Virus record (IMG/VR): IMGVR_UViG_3300045988_114077
Location: 1-41,513 of that record
Length of the DNA: 41,513 nucleotides
Strand: one strand, 5' to 3'
Source of the DNA: a virus
Shown: piece after piece, positions 1 through 41,513 of the stretch
How the letters are laid out: every line of letters begins with the position of its first letter
Numbering within the stretch: the first letter of the stretch is position 1
The notes under the pieces: model-generated
The model's database searches: none
What the model was told of the DNA's origin: nothing
What the model saw: only the letters and a program-made list of their open reading frames with translations
Program-made: the position numbers and the translations under genes

Positions 1-396
1 GGCGGAGTCCCCGGAGCTGCCGATCTGGGCGGAGTCCCCGGAGCTGCCGATCTGGGCGGAGTCCCCGGAGCTGCCGATCTGGGCGGAGTCCCCGGAGCTG
101 CCGATCTGGGCGGAGTCCCCGGAGCTGCCGATCTTGGCGGAGTCCCCGGAGCTGCCGATCTGGGCGTAGTCCCCGGAGCTGCCGATCTTGGCGTAGTACC
201 CGGAGCTGCCGATCTTGGCGGAGTCCCCGGAGCTGCCGATCTTGGCGTAGTACCCGGAGCTGCCGATCTTGGCGGAGTCCCCGGAGCTGCCGATCTGGGC
301 GTAGTACCCGGAGCTGCCGATCTTGGCGTAGTACCCGGAGCTGCCGATCTGGGCGGAGTCCCCGGAGCTGCCGATCTGGGCGTAGTCCCCGGAGCC
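1..396 (-). repeat. Tandem array of a 27-nt unit (about 14.6 copies), in frame, encoding 9-aa repeats A[Q/K]IGSSG[D/Y][S/Y]
   Basis: Unit ggcggagtccccggagctgccgatctg recurs at 1, 28, 55 and so on. Units differ only at three positions (gGa/gTa, tCc/tAc, ctG/ctT). The array lies inside the ORF that starts at 741. Confidence 0.95.
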
Positions 397-741
397 AACA
401 TTTGCATCGGGCATTTCGCGGATGGTCTTTTCAAGCGCAAAGTCCACACAAGCCTTCACAAATCCGGCAAAGCTCAGTTTTACGCCGATTTTCAATTTTT
501 TCGTGCAGAATTTCTTAGCATCATCCGTCTTTGTTTTGTCCAGCGCCTCGACCTCGGCGAAGTCGTTAAATCTTCCGTCAGGGCGGACGAGGTCGTAATA
601 GTCCAGCACGTCAAAGGGGTTTTCGCAAAAGTGCATTCCGTTCTTGCAGATTTCTGCTTCCGGTTCCTCAAAAACCGTATTTTCCTGATATTGCTTGTCC
701 TTGCAGACAAGGCCGGGGTTGAATCCTTTGTAGCCTTTCAT
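1..741 (-). CDS. DUF7666-like repeat protein, N-terminal part (the gene continues across the window junction to 41216)
   Basis: ATG at comp(739..741) overlaps the upstream stop as ATGA. N-term MKGYKGFNPGLVCKDKQYQENTVFEEPEAEICKNGMHFCENPFDVLDYYDL resembles, from memory, the N-domain annotated DUF7666. The 9-aa repeats follow. The frame is open to position 1. Confidence 0.8.
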   Translation of the reverse strand, partial: MKGYKGFNPGLVCKDKQYQENTVFEEPEAEICKNGMHFCENPFDVLDYYDLVRPDGRFNDFAEVEALDKTKTDDAKKFCTKKLKIGVKLSFAGFVKACVDFALEKTIREMPDANVGSGDYAQIGSSGDSAQIGSSGYYAKIGSSGYYAQIGSSGDSAKIGSSGYYAKIGSSGDSAKIGSSGYYAKIGSSGDYAQIGSSGDSAKIGSSGDSAQIGSSGDSAQIGSSGDSAQIGSSGDSAQIGSSGDSA

Positions 742-1187
742 TTCTCATTTCCTTTCTTTTTCTGCATCCGATCCCGGTTATATTGCCGCTGGTGCCTCTC
801 ATAGCACTCAAAGCTGCAATAGGTTCTCCGGGAATCGTCTGCCACTTCCTTGCCGCACACAGGGCAGATCTTCACCGGTTTCCCGGCAATGTGGGCCAGG
901 TGGGCGATCTGCCGCTTGCCCTCTCTGGCGCAGCGGTCGGAGCAGTAGGTCCTAAATGGCGGCAGCACCACGTTTCCGCAGACCCTGCATCTGGGCAGTT
1001 GCTTCCGCGGGGCGTTCAGCAGGCTCTCGCACAGCGGTTTGCCCGGCAGCAGCCCCCGCTCCTTGCGGTACATGTACTCGCCGTAGTGCAGACCGTAGGC
1101 TGTGGCGTCCCCGGCGTCGGCGCAGGATGCGCAGCGGCCTTTGCTGTCCAGGTCTTTGACAAGGTGGCAGTAGATGCAGCGTGTCAT
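738..1187 (-). CDS. Multi zinc-ribbon protein (149 aa)
   Basis: Several CxxC pairs and YCSxxC motifs. SD GGAGGTG lies 7 nt upstream of the ATG. The stop overlaps the next start. Confidence 0.7.
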   Translation of the reverse strand: MTRCIYCHLVKDLDSKGRCASCADAGDATAYGLHYGEYMYRKERGLLPGKPLCESLLNAPRKQLPRCRVCGNVVLPPFRTYCSDRCAREGKRQIAHLAHIAGKPVKICPVCGKEVADDSRRTYCSFECYERHQRQYNRDRMQKKKGNEK

Positions 1188-1978
1188 GTAGCATCACCTC
1201 CAAACATCCGGCGGATGGCGGCTTGCTCATCCGCGTCAAGGGGTCTGCGACCTGCGGCATCCGGGGATTTGCCCATGTACGCGGCGGGTTTTTTGGCCAG
1301 ACGGTCAAAAACCACGGACTTCCAATTTGCGGCCATACATTCGTCAATCAGGGCGCAGATTGCGGAATCGGGGTAGGTTTCCAGATATTTGGCGATCTGG
1401 GACAGAAGGGCCTGCTTGCCCTGCTGGGTGTAGCCCTCCCGGCGCTGGGATTTGTAGACAAACCATTGCCGGAGTTTGGCATCCAGGGCGGGAGAGAAAG
1501 TGAAGGGAGAAAAATCAGCGCTTTGCGGTCTGGGTGTGGGTGTGTTGCTGGGCTGAACCGACGGCGCGGGGGTACTCACACACTTGTTAGAGCTATTATA
1601 TATTTCTTTTTCCTTCTCATTTTCCATTGCCTTTTCCTTCTCCTTTTCCTTTTCCTTGGCATCATCGGCATGATTTTCATGCGGCGGTACGTTTGGCATG
1701 CCATCGTATGCCATGGCATCGTTGGTATCATCTTTATTCCAACGCTTGTTTGCGTTGTCGGATTGCTTTTTGCACTTATTGGCATACTTGGCATTATCTC
1801 TGTCGATCTGTCCGCGGAAAACCGGGAAGACGAACCGCTCATTGCCACTGAGGTGCTCGACTTCGCCCGACTTGCTGTATTTTAGGCAAGCCACGAAAAG
1901 TCGACCCCGCTCAGCATCCGTGAGGGGTTCCAAAGCATCAAGATAACTATGATATGCGCAAAAGTATTCAACCGCCAT
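1184..1978 (-). CDS. Replisome-organiser / DnaD-like replication protein
   Basis: Met at 1978 with SD AAGGAGAA. N-term MAVEYFCAYHSYLDALEPLTDAERGRLF, a KE-rich linker, and a C-terminal domain typical of phage organiser proteins. The family call is from memory. Confidence 0.55.
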   Translation of the reverse strand: MAVEYFCAYHSYLDALEPLTDAERGRLFVACLKYSKSGEVEHLSGNERFVFPVFRGQIDRDNAKYANKCKKQSDNANKRWNKDDTNDAMAYDGMPNVPPHENHADDAKEKEKEKEKAMENEKEKEIYNSSNKCVSTPAPSVQPSNTPTPRPQSADFSPFTFSPALDAKLRQWFVYKSQRREGYTQQGKQALLSQIAKYLETYPDSAICALIDECMAANWKSVVFDRLAKKPAAYMGKSPDAAGRRPLDADEQAAIRRMFGGDAT

Positions 1979-2405
1979 GTTTATTCTCCTTGTGCCATTT
2001 TTGGTGACACGGAATACACAGCGTAATTCCGTTTTTGATGTCGTACCTTTTCTCCGGGAAATGCGCATAGGGGAAGATGTGGTGAGCATTGAGCTTTACT
2101 CCTCTCGCCCCGCACATTTGGCAAGTGTAATTATCTCGTTCAAAAACCGATTTGCGCCACGCTTTATATTCTGCGCATCTTCGGCCTTCAACGGAACGCC
2201 GCCTTTCTTTTTCCAGCTCCGGCTTTAACTTTTCAAATACCGAAAGCAATACCGGATTATAAGAATGCAAATTATCCAGCGGAGAAATCCCGTACAGGAG
2301 ATAGGAGCAGATCATATCGTAGGCATCTGCCCGGTCCTGCTTCTTCTTGATGCGGGTAATGGCCTTGAAAAAGCTCTCATAGAATGTGAATTGGGTGCGC
2401 TGCAC
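1968..2405 (-). CDS. HNH endonuclease with an N-terminal extension
   Basis: C-term CQMCGARGVKLNAHHIFPY...NGITLCIPCHQKWH is a classic HNH motif. GTG start directly after the upstream TAA, with GGAGG 8 nt upstream. Confidence 0.8.
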   Translation of the reverse strand: MQRTQFTFYESFFKAITRIKKKQDRADAYDMICSYLLYGISPLDNLHSYNPVLLSVFEKLKPELEKERRRSVEGRRCAEYKAWRKSVFERDNYTCQMCGARGVKLNAHHIFPYAHFPEKRYDIKNGITLCIPCHQKWHKENKHGG

Positions 2406-2633
2406 TTACCGCGCCTCCTTTCTGCCGGGGGCAATGGAATACCGGGAGAAGCTGGTATGCTCACCGTAGCGGTTTTTGCCGCTGACGGTTTCGGAGCGGA
2501 TGGGGACGCCTTGAGCTTTCAGATCCCAGATTCTCGCGCCAAGTCGGTAAATACCGTACTCGGTAATGGCCTCGGCTTGGGTGATAGAGCCGTAGTCCTG
2601 CATATGGCGGAGGATTCTTTCACATTGGGTCAT
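2406..2633 (-). CDS. Small winged-helix/HTH DNA-binding protein
   Basis: MTQCERILRHMQDYGSITQAEAITEYGIYRLGARIWDLKAQG resembles phage wHTH proteins. SD GAGGAGG precedes the ATG at 2633. Confidence 0.6.
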   Translation of the reverse strand: MTQCERILRHMQDYGSITQAEAITEYGIYRLGARIWDLKAQGVPIRSETVSGKNRYGEHTSFSRYSIAPGRKEAR

Positions 2634-2643
2634 AGCAGCCTCC

Positions 2644-3069
2644 TCAGAAGGGGAAGGCTTCATCGTCGCCGGTCAGTTCCGGGTACTCGGCCATGGGGTC
2701 GCTGACAGGGGGGGAATAGTCGGAAGCGGCGGAACCCTGAGAATCCTTCTTGGAGGAGCCGAAATAGATATTATCGGTGACGATCTCGGCGGTACGGCGG
2801 TTGTTGCCGTTCTTGTCTTGCCATGTGCGGATTTGCAGCCTGCCGGAAACAACAGCCATGCTGCCCTTCTGGAAATACTTGGAGACGAAATCCGCGGCTG
2901 CCCTCCAGGCGACGCAGTCAATGAAATCCGTCTCGCGCTTGCCTGTCTGGCTGTCGGCTATGTCCCGCTCCACGGCGAGGGAGAAGTTGGCGCAGGAGAG
3001 GCCGGAATTGGTCTTCCTTAATTCAGGGTCGCGGGTCAAGCGGCCCATTACGGTGATTCTGTTCAGCAT
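2644..3069 (-). CDS. ssb: Single-stranded DNA-binding protein
   Basis: MLNRITVMGRLTRDPELRKT...FIDCVAWR...GRLQIRTWQDKNG is an OB fold, with an acidic tail DDEAFPF. SD AAAGGAGA. Confidence 0.9.
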   Translation of the reverse strand: MLNRITVMGRLTRDPELRKTNSGLSCANFSLAVERDIADSQTGKRETDFIDCVAWRAAADFVSKYFQKGSMAVVSGRLQIRTWQDKNGNNRRTAEIVTDNIYFGSSKKDSQGSAASDYSPPVSDPMAEYPELTGDDEAFPF

Positions 3070-3235
3070 TTTGTAAAATCTCCTTTTTGGTGATTCTCTT
3101 GCCGTCTCGCCGGATGGTGTATCCGGCGGACAGCATGGAAAGCTCGGTTTCCGGGGGATAGCGGATACCGGAATCCGTATACATAAGGGTGCGTCCATCG
3201 GAACCGTGGACGGCGTAGCGGGGCGGGTTACTCAT
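3023..3235 (-). CDS. Small hypothetical protein (70 aa)
   Basis: The ATG overlaps the upstream stop (ATGAGTAA). The 3' end overlaps the ssb start by 47 nt, so the call is uncertain. Confidence 0.4.
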   Translation of the reverse strand: MSNPPRYAVHGSDGRTLMYTDSGIRYPPETELSMLSAGYTIRRDGKRITKKEILQNAEQNHRNGPLDPRP

Positions 3236-4082
3236 ATTCCACCTGCAAGGGGGTAATGGCTGTGAGGTGCTCTGTGGCCCGGCAGTAGGGGCAATGGCCG
3301 CAGCGTGTAGCGGCAATACGTCCGGTTTTGATAGCCTGATAGCGGGGAGCCAGAGCCTCCACATCTGCCATGGCGTTCTGTAGGTCGGCATCGGGAATAA
3401 AGATGGCGAAAATGCGGGGGTGGGTCTCTTTGGTAATTCCGGTCAGGACAAAGGGGGCTTCCCGGCGGACAAGCCGCTGATAGATGGCGCCCTGAATGTC
3501 ATAGCCCCAGTACTGGGCGAAGCTGATGCGGCACTGGGTCTCGTCATTCCACACGGAATCCAGGGAACCCATGTATTTCAGGTCTACGATGATCTGACCG
3601 CCGAAGGGGACCAACTTCTTCACGTCCGGGAACTTCTCGCAGATTTTGCGGACCTGATCGGCGGACAGGAGGCTGTCGACCTTGCACTTGAAGGGGACCC
3701 CGGCAATGCGTCCGGTCTTGACGACCTGATGGCGGCCGGAGAGAAGGGCGTGGATTAAAGGCTCGTTGTCAAGCCGCTGGCAGGCTTCAAAGGCCCGGTT
3801 GAAATCCTCGTAAAACTCGCCGCTCTTCTTGCGAATCTCCGGATGAGCGGCCACCCAGGCGTTGAACTCGCCGGAAAAGTAAGCATCCACGAAGGAGCCT
3901 AAGAGAAGCGCCTTTGTGGGGGTGGGGGTGTAATCCCCTCGCAGCTCGGCCATTGCCGCGGCCTCGCACTCGCGGAATGCCTTGAACTGGGAATTGCTGA
4001 GATATGCCCAGTTGGCTTCACGGGAATAGTAATTCTCATTCGTGATCGGGAGCAGCTTCTTCTGTAGGGCCGGTCTGGACAT
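3228..4082 (-). CDS. PD-(D/E)XK (RecB/Cas4-like) exonuclease
   Basis: IVDLKYM and QGAIY motifs, plus a C-terminal Cys cluster CGHCPYC. It sits next to ssb in a recombination module. Confidence 0.75.
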   Translation of the reverse strand: MSRPALQKKLLPITNENYYSREANWAYLSNSQFKAFRECEAAAMAELRGDYTPTPTKALLLGSFVDAYFSGEFNAWVAAHPEIRKKSGEFYEDFNRAFEACQRLDNEPLIHALLSGRHQVVKTGRIAGVPFKCKVDSLLSADQVRKICEKFPDVKKLVPFGGQIIVDLKYMGSLDSVWNDETQCRISFAQYWGYDIQGAIYQRLVRREAPFVLTGITKETHPRIFAIFIPDADLQNAMADVEALAPRYQAIKTGRIAATRCGHCPYCRATEHLTAITPLQVEYE

Positions 4083-4584
4083 CCTCCGCTACCTCCTTTC
4101 CGGTCTGGCGAACCATGGCGCAATTGAAGCACAGGGGCACACCGAATTTTTTTGCGGTGTAATGGGCCATGTACTCGGCGGAGCGGCCATTGGCGGGGGT
4201 GATGGGGCCGCCGCAATCGGAACAGCGGGCGGCGGGGGTCTCCTTGGGTTTCCGGGGCCGGACGCGGACGGCAGAAACCAGCTCCCCGAATGCCTTGATA
4301 TTGTGCTCGATATAGAGCTGGACGCGGACGCCTTTCCAGTCCTCAAAGTAAGGGGAACCGGCTACCTTCTCGATGGCCTTGGAGCGGGCCACGTTCAGGA
4401 TCATGGGTTTCAGGTTCTCGGCAAAGTGGACCACGGCTTTCTGGGATTTGCCATCGGTGGTGGTGACGGTCTCGGACTGATTGACGGAAGCAATGGTCGC
4501 TACCTTCTCTTCGCCCTCGTTAAAATCCGCCTCGCCCAGATAGTTGGGGTCGGAGACAATTTTTTTCCAGTGGGTCTTTTCCAT
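4036..4584 (-). CDS. Conserved phage protein with a C-terminal zinc ribbon
   Basis: 182 aa. SD GAGGAGG. C-term CSDCGG...CFNC. Function unknown. Confidence 0.65.
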   Translation of the reverse strand: MEKTHWKKIVSDPNYLGEADFNEGEEKVATIASVNQSETVTTTDGKSQKAVVHFAENLKPMILNVARSKAIEKVAGSPYFEDWKGVRVQLYIEHNIKAFGELVSAVRVRPRKPKETPAARCSDCGGPITPANGRSAEYMAHYTAKKFGVPLCFNCAMVRQTGKEVAEDVQTGPTEEAAPDHE

Positions 4585-4586
4585 GG

Positions 4587-4895
4587 TTAGTCCTCCTCGG
4601 TTTCTGGTTCTATGGGGTCATTTGGTTCTTCTATGTAGGCAATGCAGTCGGGGCACCAGAATTCGTCTCGCTTGGGAAAATAGAATCTAGTGTCGGCAGT
4701 GATCGGCTCGCCGCAGTTGGCGCAGCGGGGGAAGGTACGAAGGTAACGCTCCCATCTGGTTTCTCGCTGAAGCTCCTGATAGGCGGGGTCACAGGAAATG
4801 GGTAATTTCACTTGATTTTGGCCCTTTCTTCTGATATAATGAGGGTGCTCTGCTGAGAGAGCATACATTGGGTTAGACGTTCCTTTCTGCATCAT
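4587..4895 (-). CDS. Zinc-ribbon hypothetical protein
   Basis: CANCGEPI...CPDC. The ATG overlaps the upstream stop (ATGA). Confidence 0.6.
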   Translation of the reverse strand: MMQKGTSNPMYALSAEHPHYIRRKGQNQVKLPISCDPAYQELQRETRWERYLRTFPRCANCGEPITADTRFYFPKRDEFWCPDCIAYIEEPNDPIEPETEED

Positions 4896-5200
4896 CCCCT
4901 TTCTTCTCCGGCCTCTGCGGTAACAGAGGCCGGAATTTTTTTGCGTTCCCGGTAAGACCTCTGGTAAGCAAGGCGGGCTTCCCGGTTGGTGCGGTAGTAT
5001 TCCCGCTGGTATGCCCGGCGGGCGTCCGCTTTTTCCGGGTGCGTCAAACGATACTTGCGGACACGGTAAGCCTCTTCCTCTTTGCTTCTGGGGTGCTGCC
5101 TGCCGTACTCGGCACGGCGGGCGTTACGTTCGGCGCGGTGGGCGTAATAATAGCGGAGTTCCCGGGAGCGTTCTTCCTCCGGAATCAGTTTACGCGCCAT
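4892..5200 (-). CDS. Arg/Tyr-rich repeat protein
   Basis: Internal Met MARKLIPEE. Repeated R..AY.REYYR.NRE-type motifs. Confidence 0.5.
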   Translation of the reverse strand: MARKLIPEEERSRELRYYYAHRAERNARRAEYGRQHPRSKEEEAYRVRKYRLTHPEKADARRAYQREYYRTNREARLAYQRSYRERKKIPASVTAEAGEERG

Positions 5201-5432
5201 AGTAGTAAGTGACCACGAAGGGGGAACGGGTGCGGTGGTTGCGGTGGACGGCCTCAAACAGGTCGGCGTTGTCCTTGTCAAATGCGGAATCAGCGGCGAG
5301 AAGACCTTCCTTCAGGGCGGCGTTCTCTTTTTTCAGCCCTTCGATTTTGGCGTTCTGGGCCTCGATCATGCGGCGGGCCTTGCGGCACTGGTCGGCCATA
5401 AAGCGATAGCGGGCGAGTTCATCGGGATTCAT
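5190..5432 (-). CDS. Coiled-coil hypothetical protein (80 aa)
   Basis: SD AAAGGAGG 7 nt upstream of the ATG at 5432. Confidence 0.6.
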   Translation of the reverse strand: MNPDELARYRFMADQCRKARRMIEAQNAKIEGLKKENAALKEGLLAADSAFDKDNADLFEAVHRNHRTRSPFVVTYYYGA

Positions 5433-5643
5433 TTTGGGTTACCTCCTTTAACCATTCTTCAAATTCTTTCCGGTAAATGCGATAGGCACGGCGGCCTGTT
5501 CTGCTGACGTTCCAGGCGTGGATGAAGCGGATTTCTCCGGATTCGGTCATGTTGACCAGAGACGCCCAGGAGATCCGGCAGCCAATGGAGCGGAGAGCCG
5601 CGAGGACTTCCTTTTGCGTCATAAAGATGGGGTCATTCTTCAT
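5419..5643 (-). CDS. Excisionase-family / MerR-like HTH protein (74 aa)
   Basis: MKNDPIFMTQKEVLAALRSIGCRISWASLVNMTESGEIRFIH...YRIYRKEFEEWL. SD AAGGAGG. Only the C-terminal part of tracked ORF 5419..6141 looks real. Confidence 0.6.
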   Translation of the reverse strand: MKNDPIFMTQKEVLAALRSIGCRISWASLVNMTESGEIRFIHAWNVSRTGRRAYRIYRKEFEEWLKEVTQNESR

Positions 5644-5806
5644 GGGGCTGGTCCTCCTTTTTGGCGGGGGATACCATAGCGGCCATGTCGGCCATGCCGG
5701 ACAGATAAGTGTTCGCTTTTTCCAGAGCTGCGGCCCGGAGAGGGGCGGGAATGGAAGCGGCGGTCTTCTGGATCTGCTTGGCAAGGTTCTTTTCGGCTTC
5801 AGGCAT
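5633..5806 (-). CDS. Small hypothetical protein (57 aa)
   Basis: My own translation: MPEAEKNLAKQIQKTAASIPAPL... SD GGAGGAGG upstream. The stop overlaps the next start. It is below the ORF-track cutoff. Confidence 0.45.
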   Translation of the reverse strand: MPEAEKNLAKQIQKTAASIPAPLRAAALEKANTYLSGMADMAAMVSPAKKEDQPHEE

Positions 5807-5963
5807 TTTTCTTCACCTCCTCCTGCTGGACGGTAACGACTTTGATTTTCAGCCAGTCGGCTTTGTCGGGGGAGGCCAGGAGTTTTTCGTTCTCCCGGTC
5901 GATGGCCTCGGCCTCTTCCCTGGAAACTTCCCGGCCCTGACAATAGTAATGTTTGCTTTTCAT
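5799..5963 (-). CDS. Small hypothetical protein (54 aa)
   Basis: My own translation: MKSKHYYCQGREVSREEAEAIDRENEKLL... Weak SD AAAGGAAA. Overlaps the next start by 8 nt. Confidence 0.4.
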   Translation of the reverse strand: MKSKHYYCQGREVSREEAEAIDRENEKLLASPDKADWLKIKVVTVQQEEVKKNA

Positions 5964-6010
5964 TGGATTTCGTTTCCTTTCTTGCGTTTTCGTTGGGATT
6001 GTGATACATT

Positions 6011-6057
6011 GGGTGGCGGGGGCCGGAATCGAACCGGCCCTTGTGGGGTGGATTACT
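6011..6057 (-). other. tRNA 3'-half-like fragment (T arm plus the 3' acceptor strand)
   Basis: Minus strand reads ...GCCGG TTCGATT CCGGC CCCCGCC A. No matching 5' acceptor strand (GGCGGGG) lies upstream. Confidence 0.5.
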
Positions 6058-6256
6058 TTTCCTCCGGGTAGACGGCGTTGAATTCGTCCAGGGCGCGGCA
6101 GGCCGAGGAAACGTCTGCTTCCGCACTCTTCTTTTCCTCACCGCTTACAAATTCTGCGAACATCTCAAACGAAATTTCAGCGGCATCCTTATGGATTTTA
6201 AGCGAATTGCGAATGATCTCGATGGTTTCCGGGGAGAGGCTGGGGATGGTATTCAT
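6053..6256 (-). CDS. Hypothetical protein, paralog family member 1 (67 aa)
   Basis: Starts in the conserved cassette GGAGGAATAAACCAATG. The C-term ...LDEFNAVYPEEK resembles the end of the next gene. Confidence 0.6.
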   Translation of the reverse strand: MNTIPSLSPETIEIIRNSLKIHKDAAEISFEMFAEFVSGEEKKSAEADVSSACRALDEFNAVYPEEK

Positions 6257-6260
6257 TGGT

Positions 6261-6737
6261 TTATTCCTCCTTTTCGGGGTAGGCTTCGTTGAACTCGTTC
6301 AGATCCTGGCGGGCCTGTTCAATCAATCTGAATGCATCAAAACGGGCCTGAATCAATTTTTTGTCGTCGGGGAGAAGCTGGAGAAGCTCGCCTACGCTCG
6401 CAGCCGCTTTTCTTAAAGAATCTACGTACAGGCCAAGGGCCTTGCGAATGCGGTTGGCGGTATCATCGGAGAGGTGCGGGGCGGCGGGGGCCTCAATGGG
6501 GGTGGGGCTGGGGTTGCCTTGCTTTTTCGCTTCCTCCTTCAGCTCGGAGAGGGCGCTGTTCAGCTCTTTGGCGTCCCGATCGATCTGGATGATCTTGTCA
6601 ACGTCTTCCGGCGGGAAACAGAGAGACGCGGGCGACCGGGAGCAATTGCCGCTGACGATGCGGAATTTCTCGGCAATCAGGCGGGCTTTCTCCCTGCCAA
6701 TCAGGGAGCGCAGGAACAGGTTGGTTTCGGGTTTCAT
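6261..6737 (-). CDS. Hypothetical protein, paralog family member 2 (158 aa)
   Basis: Met at 6737 in the same cassette. C-term ...DLNEFNEAYPEKEE. Confidence 0.6.
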   Translation of the reverse strand: MKPETNLFLRSLIGREKARLIAEKFRIVSGNCSRSPASLCFPPEDVDKIIQIDRDAKELNSALSELKEEAKKQGNPSPTPIEAPAAPHLSDDTANRIRKALGLYVDSLRKAAASVGELLQLLPDDKKLIQARFDAFRLIEQARQDLNEFNEAYPEKEE

Positions 6738-6741
6738 TGGT

Positions 6742-7146
6742 TTATTCCTCCTTCGAAGTGTTGGAAATCTTTTCTTCCGCTGCCTTATAGGCGAAGCGGA
6801 GGGCTTCCAGATAGGGGTCATAGGGCGTTTGCTTGCGCATGGTCATCCGTTCGTGGTAGCTTATCAAGCCGCGGAGAATGGAGAGGTAAAATTCCTCGTT
6901 CGGGACGAATTTTACCGATGGAACAAAATTGGATTGTGCTTTAGCATGAGAACAATCGTCGGGGGTGAGTGATTTCAGAAGTTCCGTCATTTGCCCAACG
7001 AAAAAACGTGAATCGCACAGCTGCATCAGCTTGTTTGCATTTGCGAGGTCGCATCCTTTTTTCAAGGTACTCTCTATTTCGAGCTGAATGCGAGCGCGCT
7101 CTTTCGCGGCGTAGTTGGATAAGATTTGGATTTCTTGACTGGTCAT
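6742..7146 (-). CDS. Hypothetical protein, third gene with the same start cassette (134 aa)
   Basis: Met at 7146 in the identical cassette. Ends ...SKEE. Confidence 0.6.
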   Translation of the reverse strand: MTSQEIQILSNYAAKERARIQLEIESTLKKGCDLANANKLMQLCDSRFFVGQMTELLKSLTPDDCSHAKAQSNFVPSVKFVPNEEFYLSILRGLISYHERMTMRKQTPYDPYLEALRFAYKAAEEKISNTSKEE

Positions 7147-7195
7147 TGGTTTATTCCTCCTTCGGGGGTTAAATTTTGGAAAGGGTTGATTGGGA

Positions 7196-7681
7196 ATGAA
7201 GAAATTCTTTGAGACGATTGGTTTTTGGGGGCTTATGCTGCTGTGCGGGTATTTGGTTGGGCTTGCGCTGGATGCAATTCATGCAGATATGACGTTCATC
7301 GGTTTTGTGTTCAGTGCACTTATTTACTCTCTGGTATGGGAACACAAGCAAATTAAGAAAGACTATGTAAGCAATGACTTTTATGAGGAGCAACTAGCAC
7401 GGTGCAGGCTGAAATATGAGCGAAACATCGGGAATCGGTTAGACCTTTTTGCAATTAAAAAGACTTGTAATGTGACTGGGGAACTCGTTTCCGTCTATTT
7501 CCATCCGTATAAGGACGATGGAAAGCGGATGCTGAAGTTTAACGGCTGCGGGATTCGGGACGAATGCGAGGGCTGCGAGAAATGTGTAAACGAATCTTTT
7601 GAGATTGTGCATAAGTTGAACACCGGAGAAGAAACGTTTGAATCTACGCAGGCATTCAAAGTCAAGAGTTCCGATGCTTGA
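7196..7681 (+). CDS. Membrane protein (two predicted TM helices plus a Cys-containing soluble domain); moron candidate
   Basis: MKKFFETIGFWGLMLLCGYLVGLAL...FIGFVFSALIYSLVW, then CGIRDECEGCEKC. Clearly more AT-rich than its flanks. Opposite in orientation to the surrounding early genes. Confidence 0.65.
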   Translation: MKKFFETIGFWGLMLLCGYLVGLALDAIHADMTFIGFVFSALIYSLVWEHKQIKKDYVSNDFYEEQLARCRLKYERNIGNRLDLFAIKKTCNVTGELVSVYFHPYKDDGKRMLKFNGCGIRDECEGCEKCVNESFEIVHKLNTGEETFESTQAFKVKSSDA

Positions 7682-7690
7682 AAGTGGTTT

Positions 7691-8032
7691 CCCGTTAGCG
7701 CACAAATGTTCCGATTGCCAAAATTAACCAGTAATGGTAGAATGGCGTTTGTGCCGGTGCTGCGCAACACAGGCACGTACTTACACGGCGGAGGTGATGA
7801 AAGTTGCAAAGCTTTTTGACCGAAACCGTGATTCCACGCGGCCTACCAGAGCGGTGAGGCGCTGACGTGCGAGCAGACCGCTAAACAGCGCTTGCCAATG
7901 AGAGAGGGAATGGCGTTTTCCTCCGGCTTAGCCCAGGGTAAATGGGACGTTGGTCATTGGTTGGAATCGGTGTCTGTAGGGCCCACCAGGTAAACGCCGC
8001 CTGGTGGGTTCCTCCTTTTGTGCGCTAACGGG
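7691..8032. ncRNA. ORF-free structured element closed by a 16-bp perfect stem; class and strand unknown
   Basis: cccgttagcgcacaaa (7691-7706) pairs with tttgtgcgctaacggg (8017-8032). Internal 9-bp hairpin at 7982-8008, a long-range helix 7711-7722/7958-7971, and a pseudoknot-compatible helix pair at 7850-7891. Confidence 0.45.
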
Positions 8033-8035
8033 TTG

Positions 8036-8059
8036 TTAATAAGGAATAAATCTTATTAA
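8036..8059. promoter_or_regulatory. Inverted repeat TTAATAAG-N8-CTTATTAA at about +2 to +25 of the leftward promoter (operator or 5' hairpin)
   Basis: Perfect 8-bp arms read directly from the sequence. Confidence 0.5.
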
Positions 8060-8067
8060 CTAAGCAT

Positions 8068-8096
8068 AATATAGCACTACATATTTATAATGTCAA
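8068..8096 (-). promoter_or_regulatory. Sigma-70-type promoter firing leftward (TTGACA-17-TATATT)
   Basis: The reverse complement reads TTGACA ttataaatatgtagtgc TATATT. It is divergent from the repressor promoter. Confidence 0.65.
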
Positions 8097-8128
8097 GCAT
8101 TATTTCATACATGAGTAATATTTTTTTC

Positions 8129-8157
8129 TTGCTTTTTTACGCTGAGCGTGATATGAT
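8129..8157 (+). promoter_or_regulatory. Promoter of the XRE repressor gene (TTGCTT-17-TATGAT)
   Basis: Hexamers and spacing read directly. SD AAAGGAGG and the ATG at 8182 follow. Confidence 0.55.
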
Positions 8158-8181
8158 GCAAAACGAAAGGAGGTGTGACAA

Positions 8182-8577
8182 ATGGAAGAAACCATAAACC
8201 ACCGTATCGAACAGGTATGGGAGGAATCCAAACTCACAAAATCGGCATTTTCGGAAAAGATTGGCATATCTCAGCCGTATCTTAGTCGGCTTTGCAAGGA
8301 GGCTTTAACCCCCAGTGACCGCACGATCTCCGACATCTGCCGGGTCTTCCGGGTCAACGAGGATTGGCTGCGGAACGGAACCGGGGCAAAGTACCGGAAG
8401 AAGCCCAGAGCGGAAGAACTGGGCGAAATCTTTGCCGATCTGGAAGTTGACGACACGGTGAAGGCCCGGTTTATCAGGACGCTGGCGGACTTCCCGGAGG
8501 AGTATTTCGCCCAGGCACTGGAAATGGCCCGGAAGTTTTTGGAGCGGTACGCCCAGGAAGAGGGGCCGGGAGCATAA
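8182..8577 (+). CDS. XRE-family HTH repressor (CI-like)
   Basis: LTKSAFSEKIGISQPYLSRLCKE is an HTH. The position is divergent from a strong promoter. Confidence 0.8.
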   Translation: MEETINHRIEQVWEESKLTKSAFSEKIGISQPYLSRLCKEALTPSDRTISDICRVFRVNEDWLRNGTGAKYRKKPRAEELGEIFADLEVDDTVKARFIRTLADFPEEYFAQALEMARKFLERYAQEEGPGA

Positions 8578-8582
8578 AAAAA

Positions 8583-8620
8583 GAAAGCCGGTGCGGCGTG
8601 AAAGCTGCATCGGCTTTTCT
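8583..8620. terminator. Bidirectional hairpin terminator between convergent genes
   Basis: aaagccg...cggcttt stem, flanked by an A-run upstream and a T-run downstream. Confidence 0.55.
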
Positions 8621-8749
8621 TTATTCCTTTCTCGCGGCCCGCTTCTCGACGGTTATCATAGTGACACGGAGCCATTTCAGGGGCATTTTCTCCAACAGGG
8701 GCAGGATGGCGGCAATCAGGGCGGCGCGTTCTTCTCGTTCGTTTTCCAT
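8621..8749 (-). CDS. Small hypothetical protein (42 aa)
   Basis: My own translation: MENEREERAALIAAILPLLEKMPLKWLRVTMITVEKRAARKE. SD AAAGGAG 7 nt upstream. It is below the ORF-track cutoff. Confidence 0.4.
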   Translation of the reverse strand: MENEREERAALIAAILPLLEKMPLKWLRVTMITVEKRAARKE

Positions 8750-8864
8750 TGTAATGGCTCCTTTGCATATTTTTGTCGAGTTTTGACTATTTACATTCGT
8801 TTTCGCTGGTGTTATGCTGATATTGACAGTGGCGTTCGCTTGTGTACTCGAACAACTGTTCTAA

Positions 8865-8873
8865 TGCTACAAT
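8865..8873 (+). promoter_or_regulatory. Possible extended -10 promoter (TGCTACAAT)
   Basis: TG-n-TACAAT read directly. There is no good -35. Confidence 0.3.
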
Positions 8874-8935
8874 GGCTAAAGTCCAATAAAACGGACTTAT
8901 TGTGCTATGGAACAACGGGGAAAACAAGTGGAAAT

Positions 8936-9071
8936 GTCCGGCCCCCAGTGCCACAAGGGGACCGGACGGAATGCCGCCGGGAAGGCGTGTCCCCTGCCGG
9001 CTGCTTACAGGATAGCACCGGCAGGGTGAAAAAGGGAATCCCCCAGACCGGGGAAACGCACGGTCTGGGGG
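8936..9071 (+). promoter_or_regulatory. Leader with three strong GC hairpins upstream of the gene at 9103
   Basis: Hairpins at 8936-8967 (10 bp), 8992-9026 (9 bp) and 9040-9071 (11 bp). None is followed by a T-run. Confidence 0.45.
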
Positions 9072-9102
9072 TGAAAACACATCGGAAAGGGGAAAACGCA
9101 AA

Positions 9103-9660
9103 ATGCAGGATGGGTTAGCATTGTACGCGGAAATGCAGGAACGGGCGGCCAAGCTGCAGGAAGCCATGAAAGCGGAGAAGCAAAGGCAGGGGAAAACAAA
9201 CCAGCAGATGATCGACGAAAGCGGGGTGGCCCGGTCAACGGTGAATAACTACTTTGCCGGAGTGCTGAACGGGCCGGGGCTGGTGCAGACGGCGGCGCTG
9301 TGCAAGGTGCTGGGGATGTCCATTGACAATGCCATGGGGCTGTCCTCTGCCGCTGATGATGACGCGGCAAAGCTGCGGGCGGAGCTGGATCATAAGGAAG
9401 AGGTTATACAGATACTTGACGGCGGCGTGAAGGCCAGAAGGCCGTTGATCTATGGGCTGCTGGGGCTGTGCGCCTTGCTGGGCACGGCGCTGATGATGTA
9501 TATCATACTGGACGCCAGCAGGCCGGATGCCGGCCTGATCCGCGCGGATGGCGTGTCCCCTATCCTGATTGCATTTTGTCTTGCCGGTGTGTGTGGCGGG
9601 CTGTGGACGGCGTGCAGGGCGGTGAAAGACAGGGTAACGCGGAGACATGGGGAACGGTAA
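9103..9660 (+). CDS. Membrane-anchored XRE-type HTH protein
   Basis: QQMIDESGVARSTVNNYFAG is an HTH. A coiled segment and two hydrophobic helices (LIYGLLGLCALLGTALMMYIIL, ILIAFCLAGVCGGLW) follow. Confidence 0.7.
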   Translation: MQDGLALYAEMQERAAKLQEAMKAEKQRQGKTNQQMIDESGVARSTVNNYFAGVLNGPGLVQTAALCKVLGMSIDNAMGLSSAADDDAAKLRAELDHKEEVIQILDGGVKARRPLIYGLLGLCALLGTALMMYIILDASRPDAGLIRADGVSPILIAFCLAGVCGGLWTACRAVKDRVTRRHGER

Positions 9661-9666
9661 AAAGCG

Positions 9667-9692
9667 GGAGCCTGCCGGGTGTGGCAGGCTCC
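9667..9692. terminator. Bidirectional hairpin between convergent genes (10-bp stem)
   Basis: ggagcctgcc gggtgt ggcaggctcc, with an A-run before and a weak T-run after. Confidence 0.55.
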
Positions 9693-9694
9693 TG

Positions 9695-10162
9695 TTATCT
9701 TTCCCAGGCGGGTTTTTCAATGCGCTTTTCGGGGATGGCGGTGGGGTTGGCGGCGCAAAGGGCTTCAAAGTCCTTGATTGCCTGACGGCGGTCCTTGCCG
9801 GGGTAGCGGGTGCTGGACAACTGGCGCTCTGTGCCGTCTTCGTAGCGGCGGCGGGTGGTCAGGTAGTAATAGATGCCATTGGAGGCGGTGCGCTCCAGAC
9901 GGATGACCAGGGCGCTATCCATTACGGCAAGGGCGGCGTATCGCTGCTGGAGGGCGGTACGGTAGCTTTGCAGCTGGGCAATTCGCCCGGTCAGCTCCTT
10001 GATGGCCTGGGCGGTTTTCCGGTCCTCGGCGGCGACCATTTCCGGGGATTCCAGCTTGTCGGGACGGTAAAAATAGTAGCGGTTGGCAATCTCGGCGTAA
10101 CCGTCACGGCAGTTATAGCCGGTAAACATTGATTTCCATTCGGGGCGGGGGGAATCGGTCAT
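9695..10162 (-). CDS. Hypothetical protein (155 aa)
   Basis: The ATG overlaps the upstream stop (ATGA). The amino-acid composition is coding-like. Confidence 0.6.
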   Translation of the reverse strand: MTDSPRPEWKSMFTGYNCRDGYAEIANRYYFYRPDKLESPEMVAAEDRKTAQAIKELTGRIAQLQSYRTALQQRYAALAVMDSALVIRLERTASNGIYYYLTTRRRYEDGTERQLSSTRYPGKDRRQAIKDFEALCAANPTAIPEKRIEKPAWER

Positions 10163-10560
10163 ACGATCAAGTCCTTTCCAGCTGCGGCCAGGTAATGCCG
10201 CAGGAAGTCAGGCAAAGAGCAGGGGGAAAAGTTGGCGTCGGTGTCGGCGTAAAGATCCTGATCCATGGCGGCGGTGATGGCGTCCCAGTTGGCGGCAATG
10301 GCGGAATCGATATAGTCCAGATCTTCCGGGGGCGTGAAGGTCTGGCCGCCGTCAAGGCTCAGGGATGCGGAAGCAGTACGGGGCGGTGTGGGGGTCCAGC
10401 CGGTGCGGGCGATCTCCTCGCGGATGAGGCGGCGGATCTCTTGCAATGGTGCGCCGGTGGCGGTCAGGTATTCCAGCACGTCGGCATCATTGACACGGTT
10501 AAAGCGGAGGCAGACACGCTGGGTTTTCTCGCGCTGCCAGGCGACTTGCGCTGTGCTCAT
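10159..10560 (-). CDS. Possible ribbon-helix-helix-like DNA-binding protein
   Basis: Internal Met MSTAQVAWQREKTQRVCLRFNRVNDADVLEYL, with SD GGAGGTG. The longer tracked ORF has a Pro/Ser-rich and implausible N-terminus. Confidence 0.5.
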   Translation of the reverse strand: MSTAQVAWQREKTQRVCLRFNRVNDADVLEYLTATGAPLQEIRRLIREEIARTGWTPTPPRTASASLSLDGGQTFTPPEDLDYIDSAIAANWDAITAAMDQDLYADTDANFSPCSLPDFLRHYLAAAGKDLIV

Positions 10561-10564
10561 GGGG

Positions 10565-10900
10565 TCACACCTCCAACAGCCCTTCGGCGCGCTGGAGGAG
10601 GAGGCGGGTGTACAGGGGGCATTGGGCAATGCCGCGGCACCAGTCCTCGACCGTGCGGCGGGGAATGCAATACCGCTCGGCAAAAGCGGCTTGGGAGAGG
10701 CCGGAGGCGGTGACGATGGCGCGGACCGGGCGATTGACGGCGGCGTAGATGGCGCTGAGCTGATCGATGCGGGCGGCGGGGATGTCGGCGGTTCCGGCAT
10801 CGCCCCAGATGGTAGACAGGGCGAGGTCGGAAACGTAGGCGTCGATGTCGGTGTAGGCGGGGACTTCCCGGACGCATGCGGCGAATTGGGTGTCAGTCAT
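10565..10900 (-). CDS. HTH DNA-binding protein (XRE-like C-terminal HTH)
   Basis: GLSQAAFAERYCIPRRTVEDWCRG. SD AAAGGAAA. Confidence 0.6.
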   Translation of the reverse strand: MTDTQFAACVREVPAYTDIDAYVSDLALSTIWGDAGTADIPAARIDQLSAIYAAVNRPVRAIVTASGLSQAAFAERYCIPRRTVEDWCRGIAQCPLYTRLLLQRAEGLLEV

Positions 10901-10945
10901 GGCAGTTTCCTTTCTGCCCTCGTGACCTCCGGGGCGGGAATGTGG

Positions 10946-11476
10946 TTATTTCTTTTTTGCATACCAGGCGGCGTGGTTGATACGGCTGCATTCGGGGCTG
11001 CAGGTTTTGGACGCGTCTGTTGGGACAAACTTTTTCCCGCAGACAATGCAAGCAATTGGGGAAGAAGCGGCTTTGCGGACGGTTTTTCGAGCTTCCAGGG
11101 TGGTGTTTTCGGCGTACCAGCGGAGTGCCTGTTTCCGGTCATTCTCCCGGATCGCCTCGGCGGCGCAAGCTGGGCAATATCGTTGGCGTCCGGAATTGAC
11201 GGTGTATGCAGCACCGCAGATCTCGCAAGTGTCAGTGCTTCCGATGGGCCTGGCCGGACCATTGCGCTTGCTTCTGATGTCCGCGGCCTTCCTGCGTTCG
11301 TGCCGGCAATCCGGACAATACCAGGCGCGGGGGCCGCCGGGGAAGGTCTTCCCGCATTGGCGGCAAGTCCGCGGCCTGATTGTTGTCTTCTTCTGGGCGG
11401 CGACGCAATCCGGGCAGGCGCTGGAACCCGGATCGCCGTCGTAGGTGCTGCCGCAGTACTTACAGATCTTTTTCAT
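10946..11476 (-). CDS. Multi zinc-ribbon protein (176 aa)
   Basis: Six or more CxxC pairs. Related in style to 738..1187. ATGA overlap with the upstream gene. Confidence 0.65.
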   Translation of the reverse strand: MKKICKYCGSTYDGDPGSSACPDCVAAQKKTTIRPRTCRQCGKTFPGGPRAWYCPDCRHERRKAADIRSKRNGPARPIGSTDTCEICGAAYTVNSGRQRYCPACAAEAIRENDRKQALRWYAENTTLEARKTVRKAASSPIACIVCGKKFVPTDASKTCSPECSRINHAAWYAKKK

Positions 11477-11793
11477 CCTCTAGCCCACATCCGGGCCGCC
11501 TCGTTGGCGGCAGCTACTTCGTCAGCGTCGGAGATAGCGTCGGAGATAGCGTCGGCGATTTCCTGCATAGTCATGTGACAGCTTGTACGGCATACGGTAA
11601 TAACGTCGCTGTCACGGTATTCCGTCCACGAATTCTGGCCAAGGCTGTAGTGATAATCCGTCCAGACGTCGCCGGTGCTGACGTCATAGTTGATCTGTAC
11701 ATAGCTGCCGCTGTAATAGCCGTAGTTCTGCGTCTCTCCGGAGGCTTTTTTGAGGCCATGCATTTTAAGACCATGAGTGTTGATTTTAGCCAT
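11473..11793 (-). CDS. Hypothetical protein (106 aa); first gene behind a consensus promoter
   Basis: SD AAAGGAGA. Contains a short coding tandem repeat (IADAISDAISDA). Confidence 0.6.
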   Translation of the reverse strand: MAKINTHGLKMHGLKKASGETQNYGYYSGSYVQINYDVSTGDVWTDYHYSLGQNSWTEYRDSDVITVCRTSCHMTMQEIADAISDAISDADEVAAANEAARMWARG

Positions 11794-11843
11794 GATTGTA
11801 ATCTCCTTTTTGTTTTGTTTGGGTATCTCCCTTAAGTGTCTTT

Positions 11844-11872
11844 ATTATACCACGGATTCCGTGGAGTGTCAA
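11844..11872 (-). promoter_or_regulatory. Consensus sigma-70 promoter TTGACA-17-TATAAT with a palindrome in the spacer
   Basis: The reverse complement reads TTGACA ctCCACGGAATCCGTGG TATAAT. The palindrome is at 11850-11864. Confidence 0.7.
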
Positions 11873-11926
11873 GGGGGAAAGTAAGATTTTTTTCATCCCC
11901 GTGTAGCCGGTAGGGCAGCCATCATA

Positions 11927-12409
11927 TCAAGCCGTCAGGACGGCGGAGGGGCGGGACTTGATGCGCTCGGAGCCGTGGAGCTGCCGGATCTCCTCCATGG
12001 AGTAGTTACGGCGGGCCTTGCTGCGGCTGCCTTCCGGCTTCCAGTACCAGGCGGCTTTCCCCTTGCTGTAGCGGAGACCGGCGGCTTTCAGGGCTTCCCG
12101 GTTGGGGTAGGTGTTGCCGGTGACCCAGATCCAGGACCCGCAAATCTCGATGTCGATACCGGCAAGGATCACCAGCCGGGAGATCACGGCCCGGAATGCC
12201 TCGGGGGCTTCCTCGGCTTCCTGGGGTGCGCCGGTCTGCTGGGTGGTGGTGCGGCCGGACTGGATGCGGTGGAAAGCCTCATCATATTCCTGATTGATGG
12301 CGGCCATGGTTGCGGTGTCGCCGCCACGGTCCGGATGGTGGATCATGCACAGACGGCGGTACTCATGCTTCAGGGCGTCAAGGGTGGCGCAGGATGCAAA
12401 GTATTTCAT
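11927..12409 (-). CDS. J-domain (DnaJ-like) protein with an unknown C-terminal domain
   Basis: LKHEYRRLCMIHHPDRGGD...INQEYDEAF carries the HPD motif. The ATG overlaps the upstream stop. SD GAGGAGGAA. Confidence 0.8.
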   Translation of the reverse strand: MKYFASCATLDALKHEYRRLCMIHHPDRGGDTATMAAINQEYDEAFHRIQSGRTTTQQTGAPQEAEEAPEAFRAVISRLVILAGIDIEICGSWIWVTGNTYPNREALKAAGLRYSKGKAAWYWKPEGSRSKARRNYSMEEIRQLHGSERIKSRPSAVLTA

Positions 12410-12645
12410 TTTGCTTCCTCCTCTGCCGCGATAAACGCATGGTATACGGTCTCGTAGTCGATGCCGACGCACTGGAGCAGGACGGAAAGAGCGGTCTGGG
12501 CGTCGTGGCTGGGCATCTTAACATATAGCTTGCTGGCCTCGCTTAGCAGCTGCTCGTCGGTGACAACGTGGGCGGTGGTGACGGTGAGCTTCTTCTTGCT
12601 GGCTGCTCTGATCATCTGCTCGGTGGTAAGGGTGTTCTTCTTCAT
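12406..12645 (-). CDS. Hypothetical protein (79 aa)
   Basis: SD AAGGAGGAAAA upstream of the ATG at 12645. Confidence 0.6.
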   Translation of the reverse strand: MKKNTLTTEQMIRAASKKKLTVTTAHVVTDEQLLSEASKLYVKMPSHDAQTALSVLLQCVGIDYETVYHAFIAAEEEAK

Positions 12646-12673
12646 GGTTTTTTCCTCCTTGACTTTTGGGGCG

Positions 12674-12702
12674 TCAAGGGGTACAATACAGATACCCCTT
12701 GA
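12674..12702. promoter_or_regulatory. 10-bp inverted repeat in the 5' leader of the leftward operon
   Basis: tcaaggggta N9 taccccttga. Confidence 0.45.
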
Positions 12703-12780
12703 TCGCTTGTGGTGAGTTGGTTTTGGGTGTTGCCTCGGTTGGTGTTAGCTGCACCGCCGGGGCTTTTTGTTTGTGGCTTC

Positions 12781-12809
12781 ATGATAGCATAGGGCGCCCT
12801 ATTTGTCAA
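12781..12809 (-). promoter_or_regulatory. Promoter TTGACA-17-TATCAT with a 14-bp perfect palindrome in the spacer
   Basis: The reverse complement reads TTGACA aATAGGGCGCCCTATgc TATCAT. The palindrome is at 12789-12802. Confidence 0.65.
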
Positions 12810-12893
12810 GCACTTTTTTTATTTTTTCCAAAATATTTTTTACGGGCCGTTTTGGGCCTGTTTTTTTGCGCTTTTTTGTTGCTGCGGCGTTTT

Positions 12894-12922
12894 TTGTTTG
12901 CTATATTGATTATATATACAAT
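12894..12922 (+). promoter_or_regulatory. Candidate rightward promoter TTGTTT-17-TACAAT ahead of the terS-like gene
   Basis: Hexamers and spacing read directly. T-tract-rich DNA lies upstream. Confidence 0.45.
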
Positions 12923-12954
12923 ATAAGGCTTCAAGCCGGAAAGGATGTTCATTT

Positions 12955-13416
12955 ATGGCAACTGAAAATGACGGGAAAGTTCAAAAAAGGTACAGAATTG
13001 CGGGGTTTGATATGGATCTGGATACCCTCAATGGGCACATATCCAGGTATAAGCAGATGGCGGCAGATGGGGAGGTCGAGCTACCGTCCTGGTCCGACTG
13101 GGTAAGCCGGGCGGGGTTGACAGAAGCGATCTGCGCTGAGGTAATGGAGCGGGCGGCGGAGGGGCCAAGTAGTACATACTACGACCGGGGCAAGGCGCTG
13201 GGGGCCTTGTGGCAGTGGTGCCGCGGGCAGTATATAAGTAACCCCAACTGGGGGGCGACGGCGGCCAGAGTCAACAAAGCGATGATGCTATATAGGATGC
13301 AGCCCGATGGACAGGAGCGGGCCAGACCTGCCACGGTGCAGGCCAAACAGGGGCCGTCGGAACTAATTATATCGTTCGGGCGGGGCGATCAGCGGGCCCA
13401 AAACGCCGGGGGTTGA
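12955..13416 (+). CDS. Putative terminase small subunit
   Basis: First gene of the rightward block, about 1 kb upstream of terL. Size 153 aa. Segment ELPSWSDWVSRAGLTEAICAEVMER is HTH-like. The call is based mainly on position. Confidence 0.45.
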   Translation: MATENDGKVQKRYRIAGFDMDLDTLNGHISRYKQMAADGEVELPSWSDWVSRAGLTEAICAEVMERAAEGPSSTYYDRGKALGALWQWCRGQYISNPNWGATAARVNKAMMLYRMQPDGQERARPATVQAKQGPSELIISFGRGDQRAQNAGG

Positions 13417-13491
13417 TGGCGTTGTCTATCTCCTATGGACATTTCAAGATATGCAATCAATCATAGCTATTGTGTATCGCAAATGGTGCCT

Positions 13492-13525
13492 CGAACGCAA
13501 CCAAATATTTATTTTGTTGCGTTCG
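13492..13525. repeat. 10-bp inverted repeat cgaacgcaac N14 gttgcgttcg
   Basis: Read directly. Confidence 0.6.
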
Positions 13526-13550
13526 CCATTTCCGGCCTATCAATGATGAC

Positions 13551-13575
13551 GGGCCGGGCTGGGGGCTGCTGGGGG
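13551..13575 (+). other. G-quadruplex-type motif G3N2G3N2G5N5G5
   Basis: gggccgggctgggggctgctggggg. It shares CGGGCCGGG(C)TGGGG with 13941-13954. Confidence 0.5.
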
Positions 13576-13913
13576 CTATTAAGGACGGCGGGCCGGGGCG
13601 CTGATGGTCCCCCAGATGGGGCATCATTTGATGACCCCCACCCCCGGGGGTAGCGGAAAAACGGGCGGGCCGCGCGCAGAAGGGTAGGCTTATATACGAC
13701 ACACTCTCCCCCACCCCCTCCAATGTCCGAACGGCCCGGGATGGTTTGACCGGGTACATCGTGCCCCCTGCCGTTGGAAACATGCCGGTGCTGATTGAAG
13801 CGGGCTTCTGTGCTGTGATTTCAAAAAATCAATGCGAGTAAATATGTAAAGCTATAATATTATATTAAAGCCTTATAGAGAATACCTAGCTATAATATTA
13901 TTATAATATATAT

Positions 13914-13933
13914 ATACTATACAGGTATAGTAT
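13914..13933. repeat. Palindrome atactatac-ag-gtatagtat within an AT-rich block (about 13830-13935)
   Basis: Read directly. TATAAT-like words are repeated around it. Confidence 0.6.
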
Positions 13934-13941
13934 TATAGTCC

Positions 13942-13962
13942 GGGCCGGGTGGGGCGGATGGG
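13942..13962 (+). other. Second G-quadruplex-type motif
   Basis: gggccgggtggggcggatggg. Confidence 0.5.
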
Positions 13963-13977
13963 TTCTGAAAAAAGTTC

Positions 13978-14006
13978 TTGACAAGGTGCAATAAGTTGGA
14001 AATGAT
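13978..14006 (+). promoter_or_regulatory. Candidate promoter TTGACA-17-AATGAT upstream of the tRNA-like gene
   Basis: Perfect -35 and a 4/6 -10. Confidence 0.45.
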
Positions 14007-14093
14007 ATGGCCGAGGGGATACCGGAAAAAGGGCTGGGCTGTTTCGTTTGGGCCTTTCCGAAAAAATAATAAACCTCTCTCAATATCGGGTAT

Positions 14094-14169
14094 GTGTGTG
14101 TAGCACAACTGGCGGTGCGCTGAATGCTATGTTCAGAGGGTGAGAGTTCGACCCTCTCCACACACGCCA
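14094..14169 (+). tRNA. tRNA-like gene, 76 nt with encoded CCA, anticodon position CUA (amber-suppressor-like), non-canonical anticodon loop
   Basis: Hand fold: acceptor gtgtgtg/cacacac (7 bp), D arm gcac-aactggcg-gtgc, anticodon arm ctgaa-tgCTAtg-ttcag, variable loop agggt, T arm gagag-ttcgacc-ctctc, discriminator g, CCA. Position 33 is G and position 37 is U, both atypical. Confidence 0.7.
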
Positions 14170-14186
14170 ACACGGAGGCGAAAGCG

Positions 14187-14342
14187 GTGGTAAATACGGA
14201 AGACGGATATATTCTCTGCCCGGTGTGCGGGAAGAAGACGAAGACGAAGGTGCTGCCGGAAACGGAGCTGAATCGGTTCCCTCTATACTGCCCGTGGTGC
14301 AAACGGCAGACCGTCATCGACCATCGCAAAAACGATACATAA
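14187..14342 (+). CDS. Cysteine-rich KTR-family small protein (51 aa)
   Basis: GTG start with GGAGG 8 nt upstream. ILCPVCGKKTKTKVLPETELNRFPLYCPWCKRQTVI matches the Cys-rich KTR pattern of Firmicutes, from memory. Confidence 0.75.
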   Translation: MVNTEDGYILCPVCGKKTKTKVLPETELNRFPLYCPWCKRQTVIDHRKNDT

Positions 14343-14356
14343 ACGCCGGAGCCTTG

Positions 14357-14408
14357 GAGCCAGAGCGGTGCACGAATTGACGTGCGCTGTTCTGGCTCTT
14401 TTTGTTTT
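14357..14408 (+). terminator. Intrinsic terminator T1 (compound hairpin plus T-run)
   Basis: Outer stem gagccaga/tctggctc, inner stem gcacg/cgtgc, then tttttgtttt. Homologous to T2 at 16810. Confidence 0.7.
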
Positions 14409-14425
14409 CCGGGGAGGTTTGGAAC

Positions 14426-15808
14426 TTGGCAGTGCAGGATAAGAACAAGGTCACGGCGGATTTTGGCAGGCCGAACAGTGATGCGCAGTGGAGATTTTTT
14501 GAATCCCGTGTGCGTTATACCTGTTACGGCGGCGCTCGTGGCGGCGGCAAGAGCTGGGCAACCAGAGTAAAAGCCGGGTTGGGTGCGCTGCAATATCCCG
14601 GAATCCGCATCCTGATTCTTCGCCGGGAATACGGCGATATGGAAGGAACGCTGATTGCTCCTCTGCTGGCAATGCTGCCGACAGAAATCTACACCTATAA
14701 CAAGTCCGAGCACATGATTACCTTCATGAACGGCAGCAAGATCAAGTTCGGCAATATGCCGGGCTACAGCGCCGCCGTGCAAGGTAAGTATCAGGGTCAG
14801 GAATATGAATGGCTCTTCATTGATGAGGCCACACAGTTCCTTGAAACGGAGTTCCGAGGGCTTGACGCAATCGTCCGTGGCGCGAATAAGATTCCGAAAC
14901 GTATCTACCTGACCTGCAACCCCGGTGGCCCCGGACACAACTGGGTGAAGCGGCTCTTCGTTGACCGGAAGTTCGAGAAGGGCGAGAACCCTAACGATTA
15001 TGTGTTTATCCCCGCCACGGTGGACGACAACAAAGACCTGATGGACGCTGACCCAAAATATGTCCGGACGCTGGAGCAGCTGCCTGATGACATCAGGAGG
15101 GCGCACCGATATGGTGACTGGAACGTGTTTTCCGGCATCTTCTTCACGGAGTTTCAGGACGGCGTTCATACCTGTACCCCATTTGCCATTCCGAGGCACT
15201 GGAAGCGATACAGAGCAATGGACTACGGTCTCGATATGTTTTTCTGTATCTGGGTGGCCGTGGATGAGAACGGACGATGCTATGTGTACCGGGAGTTCGC
15301 CAAAGAGGGTATAGTCGTTTCGGATGCCGCGAGGAAGCAGCTGGAATTGACCAGACCGGAAGAGATGATCATGGGGACCATTGCGCCGCCGGATATGTGG
15401 GCGCGGAACCGTGAAAGCGGGCGTACTCAGGCGGCAGCCTTTGCCGACAATGGTGTAGGGCTTATCAAAGCGAGCAACAACAGAATCCAGGGCTGGTCCG
15501 CCCTGAAAGAGTTCTTTAAGGTCCAGAACGACGGTAAGCCGGGGCTTATCATTTTCGATACCTGTAAGCAGCTCACGGACTGCATCAAGGGCTTGCAGCA
15601 CAGCAAGAAGATGCCGAACGACGTAAGCCTGGAGCCCCACGGCATCACCCACGGGCCTGATGCCTTGCGGTACTTTGCCAGCACCTATGTTCTTTCTGCC
15701 GAGAAGGAACAGGAGGTCATTTTGGAGGAGGACGAGCGCGACCAGCATCAGGACTACCGGTCCTATATGTGCGGCGGGCGGATATCCCGCAGCTATATCG
15801 GCGGATAA
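14426..15808 (+). CDS. terL: Terminase large subunit
   Basis: Walker A YGGARGGGKS, then LFIDEATQF. The C-terminal half is nuclease-like. The start is probably TTG at 14426 (GGAGG 8 nt upstream); the tracked ORF opens at 14402. Confidence 0.9.
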   Translation: MAVQDKNKVTADFGRPNSDAQWRFFESRVRYTCYGGARGGGKSWATRVKAGLGALQYPGIRILILRREYGDMEGTLIAPLLAMLPTEIYTYNKSEHMITFMNGSKIKFGNMPGYSAAVQGKYQGQEYEWLFIDEATQFLETEFRGLDAIVRGANKIPKRIYLTCNPGGPGHNWVKRLFVDRKFEKGENPNDYVFIPATVDDNKDLMDADPKYVRTLEQLPDDIRRAHRYGDWNVFSGIFFTEFQDGVHTCTPFAIPRHWKRYRAMDYGLDMFFCIWVAVDENGRCYVYREFAKEGIVVSDAARKQLELTRPEEMIMGTIAPPDMWARNRESGRTQAAAFADNGVGLIKASNNRIQGWSALKEFFKVQNDGKPGLIIFDTCKQLTDCIKGLQHSKKMPNDVSLEPHGITHGPDALRYFASTYVLSAEKEQEVILEEDERDQHQDYRSYMCGGRISRSYIGG

Positions 15809-15817
15809 AAGTATATT

Positions 15818-15858
15818 ACGGCCTACCAGAGCCGTGAATAATGGCCTACCAGAGCCAT
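15818..15858 (+). promoter_or_regulatory. Twin hairpins with an identical 8-nt loop CUACCAGA just upstream of the scaffold-gene SD
   Basis: acggc-ctaccaga-gccgt (15818-15835) and atggc-ctaccaga-gccat (15841-15858). The stems differ by compensatory changes. Confidence 0.6.
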
Positions 15859-15878
15859 AGCAAGGAGGATAATCACAG

Positions 15879-16781
15879 ATGGAAAACGAAGGCATGGATT
15901 TTGAGGAGTTCTTTGACGCATTCGATGCTCCCGGCGAGGATGACGGCAACCAGACCGATCCTGAAACCGAAGGAACCGAAACAGAAGAGACCGCTCAGGA
16001 ACCCGCAGGAGACCAGGAGACCGGCGAAACGGACAGCGAGGAAAGTACACCCGAGCAGAAAAAAAAGCCGGAGAATGACGGCAGTGAGGCGGACAAGCCC
16101 GCCGAAACACAGAAATTCACCATCAAGGTCAACAAAGGGACCCGGGAAGTGGAGCTTCCCGAAATGACGGAGCTGGCCCAGAAGGGCGCGGACTATGACC
16201 GGGTCAAGGGACAGCTGGAAACGTCCAGAACCAATGAAGCCAATTTGCAGAAGACTGTTGACGAGCAGTCCCCCATCATGGAGGTCCTGCAACTTGCGGC
16301 AAAGGACGCTGGCGTTGATGTGGCCGAGCTTGTGGATTCCATCCATGTCGGTCTGTTGAAGGGCAAGGGCATGACCGAAGCGGAGGCGAGGGCCGAAATT
16401 CGGGCAGCCAAGGCCGAGAAGGCCGTAAACGATCTGAAGAATAAGCCCGCTCAGGAGGAAAAGCCGGAGACGGATTCCAATCAGGAGCGGGCAAAGCGGG
16501 AGATTGCGGAGTTCCAGACCGCTTTCCCCGGGGTGCAGCTGAATCAGGAGACTCTGGATAAGCTGGCGCCTGACGTCCAGAACGGTATGACGCTGACAAG
16601 CGCATACCTGAAAATGGAGAATGCAAGGCTTACTGCCGAGCTTGCGGAACAGAAGCGGGCGCTGGAGGCTGAAAAGCAGAACCAGAAGAACCGCAGGCAG
16701 GCCGCGCCGGGACAGAACGATTCCGGCGGCGGGCGGGAGAAGGACGCCTTTGAGGACTTCTTCACAGCGTTCGAAAAATAA
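15879..16781 (+). CDS. Putative head scaffolding protein
   Basis: Acidic N-terminus and long K/E-rich helical sequence. Lies directly upstream of the capsid gene. Confidence 0.6.
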   Translation: MENEGMDFEEFFDAFDAPGEDDGNQTDPETEGTETEETAQEPAGDQETGETDSEESTPEQKKKPENDGSEADKPAETQKFTIKVNKGTREVELPEMTELAQKGADYDRVKGQLETSRTNEANLQKTVDEQSPIMEVLQLAAKDAGVDVAELVDSIHVGLLKGKGMTEAEARAEIRAAKAEKAVNDLKNKPAQEEKPETDSNQERAKREIAEFQTAFPGVQLNQETLDKLAPDVQNGMTLTSAYLKMENARLTAELAEQKRALEAEKQNQKNRRQAAPGQNDSGGGREKDAFEDFFTAFEK

Positions 16782-16809
16782 TCAAATATCTGCCGGAGCC
16801 GGAGCCTTG

Positions 16810-16856
16810 GAGCCAGAGCGTAGCACGAAGAATCGTGCCGTTCTGGCTCTTTTTTC
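16810..16856 (+). terminator. Intrinsic terminator T2, homolog of T1
   Basis: Same stems (gagccaga/tctggctc and gcacg/cgtgc) and a T6 run. It shares the 5' flank gccggagccttggagccagagcg with T1. Confidence 0.7.
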
Positions 16857-16886
16857 GTTCCGGCAGGAAGAAAAGGAGTAATTTCT

Positions 16887-17963
16887 ATGAGCACTACCAT
16901 TCATTTCCCCGAAAAATACATGCAGCGTTTCATGAAGGGCTTTGACGTTGCTTCCATCACGGACGGCCTGTTCAACCATGAGCTTGACCAGGAGTTTTCC
17001 GGCGTTCGGACCGTACACGTCAACAGCATTCTGACCAGCCCTCTGCAAAAGTATGACCGTACCAAGCAGGTTGGAACCGGCAGCCGATACGGCGCTACTC
17101 ATGAAGTGGGCGACGATGAGCAGGTCTTTGAGATGGAGGACGAAATCTCCCTGAGCCTGTCCATCGACAAGGGCAACAAGGTTGACCAGTTCAACATGAA
17201 GAAGGCCGGAGAGGTCATGCAGGCTTACAAGGAGGAGGAAATCATCCCCTACGTTGACAAGTACCGCATGGACAAGTGGGCCAAGGGTGCCGGTATGCAC
17301 TATGCCCTGACTGCTGCTCCCACCGTTGACACCATTGCCCAGACCATTATCAAGGCCCGGAACGAGCAGCGGAACAAGCGAGTGACCGGAAAGACTGTTC
17401 TCATCATCCCCTATCAGTATCTGGACGTGCTGAGCCTGTCCAGCCAGTGGGTGAAGCTGGAAAAGCTGGGCGGTCAGGTTCTGACCAAGGGCACCATGGG
17501 CCAGTTCTACGGAATGGACGTGGTTCCCTTCATCAACGAAATCATGCCCGCCAATGCCTGGTTCATGATCATGAACCCCAAAGCAGCCATTGCCCCCAAG
17601 AAGATCAGCGACTTCAAGGGCCATGTAGACCCTCCCGGCCTGTCCGGCGACCTGCTGGAGTTCCGGATGTACCATGACGCTTTCGTGCTTGGCAAGAAAG
17701 CGAACGGCATTCTGGTCGCTGCGCTGACCGCAAATATCTGCGCAACTCCTACCGTCTCCATGTCCGGGAAGGCCGCAACTATCGCCTCCACCACGAGCGA
17801 TGCCCAGATTTATTACACTCTGGACGGTTCTGACCCCCGGTACAGCAAGGATGCCAAGCTGTACAGCGCCGCTGTTACGCTGACTTCCGGTGACCGTCTG
17901 CGGGCCTATGCCAAGAAAGACGGCCTGTTCAACTCTGACCTGGTGGCAAAAGACCAGGCGTAA
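16887..17963 (+). CDS. Major capsid protein with a C-terminal Ig-like/chitobiase-C-type display domain
   Basis: 358 aa. Position and size fit a capsid protein. The C-term ...AQIYYTLDGSDPRYS...LRAYAKKDG matches the CHB_HEX_C-like motif, from memory. Confidence 0.7.
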   Translation: MSTTIHFPEKYMQRFMKGFDVASITDGLFNHELDQEFSGVRTVHVNSILTSPLQKYDRTKQVGTGSRYGATHEVGDDEQVFEMEDEISLSLSIDKGNKVDQFNMKKAGEVMQAYKEEEIIPYVDKYRMDKWAKGAGMHYALTAAPTVDTIAQTIIKARNEQRNKRVTGKTVLIIPYQYLDVLSLSSQWVKLEKLGGQVLTKGTMGQFYGMDVVPFINEIMPANAWFMIMNPKAAIAPKKISDFKGHVDPPGLSGDLLEFRMYHDAFVLGKKANGILVAALTANICATPTVSMSGKAATIASTTSDAQIYYTLDGSDPRYSKDAKLYSAAVTLTSGDRLRAYAKKDGLFNSDLVAKDQA

Positions 17964-17972
17964 GCAAACAAC

Positions 17973-17996
17973 AAGGCCCGGGGCAACTCGGGCCTT
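17973..17996 (+). promoter_or_regulatory. 8-bp GC hairpin after the capsid gene, with no T-run
   Basis: aaggcccg gggcaact cgggcctt. Confidence 0.45.
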
Positions 17997-18017
17997 GCCT
18001 GAAAACGGGAGGGTATT

Positions 18018-18350
18018 ATGATTTATTTGCTTATTTCCATCCTCGCCTGTGTGTGTGCTCTGCTGGGCTGGCAGGTGATCCGGCTTGAGCGGAAGGTGAA
18101 CCGCACGGCTATTAACCTCAAGAATTACGCCGATGCCTCCGCACGGTCGGAATGCGCTGTGCTTGAACCGAGGCTCCGAAAGCTGGAAGAAGGCGTGATT
18201 CCCAATTACGAAGAGGCGAAAAAAGCGGCGAAAGCCGTTGACGATTTCAACATCGGCCTGTCTGCCATTATGAATTTTGACCCCATGGCGGCGGCGAAAC
18301 GGGCCAGAGACGAGAAAAGCGCAAAGGGCGGCGGTGTAGATGGCGTATAA
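18018..18350 (+). CDS. Small membrane-anchored protein (110 aa)
   Basis: N-terminal TM helix MIYLLISILACVCALLGW. SD GGGAGGG. Confidence 0.6.
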   Translation: MIYLLISILACVCALLGWQVIRLERKVNRTAINLKNYADASARSECAVLEPRLRKLEEGVIPNYEEAKKAAKAVDDFNIGLSAIMNFDPMAAAKRARDEKSAKGGGVDGV

Positions 18351-20049
18351 GCAGAAAATTCCTACCCTTCAGGAGATTTTGAAGAAGTACGATAAGGCGT
18401 ACAACTTCAACCAGGCCATCAACCTGTATGACACCGTGAAGGTGAACGAGGACTATTTCATTGGAAATCAGTGGGAGGGTGTGCAGAGCAATGGTCTGCC
18501 TACCCCTACCTATAACATGTTCAAACGGGTCATCAATTTCCAAGTGTCCAACATCACATCCGACAGCATGGCGATTCAGGTTTCCACGCTTCCGGGTGTA
18601 TCGCAGTACAGCAGCAAGGATCTGGATGATATCTGCGTTACCGTCAACAAGCAGGTCAAGGCCATTATGGAGCGGTGCAAGATCATTCCCAAGAACCGGG
18701 AATTCCTGAGGAACGCCGCTGTTACCGGCGACGGCTGCATTCACTTCTACTTTGACCCATCCATTGAGAACGGACAGGACGTAAAGGGCGAGATTTGCGC
18801 CGAAGTTCTTGATAATGTCCGGGTACTGTTCGGAAATCCGAACACAAAGGATGTGCAGAAGCAGCCTCACATTATCCTGGTGCGCCGTGAACTGGTGGAT
18901 GACGTGCGGTACAAGATGGAGACTGCCAGGGAAGACAGCGAAGAAGGGGCCGTGACGGATGACGTGGAGACCATCCAGCCGGATTCCGAGAAATTCCAGA
19001 ACAAATACGACAGCTACACGGACGATAAGGTAACTGTTCTGACCTACTACTTCCGGAATCGGGAGACCGAGACCATCTGGGTAGCGGAGGCCACGGAGCA
19101 GGTGCTTGTTTCCAAACCGCACGACACCGGCATGAAGTATTATCCGCTTGTGTGGCTGAACTGGGACTACGTGCGGGACTGTTACCATGGGCAGGCCATG
19201 GTAACGGGGCTTCTGCCGAACCAGAATTTCATCAATAAGATGTTTGCGCTGGTGGGCATCAGCCTGCTTACCACAGCATTTCCCAAGTACATATACGACA
19301 AGACCAAGGTTTCCAGCTGGTCCGGAGACGTGGGTACGGCGATCGGCGTCAGCGGAAATGTGGACGGCGTGGCGAAGGTCATCGAGGGCGCTTCTGTAAG
19401 CCCACAGATTGCACAGTTCATCGAACTGTCTTTTGACAAGACACACACACTTCTTGGCGCGTCTGATGTCGCAATGGGCGACAGCCGCCCAGACAACACC
19501 AGTGCAATTATTGCCCTTCAGCGGGCCGCATCCACGCCTATGGAAATGACCAAGCAGCAGGATTACCAGTGCATGGAGGACGCTTGCCGGATCTGGATAG
19601 ACATGATGTCTGTGTACTACGGCACACGGATGGTGGAGCAGGAGATCGAGATGGACGCCGCAGGCCAGCAACCTTTGGGAATGGACCTTCCTCCTCAGAA
19701 GGGGACGGTTCCTTTCGATTTCTCCGTGCTGCGCAGTGTCCGGCTGGCTGTGAAGATTGATGTAGGCACAAGCTCCTACTGGTCCGAAATCGCTACCATG
19801 CAGACGCTTGACAACCTGCTTATGAACCGCTTTATCACACTGGAACAGTACTTGGAGCGTATGCCCGCCGGGTATATGCCCAAACAGCAGGAGCTTATTG
19901 ACGAGCTGAAAATGCAGAGCGGAATGCCGCCTGCCGCGCCTCAGGGGACCGGCATGAGTACGGAGACCACATCATCGGCAGATATTGCGCCGGAGGGTGG
20001 TCCCGGAAACGGATCGCTGCAACGTGCGATTAACAGAGAGGGGGTATAA
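18340..20049 (+). CDS. Portal protein
   Basis: 569 aa. NEDYFIGNQW is a portal hallmark. Lies in the head module. Confidence 0.75.
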   Translation: MAYKQKIPTLQEILKKYDKAYNFNQAINLYDTVKVNEDYFIGNQWEGVQSNGLPTPTYNMFKRVINFQVSNITSDSMAIQVSTLPGVSQYSSKDLDDICVTVNKQVKAIMERCKIIPKNREFLRNAAVTGDGCIHFYFDPSIENGQDVKGEICAEVLDNVRVLFGNPNTKDVQKQPHIILVRRELVDDVRYKMETAREDSEEGAVTDDVETIQPDSEKFQNKYDSYTDDKVTVLTYYFRNRETETIWVAEATEQVLVSKPHDTGMKYYPLVWLNWDYVRDCYHGQAMVTGLLPNQNFINKMFALVGISLLTTAFPKYIYDKTKVSSWSGDVGTAIGVSGNVDGVAKVIEGASVSPQIAQFIELSFDKTHTLLGASDVAMGDSRPDNTSAIIALQRAASTPMEMTKQQDYQCMEDACRIWIDMMSVYYGTRMVEQEIEMDAAGQQPLGMDLPPQKGTVPFDFSVLRSVRLAVKIDVGTSSYWSEIATMQTLDNLLMNRFITLEQYLERMPAGYMPKQQELIDELKMQSGMPPAAPQGTGMSTETTSSADIAPEGGPGNGSLQRAINREGV

Positions 20050-20052
20050 CCC

Positions 20053-20769
20053 ATGGCAATCAATCTTCCTCAGTTTTCGGAGGATATGGACATTATTCAG
20101 AAACTGGGCGACACGCCGGGCACGGACAATAACCTGGACTGGAAACAGTTGCAGGCAAAGTTTGACGAGGCGGGCAACCTTGTCAAAGCCTACCTGAACA
20201 GCATCGTCCCTCTTCTCAATGCCGCATTCCGAAACGAGGGAACAGTAATTACAGGCGGTACGGTGATTGGTGATCTGGATGTGAATGGGAATCGTCTGTT
20301 CGGAATCGCCACGCCTACAGATGATTCCGACGCGGCAAGCAAGAAATATGTGGATTCCGCTGTTGAAGGAGCCAAAAATGCCAGCCTGCCCAAAGCTGGG
20401 GGAACCATGACCGGGGACATCAGCATGGGGGGGAACGCCGTGAAGGGGCTGAAGGCTCCATCTGCCGGTTCTGATGCTGCCACGAAGGACTATGTGGACG
20501 GGAAGCGGGCGGCCTATACGGCAACGCTTGGCACAAGCTGGACGGGTTCCGGGCCGTACACACAGACGGTGGCGGTGGCGGGGATTCTGGTTTCCGACAT
20601 GCCCCACATCATGCCGGTGTACAGCAGCGACAACGCCACGGCCATTGCCCAGAAAGAGGCGTGGAGCTGCGTGAGCAAGGCGGAAGCGGCGGCGGGCGGA
20701 ATCAAATTCACCTGCTTTGAGGACAAGCCGGGGGCGGCAGTGCCCTTGCAGATCGAGGTGATGCGGTAA
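20053..20769 (+). CDS. Tail fibre protein
   Basis: Repeated fibre motif: NRLFGIATPTDDSDAASKKYVD and NAVKGLKAPSAGSDAATKDYVD. Confidence 0.7.
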   Translation: MAINLPQFSEDMDIIQKLGDTPGTDNNLDWKQLQAKFDEAGNLVKAYLNSIVPLLNAAFRNEGTVITGGTVIGDLDVNGNRLFGIATPTDDSDAASKKYVDSAVEGAKNASLPKAGGTMTGDISMGGNAVKGLKAPSAGSDAATKDYVDGKRAAYTATLGTSWTGSGPYTQTVAVAGILVSDMPHIMPVYSSDNATAIAQKEAWSCVSKAEAAAGGIKFTCFEDKPGAAVPLQIEVMR

Positions 20770-21548
20770 TGGGACAGTGCTTTTTGTATGGAAACGGTGT
20801 GGGAAGCCAGCTGCTCTATGATGTAGTATGCCAGACGGCGGAACCGGCCAAAAAGGAAGGGCGGATATGGATAAAATCCGCGGTGCCCATGACCTACGTT
20901 GAATGGAATAACAATCCATGGAGCGGCGGCGCTGTTGGCCGTGTAGATATCATGGGAACACTGGGTGGTTCCAACCCGACATCGAGCAATAACATTATCG
21001 AGGTTTTCAACACCAAAGTGTCCGGAATTCTGCACCAAATGAAAGTGACGCCATACCGTTGCCAGCAGGTGCAGGGTTCCACCGGAAACTGGGTGAACGT
21101 GGATGCCTACATCTGCCACAGCAACACTTGGGTGCAGTTTTCGTCTACCTGGAACGGTGAACTGTTTGACAATGGAAACCAGTACGAGGACATGACCGGC
21201 GGGTGGTCTATTGACAACACTTACTATGGTGGTGGATCAATTGGCACAGCTTTAGTCGGTGGCTCTTGGGGAAATAATCCAGACCAGGGATCAAGAATTT
21301 ATACAAACAAAGCCATTCAAATAGGACATTATAACACGTTTAAGTTTACTGTGACAGAAGCATCAGGTAATAATGTGTTTTACCTGAAATCTGGTAGTAT
21401 TTCCGGAGCCAATATGGCCTATAATGCCTTCCACAGAAACATAGGAACCTTTGCAATTGCTATCCCAAGCGGCTCGACAAGTCTTTATCCATACTTACAG
21501 ACAGGTAGTAAAGGAACGTGTACGATTACAAAGGTTTGGCTGGAATGA
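20769..21548 (+). CDS. Putative receptor-binding / fibre-distal protein with an AT-rich C-terminal module
   Basis: Start overlaps the fibre-gene stop. The last roughly 300 nt are much more AT-rich than the genome. Confidence 0.55.
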   Translation: MGQCFLYGNGVGSQLLYDVVCQTAEPAKKEGRIWIKSAVPMTYVEWNNNPWSGGAVGRVDIMGTLGGSNPTSSNNIIEVFNTKVSGILHQMKVTPYRCQQVQGSTGNWVNVDAYICHSNTWVQFSSTWNGELFDNGNQYEDMTGGWSIDNTYYGGGSIGTALVGGSWGNNPDQGSRIYTNKAIQIGHYNTFKFTVTEASGNNVFYLKSGSISGANMAYNAFHRNIGTFAIAIPSGSTSLYPYLQTGSKGTCTITKVWLE

Positions 21549-21557
21549 GGTGATTGG

Positions 21558-21851
21558 ATGAAAATTTACATTGACAGTGATTGTAAGTGCCACGCTGCTC
21601 CGGCGGACGGGCTGACGGCTGTTGATACGGATTTTTTCGGTGGCAAGGCCCCGAGGTACATCGATGGGTATCGCTTTGTTCCTGCGGGCGAGAGCTGGAC
21701 GAGAGAGGACGGAGCGGTATTTGCCGGGGAGATGGTTAGCCCCTGGAAGCCCTGGGAGGAGCTGGATGCCGTGCAGCGGGAATATGAGCGTGAGCAGTAC
21801 AATTCCCTTCTTGCGCAGTTATCGGAGGTGTATGAAGATGCTGAAAGCTGA
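21558..21851 (+). CDS. Hypothetical protein (97 aa)
   Basis: ORF with coding-like composition. SD GAGGTGA. Confidence 0.55.
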   Translation: MKIYIDSDCKCHAAPADGLTAVDTDFFGGKAPRYIDGYRFVPAGESWTREDGAVFAGEMVSPWKPWEELDAVQREYEREQYNSLLAQLSEVYEDAES

Positions 21852-22182
21852 AGAAATCATCGAGAAGGTCAAGGCAGACCGGGCAACGTGCAGAATCGTT
21901 GCCGAGGCCGGGATCACCATCAAGCCGGAGCCGGAAGCACCGCCCGCACGGCCCGGCCTTAGCTGGATTCCCCACCAGCAGATGGCGGGCGGGGCGATCA
22001 CGTGGGTGGAGAGCAAGTATGACGCAACACTGCCCGGAACCAGCGAGAACCCGATTGCTTTTGAGGATGGTATGACGGTATACCCCAACTATTTCTACAC
22101 GCTGGGCGGCGTGCGGAAGGTGTGGGCCGGGGTGGCTGAGGCGGAGCCGGAGTGGGAAGACGAGAGGTTTGAGGAAATGTGA
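21838..22182 (+). CDS. Hypothetical protein (114 aa)
   Basis: ATG at 21838 with GGAGG 9 nt upstream. The tracked ORF 21622.. is longer, but its N-terminus overlaps the previous gene. Confidence 0.55.
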   Translation: MLKAEEIIEKVKADRATCRIVAEAGITIKPEPEAPPARPGLSWIPHQQMAGGAITWVESKYDATLPGTSENPIAFEDGMTVYPNYFYTLGGVRKVWAGVAEAEPEWEDERFEEM

Positions 22183-22195
22183 GGAGGAATGCAAC

Positions 22196-23608
22196 ATGGC
22201 AGAAGTAGACAGCAAACTGGCGAGTGAATTTATCGCCAGCCCCAGTCATCAGAATGGCAGAAAATACCCGATTACACGGGTGACCATCCACCACACGGCC
22301 ACGGTTACCACGGCGCGGGTTACGGCCAACGGCTTCGCCGCGCCCAGCAGGAGGGCATCGGCTACATACTGCGTCGGCAACGACGGCAGCATTGTGCAGT
22401 GCGTCAGGGAATCGGATATGCCGTGGACGAGCAGCAGTTACGACAACGACAACCGGGCAATCACCATCGAGGTGAGCAACAGCGCCAAATACGGCAATTG
22501 GCCGGTAGGCGAAAAAGCCATGGAGGCGCTGATCAACCTGCTGGTGGACATCTGCCGACGCAATCCCGGCATTGGTCGGCTGCGGTATACCGGCGATTTG
22601 TCGGGAAATTTGACCATGCACAAGTGGTTTGCAAACACACAGTGCCCTGGGCCTTACCTGGAGGAGCGGTTTGAGGAAATCGCCGCAGAGGTCAACAAGC
22701 GGCTGGATGCTATCAATGCGCCGCAGGTTACTACCGTGTACGACCTGACGGCCTCCGGGCTGCCGGAAACGCTGGCCGAGCAAATCGCCGCCGAGCTGAA
22801 ATCTGCGGGCTACACCGCAACGCTGACAGCCCGTGAGGTAAAGCAGGAGCAGACCGGCTACCACAGCATTGCGGGGAAGGCTGTGGCAACGGCAGAGCAG
22901 ATGGTGGCTTACATCAAGGCCAAGCGACCCAATGTGGAGCAGTCGGTCATTGACATAATCCCCCTGTATCTCAGTGAAGGAACGGTTGAGGGCATTTCCG
23001 GGGATATCGCCTTTGCTCAGAGCTGCATCGAGACCGGCAATTTTGCGTTCCCGGCCGAAACCTGCGCCGTGACGCTGGCCCAGAATAATTTTGCCATGAT
23101 GGGCGTGACCGCAACCTTTGCCAAGGGCGAGAGTTTCGCAACGCCTCAGATCGGCATCCGGGCACAAATCCAACATCTCAAGGCGTACGCCAACAGCGAG
23201 GCGCTTGTGGGGGCCTGCGTTGACCCCAGATTCAAGTACGTTGTCCGCGGCTCCGCGCCTTATGTGGAGTGGCTGGGGCAGCCGGACAACCCCCAGGGCA
23301 AGGGCTGGGCCACGGCTAAAGGCTACGGCGCCAGAATTCTGGCCGTGCTGGCGGACATCCGCGGCACCAAGGCCGCCGATGAGCAGCCGTCCGAAGACAA
23401 GCCCGCGGCGGACACGCTGGCAGTCGGTGATCTGGTTACTATGCAGGGCGGTGCGCCGGTATATGGGCGGAACCGTGAGTTTGCGAGCTGGGTATACAGT
23501 AAGAAACTGTATGTCCGGGCGATTGTCGGGGACCGGATCACGGTGAGTATCTACAGGTCCGGGGCAATTACGGGCAACGTGCATCGGAAATATCTGACCA
23601 AAATTTAA
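22196..23608 (+). CDS. Bifunctional endolysin: N-acetylmuramoyl-L-alanine amidase, glucosaminidase and an SH3-like domain
   Basis: RVTIHHTAT...AITIEV...MHKWFANTQCPG is Amidase_2-like. The central FAQSCIETGNF...NNFAMMG is glucosaminidase-like. The C-terminus is a small beta-rich domain. Confidence 0.85.
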   Translation: MAEVDSKLASEFIASPSHQNGRKYPITRVTIHHTATVTTARVTANGFAAPSRRASATYCVGNDGSIVQCVRESDMPWTSSSYDNDNRAITIEVSNSAKYGNWPVGEKAMEALINLLVDICRRNPGIGRLRYTGDLSGNLTMHKWFANTQCPGPYLEERFEEIAAEVNKRLDAINAPQVTTVYDLTASGLPETLAEQIAAELKSAGYTATLTAREVKQEQTGYHSIAGKAVATAEQMVAYIKAKRPNVEQSVIDIIPLYLSEGTVEGISGDIAFAQSCIETGNFAFPAETCAVTLAQNNFAMMGVTATFAKGESFATPQIGIRAQIQHLKAYANSEALVGACVDPRFKYVVRGSAPYVEWLGQPDNPQGKGWATAKGYGARILAVLADIRGTKAADEQPSEDKPAADTLAVGDLVTMQGGAPVYGRNREFASWVYSKKLYVRAIVGDRITVSIYRSGAITGNVHRKYLTKI

Positions 23609-23621
23609 GGAGAGAAAAATC

Positions 23622-23870
23622 ATGACCGAACTGAAAGATACCATTGATGGAATGACAAGCCAGGACTACAAGGAGCGATTCAAGGCCGAGTATCAGCAGG
23701 TGAAAATCCGGTACGACAAACTGGATGCAATGACCGTAAAGTATGAGGCCGGAACGCTGCCGTTCACCCCTAATTGCCCTCTTGATCTTCTGAAGGAGCA
23801 GAAGAAACACATGGGCAACTACATTCGCTGCCTGAAAATCCGAGCTGAGATTGAGGGCATTACGCTTTAA
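23622..23870 (+). CDS. Hypothetical protein of the lysis module (82 aa)
   Basis: SD AAGGAGAG. The KERFKAEYQQVKIRYDKLDAM pattern is recalled from other Firmicutes phages. Confidence 0.6.
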   Translation: MTELKDTIDGMTSQDYKERFKAEYQQVKIRYDKLDAMTVKYEAGTLPFTPNCPLDLLKEQKKHMGNYIRCLKIRAEIEGITL

Positions 23871-23880
23871 GGAGGCAGCC

Positions 23881-24117
23881 GTGGAAACGATTATCGCATC
23901 TATTATTTCCGCCGTGCTTACCGGCGGGCTGACGCTGGTCGGCGTCATGATCTCCAACAACAAGACCCAGGCGGTCATGGAGACCCGGGTGGACGAGCTG
24001 ACCCGGGAGGTCCGGGAGCACAACAACTTCGCAAAGCGGATGCCCGTGGTGGAGGAGCAGATCAAAGTTATCAATCATAGGATTGAGGACTTGGAAGAGT
24101 ACCACAAACCCAACTAA
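23881..24117 (+). CDS. BhlA/XhlA-like holin-associated protein (N-terminal TM plus coiled coil)
   Basis: GTG start with AAGGAGG upstream. ETIIASIISAVLTGGLTLVGVMI is a TM helix. Confidence 0.55.
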   Translation: METIIASIISAVLTGGLTLVGVMISNNKTQAVMETRVDELTREVREHNNFAKRMPVVEEQIKVINHRIEDLEEYHKPN

Positions 24118-24136
24118 TTTTAAGGAGGACAAACAA

Positions 24137-24406
24137 ATGGAATTTCTGAACACTTACATCGTTCCCGTCATCGTGGGCCTGTGTCTGGTGGTGGGGTATC
24201 TCATCAAGCATGTGACCAGCGCCGACAATCGGTGGATTCCGGTTGTTGTGGCCGTGCTGGGCGTTGCGTTGGCCGTATGGCTGAACTGGTCTGCCATTAC
24301 CCCGGAGGTAATTCTGGGCGGCGCGGTGTCCGGTCTGGCCTCCACCGGCCTGCATCAGGCGTTTAAGCAGTGGATTGATAAAGGCGAAATCGTCAAGGAG
24401 GAATAA
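24137..24406 (+). CDS. Holin
   Basis: 89 aa. Hydrophobic helices (YIVPVIVGLCLVVGYLI, IPVVVAVLGVALAVWL) and a charged tail. SD AAGGAGG. Confidence 0.7.
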   Translation: MEFLNTYIVPVIVGLCLVVGYLIKHVTSADNRWIPVVVAVLGVALAVWLNWSAITPEVILGGAVSGLASTGLHQAFKQWIDKGEIVKEE

Positions 24407-24413
24407 GGAGTAA

Positions 24414-24650
24414 ATGGACAGACCCGGCCTGAATCGGGTGGTCATCGCGGAATTTGACCGGCTGGCGTTTCTCACGCCGCTGGAAATGGAAATTTTGACC
24501 ACCCGTGCCGCCGGGAAGAGCCAGAAATGGCAGGAGAGGAATCTCCATGTGTCCCTTGCAACAATCACCAGAACCGTTCAACGGCTGCAACGGAAATACG
24601 ATGCGGTCAAGGAGTATAGTGCCACACTTCCGGACGATCTGATGATTTAA
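24414..24650 (+). CDS. Small sigma-70 region-4 / LuxR-like HTH protein
   Basis: LTPLEMEILTTRAAGKSQKWQERNLHVSLATITRTVQRLQRKY. Confidence 0.55.
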   Translation: MDRPGLNRVVIAEFDRLAFLTPLEMEILTTRAAGKSQKWQERNLHVSLATITRTVQRLQRKYDAVKEYSATLPDDLMI

Positions 24651-24667
24651 TGACGAATTTCAGAGGG

Positions 24668-24708
24668 AAACCGGGCGTTTAGGTGATGAGCCAAACGCCC
24701 GGTTTTTT
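24668..24708 (+). terminator. Strong intrinsic terminator at the end of the late operon
   Basis: aaaccgggcgttt N12 aaacgcccggttt, with a T6 run. Confidence 0.8.
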
Positions 24709-24762
24709 GGTATGCTATAGACAGAAGGTGGCCACCTCCAATCTATTTTAGGAGGCTTCTGT

Positions 24763-25215
24763 ATGTCTTTGAATTTCACAGCCGCTGACCGCGTGGGCGG
24801 TATCGGCGGATACATCGGCGGCATTGCTACCCTGCTGGGGATGGCAAACGGCGGTGTAATCAACAACGGCAACTGCGAGGGAGACCACGTGGTGAACCGG
24901 TATGAGGCTGGGCAGTCCGCAGAGATTGCCGCTCTGAAAGCGGACCTCAAACTGCGGGATGCCAACACCTACACCGAACAAAAGATGGTGGAAGTGTACA
25001 AGTACGTTGATGGCCGTCTGCGTGATGTGGAGGGGCAGCTTTCCACACAGGCGGTTGTCAATGCGCAGGTGACCGCGAATCTCAGCTGTATGCAGAATAC
25101 GCTGAACACGCTGGCCGGAATGACCAAGACGGTCATTCCCATCAACAACGTGTGCCCGGAGCCTATGCAGCGGTACAACAGCTGGACGGCTCCCACCGCC
25201 GCGGCTGGCGGCTAA
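24763..25215 (+). CDS. Hypothetical Gly-zipper / coiled-coil protein (150 aa)
   Basis: GGIGGYIGGIATLLGMANGG, then a helical region. SD TAGGAGG. Confidence 0.6.
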   Translation: MSLNFTAADRVGGIGGYIGGIATLLGMANGGVINNGNCEGDHVVNRYEAGQSAEIAALKADLKLRDANTYTEQKMVEVYKYVDGRLRDVEGQLSTQAVVNAQVTANLSCMQNTLNTLAGMTKTVIPINNVCPEPMQRYNSWTAPTAAAGG

Positions 25216-25261
25216 GCAAGTCTAAAGGGGCGGCAGCAGCCGCCCCGGTTTGGAGGAAGAC

Positions 25262-25594
25262 ATGATCTCAAAAGAACGGTTTGTAAATGGAGCGGCAAAC
25301 TATGTCGAGCGTGAAGTTCTCCCCCACCTTCCGGAGCTGAAGGCTCTGGCGGTGGCGGGGGTTGTGGCACTGTATGCCCAGAAGCTCCCGCAGATAATGG
25401 ACGGGCTTGAAAAGATTCCGGCTGTGAAAGTGCTTGGGGTTATTCAGGACGGCATGATCGACGAGGACGCACTTTACAATGCGTTTGCTCCCAAGATTCG
25501 GAAACCGCTTGAGTTAGACATACCGCTTGTCGGCAAGCTGTCCTTTGACCGGGCAGAAGTTGACAAGCTGCTGAAATATGTGAAGGAGGCATAA
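25262..25594 (+). CDS. Hypothetical protein (110 aa)
   Basis: ATG at 25262 with GGAGG upstream. Confidence 0.55.
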   Translation: MISKERFVNGAANYVEREVLPHLPELKALAVAGVVALYAQKLPQIMDGLEKIPAVKVLGVIQDGMIDEDALYNAFAPKIRKPLELDIPLVGKLSFDRAEVDKLLKYVKEA

Positions 25595-25596
25595 GC

Positions 25597-25908
25597 ATGG
25601 AAGATATCAAATGCCTGATGCGCCACGTCAGGGAAGAAGTGGCGGACGCAAAGCACTATATAAAGGACGCTCTGGCCGTGAAGGCCACGAACCCGGAGAC
25701 GGCAGACCTTTACTACCGGCTTTCCGGGGAGGAGCTGACCCACATGAACGCCCTGCACAAGGATGTTGTGCGGCTGATCGATGACTACCGGCGGGAGAAA
25801 GGCGATGCGCCGGAGGGTATGATGGCGCTGTACAAGTACCTGCACGAGGAGGCCGTGGAGGAAGCGGAGCGGGTTTCGGTGCTGCGGGAGATGTATAAAA
25901 AGATGTGA
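25597..25908 (+). CDS. Hypothetical helical-bundle protein (103 aa)
   Basis: Tightly packed after the previous gene. Composition is helical. Confidence 0.55.
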   Translation: MEDIKCLMRHVREEVADAKHYIKDALAVKATNPETADLYYRLSGEELTHMNALHKDVVRLIDDYRREKGDAPEGMMALYKYLHEEAVEEAERVSVLREMYKKM

Positions 25909-25923
25909 CACACATTTCCTTGC

Positions 25924-25978
25924 GTTACAGACCGTGACCGTTTATGTTACAAATATTCTTGTTACAGATATGTTACAA
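25924..25978 (+). repeat. Four direct GTTACA(A/G)A repeats (candidate integrase arm-type sites, P arm)
   Basis: GTTACAG at 25924 and 25961; GTTACAA at 25946 and 25972. Confidence 0.6.
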
Positions 25979-26103
25979 ACTGGCGTGAAGCAGGGCGAAC
26001 CTGCGTGAACCTACAATGTAAAAATCTGTGGATTTTTTCGAATTTTTATTATTTTTTGAATTTTTTCATGCAAAAACGGCTTAGAAACTGCTTCACACGC
26101 ATG

Positions 26104-26136
26104 AGGTCACAGGTTCGAGTCCCGTAGTCTCCACCA
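26104..26136 (+). other. tRNA 3' fragment ending in CCA; probable attP core
   Basis: acagg-ttcgagt-cccgt T arm (one A-C mismatch), agtctcc acceptor strand, then a-cca. No 5' half lies upstream. An AT-rich bendable tract precedes it. Confidence 0.6.
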
Positions 26137-26140
26137 AAAA

Positions 26141-26174
26141 GCACCTAGAAAGCGCAAGTTTCTAGGTGCTTTTC
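26141..26174 (+). terminator. Intrinsic terminator directly after the tRNA fragment
   Basis: gcacctagaaa N7 tttctaggtgc, then tttt. Confidence 0.7.
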
Positions 26175-26225
26175 ATTTGTTTTTCGAACTTTTTGAAGCT
26201 GGTTTTTCAATGGCGGATGTTGGCT

Positions 26226-26246
26226 GTTACAAACCCGTTACAAACC
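26226..26246 (+). repeat. Two more direct GTTACAAACC repeats (P' arm)
   Basis: Copies at 26226-26235 and 26237-26246. The second overlaps the integrase stop. Confidence 0.6.
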
Positions 26247-27341
26247 GTGAGAGAATATGTCTTTCTGGTTGATAGCGTTCAGAATGTCGGATGGGTCCAG
26301 GTGGGTGTAAAATTTATCGGTAGTAGACAGGTCGGAATGACCTACCATGCGGCGGAGAAGCTGAGGGTTGACGCCTGCTTTTGTGGCCTTGGTGATGAAG
26401 GTATGGCGGCAGTCATAGGGCGTGTAGGCCGGAAGGTTCAGCTCCTGCATGAGTTCCTTCCATTCCCGCTTGACGTAGTTTGCATAGGTGTGGTTCCCGC
26501 TGTAGCCGTCTATGAGTTTCGGTTTCCCGGATGCCGCGGAAAGGATTTCATGATACGCGGAAAGCCCAAGCTGGGAAACGGCAATGACACGGTTTTTTCC
26601 TGCTTTTGTCTTGCTGCCCCCAACAAAATAGGTAGTGGTGCAATCTGCCGTAGCCGCCTGAAACAGTTCGTTTGGGCGGCAGCCGGTGGCAAGCAGGATC
26701 AGGGCGATTTTTGCGGCTGGGTTTTCGGACTTCTTCATTGCGTCTATCGCCTCATCAGGGAAGACAAGTCCGTCACTCTTCTGCGCTGCGGCAATGGTAC
26801 AGTAGCGTGCGCGGTTGACCTGCTGGATTTCCTCCAATACAGCCCAGTCGGAAAGCTGCCCGAAAAGCTGCAACACCTTTTCACAGGTGGACTTGGACTT
26901 CCCTTCCTGCTCCAGGCGGATGATAACAGCTTGGAATTCAGAGCGCCGGATGGTACGAAATTTCCGGTCGTGCAGTTCTTTGCAGTTGGAAAAGGCGGTT
27001 TTGTATGAGCCTTGGCCGTGGACGCTTATCGTCCGGTCGTGCTCTGGCTTCCATGCTTCGTAAATCTGTTTGAAGGTCCAGTTATACTTTTCTGTGATTG
27101 TGGCGTCTGTGAGGCGCTCAAGGGCTTTGACGGCATCTGTGCGGGTTTCATATGTGCCAATCAGTTGGCCGCCCTTGCGAACCACCCAGGGCTTGCGGCG
27201 TGAACCGGAGAGTTTTGAGATGTTGCCGGTTCCATTGGGACGTTTGCGGGTCTTTCGGGGCTGGGAAAGCTGCTTCTTTCCGCAATAAGGGCAGAAGACA
27301 GCATTCTCCGGCAGCTCCTTCTTGCATTTCTGACAGAGCAT
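26238..27341 (-). CDS. int: Tyrosine integrase with an N-terminal zinc ribbon
   Basis: MLCQKCKKELPENAVFCPYCGKK N-terminus. C-term CRHTFITKA...MVGHSDLSTTDKFYTHL gives the HxxR and Y catalytic motifs. Confidence 0.9.
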   Translation of the reverse strand: MLCQKCKKELPENAVFCPYCGKKQLSQPRKTRKRPNGTGNISKLSGSRRKPWVVRKGGQLIGTYETRTDAVKALERLTDATITEKYNWTFKQIYEAWKPEHDRTISVHGQGSYKTAFSNCKELHDRKFRTIRRSEFQAVIIRLEQEGKSKSTCEKVLQLFGQLSDWAVLEEIQQVNRARYCTIAAAQKSDGLVFPDEAIDAMKKSENPAAKIALILLATGCRPNELFQAATADCTTTYFVGGSKTKAGKNRVIAVSQLGLSAYHEILSAASGKPKLIDGYSGNHTYANYVKREWKELMQELNLPAYTPYDCRHTFITKATKAGVNPQLLRRMVGHSDLSTTDKFYTHLDPSDILNAINQKDIFSHGL

Positions 27342-27397
27342 ATTGGGGTTCCTTTCTGTGTGTGTGGCTGCACGGTAATACAGCGGCTTGCAACATG

Positions 27398-27426
27398 AGT
27401 GTAACACGGTCAGAAACAGATGTAAA
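27398..27426 (-). promoter_or_regulatory. Candidate integrase promoter TTTACA-17-TACACT
   Basis: Read from the reverse complement. Confidence 0.4.
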
Positions 27427-27440
27427 TATGGAAAAGCGTA

Positions 27441-27474
27441 CAAAAATCCCGGTCTGCGGTGGGCAGGCCGGGAC
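27441..27474 (-). terminator. Intrinsic terminator after the 1951-aa gene
   Basis: Minus strand: tcccgg N15 ccggga, then tttttg. Confidence 0.55.
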
Positions 27475-27482
27475 TTTTCGGA

Positions 27483-30400
27483 TTAATAGTTCTCTTCGAT
27501 GAACTCCGCAATAGCTGCCTTGGTTTTATTTCCGCTGCCAGCATAGATGTGGTACAGCTGCTCGGCCATTTTCTTGTCAAAGCCCAGGTCGATAATACCC
27601 TGAACCTTATCATCCTTCAGGGACTTCCCGTCTCCGTCTGTGTCCGAATACAGGTAGGCATAATAGGTGTCGGCGTACTCCTTGGCAGAGAGACCCAGTT
27701 CCTTGCGGATGTAATCGTACTTGACCTCTGTCTTGTCGGGTTCCTTATCTTTCGGATCATAGTCCGGCATATAGAGCTTCATTGCGGTATCCAACTGAGC
27801 ATCGGAAAGCCCCTTGGTGGAGGCGACGCTTTGGAGCTGCACGGGCCGCTTGCCACGGTTCTTTTCCGGGATGGACTGGACAGCCTTAATAATGGACAGC
27901 GTTGTATCGGAAGCAAAGCCGCTGTTCCGGGCCTCAAGATAAATCCTGGTGTTGCCGCTGGACTTTTCAAGAACGGATTTCTTGGTGATACCAGGCATTT
28001 TGGAAATGGTGTCGTAGACGGCGTTCAGGGTGTCCGTAGCTTTCTTTGTGTCGTTCCCCAACTCCCATGCCTTTTCCAGGTCCCCTACTGCGGATGTGGC
28101 GTTGGATTTCAGAACATCACGGACGGTGTTAAAGACGATGGAGGTCTTTCCGCCGTCTTTCGGCACGTCCTTATAGTCTGTGACTGCCGCCCGGGCGAAC
28201 TGGGCGCCGTATTCCTTGGCCTTTTGCAACGCCTCCGCCTTCATCTCATCGGAGAGGTTATCAAAGCTGGCGTTTTTCAGAAGACCATCGTAGTACTCCT
28301 TGACGCGTTTGCCGTATTCCTTCTGGTAAGTTTCCCGCTGCTCTGCCGTGAGCTGCACATCCTCGCCGGAAGCGTCCTTGACCTTCAGCGGGGCCTGACG
28401 CTCGGGGTAGATGTTCTTGACGTCCGGGTTCTGGCTCAGTTCGTCAAGAGACTGGGCGGTTTTGTCCAGCTGGAGGCGGTGGGTATTGGTGGGGTCTAAG
28501 AAGTTGGAGACGAAACCGCCTCGCTTCTGCTCCTGCCCGAAGCCGTTGACCTTCTTCGGAAGCGTTTCGGAAGCGCCTGGAATCGCGTTCAGAATGCTGT
28601 TCTTGGCGTACTCGGCAGAATCCTTTCCACGGGTATCCCGATAATAGCCGTCCATAGTCTGAGCGGTTTGGCGGACAAACTGGGGGACAAAGGAGCTTGC
28701 CACATTGCCGCCGTACTCGGCGAGGGCGTTTTTCAAATCGCCTGTATCGCCGGATTTGACGGCATCGTAACCGTTGGAAAGCATGTCCTGGAGCTGCGTC
28801 AGACCGTCCATCATGGGGCTGTCCATAAAGGAGGAAACCGCAGAAGGGAAAGCGCTCTTTGCGTAGGCTTTTCCGACCCCCGCAAGGTTGGAGGACGGGT
28901 TCGCCATGAATTCCTTCACAGCATCGTCCTGGGCCAGCTCTACAGCAAGATACATCTGAGTATTGAATGGCTCCAGAAAATCCAGGCTTGTAACAACGTC
29001 CCCAGTTTGCCATTTCTCACTTCCACCTTCGGACGCACGGCCCAGAGCGGACCAGTTGATCTGAGCGCCGCTGAGACCTTGAGACTGGTCAAGGGCCTTT
29101 TTGTTTTTGTCGGAATCGTCATGAACCTGGATAATCCCGTTCGCCGCTGCGGTGGTCATGATGCCGATGAATGCAAGGCCGGTCATTCCACGCCCGAAAT
29201 CGCTGGCAGCCTGACGCTGGCGGGCTACGCTGATTTCCTTCCCGTGTCGTGCGTCGTGGATAATACGGGCGATTTCAATCGCGCCCTTGCCAACACCGGC
29301 AGTATAGTCAATACCGGTCTGCGCTACGTTCATGGGAACGCTGGCGAACGGCATTACCACATCTCCGACAGCCTTTGTAAAAGGCTCCGCGTCTGTGCCC
29401 TTGCCGATGTTCTTCATCTGCTGGGCAACGCGGGAGAGGTTGGAACCGTGGGTTTTGCCGTTTTCTTCCCAGGTGGCATCCTTGAAAGTGCGGCGGTTTG
29501 CTGTAAATTCCGCAAGCTCCGAAATGTCCGCGTCGCTGAGGTTGGAGTTTTTCAGACGGTTTAGACTGTCCGTAACGGCAGCGTTGGTGCCGCCCTCGAA
29601 TACTTTATCGGAGACTTCCAGGGCATAGCTCATATACTTCTGGTAGCCGTAGAGAACACGCATTGCAACATTGCCGTTGGAGCGGAAGGTTTTGCCGATG
29701 TATTTCCCGCTTCCGTTGGCACCGGTCGCGGAATCGAAAGCGGCGTTGGCATCCGTTTCAATGGGGACATTCAGCTCCACACACAGAGAAGCAAAGTCCA
29801 TAGAATCCTTGGCTGCGCTGAGATACTTACCGGGGAGCTTCAAGTCGTTGCCGACTGTGCGCTTCCCGGTGGCCTTGGCCATCAGGGAATCCACGAAGCG
29901 GCCTCCGATACTGTCACTGAAGGAATCCAAAAGGCCGGTGGCACTGTTGCCAGCAAGGTTCCGTTCAAATGTTTTCAGCGAGGAAAGCATTCCCTGCTTC
30001 CGCAAACCCTCCGCGATTTCCATTTTTCCGCGGGCACGGAAATCATCCGGCATGGCGGCGATCTGGGTGTTGGCGATTTTCTTCAGGGTATCGAAGTCCA
30101 GTTTGTTCAGAATGCGCTGGGCGTTTTTCGTAAGACGGCTGGACGTGCCGAACCATGCGGTGGTTTTCCGGGACTGGGCAATCTGGCGGATCACGTCACG
30201 CATAGCCTTGGTATCGCCCTCGGGAACGCTGTCAACGGCCATGGCGATACGGGTATACTCCTGCGTGACGTTGTTCTGCCACTGCTCGAAGGTGGGGCCG
30301 TTCTTGGTTTTCTTATAGGTGGTATCGCCCTGATCCATGGCAAGGAAGCGGGCGGTGGCGGATTCAGAGGCGGACATGGGGTCGGATGCGTCTTTCATTG

Positions 30401-33338
30401 TCCCAGAAATAGCGAATGCCTGAGCAACCTGACCGGCGTTTGTGCCTACCTTGGCAAGCTGCTTGTTCATGGCGGTCGTACCCTCCACGTCACCGGACTT
30501 GAACAGTTCCTTTGCCACAAGACGGCCCGTGGCAACGTCCTCAGCGGTCCAGGAATCGCCCTTGTTCATCAGGTAATCATATTCCGCGCGGACACGTTCC
30601 GGGCTGCTGGTGCGCTGCTGGGCGGTCCCCAGGGTATCCGTATTGTGCTTTACCTGATAATCCCCCGCTTCCCGGTCCTGCCGCAGGGTCTCCCGATATC
30701 CGGCGCGGATATCCGCGTCTTTATTTTGAAGGCCGGAATTGGTAACAGAGCGGGACTTTTCCACATCCCCGCTGGGTTCGGACTGCATACCCAAGGTATC
30801 AGGCTGGGCGGCTGCCGCCGGGTCTCCGGTCAGGGCAGCGGTCTGGTTCTGGATGGACTGGCGGGCGGCTTCCTGCTGGGTGCGGCGCTGGGTGGTGGAT
30901 TCCTCGACAAGGGCGGAGACAGTGTCTATTGGGGGGATGGCGGGCGGTTGCGGGATTTCGGTCTGCACTGCGCTATCTTCGGTGGGGATATCCACCAATG
31001 GGGGCTCGATCGCGCTCTGGCGGGGTGTATCCGGTTCAGCAGCTTGCGCCAGGGAGGAATCCGGCGCATCTGCTTGCTGGGGGAAAAGCGGGGCCGTGGC
31101 GATTGGCTGCGGAGCAGGTTCAGCCGATTGGACGGGATGTGGATTCCCCGAAAGCTCCGCGTCATAATCTGCATCGGATATGGACATCAGGCGTCTGAGT
31201 TCAACGGCTGCATCCTGAGCGCGCCGGAAAGCATCCTGGGAGACTGCCGCATTTGCTCTTTCCGTGTACGCATCATAGTTACCGTCCTGAATTGTGTCGA
31301 ACAGTTCGAGCATTCTTGCTTCCCTTGCCGTGTTGAGATACCCCTTCATGTAGATTTCCTTTTTCTCTTCCCGGCTAAGAGGATTATCTATAAGATAATT
31401 GCCGTCGCTTTCTCCGCGCTTTCTAGCTTTCTTCCGCTCTTTTTTTCGCTTGTCAAGGAAATTCTTCCATTCTTTGGGATCTTTGAAAGAGGAAACATCT
31501 ACGATGTCGTCAGTGGCACCGGACTGCTTGCGCTTCGCCACGGATTCCTCAACCGTTCGGGAGACTGTATCCAGAGGAGTTTCCGCCTGTGCCGGTTCCG
31601 GCTGAATATTACGGGGCTGCGCTTGCTCAATTGGCTGCTCCTGCGGGAGTTGTTGCGGATTTTGCAACAGCTGGTCGGGGGGAGGGGCCTGCCGTGCGGT
31701 CAGCTGCTCCGGGGTGGTTTCGGTGGGGGCGGTGTCGGGGGCTGCTTCCGGGGCGTTTTCCCCATCGAGAAGGGCCTGAGCGCGGCGGTTGCGGGCGTTG
31801 CCGATGGCGGTAGAGACACCTGCGGAGACACCGCCGGAGATACCCGCAACAAGAAGCTGCTGACCGGCCTGATCGATAAGGTCCTTATTGGCAAGGTGCT
31901 TTGCGTCGGCATAAGACATATTAGGGTCTTGCGCCATGTAGTTCTGGATATTCTGCTCATACTCGGAATTATCCTGAAGGATGGCCATATCCAGCAGCTG
32001 GGAGCCGATGAAGGACGCGCCCTCGGTGGTCGCTTCGATTCCGGCCTGTTTGAGGGCTGCTTTCAGGGCAGAGGTAGAACCTTCCTTGGCAAGGCCGAAC
32101 AGGTTGTCCAGAGGAATCTTATCCATGACATAGTCCAGAGCGGCGGATGAGGAAGCCAAAAGGGTTGCCTGACCGGAAGTCGCGCCACGCTCGGATGCCT
32201 CGGACAGGGTGCGGGTATACTGATTCATGGCGGAGGTGGCGGCGGCAACGGTTGGGCCGAGGGTAATAGCCTTTGCTGCGGATTCCAGAGCGCCGGTTCC
32301 CGCCTGATAAAGCAGAGACGCGCCCTTTCGTAGAATGTTTGGGTCGTCACCCTCAATCTGCTGCTGGATGTTCTGCTTGGAGGTATCGGCATAGACGTTC
32401 ATGGCATCGCCGTAAGTATAGGGGGACAGAGAACTATAGCGCCCCGTCCTGTTCTTGGCCTCATCCAGACGTCCGGCAAGCGCCACGACACCGGAAACAG
32501 GGCTGGTCACCAGATTCCCAACGGAGGTCAGGATGGACGCAAGAACGCCGTTGGAATTCTGCTTCGCAGCATCCTGAACGTTCTCCCGCTGCTCCAGCTG
32601 ATAGGAGCGGGTGCTTGTCTCGGCCAGCTGGGCCAGACGGTCAGCGCCGTACTTGCCCACAAGAGCCTGATACTCCCGGGGAATGGGTTCTTCCTCGCCG
32701 GGTTCCGGCCCCATTTCAGAGGAGGCGTCCTGACGCTGGATGCGAAGGTAGTTGCCGTAGGAACGTAGCTTTTTCCGCTCGTCCTCGGTCATGGCGTTCA
32801 GGTCGGCCATGTCCTTTTCGTAGATGGACTGGTCGTTGGATTTACTGCTGGAAGTTTCCTTCTGGGCCTGCTCCTTCCGGGCGGCGGCTTGCAGACGCTC
32901 AAGGGTTTCATCCTTTGGAGGCGTGTCGGACACGGCCTGCCCGGACTGGGGGGAATCGCCCCCGCCCTGTTCCCGCTGCATGGCAGCCTGACGCTGTGGG
33001 GATGCGATATAGGTGTCAAGGGTCTTCTGGGCGCTATCGGTCCCCTGCTGGTCTCTTTGGGCGGCATCTTCCGGCAACACCGTTTTGGGCGTCTCTGTGG
33101 AAGTGGGGGAGGATTTTTTCAGAGCCGGGGCGTTGCTGTTGACCTGCTGGGAGATGGCAGAAAGGAAAGGATTCTGAATTCCAGGGTCTGCGGCTGCGGT
33201 TGGGTTGCTTTGCCTATATCGCTGCTGTGCTTTTGCTGCCAATACCTTGATGTCCGCATCTGTGGCAGGCGCAGTTGTGGGATTCTCACCTGCGCGTTTT
33301 TGCAGTTCACGTACAAATTCGTCCTTAAAATTGCTCAT
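27483..33338 (-). CDS. Giant virion-associated protein (1951 aa); putative internal/ejection polyvalent protein
   Basis: Single uninterrupted ORF. Pro/Gln-rich linkers and internal repeats (PLDTVSRTVEESVAKRKQ and PIDTVSALVEESTTQRRTQ). No enzymatic motif recognised. Confidence 0.6.
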   Translation of the reverse strand: MSNFKDEFVRELQKRAGENPTTAPATDADIKVLAAKAQQRYRQSNPTAAADPGIQNPFLSAISQQVNSNAPALKKSSPTSTETPKTVLPEDAAQRDQQGTDSAQKTLDTYIASPQRQAAMQREQGGGDSPQSGQAVSDTPPKDETLERLQAAARKEQAQKETSSSKSNDQSIYEKDMADLNAMTEDERKKLRSYGNYLRIQRQDASSEMGPEPGEEEPIPREYQALVGKYGADRLAQLAETSTRSYQLEQRENVQDAAKQNSNGVLASILTSVGNLVTSPVSGVVALAGRLDEAKNRTGRYSSLSPYTYGDAMNVYADTSKQNIQQQIEGDDPNILRKGASLLYQAGTGALESAAKAITLGPTVAAATSAMNQYTRTLSEASERGATSGQATLLASSSAALDYVMDKIPLDNLFGLAKEGSTSALKAALKQAGIEATTEGASFIGSQLLDMAILQDNSEYEQNIQNYMAQDPNMSYADAKHLANKDLIDQAGQQLLVAGISGGVSAGVSTAIGNARNRRAQALLDGENAPEAAPDTAPTETTPEQLTARQAPPPDQLLQNPQQLPQEQPIEQAQPRNIQPEPAQAETPLDTVSRTVEESVAKRKQSGATDDIVDVSSFKDPKEWKNFLDKRKKERKKARKRGESDGNYLIDNPLSREEKKEIYMKGYLNTAREARMLELFDTIQDGNYDAYTERANAAVSQDAFRRAQDAAVELRRLMSISDADYDAELSGNPHPVQSAEPAPQPIATAPLFPQQADAPDSSLAQAAEPDTPRQSAIEPPLVDIPTEDSAVQTEIPQPPAIPPIDTVSALVEESTTQRRTQQEAARQSIQNQTAALTGDPAAAAQPDTLGMQSEPSGDVEKSRSVTNSGLQNKDADIRAGYRETLRQDREAGDYQVKHNTDTLGTAQQRTSSPERVRAEYDYLMNKGDSWTAEDVATGRLVAKELFKSGDVEGTTAMNKQLAKVGTNAGQVAQAFAISGTMKDASDPMSASESATARFLAMDQGDTTYKKTKNGPTFEQWQNNVTQEYTRIAMAVDSVPEGDTKAMRDVIRQIAQSRKTTAWFGTSSRLTKNAQRILNKLDFDTLKKIANTQIAAMPDDFRARGKMEIAEGLRKQGMLSSLKTFERNLAGNSATGLLDSFSDSIGGRFVDSLMAKATGKRTVGNDLKLPGKYLSAAKDSMDFASLCVELNVPIETDANAAFDSATGANGSGKYIGKTFRSNGNVAMRVLYGYQKYMSYALEVSDKVFEGGTNAAVTDSLNRLKNSNLSDADISELAEFTANRRTFKDATWEENGKTHGSNLSRVAQQMKNIGKGTDAEPFTKAVGDVVMPFASVPMNVAQTGIDYTAGVGKGAIEIARIIHDARHGKEISVARQRQAASDFGRGMTGLAFIGIMTTAAANGIIQVHDDSDKNKKALDQSQGLSGAQINWSALGRASEGGSEKWQTGDVVTSLDFLEPFNTQMYLAVELAQDDAVKEFMANPSSNLAGVGKAYAKSAFPSAVSSFMDSPMMDGLTQLQDMLSNGYDAVKSGDTGDLKNALAEYGGNVASSFVPQFVRQTAQTMDGYYRDTRGKDSAEYAKNSILNAIPGASETLPKKVNGFGQEQKRGGFVSNFLDPTNTHRLQLDKTAQSLDELSQNPDVKNIYPERQAPLKVKDASGEDVQLTAEQRETYQKEYGKRVKEYYDGLLKNASFDNLSDEMKAEALQKAKEYGAQFARAAVTDYKDVPKDGGKTSIVFNTVRDVLKSNATSAVGDLEKAWELGNDTKKATDTLNAVYDTISKMPGITKKSVLEKSSGNTRIYLEARNSGFASDTTLSIIKAVQSIPEKNRGKRPVQLQSVASTKGLSDAQLDTAMKLYMPDYDPKDKEPDKTEVKYDYIRKELGLSAKEYADTYYAYLYSDTDGDGKSLKDDKVQGIIDLGFDKKMAEQLYHIYAGSGNKTKAAIAEFIEENY

Positions 33339-34816
33339 CGGCCGCTGCCTCCTCCTGCTTTCTTTTTCGGCGGGTTCGCAAAAATGGTGCCGCCGCTGGT
33401 CGCCGCGGAAACAAAGTTTCCGGAAATAGGCGTTGTCGGCTTGCTTACATAGATGCCTTTGTCATTCTTCCCGATGACTGCATTACCCTTTGCGACCATA
33501 TCTGCCAGATTTACGGGGGAGATGGGGCCATAGCCCAGGTCGATTGTTCCGGGGATTACGCCGGACGTATCCGTTGCTGGCTTCGTGCTGCTTCCGGGCT
33601 TTTTGCTGGAGGAGCCGGAAAAACCAGACGCACCGGAATAGCCGGATGGTGCAGAGGCATTTCCCGCTGGGGCGGTGTGTTGCGGGAACATCTTGGCGAT
33701 CTGTTCCGGGGTGAAGCCGTAGAGTTTGTTCAGGATGGAGTAGTCGCCCCGCTTGGCGAATTGCTGGCCCAGCCACTTCTGCATATCCACAAGGTTATTC
33801 CGTTCGTCCTCGGCAGAACCATAGAGCTGCTGGGCACGCTTGAGTTCGTTTTCGGCGTTGGCGGATTCCAGCGCCTGACGGTAGGCCGTTCCGACATCGT
33901 AGACGGACATTCCGGCGGCGGCGTCCTTGCCCAGCTGGAGGCGGCGCAGGTCGGTCAGTTTGTCCTGGAGGTTCATCTCCCGGGCAAGGTCTGCATTGGC
34001 AGCCGTGCCGGAACCCATGCCGTAGGCCGCCTGGGCAAGCGCTGCATTCCGGGAACGCTGGAGGGCCGCGGTGTAGGCATCGGTGAGGGACTGGTCCGTC
34101 TGCTGCCGATTGGCGAGGGCCTGAGCTTCAAGGTCGGAAATCTTCTGATCCCGTTCCTGCTGCAATTTCAGCTGCTGGGCCTGATAATTGGCGTCGTAAA
34201 TCTTATTGATATCATCCTCATATTTGAGGACATCGGAACTGGTGGGGCCGGAAGGAGCGGGCTGCTGGGTGTTTCCGGCTGCCATATCGTCCAGAATGGA
34301 GTTGTCACCGTGGGACTTTGCGTAGAGGGCGGCTTCCTGACGAAGAGCTTGCAGACGCTGATCCTCGGATTTTGCGGCGTTGTAAAGCTGCTGTGCCCGC
34401 TGCAAATCATTCTCGGCGGTGGCCCGCTGAATCTCGGTCTGGTAGTACTGGGACAGCTGCTGCCGCTGGCGCTCAATCTCCGCCTCTGCCTGTGCCTGCC
34501 GGGCGTTCAGAGCGGAAACATCCTTCTGCTGCTGATTCTGCCGGGTAAGGCCCTGCTGCACCGTGGCACCATAAGAGAGGTTCTTATTGTTGGTGGTGGG
34601 CTGCTGGGCGGCTTTCTGGGCCTCCACATTGGTGCGGTTCACGTAGTCGTTCGTCTGATTCTGGACCGCCTGGGACTGGTCGTTCAGGAAAGCATTGCTG
34701 TCTTTCTGGTTCTGGTCCATAAGCCCCTGCTGGGAGTTCTGCCGCCGGTCATAGAGCTTGTTGATGTACTCCCCCGTGTTCAGGGCATCGGAAGCGGAGG
34801 TTTCCTTGTAGTTCAT
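33335..34816 (-). CDS. Gln-rich coiled-coil virion protein (493 aa) with an internal duplication
   Basis: ENDLQRAQQLYNAAKSEDQR...GDNSILDDM versus ENELKRAQQLYGSAEDERNN...GDYSILNKL. ATGA coupling to the next gene. Confidence 0.6.
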   Translation of the reverse strand: MNYKETSASDALNTGEYINKLYDRRQNSQQGLMDQNQKDSNAFLNDQSQAVQNQTNDYVNRTNVEAQKAAQQPTTNNKNLSYGATVQQGLTRQNQQQKDVSALNARQAQAEAEIERQRQQLSQYYQTEIQRATAENDLQRAQQLYNAAKSEDQRLQALRQEAALYAKSHGDNSILDDMAAGNTQQPAPSGPTSSDVLKYEDDINKIYDANYQAQQLKLQQERDQKISDLEAQALANRQQTDQSLTDAYTAALQRSRNAALAQAAYGMGSGTAANADLAREMNLQDKLTDLRRLQLGKDAAAGMSVYDVGTAYRQALESANAENELKRAQQLYGSAEDERNNLVDMQKWLGQQFAKRGDYSILNKLYGFTPEQIAKMFPQHTAPAGNASAPSGYSGASGFSGSSSKKPGSSTKPATDTSGVIPGTIDLGYGPISPVNLADMVAKGNAVIGKNDKGIYVSKPTTPISGNFVSAATSGGTIFANPPKKKAGGGSGR

Positions 34817-34831
34817 GCATTACACCTTCTT

Positions 34832-35248
34832 TCAAAAATAGCCGTAGGTGGGTGTGATTTTCTCCCAGGAGCCGGGGGAATGGTCCCGCAGCTGCTGGAA
34901 GGATTCCCGGTACTGGTTCAGGCAGAGGGCGGAAAGGGTCTCATTCTCCGTCTGGATGAGCTTTGCGGCCAGATAGGGGGGCAGGAGCACCAGAGACAGG
35001 CGGTCATCCAACTGGATAATCTGGTCAAAGTCCGGGTTCTGGTAGTCGGAAGCATCCAGAGCCATAGGCGGGTCTGCGGGGTCATAGCCGGAAGAGAAGG
35101 GATAGAGAACCGGGATGATGGAGTTGAGGATGGATATGGTGCGGAAGCGGTATTCATCGGTGTCCTCGGTGACGGTTGCGCCGGTGGATTCGTTCTGTTC
35201 ATCCAGAAGATGGATGGCCATATCATAGATTTGCCGCACGGTTGTCAT
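34832..35248 (-). CDS. Head-tail adaptor-like protein
   Basis: MTTVRQIYDMAIHLLDEQNE...YRFRTISILNSIIPVL is a pattern typical of gp6-like adaptors, from memory. SD AAAGGAGG. Confidence 0.5.
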   Translation of the reverse strand: MTTVRQIYDMAIHLLDEQNESTGATVTEDTDEYRFRTISILNSIIPVLYPFSSGYDPADPPMALDASDYQNPDFDQIIQLDDRLSLVLLPPYLAAKLIQTENETLSALCLNQYRESFQQLRDHSPGSWEKITPTYGYF

Positions 35249-35261
35249 AGAACAGCCTCCT

Positions 35262-37115
35262 TTACTTGGCCTTTGCGCCGTAACGCACGTCCATATCGAA
35301 GCCGAGAATGGTTGTCCGGGTTCCGGGCGTGGTGACGGCAAATTTCAGTTTATAGTAGACGAACTTCTTGACCTTCAGGCGGACACGGGAGATTGTGGGG
35401 GACTGCTTCGTGCGGAAGGTCAGGTTGGAAAAGCGGAGGGTAGAGAAAGAGAAGATATTCCGGGATACCTGCTTTTCTGTATAGGTGGATTTCCGGTCTG
35501 TCTCGGCGGTGACGGAGACCTCGGAATTGGACTGGGGCAGGACGGACACATAGATCTGGCTGGAATATTTCTTGAGGAAATCCGCCCCGAAGTGCATGAA
35601 GCCGGATTCCCAGTGAGCCTCTATTGGAAGGGATTCGCCGCCCACATTGTCGTACAGGGCGCTTTCGGAGAAATGGAGAATGTGGTCTCCGGAACAGAAC
35701 CAAAGGGAAGAATTGAATGTAAAGGCGTGGGTGACGCCCTTGAACGGTGTGCCCTCATAGGTGGACCAGACGCCGGACTTATTGAGACCGTAGCGGTTGA
35801 CCAGAACCGTACCGGCGGTATCGTTGAGGAATACGTAATAAGTCTTGTCCCCGTCATCGTCCCAGGCAAGGAGTTTCCGGGGGTCGGCCTGTGCAATCAG
35901 AGAGCGGACAGGGTCAGAAACTCGGACGGCATAGCGTTCATCCCGGTAATAGGAGCTGGTGACGCGCCATTCATAGAGGGCGGCGGCGGTGAAGGACCGG
36001 GGGTAGTTGGAGACGGTGCGGACCTGTCCGGGGGCGGAATTGCCGTAGTCCCGGTTCACGGGGCGAAGATAGAAACCGGCTGTTACCGTGCCATCGGCCA
36101 GCGTCACCGGCTCATAGGTGATGGCAAAGGTGCCGTCGGGCTTGAACACCAGCAGCCGGGAATAGTGGCGCACCAAAGCGGTGACAGAGGAACCGGACAC
36201 ATCCACAGCAATCTCGTTCATGGCCGGGAAATAGAGGGCCGAGGGAGAACCGTCTTGCGTGACACCGGAATAATAGCAGCGGTTGGAGCCGTCGCCGGAC
36301 AGGAACAGGCAGGTATCCGTAGAGCCGTTGAATTCCTCATGGAGGGTGCAGGCGGTGATCTGGGCAAGAGCGGGGGCGGCGATATCGTCAGAAACCTTAT
36401 AGGTGATCTCCACGTTTCCAACGCCTTTGGCCGGGGCGGTTGTGAATGTGAATGTGTGTGTGGCCGTGCTGAAGGAGCCGGGGGCTTCCTGCACCACGTT
36501 ATCAACGGTGACGGAGGTCACGAAAGCGGCCTCATCCGGGAGAACGTAAGCGGTTGACGTGCCATCGGAAGAGAAGTCCATCCGGCGGAAGGGAGACAGC
36601 AGATTGATTTTTTCCAGCTCCGTTCCCCCGCCGGAAGGAGCTGCGCCCACAATGACCAGAGGGACATAAGGCGTAGCCTCAGAGAAGCCGTCAGAAGCTC
36701 CCAGAACGGCGAACTTTTTAGGGGACATGATATACACATCTCCGGAGAAAGAAAGAATCTGGACATTCACGGCGGATGTCAGCCCCAGAAGCCCAGTCTG
36801 GGTGTTCAGCAGCGCCATATCCCCCGCGGCGTTTTTCCCGAATACGCAGATGCGGTCCGAACCATTCAACAAATCAACCAGAACAATGCGCTCACGGGTC
36901 TCCACGAACCCGGCCCAGACGGCCAGAATCGTTCCCGGGGTCTCCCGGTCGAACACGGCGGGCAGGACGCCGGGGCGGGTTTTCAGGTTCATGCCGTCGG
37001 TCACGGTGAAATTCACCATCCGGGATGCCTCGCCCATGCGAAGCTCGGTTTCTCCGTCGCCGGACTGGTTCAGCCCCAGAAACTTATCCACTGAGAACAT
37101 TTTGGAATCGGCCAT
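35262..37115 (-). CDS. Large structural protein (617 aa), possibly tail nozzle/tubular
   Basis: MADSKMFSVDKFLGLNQSGDGETELRMGEASRMVNF. Composition is beta-rich. TAATG overlap with the rusA stop. Confidence 0.5.
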   Translation of the reverse strand: MADSKMFSVDKFLGLNQSGDGETELRMGEASRMVNFTVTDGMNLKTRPGVLPAVFDRETPGTILAVWAGFVETRERIVLVDLLNGSDRICVFGKNAAGDMALLNTQTGLLGLTSAVNVQILSFSGDVYIMSPKKFAVLGASDGFSEATPYVPLVIVGAAPSGGGTELEKINLLSPFRRMDFSSDGTSTAYVLPDEAAFVTSVTVDNVVQEAPGSFSTATHTFTFTTAPAKGVGNVEITYKVSDDIAAPALAQITACTLHEEFNGSTDTCLFLSGDGSNRCYYSGVTQDGSPSALYFPAMNEIAVDVSGSSVTALVRHYSRLLVFKPDGTFAITYEPVTLADGTVTAGFYLRPVNRDYGNSAPGQVRTVSNYPRSFTAAALYEWRVTSSYYRDERYAVRVSDPVRSLIAQADPRKLLAWDDDGDKTYYVFLNDTAGTVLVNRYGLNKSGVWSTYEGTPFKGVTHAFTFNSSLWFCSGDHILHFSESALYDNVGGESLPIEAHWESGFMHFGADFLKKYSSQIYVSVLPQSNSEVSVTAETDRKSTYTEKQVSRNIFSFSTLRFSNLTFRTKQSPTISRVRLKVKKFVYYKLKFAVTTPGTRTTILGFDMDVRYGAKAK

Positions 37116-37528
37116 TACACACACACCCTTTCATAGATTTCGATTTCTGCCCTTGGGTTGTCCTTATCGTAGTCCACGAAAGAGCCATCCCGGCAGCGGA
37201 TGACAGAGATATTATCATCCAGCAATACGCCTTCTTTTACCAGAAGATCGTCCAGAGAGGCATAAAGGTTCAGATCATCCACCCGGCGGCGGGTTTTCAT
37301 ATAGACCCGATACTGAATCCAGACAGGCCCTTCCAGAGGCCGGGGCGGCTTTGGCATCAGATACTGGGCGGCCTGAGCGGTATAAGCCGTGTTGGCGTGG
37401 CCCTGCCGGACATACTGCTTTTTCCGCTTGCCGCAGACGGGGCACTTGGGGCCGGAACCGGCGATGGTCATAGAGTTCTTTTTTGTGCGCGTGTCCAGAG
37501 GAATCACGCATCGGTACAGAAGATTCAA
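37115..37528 (-). CDS. rusA: RusA-family Holliday junction resolvase
   Basis: ...RRRVDDLNLYASLDDLLVKEGVLLDDN is the RusA acidic motif. Apparent TTG start. Confidence 0.7.
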   Translation of the reverse strand: MNLLYRCVIPLDTRTKKNSMTIAGSGPKCPVCGKRKKQYVRQGHANTAYTAQAAQYLMPKPPRPLEGPVWIQYRVYMKTRRRVDDLNLYASLDDLLVKEGVLLDDNISVIRCRDGSFVDYDKDNPRAEIEIYERVCV

Positions 37529-37558
37529 AAATAATCCCCCCTTACGGGAGGATTATTT
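37529..37558 (-). terminator. Hairpin plus U-rich tail immediately upstream of rusA; the 3' arm contains its SD
   Basis: Minus strand: aaataatcctccc gtaa ggggggattattt, then TTG. Confidence 0.4.
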
Positions 37559-37584
37559 ACAACATTTTCGCGGAAATCAATAGT

Positions 37585-37770
37585 TCAATATTTTTGTTTT
37601 TGCCCCCGGCGGTGCTTCCCGTTCAGGCGGACGGTGCAGTCCCTGCCGGGAGGGCATGGGCGGAGGCTGCCCGTGTCGAAGAGATAGTTGCAGCACCGGA
37701 CGTTGTTGTTATAGCCATAGAAATATCTGCAACCGGAGCATGGATGCGGCGGTTTTTTCTTTCTCGACAT
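37585..37770 (-). CDS. Small Cys-rich protein (61 aa)
   Basis: CSGC...CC...C...C. SD AAAGGAGG. Confidence 0.55.
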   Translation of the reverse strand: MSRKKKPPHPCSGCRYFYGYNNNVRCCNYLFDTGSLRPCPPGRDCTVRLNGKHRRGQKQKY

Positions 37771-37787
37771 GGGCGGCCTCCTTTCGG

Positions 37788-37967
37788 CTATTTTCTGCCG
37801 TTTGTTGCTCTGCGCCGGCTGTGTGCGTACCGTTCCCGAAGGAGCTGCTGTTCTGCGCCTTTGGTTGCTTTGGCGATCATGTAGTCGATGCAGCGGTCGG
37901 AACAGGCAGGGGAGCGGCGTTTGCAGTCCTTGCAGCAGCAGAGGAAGCTAATGTTGATCGGCATCAT
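37788..37967 (-). CDS. Small Cys-rich protein (59 aa)
   Basis: MMPINISFLCCCKDCKRRSPACSDRC. SD CAGGAGG. Ends in TAG. Confidence 0.55.
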   Translation of the reverse strand: MMPINISFLCCCKDCKRRSPACSDRCIDYMIAKATKGAEQQLLRERYAHSRRRATNGRK

Positions 37968-38295
37968 TTTGACCTCCTGTTTTGCCGCCCCCGGCAAATT
38001 GCTTCCCCCAGCTCTCCGCAGCCGCTTCCGCTGCCTCCCGGCAAAGAAATACGCTTTTGCCCAGAGCGTCTTCGTCGAAGCCAAAGTCTCCACAGTCGTA
38101 CATTACCTTTCGGACAGTTGCCTCGTAAACTCGTACACCGTCCGTTGTGTACGCCCTTGTTCCCGGCCTCACAACGGTTGCGAAGCGTACCCCGTTTTGC
38201 AGAAGCAAGTCCGCCACGACCTCCGCCGGGTCTGCGCCCTCCTTCGGCCAGATTCTTGTTCGCAGAATCCGAATCAGGTTATCTCGCTCACTCAT
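37948..38295 (-). CDS. Hypothetical protein (115 aa)
   Basis: Ends in TAG. Overlaps the next gene by 20 nt. Confidence 0.55.
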   Translation of the reverse strand: MSERDNLIRILRTRIWPKEGADPAEVVADLLLQNGVRFATVVRPGTRAYTTDGVRVYEATVRKVMYDCGDFGFDEDALGKSVFLCREAAEAAAESWGKQFAGGGKTGGQNDADQH

Positions 38296-38677
38296 GTTCG
38301 TTTCCTCCCTTCATATTGCGCACGTCCGCAGATTGGTCACGGCGCTGGCCGTAGCTGCAAAAATCGTCCGGCTTTTTTACCGGTTTGAATACACGATCCC
38401 AGCGATCACCAAAGACGAAGGTGTTTTGCGGATGTCCGCAGTAATAGCCTGCGGTTCCATCTGTCCGCTCATACCGTTCGGCGTGTTTGCACCCCTTGCA
38501 GGGCACTACCGGCTCCACGTCGGCGGCGGGGATTCTGTGAAAATCCTCCGCCAAATCGTTATAGGCATCGGCATAGATTCCGCTTTCACCACCCAGCTCT
38601 TCAAATGCTTTGCTCATTTCTTCGGACTGCTTGCGGATATAATCGATAGCCGCCTCCCGGCTGATGTAATCACTCAT
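38288..38677 (-). CDS. Hypothetical protein (129 aa)
   Basis: MSDYISREAAIDYI start with ATGA overlap. SD GGAGGAA. Confidence 0.55.
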   Translation of the reverse strand: MSDYISREAAIDYIRKQSEEMSKAFEELGGESGIYADAYNDLAEDFHRIPAADVEPVVPCKGCKHAERYERTDGTAGYYCGHPQNTFVFGDRWDRVFKPVKKPDDFCSYGQRRDQSADVRNMKGGNEHE

Positions 38678-39201
38678 TGCAATTCCTCCACATAGCACCA
38701 GCTCTGGGGCGGGTGTTTGATTGTCCTACCATCACAATCCATTTTGGTGTAGTTGTAATAAGGGCAGCACCCACAATCCGCCTTAATCTTACATAGCCCC
38801 TTGAATGCGCTCAGCGGTTTCGGAGTATCATAGATTTTCAGGTTTGAAATGTGCCAGAAATAGGCTCTGTCATTGTAAACGTACCGGTGTAGCTGATAGT
38901 AAGTACAACAGGAATCTTCCGTCCAGTGCTTGTCCAACTTCCCCATGAAAGCCGGGTACGGGATGTCCACGCAGTCGATTTTGTCGCAAACAAACTCCCC
39001 GACAACCAGTTTTCCGCCGCTAATATTGCACATCATCCCGTTATTAACCTCATAGCTCAGGTTTCCGGCAGTGCAATAGATGTAAACCTTGAAAGGCGCT
39101 TCCAGTTTCGGGCGGGTCTTTCTGACTTCCAGCGTCTTTTCTCCGCTCAGGATCTTCTCCACCCACTCCGGGCGGATACTGATAAGTACCGCTTTAGCCA
39201 T
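38674..39201 (-). CDS. ASCH-domain protein
   Basis: AVLISIRPEWVEKILSGEKTLEVRK is a typical ASCH N-terminus. Confidence 0.7.
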   Translation of the reverse strand: MAKAVLISIRPEWVEKILSGEKTLEVRKTRPKLEAPFKVYIYCTAGNLSYEVNNGMMCNISGGKLVVGEFVCDKIDCVDIPYPAFMGKLDKHWTEDSCCTYYQLHRYVYNDRAYFWHISNLKIYDTPKPLSAFKGLCKIKADCGCCPYYNYTKMDCDGRTIKHPPQSWCYVEELQ

Positions 39202-39406
39202 TTTCAGCCCTCCGGTTCCAGAATTTTACAAGCATATCCTTGTCATAGCTTCTTGGTGTAGCCATAGCCCCAATCATGCAGTCCTTGGCGTGTTCCGGTT
39301 CTCCAACGAGGAAGTACATCGTGTCCTTCATGTTGTATCCTGGCACGGCATCAATTGCCATTTCGCACCCGCAGAACGGGCAGGGCTTCAATTTGATTTC
39401 AGACAT
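39194..39406 (-). CDS. lar: Lar-family restriction alleviation protein
   Basis: LKPCPFCGCE...FWNRRA matches the Lar pattern, from memory. Confidence 0.65.
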   Translation of the reverse strand: MSEIKLKPCPFCGCEMAIDAVPGYNMKDTMYFLVGEPEHAKDCMIGAMATPRSYDKDMLVKFWNRRAENG

Positions 39407-39596
39407 TGTCAATCATCCTTTCCAGATTCAAAAGTTCCTGCCGCAGCAGTGTGATTTTCCGCTTGATGGCGGTTTTGCCGTGGTTCTTGTCCATGTAGTT
39501 CGCACCGTTACCCGTTCCGCCGTTGGCCATGTACAGGTTTGCTGCCTTATTCAGGCTGCTGTACAGGGCGCGGATAAACTGCATTTGTTCTTTCAT
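39399..39596 (-). CDS. Hypothetical protein (65 aa)
   Basis: Compact ORF coupled to its neighbours. Confidence 0.5.
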   Translation of the reverse strand: MKEQMQFIRALYSSLNKAANLYMANGGTGNGANYMDKNHGKTAIKRKITLLRQELLNLERMIDNV

Positions 39597-39606
39597 TCCT
39601 CTTCAT

Positions 39607-39834
39607 TCATCCTTTCCGCCCGTTTCCGGTCTTAACCGGGTCGATTTCGACCCCTTCCTTGGCCTTGAACCTGATCGGTTCAAAATCGCAGGATGTGCAT
39701 TCTGGCTTAACCCCATACACTTTGCTGCACCAATCAATGTTGATACATTCCCCACAAGTCATGCCATCCGGCAAAAGCATACACTGGCTTTTGCAGTTTT
39801 TGGCTTTGTAGTAATCACAATTTCTGCATTCCAT
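39607..39834 (-). CDS. Cys-rich hypothetical protein (75 aa)
   Basis: Twelve Cys, including CRNC, CGEC and CTSC. SD GGAAGGAG. Confidence 0.55.
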   Translation of the reverse strand: MECRNCDYYKAKNCKSQCMLLPDGMTCGECINIDWCSKVYGVKPECTSCDFEPIRFKAKEGVEIDPVKTGNGRKG

Positions 39835-39872
39835 TGTTATCTCCTTCCCGCCCGGGTCGCCCCGGGCTTGTG

Positions 39873-40310
39873 TTATTTTCGGTAAATTACTACCATGGAC
39901 GGGAACGGTGCCGGGTTCATAGCCGCCCCGTTTTCATCCTCAAATTTTAACCGCCCACGGATAAAGCGGATTTCCGCCTTGCCGTATATGTAGTCGTGGA
40001 AATAGCTTGTGTCCGTCCGTGCCGGAATCAACATGACGATTGTCACACCCCCACGGACATGTTCAGAATATGCCTTTTGAACCCATTTCCCGATCTCCCG
40101 GCCATATGGCGGATTGCAGAACACGGCTCCGTATCCGCTCCAAGGCAGGGAAAGGCCGTTCATTTCAGGGGTGAAAAAACATCTGCACTTGGCGTTCTCT
40201 GGTGTAGCGGCGGCATCTAAGCCAAAATGGAATTCCTGATCCAGTTCCCGAAAAAAGTCTTTCGGCGTTCGCCAGCCCATTTTTACGCTGCTTAACAGTA
40301 CTTTGTTCAT
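39873..40310 (-). CDS. Phage Dam-type DNA N6-adenine methyltransferase
   Basis: WRTPKDFFRELDQEFHFGLDAAA...FCNPPYGREI...IRFIRGRLKF. Confidence 0.85.
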   Translation of the reverse strand: MNKVLLSSVKMGWRTPKDFFRELDQEFHFGLDAAATPENAKCRCFFTPEMNGLSLPWSGYGAVFCNPPYGREIGKWVQKAYSEHVRGGVTIVMLIPARTDTSYFHDYIYGKAEIRFIRGRLKFEDENGAAMNPAPFPSMVVIYRK

Positions 40311-40323
40311 TTTTACCTCGTTT

Positions 40324-40948
40324 CTATCCCCACTGTTCCGCCATTGCAGCGGCGATTCCGGGATACGTCTTGCTTCTGATCTTGGCGCGGTCAGGCCCAG
40401 GCGAGCACCAGTGGTTTTTCTCCCGCAGGCGCTGCGGCAATTGCAGCATTTCCTCCCGGACGTTTTTGGTCGGCACCAGCTTGGGCAAGCCTTTCAGCCA
40501 CAGACACGTGGCTTTCTGCTCCGGGTGCCCGAACATCCATGGCTGGACGATCTGGTCAGGCCTCACGTAGACGGACGACATGATTCCTACAGGGTTTTCC
40601 GTAGCAATCTTGTCAACGGGTGCCAGCGCAAACCGCATGAAGAACACGATGCTTTTCTGCTGGGCGAACGTCCGCTGCTTCTCCGGAAACCATCTGGCGC
40701 CGGACGCGGCCAGATCTGTACACGGCGGATGCGCGATCAGCAAATCCCACCGCCCCACATCATACACCTGTCCGTCCATGGTGGTCACTTGCCCCCCCCT
40801 CGATGGCCTTTAGGGCATCCCCCAGGATATGCCATTCAGGGTGCCCGCCGCTGGGTTCCTGAATATCGCAGGAATAGGCTTCATGCCCCCGCGCCCGGAA
40901 CGCCTTGCACACGGTTTGCGATTCCTCGCAGGCGATCAGAACTTTCAT
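40324..40948 (-). pseudogene. C5-cytosine methyltransferase-like gene split by a frameshift at a G8 tract
   Basis: N-part MKVLIACEESQTVCKAFRARGHEAYSCD (40760..40948). C-part ...WDLLIAHPPCTDLAASG...ATENPVG (40324..40788). Removing one G at 40792-40799 fuses the two frames. Confidence 0.7.
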
Positions 40949-41229
40949 TTCTCGCCATCCTCCACCGGGGAGCGGAGCCACGCAAGCCACACATCCCTGC
41001 ACTGGTCCAGGCTCAAAAGGGCGTCACAGTCCGGAACCGGGCAAGCGTCGCAAAATGTCATCCTGCTCGCTTTCTCCGCCAGCTCCTCGTCCGTCATGGC
41101 CCGGATGCGGTCGGCGTTGGTCCTTGGGAACGTTGCATATGGGCATTTCTCCGGTTCAGCGCACGTCTTCGGGTCAGCGTAATTATACTGCACCGGACAA
41201 TTCAGACCCGTGCATTTAAGATTCCCCAT
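40945..41229 (-). CDS. Cys-rich hypothetical protein (about 94 aa)
   Basis: MGNLKCTGLNCPVQ...NADRIRAMTDEELAEKASRMTFCDACPVPDC. The start could instead be 41247. Confidence 0.55.
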   Translation of the reverse strand: MGNLKCTGLNCPVQYNYADPKTCAEPEKCPYATFPRTNADRIRAMTDEELAEKASRMTFCDACPVPDCDALLSLDQCRDVWLAWLRSPVEDGEK

Positions 41230-41513
41230 CGGTTGCCACCTCCACAAACTCGCCGTTTTTCAGGGTATACGGCGTATCGGCCTTGATCCGCTCCCCGTCC
41301 ACGTACTCGGTCTTTACGCAAACAGGAACAGTCCTGCCTTTTTTGCCGTCATATTTCCACTCGGACAGAGTGATCCAGCAGCCAGCAGGAGCCTTGACTA
41401 CAGAATCGTTCCCTGCGCAGCAAATGACGGAATCGCTGCCGGTGCAATTGATCTGGGCGTAGTACCCGGAGCTGCCGATCTTGGCGGAGTCCCCGGAGCT
41501 GCCGATCTGGGCG
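41216..41513 (-). CDS. DUF7666-like repeat protein, C-terminal part
   Basis: My own translation: ...IGSSGYYAQINCTGSDSVICCAGNDSVVKAPAGCWITLSEWKYDGKKGRTVPVCVKTEYVDGERIKADTPYTLKNGEFVEVATDGES, with stop TAA at comp(41216..41218). Confidence 0.8.
   Translation of the reverse strand, partial: AQIGSSGDSAKIGSSGYYAQINCTGSDSVICCAGNDSVVKAPAGCWITLSEWKYDGKKGRTVPVCVKTEYVDGERIKADTPYTLKNGEFVEVATDGES
41483..41513. repeat. 31-nt terminal direct repeat identical to positions 1-31 (circular-contig overlap)
   Basis: Exact match read directly. Collapsing the overlap keeps the repeat-protein frame: 741 nt plus 267 nt gives 1008 nt. Confidence 0.85.

Follow-up and report, generated by a model that had tools for sequence, protein, structure and literature searches.

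Lambda OOP, P22 sar and P1/P7 c4 are untranslated RNAs of phage immunity regions, each with its own promoter and terminator and each running opposite to a lytic transcript (PMC12197685). These RNAs are about 70-80 nt long and have a coding region or a ribosome-binding site as their target, and the c4 types set heteroimmunity independently of the protein repressor (PMC12197685). In coliphages 186 and P2 the lytic and lysogenic promoters stand face to face and are subject to transcriptional interference; the two promoters of 186 are separated by 62 bp, and the gene read from the lysogenic one is that of the repressor (PMC5001618). Morons are autonomous promoter-gene-terminator insertions in phage genomes (PMC3594210).

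The locus described here lies in a window of 41,513 nt, meaning the whole stretch of DNA that was analyzed, and it resembles OOP, sar and c4 in carrying, opposite a lytic transcript, what appears to be an RNA that is not translated and has a promoter and a terminator of its own (PMC12197685). The original prediction had called it a non-coding, structured and conserved element of the immunity region, and that much is borne out. Judged from its sequence, the body of this cassette is probably a self-contained plus strand RNA gene with a promoter, a start, a folded RNA and a terminator. The features of the region are the following.

7691-7706, no strand assigned: 5' arm of the inverted repeat, CCCGTTAGCGCACAAA, 8 nt upstream of the plus strand -35 box
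7715-7743, plus strand: putative promoter of the RNA gene, TTGCCA-17-TGgTAGAAT, sigma-A-type with an extended -10; 10 of 12 consensus matches, TG present
7751-8021, plus strand: predicted structured RNA body of type W, about 270 nt, start near 7751; predicted ends
7804-7857, plus strand: candidate 17-codon ORF read from the sequence, TTG at 7804 to TGA at 7857, with Shine-Dalgarno GGAGG at 7790-7794
7979-8011, plus strand: predicted intrinsic terminator hairpin, 13 pairs (8 G-C, 2 G·U)
8017-8032, no strand assigned: 3' arm of the inverted repeat, TTTGTGCGCTAACGGG, about 29 nt downstream of the inferred leftward early start on the minus strand
8035-8060, no strand assigned: AT-rich palindrome GTTAATAAG-N8-CTTATTAAC, probable operator of the repressor, spanning +1 to +26 on the leftward transcript
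8068-8096, minus strand: leftward early promoter P_L, 11 of 12 consensus matches, conserved in all relatives
8129-8157, plus strand: probable repressor-gene promoter TTGCTT-17-TGaTATGAT, read from the sequence and below the scan threshold in the window
8182-8577, plus strand: XRE/cI-type repressor gene (Pfam HTH_3; PHROG transcriptional repressor)

The arms and an ORF-poor folded interior are seen again in over 25 related contigs of gut phages, and the nearest genome matches are Clostridiales and Oscillospiraceae MAGs. Among the source runs are SRR1761699, SRR25571506 and ERR10754220. Two bodies that cannot be aligned with each other, W (about 270 nt, the type in the window) and T2 (about 340 nt), share the same arms, promoter and terminator tail. 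Across 13 relatives the -35 box of the RNA gene reads TTGCMA, while the TG and the -10 positions T1, A2, A4 and T6 are invariant; the changes that do occur are confined to the spacer and the weak hexamer positions, which is a promoter-like pattern. The body thus has directly upstream of it, at the level of consensus, the promoter of a bacterial sRNA unit, and at its 3' end the same-strand intrinsic terminator of such a unit. The latter had been noticed as a 9-bp hairpin at 7982-8008, which is indeed there and grows to 13 pairs when G·U pairs are counted; it is followed by CTCCTTTTGT and scores as a plus strand intrinsic terminator. Its U-rich tail (8012-8021) overlaps the beginning of the 3' arm and in W is broken up by C residues. 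In both W and T2 bodies a 5' hairpin sits at the inferred transcription start.

Folding of the W body gave a minimum free energy of -106.6 kcal/mol on the plus strand versus -87.7 on the minus strand. With the arms included the values were -147 kcal/mol (z -4.7) and -130 (z -4.0), respectively; with the arms removed the z-score of the W body was only -1.5 and that of T2 -1.7, which is modestly better than shuffles. The single near-identical variant of W (L012) differs by three changes, one of which turns a G·U into a G-C pair in a predicted stem (7892) and the other two of which fall in a loop. The smaller structures proposed for the interior are of mixed value. The two helices of a candidate pseudoknot (7850-55/7877-82 and 7859-64/7886-91) are complementary as described, the pseudoknot itself being a prediction, and the 11-nt direct repeat at 7740 and 7908 is present, yet near chance, with its first copy overlapping the -10 box. 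A second long-range helix (7711-7730 with 7951-7970) is weaker: the segments are only 70% complementary, they overlap the plus strand -35 box, and the T2 relatives have no counterpart.

Covariation among relatives, which had been proposed as a check on the helices, can be assessed in the T2 body, where compensatory changes support them. The plus strand fold of T2 contains 8 pairs with double changes and has 98.2% of its cells paired compared to about 40-46% when the partners are slid, and its covariation score is above 500 of 500 shuffles and all slid controls; the alignment holds 11 distinct sequences and the covariation comes from about three lineages. The consensus energy is -136.6 kcal/mol on the plus strand (covariation term -2.25) versus -117.8 on the minus strand, where more pairs are broken and the covariation term almost vanishes. 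There are 75 interior G·U cells, plus 40 in the terminator, that become A·C on the minus strand. The T2 terminator has 15 pairs with invariant G·U and is 100% paired on the plus strand versus 75.5% on the minus strand; because of these G·U pairs we read the terminator as plus strand specific.

That W is a diverged homologue of T2 is not supported, as the covariance model of the T2 body scores 3 bits or less on it with filters off, and an inverted T2 was also rejected for lack of reverse-strand similarity. The two bodies do have three short collinear motifs in common (GGAGGTGA; CCGAAAC..TGATTC; GGCCTACCAnAG), each at chance level by BLAST (E 0.12-6).

The leftward promoter that had been predicted, TTGACA-17-TATATT at 8096-8068 on the minus strand, is present with 11 of 12 matches and with hexamers conserved in relatives. 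The promoter scan listed no other good minus strand promoter between P_L and the first leftward gene (7146). The first early gene of both L050 and L052 begins 30 nt past the cassette, so P_L transcripts must cross it. The RNA gene is convergent with and antisense to P_L and points in the same direction as the repressor gene; like a cis-antisense RNA it lies opposite to, and overlaps, the lytic transcript that P_L would produce. The XRE repressor shares 30-35% identity with cI-like repressors from phages of C. difficile. A further HTH protein of the phage, the 185-aa HTH-TM protein, is encoded at 9103-9660. Its probable promoter has a counterpart in L016 (TTGCAA-17-TAGAAT) that the promoter scan does list, and the sequence of the operator palindrome varies with the HTH type of the repressor, not with the cassette type.

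Given that P_L fires into the element, the original prediction saw it as the first product of the early lytic transcript, and this is not supported: the RNA lies on the opposite, plus strand with its own promoter and terminator, and the conserved plus-specific G·U pairs and the better plus strand folding energy also speak against the claim. A related possibility is that the minus strand early leader is itself a functional RNA closed by the 16-bp stem, either a put/EAR-like antiterminator or a processed immunity RNA. It can draw on the position of P_L, on the fact that the minus strand transcript always carries both arms, on an arm change in L063 and L064 that leaves a G·U pair on the minus strand only, and on a minus strand minimum energy structure that also closes with the arms. 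We still consider it improbable. A put/EAR-like element should have its conserved structure on the strand made from the regulated promoter, and here that strand has the weaker consensus, worse by 19 kcal/mol, with the many conserved G·U pairs of the interior helices and the terminator turned into A·C. Additionally, this explanation leaves the plus strand promoter and terminator unexplained, and a leader element is not needed to read the early operon, since it is absent from relatives with the same P_L and operator. A role in processive antitermination is unlikely for the same reason, as close relatives have the same promoter and operator without the cassette.

The plus strand transcript could alternatively encode a micro-protein of 17-24 amino acids, or serve as a leader or attenuator that feeds the repressor gene in a P_RE-like manner. 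The original statement that there is no credible ORF is correct for ORFs longer than 45 amino acids; below that size the 17-codon ORF with a Shine-Dalgarno sequence exists, although it is not favored. Its T2 counterpart has GGAGG, 10 nt, ATG and 24 codons and is intact in 11 of 11 variants, even across a TGA>TAA change of the stop. In both bodies GGAGG stands 9-10 nt ahead of the start codon at a similar distance from the RNA start, and the motif CCGAAAC..TGATTC is in-frame in both. The ORF region is also the best-conserved part of T2 (9 of 75 columns variable), and the C-interrupted tail of the W terminator makes some read-through toward XRE plausible. Between L016 and L022, however, the T2 ORF differs by 5 non-synonymous changes, K>E and H>D among them, with 0 synonymous ones, and both the stop-codon and the K>E changes are compensated by their RNA-helix partners (100-171 and 190-218). 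All variable sites in the ORF are either unpaired or compensated in the RNA structure. The W and T2 peptides are not hydrophobic and have no similarity beyond four residues, the motifs common to W and T2 are individually at chance level, and the Shine-Dalgarno sequence is buried inside a conserved helix. The XRE gene, for its part, is expressed from its own promoter in relatives that have no cassette. Taken with this evidence a coding or leader function appears quite improbable. A type I toxin-antitoxin was rejected as well, as the candidate peptides, MQSFLTETVIPRGLPER and MTGAAGTIAETLIQALMPKHRSSV, do not resemble membrane peptides.

The two arms form a perfect 16-bp inverted repeat, as had been claimed, where about 0.006 such perfect pairs (spacing of up to 600 nt) would be expected by chance in the whole window. 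No third copy occurs in the 41.5 kb, allowing up to 3 mismatches. Both arms are outside the RNA gene, so the 16-bp "closing stem" is not part of the plus strand RNA. Only a transcript that spans the cassette carries the two together, and the P_L early leader always does. Where a plus strand gene exists upstream, read-through from it also carries both arms. Among 13 distinct relatives the arms are either invariant or compensated: in the L022 lineage G8>C and A12>T are both matched by changes in the opposite arm, and the G8>A of L063/L064 would be A·C if read on the plus strand and is G·U on the minus strand. In sum, the arms show two double changes that compensate each other and a further change that gives G·U on the minus strand alone. 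The compensatory changes could equally come from concerted evolution of two DNA sites.

The arms may instead be two binding sites of one DNA-binding regulator, one near -52 of the RNA promoter and the other near +36 of P_L as a roadblock or loop anchor, with the complementarity as a by-product of their inverted orientation. Their spacing is constant, with 8 nt to the -35 box and 29-33 nt to the P_L start, and their sequence stays the same despite differing repressor HTH types and RNA bodies. Additionally, in L081, which has no cassette, the 3' arm is kept alone and without a partner at the P_L-proximal position, which suggests either that an arm is of value alone (e.g. as a protein-binding site) or that it is a mere deletion scar. 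Against two regulator sites stand the lack of a candidate protein and of internal dyad symmetry in the arm. The L022 lineage, with the same two positions changed in both arms, is explained more simply by pairing or concerted evolution, and the relatives of the other operator type keep all the neighboring regulators while both arms are absent. On balance we find this rather unlikely.

The cassette is an optional element of a small clade of temperate gut phages. It is absent from L071-74 and L081, and among these relatives are close ones with the same P_L and operator; those of the other operator type have no arms and keep all neighboring regulators. Being dispensable in relatives, the cassette cannot be a core part of the switch. 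Its flanks vary, with six different left neighbors and three operator types on the right. It is not tied to the neighboring ORF161, as L022, L050 and L052 carry the cassette without this ORF. Similarly, the body type does not track the HTH type of the repressor (L053 and L079 pair the window-type HTH with a T2 body), and W and T2 assort independently of it.

These observations also bear on a DNA-level reading, in which the arms would mark the two ends of a cassette that is mobile or can be exchanged, either MITE-like or as recombination anchors, with the RNA gene as cargo in the manner of a non-coding moron. The MITE alternative raised originally fits the presence/absence polymorphism in close relatives, whose right boundary coincides precisely with the outer end of the 3' arm, and does not fit the lack of a target-site duplication, the single locus or the lack of dispersed copies among the contigs scanned. 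Two unrelated bodies framed by identical arms, the variable flanks, and a promoter and terminator of its own, as morons have (PMC3594210), would all be natural for such a cassette. The flanks differ at every junction type with no direct repeat, the slot and orientation are constant with only two arm copies in the window, scans of IMG/VR and JGI contigs gave no copies outside the same context, and no transposase is present. The GC content of 58% resembles the 55.5% of the phage, and the solo arm in L081 is not the remnant expected of excision between inverted sites. We give mobility as the purpose of the arms a small but real chance. By contrast, an inverton, in which a recombinase would flip the segment between the arms so that promoter and terminator point leftward and gate the early operon, is hardly credible. 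The 16-bp inverted repeats do enclose a promoter and a unidirectional terminator, and the flipped terminator would halt P_L transcripts; however, all assembled complete cassettes (13 distinct sequences from many samples) are in one orientation, there is no adjacent invertase, and the only integrase of the window is at 26238-27443. The arms are also shorter than, and unlike, known invertase sites.

Database searches gave the locus no known identity. Comparison with Rfam, as suggested originally, matched no family (Rfam 15, 4227 models): there were 0 matches in the window at the gathering threshold and 0 in the region 7400-8300 at E<=10, while the T2 locus of L016 gave only a 13-bit snoRNA chance match outside the body. 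ARAGORN found no tRNA or tmRNA in the element, and neither INPHARED phages nor PLSDB plasmids gave a blastn match to W or T2. Scanning IMG/VR with the arm 16-mer gave six single-arm matches, all by chance in unrelated sequence, and no W-type body motif was found there; pattern scans for arm, promoter and body in IMG/VR and JGI contigs recovered same-context copies only. Some further identities were also discarded. A resemblance to RNase P, SRP, tmRNA or a group I intron has no model match; an integron attC reading of GTTAGC...GCTAAC has the core sites in the wrong order and with the wrong consensus; and for the stop-codon recoding suggested by a CUA-anticodon tRNA, TAG read-through merges no ORFs.

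Of the roles originally listed, that of an antisense or immunity-type RNA fits best, as a proposed function. Our full account is a lysogen-expressed countertranscript cassette whose arms clamp the leader, to which we assign a probability of roughly 45%. The cassette lies about 30 nt downstream of where the leftward early-lytic transcript starts, and its RNA would be fully complementary to the P_L leader. While the XRE repressor shuts P_L, the RNA could be made from the prophage, and the RNA together with its transcription may form a second, RNA-level brake on the early operon, either that of the prophage itself or that of a phage that enters carrying the same type of cassette. Such a brake might act by pairing with the leader, leading to RNase III-type cleavage or attenuation, and by the collision of converging polymerases. 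Once P_L fires, it would read across the RNA promoter and occlude it. W and T2 in identical frames would confer two specificities at the RNA level, and these would reassort without regard to the specificity of the repressor. The arms would most plausibly pair on the leader and clamp the antisense segment into a closed domain, and their helix is a possible processing site just upstream of the ribosome-binding site of the first early gene. Taken separately, the countertranscript function is a tentative proposal, somewhat short of even odds, and we hold the pairing role of the arms with the same reserve.

The multi-domain size of 270-340 nt is far above that of known phage countertranscripts and hints at another function, possibly in trans. 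The cassette could then be a new kind of module, an exchangeable ncRNA gene bracketed by inverted repeats in an early leader, whose RNA, with W and T2 as two unrelated alleles, does more than antisense pairing and whose arms form a helix on the opposite strand. Such an RNA might specify superinfection immunity independently of the protein repressor, or it might be a trans-acting protein-binding or catalytic RNA, and the arms might pair over a long range on the transcript of the opposite strand, in a helix that serves processing or insulation. This broader proposal is unlikely, with a minor share of our belief.

The lysis-lysogeny switches of phages from gut Clostridia have hardly been studied, and the two bodies add two RNA families that Rfam does not contain. 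If the countertranscript account is true, these phages would have a second layer of immunity, based on RNA and reassorting separately from the repressor. Large structured RNAs whose genomic logic is clear are rare, and this would be one of them, convergent with the early promoter and bracketed by a long-range helix that only the transcript of the opposite strand contains. If the cassette is a passive non-coding moron, its interest would be modest.

Compared with known systems, the reassortment of W and T2 independent of the XRE HTH type is similar to that of the c4 types relative to the protein repressor. Unlike OOP, sar and c4, the cassette RNA is 270-340 nt long and multi-domain, and the leader it faces is not translated; 16-bp inverted repeats bracket it, some close relatives do without it, and its regulatory effect is a proposal. 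As in 186 and P2, convergent promoters stand at the lysis-lysogeny switch and the strong lytic one would read over the weaker one on the lysogenic side. However, the inner promoter of the cassette would make a non-coding RNA, lies about 320 nt from P_L, and has its transcript stopped by a terminator about 40 nt short of the P_L start, unlike in 186. The cassette is MITE-like in its perfect 16-bp terminal inverted repeats, small size, lack of a long ORF and polymorphism ending at the repeat, and unlike MITEs in having no target-site duplication and in being found as a single copy at a single locus in one orientation, with no dispersed copies. With ROOL and GOLLD, from Firmicute prophages and gut or rumen Gram-positives, it has in common an ORF-free multi-helix RNA, while it differs in matching neither their sequence nor their structure, in being half their size or less and in its fixed position in the switch region. 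Like a moron, it is an independent unit that is present or absent among otherwise collinear relatives, oriented for expression from a repressed prophage, in a slot where variable cargo ORFs of low GC content are found too. Unlike morons, its payload would be an RNA instead of a protein, its GC content is not deviant, and it is flanked by inverted repeats.

The element (7691-8032) lies in a temperate phage genome between the leftward early genes and an AT-rich region with divergent promoters, beyond which is the repressor gene. The terminase, portal and integrase are encoded elsewhere in the window. The features that matter here are as follows.

738-7146, - strand: leftward early genes, including those for a DUF3799 exonuclease and a DUF6291 primosomal-like protein
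7196-7681, + strand: orphan ORF of 161 aa, low in GC, directly before the element
7715-7743, + strand: predicted promoter TTGCCA, 17 nt, TGgTAGAAT; 10/12 matches with an extended -10 TG
7804 (TTG) to 7857 (TGA), + strand: candidate ORF of 17 aa in this window's body type (W), GGAGG before the start
8035-8060: AT-rich palindrome just past the P_L start; its sequence follows the repressor HTH type
8096-8068, - strand: P_L, the leftward early-lytic promoter; 11/12 consensus matches, kept in every relative
8182-8577, + strand: XRE/cI-type repressor, beyond the AT-rich divergent-promoter region

The sequence features first noted for the element were confirmed for the most part. Positions 8017-8032 are the exact reverse complement of the 5' arm (CCCGTTAGCGCACAAA, 7691-7706). 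By chance about 0.006 perfect 16-bp inverted pairs within 600 nt would be expected in the whole window, which has no third copy of the arm when up to 3 mismatches are allowed. Also present are the leftward TTGACA-17-TATATT promoter, the 9-bp hairpin and the direct repeat of 11 nt. The second long-range helix fares worse, being just 70% complementary and not kept in relatives. The element matches no Rfam model, even at E<=10, and no tRNA or tmRNA was found inside it. The 356-nt stretch including the arms folds at -147 kcal/mol (z -4.7) on the + strand and -130 kcal/mol (z -4.0) on the - strand.

Relatives were gathered from protein look-ups (exact or nearly so), pattern scans and a search of the repressor family. 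More than 25 contigs from human-gut metagenomes (ENA, Logan, IMG/VR) hold the element, in 13 distinct sequences. What aligned relatives have in common is the two arms plus the stretches just inside them, of about 45 nt at the 5' arm and about 10 nt at the 3' arm; the interior comes in two mutually unalignable versions. The W body is found in this window and in contig L012 (342 nt arm to arm), and all remaining relatives have the T2 body (406-412 nt), which has no Rfam match either. By BLAST the two bodies share only three short collinear motifs, each at chance level, and a T2 covariance model that gives 300 bits on T2 copies gives <=3 bits on W with filters off. The sole local match of that model on W is CUACCAGA (7843-7850, present once); two separate T2 hairpins (L016, A3 columns 201-208 and 308-315) have CUACCAUA as a loop sequence. 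This loop may be a common recognition motif or chance.

The original prediction had the element as the product of the leftward transcript, which appears to be the wrong strand. The conserved 45 nt next to the 5' arm read as the + strand promoter, in which TTGCMA, the TG and -10 positions T1, A2, A4 and T6 are the same in all relatives, the changes seen falling in the spacer and at weak hexamer positions. The 9-bp hairpin scores as an intrinsic terminator of the + strand, with 13 pairs and CTCCTTTTGT after them; its T2 equivalent has 15 pairs followed by TTTTCCTTTTGT. Both bodies open with a hairpin exactly at the expected start, 7-8 nt past the -10 box. The T2 consensus on the + strand (RNAalifold, 11 distinct sequences) has 120 pairs and an energy of -136.6 kcal/mol (covariation term -2.25), compared to -117.8 kcal/mol (covariation term -0.46) and more broken pairs for the same sequences on the - strand. 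On the + strand 98.2% of cells are paired, against 40-46% with slid partners, the covariation score exceeds all 500 shuffles, and double changes occur in 8 pairs (100-171, 190-218, 199-210, 232-259, 295-334, 366-392 and two in the arms). G·U cells on the + strand, which would be A·C on the - strand, number 75 in the interior and 40 in the terminator; this count is biased by a structure predicted on the + strand, but the asymmetry holds since the independent - strand prediction confirms it. The W body gives -106.6 kcal/mol on + versus -87.7 on -, and of the three differences between L012 and the window one replaces a G·U by a G-C pair within a predicted stem, the other two being in a hairpin loop. 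Without arms the bodies have z of only -1.5 (W) and -1.7 (T2), so the case rests on promoter and terminator, strand asymmetry and T2 covariation rather than on stability. We conclude that the body is probably a gene on the + strand for an RNA of about 270 nt (W) or about 340 nt (T2).

About 45 nt into this RNA, GGAGG stands 9-10 nt before a start codon in both bodies, and the T2 ORF (ATG plus 24 codons) is intact in all variants, including one with a TGA>TAA change, as a micro-protein or leader peptide would have it. However, L016 and L022 differ in this ORF by 5 non-synonymous and 0 synonymous changes, and the stop change and a K>E each come with a compensating partner in an RNA helix. Every variable site is unpaired or compensated, and we therefore rank the coding reading low.

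The 16-bp repeat was thought to be a closing stem, and this role can be dropped, as both arms fall outside the RNA gene: 8 nt separate the 5' arm from the -35 box, and the 3' arm starts inside the terminator U tract. Both arms co-occur only on transcripts that span the cassette, namely the P_L leader always and read-through of an upstream + strand gene where one exists. In L022, L050 and L052 the arms are CCCGTTACCGCTCAAA / TTTGAGCGGTAACGGG, with two double changes that leave all 16 pairs intact. In L063 and L064 (two samples, two different sequences) only the 5' arm has changed, by G8>A, giving A·C on + and G·U on -, and L053 has one mismatch at the inner arm end. The very few changes seem to favour an arm helix in the - strand leader, a pattern that concerted evolution of two DNA sites would equally produce.

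Upstream of the first leftward gene there is no good leftward promoter apart from P_L, whose transcript would start near 8061. The palindrome at 8035-8060 is presumably the operator of the repressor. Past it, the P_L transcript would run antisense through the entire cassette, making the RNA gene and P_L convergent and the RNA complementary over its full length to the P_L leader. In L050 and L052 the ribosome-binding site of the first early gene lies 20 nt beyond the cassette, thus early expression requires transcription across it. Two relatives have a GC-rich hairpin, CGGGCGGG-TTGC-CCCGCCCG, between leader and first early gene (L022 3416-3437, L081 222-243); a T-rich run follows the L022 copy on the + strand, which makes it terminator-like, facing the early genes. 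The repressor family (window 8182-8577, proteins P0003-P0122) shows modular shuffling, with at least 5 N-terminal HTH (recognition-helix) types joined to two or three types of C-terminal domain. Every related contig has a called 42-aa ORF (8621-8749 in the window, - strand) that is convergent with the repressor gene, irrespective of cassette or HTH type.

Not all relatives carry the cassette. L071-74 lack both it and the arms, though they share an L016-type operator and a homologous upstream 143-aa ORF, and their right-hand sequence aligns from the first base past the 3' arm. L081 has the window-type operator and repressor without the cassette, keeping the P_L-proximal arm alone, followed by 21 nt, the GC hairpin and the first early gene. 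This solo 16-mer (265-280) sits beside the operator, with no partner in the 264 nt available to its left. In L034, L057 and L059 other + strand cargo ORFs fill the slot. To its left the cassette borders on any of six different genes, which may lie on either strand. Body type is independent of repressor type: the window HTH is combined with W (window), T2 (L053-56, L079-80) and no cassette (L081), and the L016 HTH with T2 or none. A MITE-like insertion had been offered as an alternative on account of the terminal inverted repeats, but no target-site duplication, second locus or opposite orientation was found in the window or its relatives.

The slot of the 161-aa ORF serves as a bay for cargo, antisense to the early leader, and is filled in relatives by other + strand ORFs of 143, 171, 263 and 277 aa. 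The ORF has a GC content of 43.8% versus 55.5% for the phage, and its 161-aa protein has an N-terminal membrane helix, a Cys-rich C-terminus and only two homologous clusters among 5.8 billion proteins. L081 also carries a RAGATH-5 RNA between two leftward genes (2686-2738, - strand; RF02685, 60.3 bits, gathering score 50), with no counterpart in the window at gathering threshold. ARAGORN places a tRNA with anticodon CUA ('tRNA-Pyl', amber-suppressor type) at 14094-14169 (+), shortly before the terminase gene; stop-codon recoding is not indicated, as reading TAG as sense neither merges nor lengthens ORFs.

An autonomous, optional RNA-gene unit set into the early leader is the best-supported description of the cassette. 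The original prediction had the kind right (a non-coding RNA, possibly an immunity RNA), and not the strand or the role of the stem. In the mechanism we favour, the RNA would be a lysogen-expressed countertranscript that reinforces early-operon repression, or adds immunity against the early operon, through RNA pairing and convergent transcription, and on the leader RNA the arms would serve as a clamp around the inserted segment. Given the dispensability and large fold, a trans-acting role outside the switch is a serious possibility. Rfam has neither RNA family, though elements of this kind (phage-borne countertranscripts or non-coding morons) are already known. The cassette resembles OOP, sar and c4 in logic (PMC12197685), the face-to-face promoters of 186 (PMC5001618) and, in modularity, morons (PMC3594210), but differs from all of these in the size and complexity of its RNA, its inverted-repeat bracket, its position opposite an untranslated leader and its dispensability.

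What the first reader, a model, noticed from the sequence alone, without database searches (positions are those of the whole stretch)
13978..14408. Compact cassette of promoter, tRNA-like RNA, Cys-rich KTR peptide gene and terminator, inserted just ahead of terL
A candidate promoter (TTGACA-17-AATGAT) precedes the tRNA-like gene. The tRNA CCA end (14169) is only 4 nt from the GGAGG SD of a 51-aa Cys-rich KTR-type peptide gene (GTG at 14187). A strong compound terminator (T1) then follows, directly before terL.

The KTR family is a small two-CxxC Firmicutes protein of unknown function. Its physical coupling to a tRNA-like RNA suggests a functional RNA-protein pair or a processing-dependent translation signal. 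Transcription must pass T1 to express terL from upstream promoters.
Basis: partly seen in the sequence, partly recalled or inferred. Interest (0 to 1): 0.62.

Follow-up and report, generated by a model that had tools for sequence, protein, structure and literature searches.

The report
Phage late-operon leader with tRNA mimic
The stretch is the conserved start of a gut phage's packaging and head operon (promoter, a slot for tRNA genes, a tiny zinc-ribbon gene, a strong terminator, then terL). In this phage the slot holds a tRNA-shaped RNA whose anticodon arm is closed, so it is a tRNA mimic and not an amber suppressor.

Summary
The window is a complete 41.5-kb temperate phage genome that uses the standard code, and its relatives lie in Oscillospiraceae genomes.

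**Conserved module.** KTR, a GAGCC-repeat terminator and terL are adjacent in every terL relative examined (18 IMG/VR loci, 11 genome contigs, about 20 assembly contigs). KTR is therefore not an insertion.

**Variable tRNA slot.** The position 4-12 nt ahead of the KTR Shine-Dalgarno holds none to three ordinary tRNAs (Ile, Ser, Asn, Thr, Met, Lys and others). KTR genes outside this terL clade had no upstream tRNA (0 of 12). A specific tRNA-KTR pair is not supported.

**The occupant here is not a decoder.**
- It has G33 and a pyrimidine at position 37.
- "CUA" is CUU in sister phages.
- Positions 32-38 and 33-37 can pair, giving a 7-bp stem and a triloop.
- Reading TAG as sense gives no coding gain.
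- The other 73 nt are identical in 19 copies, although terL differs by up to 13%.
- Positions 36-38 occur as only two haplotypes (AUG or UCA), scattered over the flank trees.

**Function.** The roles of the mimic and of KTR are inferred, not shown.

**Earlier scan notes.** This scan has noted non-decoding tRNA-like RNAs in phage late leaders on other DNA.

The parts
13978..14006 (+). Sigma-70-like promoter P1, TTGACA-17-AATGAT
   Evidence: 10 of 12 consensus positions. The hexamers are kept in L015, L031, L056, L058 and L060 while the spacers differ.
14007..14093 (+). Conserved leader: a G-rich block, GGAAAAAGGGC, then GAAAAAATAATAAACC. It includes a possible second -10 (TAATAA, 14067-14072) just before the tRNA slot.
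   Evidence: The sequence motifs are conserved across the whole clade. RNAalifold finds no covarying structure, so this looks like a DNA or protein-binding element or a promoter rather than a folded RNA.
14094..14169 (+). tRNA-shaped RNA gene: 7/4/5/5 cloverleaf, G73, encoded CCA, anticodon loop UGCUAUG
   Evidence: It is identical over 73 nt in 19 copies from different assembly records.
14120..14136 (+). Anticodon arm CTGAATG-CTA-TGTTCAG, which can close to 7 pairs plus a triloop. The dimorphic positions 36-38 are 14129-14131 (ATG here, TCA in sister phages).
14174..14178 (+). Shine-Dalgarno GGAGG of KTR, 4 nt after the CCA and 8 nt (14179-14186) before the GTG
   Evidence: The position is conserved in relatives.
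14187..14342 (+). KTR gene: a 51-aa zinc ribbon with two CxxC motifs and a KTKTK motif
   Evidence: PF14205, E 1.8e-17. AlphaFold2 gives a four-strand ribbon with pLDDT 86.9. The 72-aa ORF from ATG 14124, as called in public collections, runs through the tRNA and is an artefact.
14348..14361 (+). Two GGAGCC repeats. The second forms the start of the terminator's 5' arm.
   Evidence: The repeats are read in different frames or lie outside the ORF in relatives, so the conservation is at nucleotide level.
14356..14409 (+). Intrinsic terminator T1: a 19-bp hairpin plus a U-tract
   Evidence: -38.4 kcal/mol, z -6.8. A hairpin plus T-run lies downstream of KTR in all clade loci printed.
14411..15808 (+). 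terL with its Shine-Dalgarno GGGGAGG (14411-14417) and TTG start at 14426
   Evidence: Terminase_6N, Terminase_3. The TTG-GCA start is shared with L002.
16795..16856 (+). T2, a second copy of the GGAGCC-repeat terminator, between the scaffold and major capsid genes
   Evidence: -39.3 kcal/mol. Also present in L059 and L025.

Best explanation
This is the 5' end of the late (packaging and head) operon of a clade of temperate phages whose relatives lie in Oscillospiraceae genomes.

**Layout.** A sigma-70-like promoter and a conserved leader drive a short transcription unit. It holds a variable tRNA slot and then a small zinc-ribbon gene (KTR), and it ends at a very strong intrinsic terminator (T1). 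RNA polymerase must read through T1 to reach terL. It must also read through its twin T2 to reach the capsid gene.

**The occupant here.** In this phage lineage the slot holds a tRNA-shaped RNA, not a working tRNA. Its body comes from the clade's common tRNA scaffold, but its anticodon arm cannot present an anticodon. It has G33 and a pyrimidine at position 37, and positions 32-38 and 33-37 can pair to give a 7-bp stem with a triloop.

**Inferred steps.**
- It is co-transcribed with KTR.
- It is cut out by RNase P and 3' processing, like the real tRNAs in sister phages. That leaves the KTR message with a very short leader.
- It persists as a stable, non-decoding and probably uncharged tRNA mimic.

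**Function.** My best guess (about 35%) is that the mimic engages a host tRNA-binding factor. The most likely target is a tRNA-directed defence nuclease, which could not cut the closed loop. A pure processing or stability role is nearly as likely (about 30%).

**KTR.** It is a fixed first gene of the operon and does not depend on which tRNA precedes it. Its role is not established. It may be a nucleic-acid-binding regulator of read-through or of packaging.
For: **Shown**
- The genome is complete, carries an integrase and uses the standard code.
- KTR lies directly upstream of terL in 18 of 18 IMG/VR relatives and in 11 genome contigs.
- 15 of 18 and 8 of 11 of these carry 1-3 tRNAs just upstream, of changing identity.
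- A tRNA-less relative (L027) joins the same leader motif AATAATAAACC directly to the KTR Shine-Dalgarno.
- The tRNA fold scores 47.5 bits. Its D arm, variable loop and T arm are homologous to the Met and Thr tRNAs of close relatives.
- The loop is UGCUAUG here and UGCUUCA in sisters, so the 'anticodon' is CUA or CUU while G33 is kept.
- In the sister allele the arm folds as a perfect 7-bp stem plus triloop (-5.3 kcal/mol). In the window allele the predicted minimum is 6 pairs with a 5-nt loop (-3.5 kcal/mol). The cloverleaf with the closed arm is more stable than the open one by 3.7 and 1.1 kcal/mol respectively.
- The body shows 0 changes in 73 nt, against 7-19 changes in about 133 adjacent flank positions and 95-179 in 1383 terL positions. 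Fisher p ranges from 0.044 to 5e-5, except against KTR in the nearest relative L059 (p 0.31).
- Only two 3-nt haplotypes occur, 13 and 6 copies, with no intermediates. On the flank trees they need 5 of a possible 6 changes and 3 of a possible 3.
- T1 and T2 are strong hairpins with U-tracts, and each abuts the next gene's Shine-Dalgarno.

**Context from the literature**
- Phage tRNAs are proposed to counter host anticodon nucleases (PMC10264068).
- A virally encoded tRNA neutralises the PARIS defence system (PMC11464382).
Against:
- I know of no published non-cleavable tRNA decoy, so that part is conjecture.
- Six or more relatives lack any tRNA in the slot. Neither a tRNA nor its processing is therefore needed for KTR or terL expression.
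- The phage population recombines heavily. Among sites with a minor-allele count of at least 5, the mean four-gamete incompatibility is about 0.65 and some single sites reach 0.89-0.92. The scattered loop alleles therefore do not on their own prove balancing selection.
- The promoter, leader and T1 are also more conserved than terL, so part of the conservation could reflect a recently spread module.
- In the window allele the two extra closing pairs are G.U wobbles, worth only about 1 kcal/mol.
Confidence: 0.6

Rival explanations
1. The tRNA-like is kept only as RNA punctuation. RNase P and 3' processing at the cloverleaf remove the structured leader and set the 5' end of the KTR-terL message. 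Alternatively, the cloverleaf stays attached as a 5' block to exonucleases. Under this reading the loop is free to vary.
For: - The last tRNA ends 4-12 nt before the KTR Shine-Dalgarno in most relatives.
- The acceptor stem, T arm and encoded CCA are all perfect.
- Earlier scan notes describe tRNA-like processing modules next to phage terminase genes (these are leads only).
Against: - Relatives with no tRNA express the same KTR-terL layout.
- The D arm, anticodon stem and variable loop are also invariant, which is more than RNase P recognition should need.
- A neutral loop should show intermediates, not two fixed 3-nt haplotypes.
Confidence: 0.3
2. It is a working amber-suppressor tRNA (the window allele), or a nuclease-resistant tRNA-Lys(CUU) (the sister allele), that still decodes.
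For: - ARAGORN reads CTA here and CTT in sisters.
- A more distant relative has tRNA-Lys(UUU) in the slot.
- Phage tRNAs with altered anticodon loops are proposed to escape anticodon nucleases (PMC10264068).
Against: - G33 and U37 or C37 break the two near-universal loop rules, and the residues are complementary across the loop.
- The anticodon differs between otherwise identical genes.
- Coding density is 0.937 under both table 11 and TAG-as-sense, and no ORF with a real-gene codon signature is interrupted by TAG.
- From general knowledge, G73 rather than A73 is a poor fit for LysRS recognition.
Confidence: 0.08
3. It is a decaying tRNA pseudogene with no function, conserved only because the module spread recently.
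For: - Other occupants of the slot are also degenerate: the L025 loop is CGGAGGG with no encoded CCA, and the L029/L033 Ile tRNA has C33.
- The neighbouring leader and T1 are also highly conserved.
Against: - There are no changes in 73 nt across 19 copies, although adjacent spacer and leader positions differ by up to 14% and terL by 13%.
- The anticodon stem differs from the homologous Met and Thr tRNAs at every pair yet remains fully paired.
Confidence: 0.15
4. The tRNA-like and KTR form a dedicated RNA-protein pair.
For: They are adjacent and probably co-transcribed. KTR has a zinc-ribbon fold, and its weak resemblances are to RNA-binding ribbons such as Nop10, L33 and eL43 (none is significant).
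Against: - KTR is equally conserved behind at least eight different tRNAs or none.
- None of the 12 KTR genes outside the clade has an upstream tRNA.
Confidence: 0.05

Closest known systems
Phage-encoded tRNA genes and tRNA islands at the early/late boundary, including phage tRNAs with altered anticodon loops proposed to escape anticodon nucleases (PMC10264068; PMC11464382; PMC11555353)
   Same: It sits in a slot that holds real tRNAs in sister phages. The cloverleaf body, encoded CCA and upstream promoter are the same, and the anticodon loop departs from the norm.
   Different: The loop changes here remove U33 and the purine at 37 and let the loop close, so decoding is very unlikely. The published cases are working tRNAs.
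tRNA-like processing signals: plant mitochondrial t-elements and the mascRNA/MALAT1 arrangement (named from general knowledge and from an earlier scan note that cites PMC1920247)
   Same: A tRNA-shaped, non-decoding module abuts an mRNA, so tRNA-processing enzymes could define the RNA ends.
   Different: Here the module is a full, perfectly conserved cloverleaf with encoded CCA in a bacteriophage. Processing has not been shown, and tRNA-less relatives manage without it.
Amber-suppressor tRNAs of stop-codon-recoded gut phages (from general knowledge)
   Same: ARAGORN reads a CUA anticodon in a gut phage, located near the late genes.
   Different: There are no in-frame TAG codons and no coding gain under TAG-as-sense. 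The loop is not canonical, and the sister allele reads CUU.
Lambda-type late control: a constitutive promoter, a short terminated transcript (PR'-tR', 6S RNA), and N or Q antitermination (from general knowledge)
   Same: A promoter is followed by a short unit ending at a strong terminator placed directly before the late genes. A small basic protein is encoded upstream of the terminator, as N is upstream of tL1.
   Different: No antiterminator has been identified. KTR has no similarity to N or Q, and read-through has not been measured.
Pfam PF14205 Cys_rich_KTR
   Same: A clear member: two CxxC motifs, a K-T-[KR] motif and about 50 aa.
   Different: The family has no known function. The fixed position as first gene of a phage late operon, followed by a GAGCC-repeat terminator, did not turn up in my literature search (two incidental mentions only).

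Membership tests
Canonical elongator tRNA (Rfam RF00005) | Cloverleaf with 7/4/5/5 stems and conserved U8, G18-G19, T54-T55-C56 and A58 | tested here: met
   47.5 bits against a gathering score of 29. The alignment with canonical phage tRNAs shows these columns invariant.
Canonical elongator tRNA (Rfam RF00005) | Open 7-nt anticodon loop with U33 and a purine at 37 | tested here: not met
   The loop is UGCUAUG (G33, U37); sisters have UGCUUCA (G33, C37). The 32-38 and 33-37 pairs close the loop. Of the 25 distinct slot tRNAs listed, 22 are canonical at both positions.
Canonical elongator tRNA (Rfam RF00005) | Anticodon conserved among orthologous copies | tested here: not met
   CUA in 13 copies and CUU in 6 copies of an otherwise identical gene.
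Canonical elongator tRNA (Rfam RF00005) | Aminoacylation and use on the ribosome | not testable with these tools
   Needs wet-lab assays.
Amber suppressor tRNA / TAG-recoded phage | In-frame TAG codons in phage genes, or a coding-density gain when TAG is read as sense | tested here: not met
   Density is 0.937 under both table 11 and TAG read-through. No TAG-spanning ORF has the genome's real-gene codon signature.
tRNA-Pyl | A 6-bp anticodon stem with an open CUCUAAA-type loop, a 3-nt variable loop, a short D loop, and one base between the acceptor and D stems (features recalled from general knowledge) | tested here: not met
   The sequence shows two bases (UA) after the acceptor stem, an 8-nt D loop with GG and a 5-nt variable loop. 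The 'Pyl' label is only ARAGORN's name for a CTA anticodon.
Pfam PF14205 Cys_rich_KTR | Score above the curated cut-off, with two CxxC motifs and the KTR motif | tested here: met
   63.3 bits against 25.5. C10, C13, C34 and C37 are invariant in 20 relatives.
Rho-independent terminator | A G+C-rich hairpin immediately followed by a U-tract | tested here: met
   19 bp, -38.4 kcal/mol, U-tract at 14400-14409. Actual termination efficiency was not testable.
Phage attP carrying a tRNA fragment | Lies next to the integrase and matches the 3' part of a host tRNA | tested here: not met
   The integrase is at 26238-27443, 12 kb away. The element is a full-length gene inside the late leader. A match to a host tRNA was not tested.
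tRNA-like processing signal (t-element type) | Cleavage by RNase P or RNase Z that defines the neighbouring mRNA ends | not testable with these tools
   Only the geometry is seen: 4 nt from the CCA to the Shine-Dalgarno.

The most novel reading that the evidence does not exclude
The cassette may be a two-part late switch and counter-defence unit.

1. The invariant tRNA body with a closed, dimorphic anticodon arm could be an uncleavable pseudo-substrate that traps a host tRNA-directed defence nuclease. The two loop haplotypes would then be kept by balancing selection against host variants.
2. KTR could be a lambda-N-like small basic zinc ribbon, made from the short promoter-to-T1 transcript. 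It would bind the GGAGCC repeats that overlap the 5' arm of T1 and T2 and let RNA polymerase read into terL and the capsid gene.
Probability: 0.15. Interest if true: 0.8.

Novelty: new variant of a known kind. Interest (0 to 1): 0.55.

Why it matters
- **Annotation.** ARAGORN labels this gene tRNA-Pyl (the window allele) or tRNA-Lys (the sister allele), which invites a false claim of stop-codon recoding. Public gene calls also extend the KTR ORF by 21 codons through the tRNA.
- **A natural experiment.** The slot holds a working tRNA, no tRNA or a non-decoding mimic in otherwise similar phages. This bears on the open question of why phages carry tRNAs at all.
- **A testable case of non-translational tRNA mimicry.** The mimic's body is invariant while its closed loop has two alleles, and the phage recurs in many public metagenome assemblies.
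- **A handle on an uncharacterised family.** KTR's fixed position ahead of a repeat-bearing terminator gives a concrete, testable context for a protein family of unknown function.

Tried and rejected
- **Amber suppression or recoding.** Rejected: no density gain and no TAG-split genes.
- **tRNA-Pyl.** Rejected on architecture.
- **attP.** Rejected: the integrase is 12 kb away.
- **The 72-aa ORF starting at ATG 14124.** Rejected: it reads through the tRNA, which shows none of the substitutions seen in the neighbouring coding sequence, and the real Shine-Dalgarno and GTG start are conserved.
- **Folded RNA in the leader.** RNAalifold gives 3 pairs and no covariation.
- **A donor template in the genome for the alternative loop allele.** None found.
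- **Inversion or quasi-palindrome correction.** By inspection, the sister loop is not the reverse complement of this one. Template switching could explain TG to CA but not the change at position 36.
- **KTR function from structure or sequence.** There is no significant PDB sequence hit (best E 0.015, zinc-knuckle only) and no Foldseek hit at E 0.001 or better. PHROGs and NCBIfam give nothing usable.
- **The terS-like 153-aa ORF.** No family hit.
- **Searches that found nothing.** blastn of the region against 50,697 phage records gave no match. Pattern scans for the anticodon arm and T arm in viral and metagenome contigs gave 0 hits. Close relatives were found only through the protein collection.

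Full report
**What the window is.** It is a complete viral record of 41,513 bp. The two ends share 31 bp, which I read as the overlap of a circular assembly.
- Coding density is 0.937 under table 11 and does not rise when TAG is read as sense.
- No ORF that spans a TAG has the codon-position signature of the real genes, which is GC2 about 0.4, GC3 about 0.7 and purine-rich first positions.
- A tyrosine integrase lies at 26238-27443 and an XRE-type HTH protein at 8182-8577, so the phage looks temperate.
- The late genes run rightward: terL, a scaffold-like protein, the major head protein, the portal and an endolysin.
- Relatives sit in genomes and MAGs of Oscillospiraceae such as Faecousia, Limivicinus, Ruminococcus, Subdoligranulum, Gemmiger and Flavonifractor.

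**The observation.**
- TTGACA-17-AATGAT lies at 13978-14006.
- A tRNA fold spans 14094-14169. ARAGORN labels it 'Pyl', anticodon CTA, and Rfam tRNA gives 47.5 bits, E 8e-9.
- After the CCA come 4 nt, GGAGG and GTG at 14187. The 51-aa product matches PF14205 at 63.3 bits against a cut-off of 25.5.
- T1 is a 19-bp hairpin plus U-tract at -38.4 kcal/mol, z -6.8.
- The terL Shine-Dalgarno starts two bases after the U-tract, and the likely start is TTG 14426.

**Is it a cassette inserted ahead of terL?** No.
- I fetched 18 IMG/VR loci with a terL 66-87% identical to this one. All 18 have a KTR gene directly upstream of terL.
- The same holds for 11 of the 23 KTR loci found in genome contigs, and for about 20 assembly contigs of close relatives.
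- KTR and T1 are therefore fixed parts of the clade's late operon.

**The tRNA slot.** What varies is the tRNA.
- 15 of 18 viral loci and 8 of the 11 genome-contig loci with this terL carry one to three tRNAs just upstream of KTR.
- These include Ile(GAU), Ser(GCU), Asn(GUU), Thr(UGU), Met(CAU), Lys(UUU), Gly and Phe.
- In most of them the last tRNA ends 4-12 nt before the KTR Shine-Dalgarno.
- Relatives without a tRNA join the conserved leader motif (AAAAAATAATAAACC in L027) straight to the Shine-Dalgarno.
- Of the 12 KTR genes in other contexts (chromosomal, or next to XRE regulators), none has an upstream tRNA. Two phage loci (L044, L047) have KTR, a hairpin, a tRNA and then the scaffold and capsid genes.
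The neighbourhood is real but positional and confined to phage late leaders. It is not a specific pair.

**What the tRNA-like is.**
- Its D arm, variable loop and T arm are homologous to the Met and Thr tRNAs of the nearest relatives (L031, L015). The anticodon stem differs from theirs at every pair yet stays fully paired.
- The loop is UGCUAUG, with G33 and U37.
- The public protein collection holds 72-aa 'KTR' calls that begin inside the tRNA, reading MLC... or MLH.... These led me to 18 further DNA copies of the gene, in separate assembly records from about 18 different samples.
- All 19 copies, the window included, are identical over 73 of 76 nt.
- Positions 36-38 are either AUG (13 copies, including the window) or UCA (6 copies), with no intermediates.
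- The 'anticodon' is thus CUA or CUU, and ARAGORN duly calls the sister allele tRNA-Lys.
- The UCA allele makes a perfect palindrome, CUGAAUG-CUU-CAUUCAG: 7 pairs and a triloop at -5.3 kcal/mol.
- In the window allele the same two extra pairs are U.G and G.U. The predicted minimum is 6 pairs with a 5-nt loop at -3.5 kcal/mol. Closing the loop stabilises the cloverleaf by 3.7 and 1.1 kcal/mol respectively.
- A loop that lacks U33 and a purine at 37, whose 'anticodon' is not conserved, and that can zip shut is not a decoding loop. With the standard code, this rules out the amber-suppressor reading.

**Is it just decaying?**
- The body shows 0 changes in 73 nt. In the same genome pairs the adjacent leader plus spacer differ at 7-19 of about 133 positions, KTR at 3-16 of 156, and terL at 95-179 of 1383.
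- One-sided Fisher p values run from 0.044 to 5e-5, except against KTR in the closest relative L059, where p is 0.31.
- That argues for purifying selection on the whole L-shape.
- Caveat: the promoter, leader and T1 are also unusually conserved.

**The loop dimorphism.**
- On maximum-likelihood trees of the 1.7 kb downstream and the 1.1 kb upstream, the two haplotypes need 5 of a possible 6 changes and 3 of a possible 3. This is no better than shuffled labels.
- Nearly identical flanks carry different alleles, for example L056 and L067, or L059 and L078.
- Three adjacent substitutions cannot recur by point mutation. This is therefore an old polymorphism reshuffled by recombination, or a switch of unknown mechanism.
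- The population recombines heavily. Among 54 sites with a minor-allele count of at least 5, the loop ties for the most incompatible (0.92 against a mean of 0.65). Single sites at 0.89-0.92 also exist.
- I therefore treat balancing selection as suggested, not shown.

**KTR.**
- AlphaFold2 gives a confident four-strand zinc ribbon, pLDDT 86.9.
- Foldseek finds only generic ribbons such as eL43, RNA polymerase I A12 and LysW, none at E 0.001 or better.
- The PDB sequence search, PHROGs and NCBIfam give nothing significant.
- The literature search found two incidental mentions.
- KTR is equally conserved behind any tRNA or none.

**The terminator.**
- Downstream of KTR, in the phage clade and in several other contexts (L001, L043, L044, L047, L048, L052), lie two to four (A/G)GAGCC repeats.
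- They run into a hairpin whose arms are GAGCCAG and CTGGCTC, followed by a T-run.
- In different loci the repeats are read in different frames as the KTR tail, or lie outside the ORF, so it is the nucleotides that are conserved.
- More distant KTR genes lack the motif (L041, L049-51, L055).
- The window has a second copy, T2 (16795-16856, -39.3 kcal/mol), between the scaffold and capsid genes. L059 and L025 have one there too.
- Two such terminators inside what must be a single late unit, each abutting the next Shine-Dalgarno, suggest regulated read-through.
- That KTR is the read-through factor is only a hypothesis.

**Promoter and leader.**
- P1 is kept in the nearest sub-clade despite spacer divergence.
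- The leader carries clade-wide sequence motifs: a G-rich block, TTTTGAAA-like, and GAAAAAATAATAAA.
- RNAalifold finds no covarying structure there.
- In many relatives TTGAAA, 16-18 nt and TAATAA form a second promoter-like site just before the slot. In the window its -35 element is poor.
- Which start site is used cannot be decided without RNA data.

**How it most likely works.**
- Shown: the anatomy, its conservation, and the non-decoding nature of the RNA.
- Inferred: co-transcription from P1 (or P2) to T1; excision by tRNA-processing enzymes; a stable tRNA mimic; and read-through of T1 and T2 for late expression.
- I put a decoy or other host-factor-binding role at about 35%, RNA punctuation or stability at about 30%, a functionless relic at about 15%, still decoding at about 8%, and a dedicated partner of KTR at about 5%.

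**Relation to earlier scan notes.**
- Notes on this window had already flagged the odd loop, the T1/T2 homology and the ORF-free gap. I re-tested the first two here.
- On other genomes the scan has reported non-decoding tRNA-shaped RNAs between late regulators and terminase genes, including one in a Faecalibacterium-type prophage. I did not test those.
- They suggest this is a recurring theme rather than a one-off.

Noticed in passing
window 13830-13940, and the same position in L001, L015, L017, L025, L027, L029, L036, L060: An extremely AT-rich block of short repeats (TATATAAGACTTAG-like words) is conserved in position across the clade. It lies between the terS-like gene and the late promoter, and in many relatives a motif GTATAGATATATGCGACACA precedes it. 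It may be a pac or cos region, or a regulatory region.
   Followed up: partly
window 16795-16856; L059 4031-4078; L025 4912-4952: T2 is a second GGAGCC-repeat terminator, homologous to T1, directly before the major capsid gene. Two strong terminators inside the late unit suggest antitermination-type control.
   Followed up: partly
L025 2227-2300; L029 and L033 Ile tRNA: Other occupants of the slot are also aberrant. L025 has a loop CGGAGGG (G33, which creates a GGAGG) and no encoded CCA. The L029/L033 tRNA-Ile(GAU) has C33.
   Followed up: no
L002/L031, L015, L014, L060 and the large tRNA arrays in L006-L012: Phage tRNAs of different identity (Met, Thr, Lys, Gln, Asn) share the same D arm, TAGCACAAC[AT]GGCGGTGCG. 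L036 Ile, L037 Met and the L025 tRNA share one anticodon stem with different loops. This hints at identity switching on a common scaffold.
   Followed up: no
window 14124-14342 (public protein clusters P0001-P0004, P0010-P0022): Public gene calls give KTR as 72-75 aa, starting at an ATG inside the tRNA-like anticodon arm. The exact window version (P0010) is listed in 67 blocks of the assembly collection, so the phage recurs in many assemblies.
   Followed up: yes
window 12955-13416: The 153-aa 'terS-like' ORF is conserved upstream in close relatives but matches no Pfam, PHROG or NCBIfam family, so its identity as a small terminase is unproven.
   Followed up: partly
window 27483-33338 (minus strand): A 1951-aa ORF with no Pfam hit, followed by 493-aa and 620-aa ORFs that also have none. 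This is a large uncharacterised block next to the integrase.
   Followed up: no
window 14345-14350 with 14405-14410, and 16793-16798 with 16857-16862: CCGGAG upstream of each terminator can pair with UUCCGG just after the U-tract. This gives an outer helix that encloses the terminator (seen in the minimum-free-energy folds). It is not conserved in L015.
   Followed up: partly

Follow-up and report, generated by a model that had tools for sequence, protein, structure and literature searches.

The virus DNA analysed here (the window, meaning the whole stretch of 41,513 nucleotides) carries on its plus strand, at positions 14094 to 14169, a real 76-nt tRNA-fold gene, and the CUA triplet at its anticodon position is one state of a switching loop rather than a fixed suppressor anticodon, because nucleotides 36 to 38 switch among near-identical phages and sister alleles read CUU. 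Moreover, the odd loop and its swap-in alleles point, as judged from comparative data, to an arms race over tRNA-cutting defences and not to a changed genetic code. Our preferred reading, put forward tentatively and with somewhat less than even confidence, is that the RNA imitates a tRNA without decoding, as a mimic or decoy in the conflict with tRNA-targeting nucleases.

A tRNA-fold gene with an aberrant anticodon loop

Evidence for the tRNA fold comes from ARAGORN, Rfam, a family covariance model, covariation and conservation. The gene reads GTGTGTG TA GCAC AACTGGCG GTGC G CTGAA TGCTATG TTCAG AGGGT GAGAG TTCGACC CTCTC CACACAC G CCA, and every item of the cloverleaf that an earlier note had drawn by hand is present: acceptor, D, anticodon and T stems of 7, 4, 5 and 5 bp, a D loop of 8 nt, a variable loop of 5 nt, a GAGAG-TTCGACC-CTCTC T arm, and a 3' end where an encoded CCA follows discriminator G73. 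Each of the 21 pairs in the stems is Watson-Crick, the nucleotides of the tertiary interactions (U8, A14, G18G19, G53, T54-T55-C56, A58 and C61) are all in place and form invariant columns in our tRNA alignment A1, and A15:U48 provides the Levitt pair. By inspection of the sequence, the features for charging are also intact (perfect acceptor stem, encoded CCA, G53-C61 and TTCGA). Charging and EF-Tu binding features, all retained, might be superfluous in a pure decoy, and to that extent count against one.

ARAGORN finds a tRNA at the same coordinates and with the same loop assignment, anticodon cta at position 34, in agreement with the CUA at positions 34 to 36 that the earlier note had read. 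In a search of the sub-region 13700-14500 the Rfam tRNA model (RF00005; gathering score 29) matches with 47.5 bits (E = 6e-9), a match that a gathering scan over the whole window had missed, and the family covariance model R1 scores 90.5 bits. Among 17 distinct homologous phage tRNAs the cloverleaf leaves 99.4% of cells paired, with changes on both sides in 15 of the 21 stem pairs; slid controls have covariation scores of 0.09-0.14 and shuffles 0.22, whereas the cloverleaf reaches 0.81, a value attained by 0 of 500 shuffles; the arm pairings are thus conserved with covariation. The minimum free energy fold (-27.4 kcal/mol, against -22.6 kcal/mol for the cloverleaf; z-score -1.46) is a structure other than the cloverleaf, as is usual for unmodified tRNA sequences, and folding thermodynamics alone is uninformative, giving no evidence either way for the tRNA fold.

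The anticodon loop has 7 nt, U32 G33 C34 U35 A36 U37 G38, and this UGCUAUG loop confirms the anomaly noticed earlier: where a canonical elongator has U33 and a purine at 37, the window tRNA has G33 and U37. Neither a purine at 33 nor a pyrimidine at 37 occurs in any of the 125 distinct tRNAs of jumbo-phage arrays. ARAGORN's tRNA-Pyl label arises from the CUA triplet alone and was rejected. tRNA-Pyl has a 6-bp anticodon stem, a 3-nt variable loop, a small D loop without G18G19, no T-Psi-C, and pyl genes nearby; the stem is 5 bp and the variable loop 5 nt in the window tRNA, which also has G18G19 and TTCGA, and no pyl family was matched among the annotated neighbouring genes, which are all phage genes.

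Conservation, loop alleles and the slot before terL

The source virus is a temperate phage of gut Oscillospiraceae/Faecousia with a G+C content of 55%, and the tRNA gene lies between an ORF in the terS position and terL. A sigma-70-like promoter candidate (TTGACA-17 nt-AATGAT, 13978..14006, plus strand; 10 of 12 matches in a consensus scan) lies 88 nt 5' of the tRNA and may drive it; both of its hexamers are kept in a six-locus alignment that includes a relative with 74% identity. Between candidate and tRNA runs a leader (14007..14093, plus strand), which served as a local, near-neutral yardstick for the tRNA body. Downstream, on the same strand, follow a 51-aa, Cys-rich KTR zinc-ribbon ORF (14187..14342; Pfam PF14205, 1.8e-17), with a GTG start at 14187 preceded by GGAGG at 14174-14178, and an intrinsic-terminator-like hairpin of 19 pairs with a T run (14356..14409), which closes the tRNA-KTR unit before terL and is retained in relatives with substitutions on both arms. 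The tRNA and KTR gene thus form one putative co-transcribed unit with a common terminator; the KTR gene is also found in relatives bearing canonical tRNAs. The packaging/head module begins with terL (14426..15808, plus strand; Pfam Terminase_6N and Terminase_3, PHROG terminase large subunit), whose product of 460 aa has the same length as in cluster members.

The tRNA slot before terL is accessory. Relatives fill it with tRNAs for Lys UUU (L056), Thr UGU (L001), Asn GUU (L004), Ile GAU, Ser GCU or Met CAU, or with none, and those devoid of a tRNA keep the same terL arrangement. The tRNA of the window carries no host-type anticodon. Its nearest canonical relative in the slot is a tRNA-Lys(UUU) that shares the G1-C72/U2-A71/G3-C70/G73 end; the L054 orthologue carries A73.

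Orthologues were compared across about 20 samples and 22 contigs of the lineage, with conservation counted on 16 loci. Variable columns number 2 of 73 in the tRNA body but 22 of 87 (25%) in the leader (p = 3.7e-5), and make up 16% of terL within the lineage; by this comparison purifying selection on the body is strong. The change of A50-U64 to C50-G64 in the T stem of L054 is compensatory. The 5' part of the loop, U32-G33-C34-U35 (14125..14128, plus strand), is identical in 22 of 22 contigs and is kept even in L054 and L055, where the region is only 74% identical, while the triplet 36-38 (14129..14131, plus strand) is AUG in the window and UCA or UUA elsewhere, these being the only three alleles known. 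By sample, AUG (CUA) is found in 15, UCA (CUU) in 4 and UUA (CUU) in 2, the loops reading CUU being UGCUUCA and UGCUUUA on an identical body. Whether G33 and U37 are conserved or the loop varies freely, a question raised by the earlier note, has a divided answer: all orthologues have G33 within an invariant UGCU and a pyrimidine at position 37, but nucleotides 36 to 38 switch. The co-variation of position 36 with 37 and 38 fits "extended anticodon" tuning of a decoder equally well, and in this respect counts against a decoy.

Phages with identical TerL carry either the CUA or the CUU allele, as two haplotypes with zero intermediates. The L077 and L081 sequences are alike except at 5 of 1794 nt, three of which form the triplet, with flanks 99.7% identical, and conversely AUG is constant over 15 samples despite flank divergence of up to 13%. 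The alleles are linked neither to the upstream haplotype nor to the KTR allele, which fits recombination combined with balancing or diversifying selection. Judged by the invariant UGCU and the unchanged AUG across diverged flanks, the loop is not decaying. Positions 33:37 and 32:38 can pair in each allele (G.U/U.G in AUG, G-C/U-A in UCA, G.U/U-A in UUA), and RNAfold closes the isolated anticodon arm to a stem of 6-7 bp, although this complementarity does not discriminate, being found also in the canonical relatives' loops UUGCUAA and UUUUUAA.

Phage-to-phage comparison of tRNAs established loop-concentrated change in sister lineages as well, where orthologues with identical stems bear canonical or purine-33 loops: CUCAUAA in L046 against CGGAGGG in L011 (loop concentration p = 0.0015), and AUGAUAA, CUGAUAA and CUUAUAA in L084, L094 and L103 against UAUGUGA in L085 and L102 (p = 8e-6). 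Farther afield, neither the window tRNA nor its arm was matched in GenBank phages, lineage-specific arm or body patterns were not matched in IMG/VR, the arm pattern alone matched only non-tRNA sequence in IMG/VR, and an initial JGI metagenome scan gave no match to the arm pattern; a looser D-arm pattern is common to unrelated phage tRNAs and chance coding matches.

Stop-codon usage and competing readings

The genome is not recoded, as the earlier note had held. In ORF maps drawn with TAG as sense, coding density was not raised and ORFs were not joined; a TAG-split gene search and a codon-model gene map gave no supported gene interrupted by TAG; and independent standard-code gene calls on identical contigs were dense and continuous. 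Recoding was rejected, with no in-frame TAG in any gene; an apparent TAG junction between 4089-4346 and 3228-4082 proved spurious, the real gene lying at 4036-4584 in another frame. TAG ends 1 of 44 scored window genes, compared with 11 of 113 in relatives lacking this tRNA (p = 0.18), a depletion that, tried as a signature of suppression, is non-significant for the window; pooled over the lineage the count is 1 of 78 (p = 0.03), for genes that are orthologous and not independent. The sole gene terminated by TAG, at 40324-40788 with its stop at 40326-40324, ends normally, and its 53-codon read-through enters the next gene out of frame.

Against this background the loop may be read in several ways. 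A rather unlikely one is that the gene is a nuclease-proof decoder, a phage tRNA-Lys(CUU) in which G33 and Y37 block a host anticodon nuclease while decoding suffices for translation rescue, with the CUA allele being derived. In its favour, CUU is the reading of two of the three alleles; C34 never varies, nor does U35, on which LysRS chiefly relies for identity; a tRNA-Lys(UUU) that matches the gene in acceptor end and G73 is the nearest canonical occupant of the slot; all charging features are intact; and AAG is the phage's major Lys codon (372 AAG vs 199 AAA). Yet the commonest allele, in 15 of 21 samples, is CUA, which is unable to read AAG and is nevertheless kept across backgrounds up to 13% apart, and with G33 and Y37 the loop has lost the U-turn nucleotide as well as the modifiable purine, changes of which neither occurs in any of 125 other phage tRNAs. 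Substitutions of the anticodon arm that block cleavage are documented in phage tRNAs and lend the Lys decoder a precedent, but the evasion mutations documented, in the portion of the mycobacteriophage study drawn on here and for T5, keep U33 and R37 (PMC10264068; PMC12409363). The invariance of C34/U35, the two CUU alleles and the tRNA-Lys(UUU) as nearest slot relative fit a Lys-type decoder and stand as observations against a decoy. We also consider it improbable that the gene is an amber suppressor in a standard-code phage, with UAG read late in infection by its AUG allele as a sense codon, Lys or Gln being the probable residue, either as a first step to TAG recoding on the Borges et al. model or for read-through of host, rival-phage or own genes. 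CUA does occupy positions 34-36 of a 7-nt loop and is kept in 15 samples, the gene heads the late/packaging module with its own promoter candidate, and TAG is a rare stop (1/44 vs 11/113, and 1/78 in the pooled, non-independent genes). The CUA allele may have weak suppressor activity: U33 is said not to be strictly essential, amber suppressors substituted at U33, laboratory constructs that Bare et al. reportedly described in 1983, are said to keep some suppression, and in vitro U33 was reportedly not absolutely required for it. Standard-code relatives of recoded phages gain suppressor tRNAs after stop-codon depletion (bioRxiv 10.1101/2021.08.26.457843). Nonetheless, in-frame TAG occurs in 0 genes, the only TAG-terminated gene would be read through out of frame, the depletion in the window has p = 0.18, and G33 and U37 each predict poor decoding. 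Moreover, amber decoding is dispensable, since CUU replaces CUA in phages whose terL is identical and whose flanks match at 99.7%. HDV-like theta ribozymes are reported beside phage suppressor tRNAs; around this gene, beyond the tRNA itself, the Rfam search gave no credible family and nothing like a theta ribozyme, in so far as Rfam covers that ribozyme family. The option of a dedicated amber suppressor, which the earlier note had listed, is therefore not borne out: in-frame TAGs are lacking, the phage also exists without CUA, and the loop has neither U33 nor R37.

Quite improbable, in our judgement, is a tRNA shape that acts only as a processing or regulatory module, through RNase P/Z punctuation, stabilisation of a tRNA-KTR-terL transcript or mimicry of uncharged tRNA on host T-box leaders, with a loop irrelevant to translation. 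The leader-tRNA-ORF-terminator unit directly 5' of terL and the pattern of conserved body and changing loop would be expected on that account, but an irrelevant loop should drift singly, whereas UGCU is invariant and positions 36-38 appear only as discrete triplets on diverged backgrounds; tRNA-less relatives have the same terL arrangement, and neither a T-box nor any other family of regulatory RNA emerged from the Rfam search. The idea of a pseudo-tRNA in decay, left to drift after a gene once encoding a Lys or another tRNA became non-functional, might be suggested by the non-canonical positions 33 and 37 and by the relatives without a tRNA; given 21 Watson-Crick stem pairs, 2/73 variable columns in the body against 25% in the adjoining leader, a compensatory T-stem change and the recurrence of the same loops in many samples, it has very little probability, and the conservation data would seem effectively to refute it.

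Other candidates were rejected on the sequence itself. Quadruplet GCUA:UAGC decoding or +1 frameshift suppression would need a loop of 8 nt, as in the laboratory constructs that decode UAGN (PMC4764823), and the window loop has 7 nt. Of the shifted registers (GCU at 33-35; UAU, UUC and UUU at 35-37; the stop anticodons UCA and UUA at 36-38), none is canonical in all alleles, and by our own estimate chance alone would supply a stop anticodon at a rate of about 0.4 per allele. Programmed switching from a donor cassette or template repeat was dismissed, the window having no second copy of the arm; nor was an RT or DGR-like gene seen in the window annotation. The loop complement CATAGCA, considered as a target site, occurs at 7 sites where 3.4 would be expected; the loop itself on the minus strand accounts for one, and the rest are patternless. 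An attP core was rejected, since the tRNA gene is full length and 12 kb separate it from the integrase gene; the integrase gene has a different, tRNA/tmRNA-like 3' fragment (26078-26136) beside it.

A proposed tRNA mimic or decoy and known systems

The preferred reading, a tRNA mimic or decoy, had been one of the options of the earlier note and is now favoured with regard to the RNA itself, whose body is under strong purifying selection and whose stems covary; its target is inferred. The gene would give a transcribed and processed tRNA-shaped molecule that in this lineage is probably no longer mainly a decoder. Because acceptor, D, T and elbow regions all remain intact, RNase P, CCA and elbow readers and tRNA-binding proteins would still handle it as a tRNA. 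The anticodon arm would have been rebuilt, with U33 replaced by G33 and purine 37 by a pyrimidine unable to take the loop-opening modifications of purine 37, and nucleotides 36-38 would be a specificity cassette held as the balanced alleles AUG, UCA and UUA. Such an RNA could act as an uncleavable substrate mimic, that is, a decoy or competitive inhibitor, of a host- or prophage-encoded nuclease or sensor that reads the anticodon arm of Lys-type or ANN-decoding tRNAs, and different triplet alleles would match different nuclease variants. The Lys UUU, Thr UGU and Asn GUU tRNAs of the slot, types that match the targets of tRNA-cleaving defences, count for the decoy, as does the genome's lack of any sign of a need for amber decoding; PADLOC finds no defence genes in the window, which counts against it. 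We regard as possible, but doubtful, the fuller scheme of a non-decoding decoy whose hairpin is shut by G33:Y37 and U32:R38 and tuned by its 36-38 cassette to nuclease or sensor variants, with alleles kept by balancing selection and moved by short-tract recombination, and with the A33/G33 sister lineages as members of the same class.

The PARIS nuclease AriB targets Lys UUU, Thr UGU and Asn GUU tRNAs, recognises the 3' side of the anticodon loop and stem (U36-A41), and is overcome by T5 tRNA variants that rescue infection, and non-productive complexes of viral tRNA with the immune effector have been raised as a possibility (PMC12409363). If the present RNA is a counter-defence tRNA, accessory phage tRNAs in both systems have an anticodon arm unlike that of the target, which the defence nuclease therefore does not cut; the three AriB-target tRNA types fill this slot in relatives (L056, L001 and L004), and the recognition region U36-A41 is where the present lineage varies. 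In contrast, T5 tRNAs keep U33, A37 and the host anticodon, and decode, whereas the window lineage has G33 and Y37, an anticodon that switches between CUA and CUU, and alleles polymorphic in one phage population; moreover, the host here is a Firmicute, with neither PARIS nor another nuclease found. For mycobacteriophage tRNAs, van den Berg et al. (2023, PMC10264068) propose that mutations in the anticodon loop allow escape from anticodon nucleases of the VapC type. The two cases share the idea of loop divergence under pressure from a loop-cutting toxin, on evidence that is comparative only, and differ in that the mycobacteriophage tRNAs retain their anticodon and a canonical U33/R37, with no allele switching within a population described in the part of that study drawn on here (PMC10264068).

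With the recoded crAss-like and Lak gut phages (bioRxiv 10.1101/2021.08.26.457843; Peters et al., PMC9523058) the window phage shares a gut habitat, CUA at positions 34-36 and a late-gene location, and by count (1 of 44 scored genes) TAG seldom serves as a stop, much like in those standard-code relatives that may represent a stage before recoding (bioRxiv 10.1101/2021.08.26.457843). It differs from them in a genome without in-frame TAG and with 55% rather than low G+C, in a CUA that is not fixed among orthologues and in a loop without U33 and R37. A further parallel is offered by pseudo-tRNAs and tRNA-like RNAs in non-decoding roles. The tRNA-Other of Bacillus cereus and the non-proteinogenic tRNA-Gly of Staphylococcus have a full cloverleaf, deviant universal positions and non-decoding roles, but are chromosomal and deviate elsewhere, for example in the T loop or in identity elements. 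We know of no pseudo-tRNA or tRNA-like RNA with allele-switching loop triplets.

The current view is that phage tRNAs serve against tRNA-cleaving immunity, the known cases being ordinary decoders with few substitutions in the arm. In the present gene the whole body is under strong selection while two near-universal loop features are given up, and a block of 3 nt that takes in one anticodon base is exchanged between genomes identical in other respects. Calls of tRNA-Pyl or tRNA-Sup(CUA) in phage genomes are no evidence of recoding. If the gene is a decoder, G33/Y37 loops would be functional in nature, and readers of a sense codon (AAG) and of a stop codon (UAG) would coexist as alleles, a view of suppressor origin before recoding. 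If it is a decoy, it would represent a new viral way to disarm tRNA-targeting defences and would offer a handle for finding the nucleases of gut Clostridia.

Fold and detection of the tRNA

The tRNA gene at 14094-14169 (+) reads GTGTGTG-TA-GCAC-AACTGGCG-GTGC-G-CTGAA-TGCTATG-TTCAG-AGGGT-GAGAG-TTCGACC-CTCTC-CACACAC-G-CCA, in exact agreement with the anatomy described in the earlier note; its anticodon loop is U32 G33 C34 U35 A36 U37 G38, and the nucleotides of the tertiary interactions are all there (U8, A14, G18G19, G53, TTC, A58, C61 and the A15:U48 pair). ARAGORN, proposed there as a check, finds one tRNA in the window, at the same coordinates and with anticodon cta at position 34. Its label for the gene, 'Pyl', is due solely to the CUA triplet, and a tRNA-Pyl identity is rejected. 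The Rfam tRNA model scores 47.5 bits on the neighbourhood of the gene (gathering score 29). A gathering-threshold scan of the whole window returned no match, while the same tRNA reached that score in an 800-nt stretch; the miss is a filter effect, relevant to other windows too.

Folding by free energy does not by itself yield the cloverleaf of the window tRNA, and the case for the fold is therefore built on comparison. When 17 distinct tRNAs of the family are aligned, 99.4% of cloverleaf cells are paired, and 15 of the 21 pairs have changed on both sides; in slid controls pairing falls to 33-50%. Judged by sequence comparison, the cloverleaf of the family is real and selected.

Loop alleles and non-canonical loops in relatives

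Orthologues were found through the closest TerL (large terminase) clusters and through exact copies of the window head protein and of the upstream 153-aa ORF; the tRNA on these contigs shares the GTGTGTG acceptor stem and the body of the window copy. The loop occurs as UGCUAUG, as in the window (CUA at 34-36; 15 samples), UGCUUCA (CUU; 4 samples) and UGCUUUA (CUU; 2 samples, more distant relatives), the last accompanied by a compensatory A50-U64 to C50-G64 change and by A73. We name these alleles AUG, UCA and UUA after nucleotides 36-38. The earlier note had asked whether G33 and U37 are conserved: G33 is fixed, U32-G33-C34-U35 being invariant, and position 37 is always a pyrimidine, but U37 itself varies, as do positions 36-38 together.

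Of the 1969 columns in an alignment of 16 loci, 370 are variable, and only five of these fall inside the tRNA: positions 36-38 and a single column each in the D loop and the T loop. The body of the tRNA is much better conserved than its flanks, with 2 of 73 variable columns; the neighbouring leader has 22 of 87 (p=3.7e-5) and terL 16%. Phages with identical TerL protein carry AUG or UCA. Between the contigs L077 (UCA) and L081 (AUG), 1794 aligned bases contain 5 differences: the three bases of the triplet and two sites that flank the tRNA, 53 and 72 nt away. The tRNA allele shows no linkage to the upstream haplotype or to either allele of KTR, a small zinc-ribbon ORF downstream, and no AUG-UCA intermediates were seen among the orthologues. 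We read AUG and UCA as old alleles maintained under selection, with short-tract recombination through a highly conserved tRNA moving them between genomes. A programmed triplet switch is unsupported, a donor copy being absent from the window and a reverse transcriptase from the annotated genes. At the level of sequence, what is conserved is the body and the non-canonical loop frame, rather than the anticodon.

tRNA genes occupy the same slot in 18 IMG/VR relatives and 9 MAG prophages, found via TerL (Thr UGU, Ile GAU, Ser GCU, Asn GUU, Met CAU, Phe and Gln; none in some). Many share the D arm, variable loop and T loop of the window tRNA; the acceptor and anticodon stems are different. In the slot upstream of terL, the canonical tRNAs of L001-L018, L044-L059 and L084-L091 almost all read ANN codons (Ile GAU/UAU, Ser GCU, Asn GUU, Thr UGU, Met CAU, Lys UUU), the exceptions being Gln UUG and Phe GAA. 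ANN-decoding tRNAs form the t6A37 class.

Sister lineages also carry slot tRNAs lacking U33. CGGAGGG (G33; L011 3727-3802) belongs to an orthologue of the L046 tRNA-Met (CUCAUAA), the three variable stems being identical, and UAUGUGA (A33; L085 1015-1090 and L102) to orthologues of L084, L094 and L103 (AUGAUAA, CUGAUAA, CUUAUAA); in both sets the counterparts have canonical Met or Ile loops on the same stems. Differences between these orthologues are concentrated in the loop (p=0.0015 for L011/L046; 8e-6 for the L085/L102 set). C33 is found in UCGAUAA (L015 2260-2335 and L051) and CCAGAAA (L052 2444-2530). Among 125 distinct tRNAs from unrelated jumbo-phage arrays, none has a purine at position 33 (118 have U, 7 have C), and all have one at position 37.

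Genetic code and possible function

That the genome is not recoded, as first proposed, is borne out: TAG as sense gives no better ORF map, and no supported gene is split by TAG. The codon-model gene map has 25 TAA, 18 TGA and 1 TAG stops; in relatives without a window-type tRNA, TAG accounts for 11 of 113, a difference that is not significant for the window (p=0.18). The sole clearly TAG-terminated gene, at 40324-40788 (-), lies immediately upstream of a Dam-family gene and is a 154-aa ORF whose PC motif (HPPCTDLAASG) is C5-cytosine-methyltransferase-like; its TAG end is normal, and read-through would enter the next gene out of frame. A code-15 suppressor is rejected on the tests available, and a quadruplet decoder because the loop has 7 nt.

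With G33 the U-turn uridine is lost, and a pyrimidine at 37 is unable to bear purine-37 modifications. In tRNA-Lys, t6A37 breaks the U33:A37 intraloop pair. G33:Y37 and U32:R38 pairing is possible in all three alleles, and in isolation the arm closes into a stem of 6-7 bp, although this formal complementarity is shared by the canonical loops UUGCUAA and UUUUUAA of relatives. Between a suppressor, a mimic or decoy and a structural RNA, the readings first offered, a mimic or counter-defence role is now favoured over a dedicated suppressor, since CUA is not conserved among orthologues. We tentatively propose a tRNA mimic or decoy, its specificity set by the 36-38 cassette, because the slot contents of relatives (Lys UUU, Thr UGU, Asn GUU) match the targets of a characterised tRNA nuclease, PARIS AriB, which recognises U36-A41, because T5 tRNA variants rescue infection, and because viral tRNAs have been suggested to form non-productive complexes with effectors (PMC12409363).

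It is unlikely that the tRNA is instead a nuclease-proof Lys-type decoder: C34-U35 is invariant, CUU alleles exist and a neighbour tRNA-Lys(UUU) has the same acceptor end, but CUA is prevalent. A real but dispensable amber suppressor, which would fit the pre-recoding model of Borges et al., is equally doubtful. We see little chance that the gene is a processing or regulatory module, and its decay is very improbable. As a mimic or decoy, the window tRNA would come closest in its way of working to the counter-defence tRNAs of T5 and mycobacteriophages, which have canonical loops, whereas it does not. Neither purine-33/pyrimidine-37 phage tRNAs nor allele-switching loop triplets were described in the literature covered by a non-exhaustive search.

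Genome context and integration

The phage is temperate, as it encodes a tyrosine integrase, holin and amidase, and its relatives occur in gut samples, as prophages or contigs of Oscillospiraceae/Faecousia MAGs. A circular genome is probable, given a 27-nt tandem array across the window ends (1-395 and 41450-41513; 14.6 copies, 94% matches) with 31 identical terminal nt; the assembly break probably lies within a minus-strand gene of 9-aa repeats. The minus-strand left arm holds recombination and replication genes. Downstream of the tRNA follow the 51-aa Cys-rich KTR ORF (14187-14342), large terminase, major head protein and P22-like portal. A promoter candidate (TTGACA-17-AATGAT) 88 nt upstream of the tRNA and a 19-pair terminator hairpin 3' of KTR are kept in relatives. 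KTR, with homologues in L053, L062 and L086, has two strongly diverged alleles (~30% of columns variable) whose recombination is independent of the tRNA allele; the start that gene callers give it, an ATG within the tRNA (72-73 aa), is probably wrong. An AT-rich block at 13837-13941, between the 153-aa terS-position ORF and the promoter candidate, contains three ~19-nt AGCTATAATATTAT-type repeats at 35-38 nt spacing and several palindromes. Conserved even in a 74%-identity relative, the block may serve as a pac/cos site, operator or late-promoter region.

Three large ORFs (1951, 493 and 617 aa) at 27483-37115 (-) adjoin the integrase and have no Pfam, PHROG or PADLOC match; because no recognisable tail genes turned up elsewhere, they may encode new tail or injection proteins or have another role. 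Beside the integrase gene (26238-27341, -) also lies a tRNA/tmRNA-like 3' fragment, ...GGTTCGAGTCCCGTAGTCTCCACCA, at 26078-26136 (+), with 11.3 bits in the family model and a weak Rfam tmRNA match. With this separate fragment adjoining the integrase, the window tRNA is rejected as attP. The fragment is probably the attP core, in which case integration would target the 3' end of an ssrA or tRNA gene in the host.
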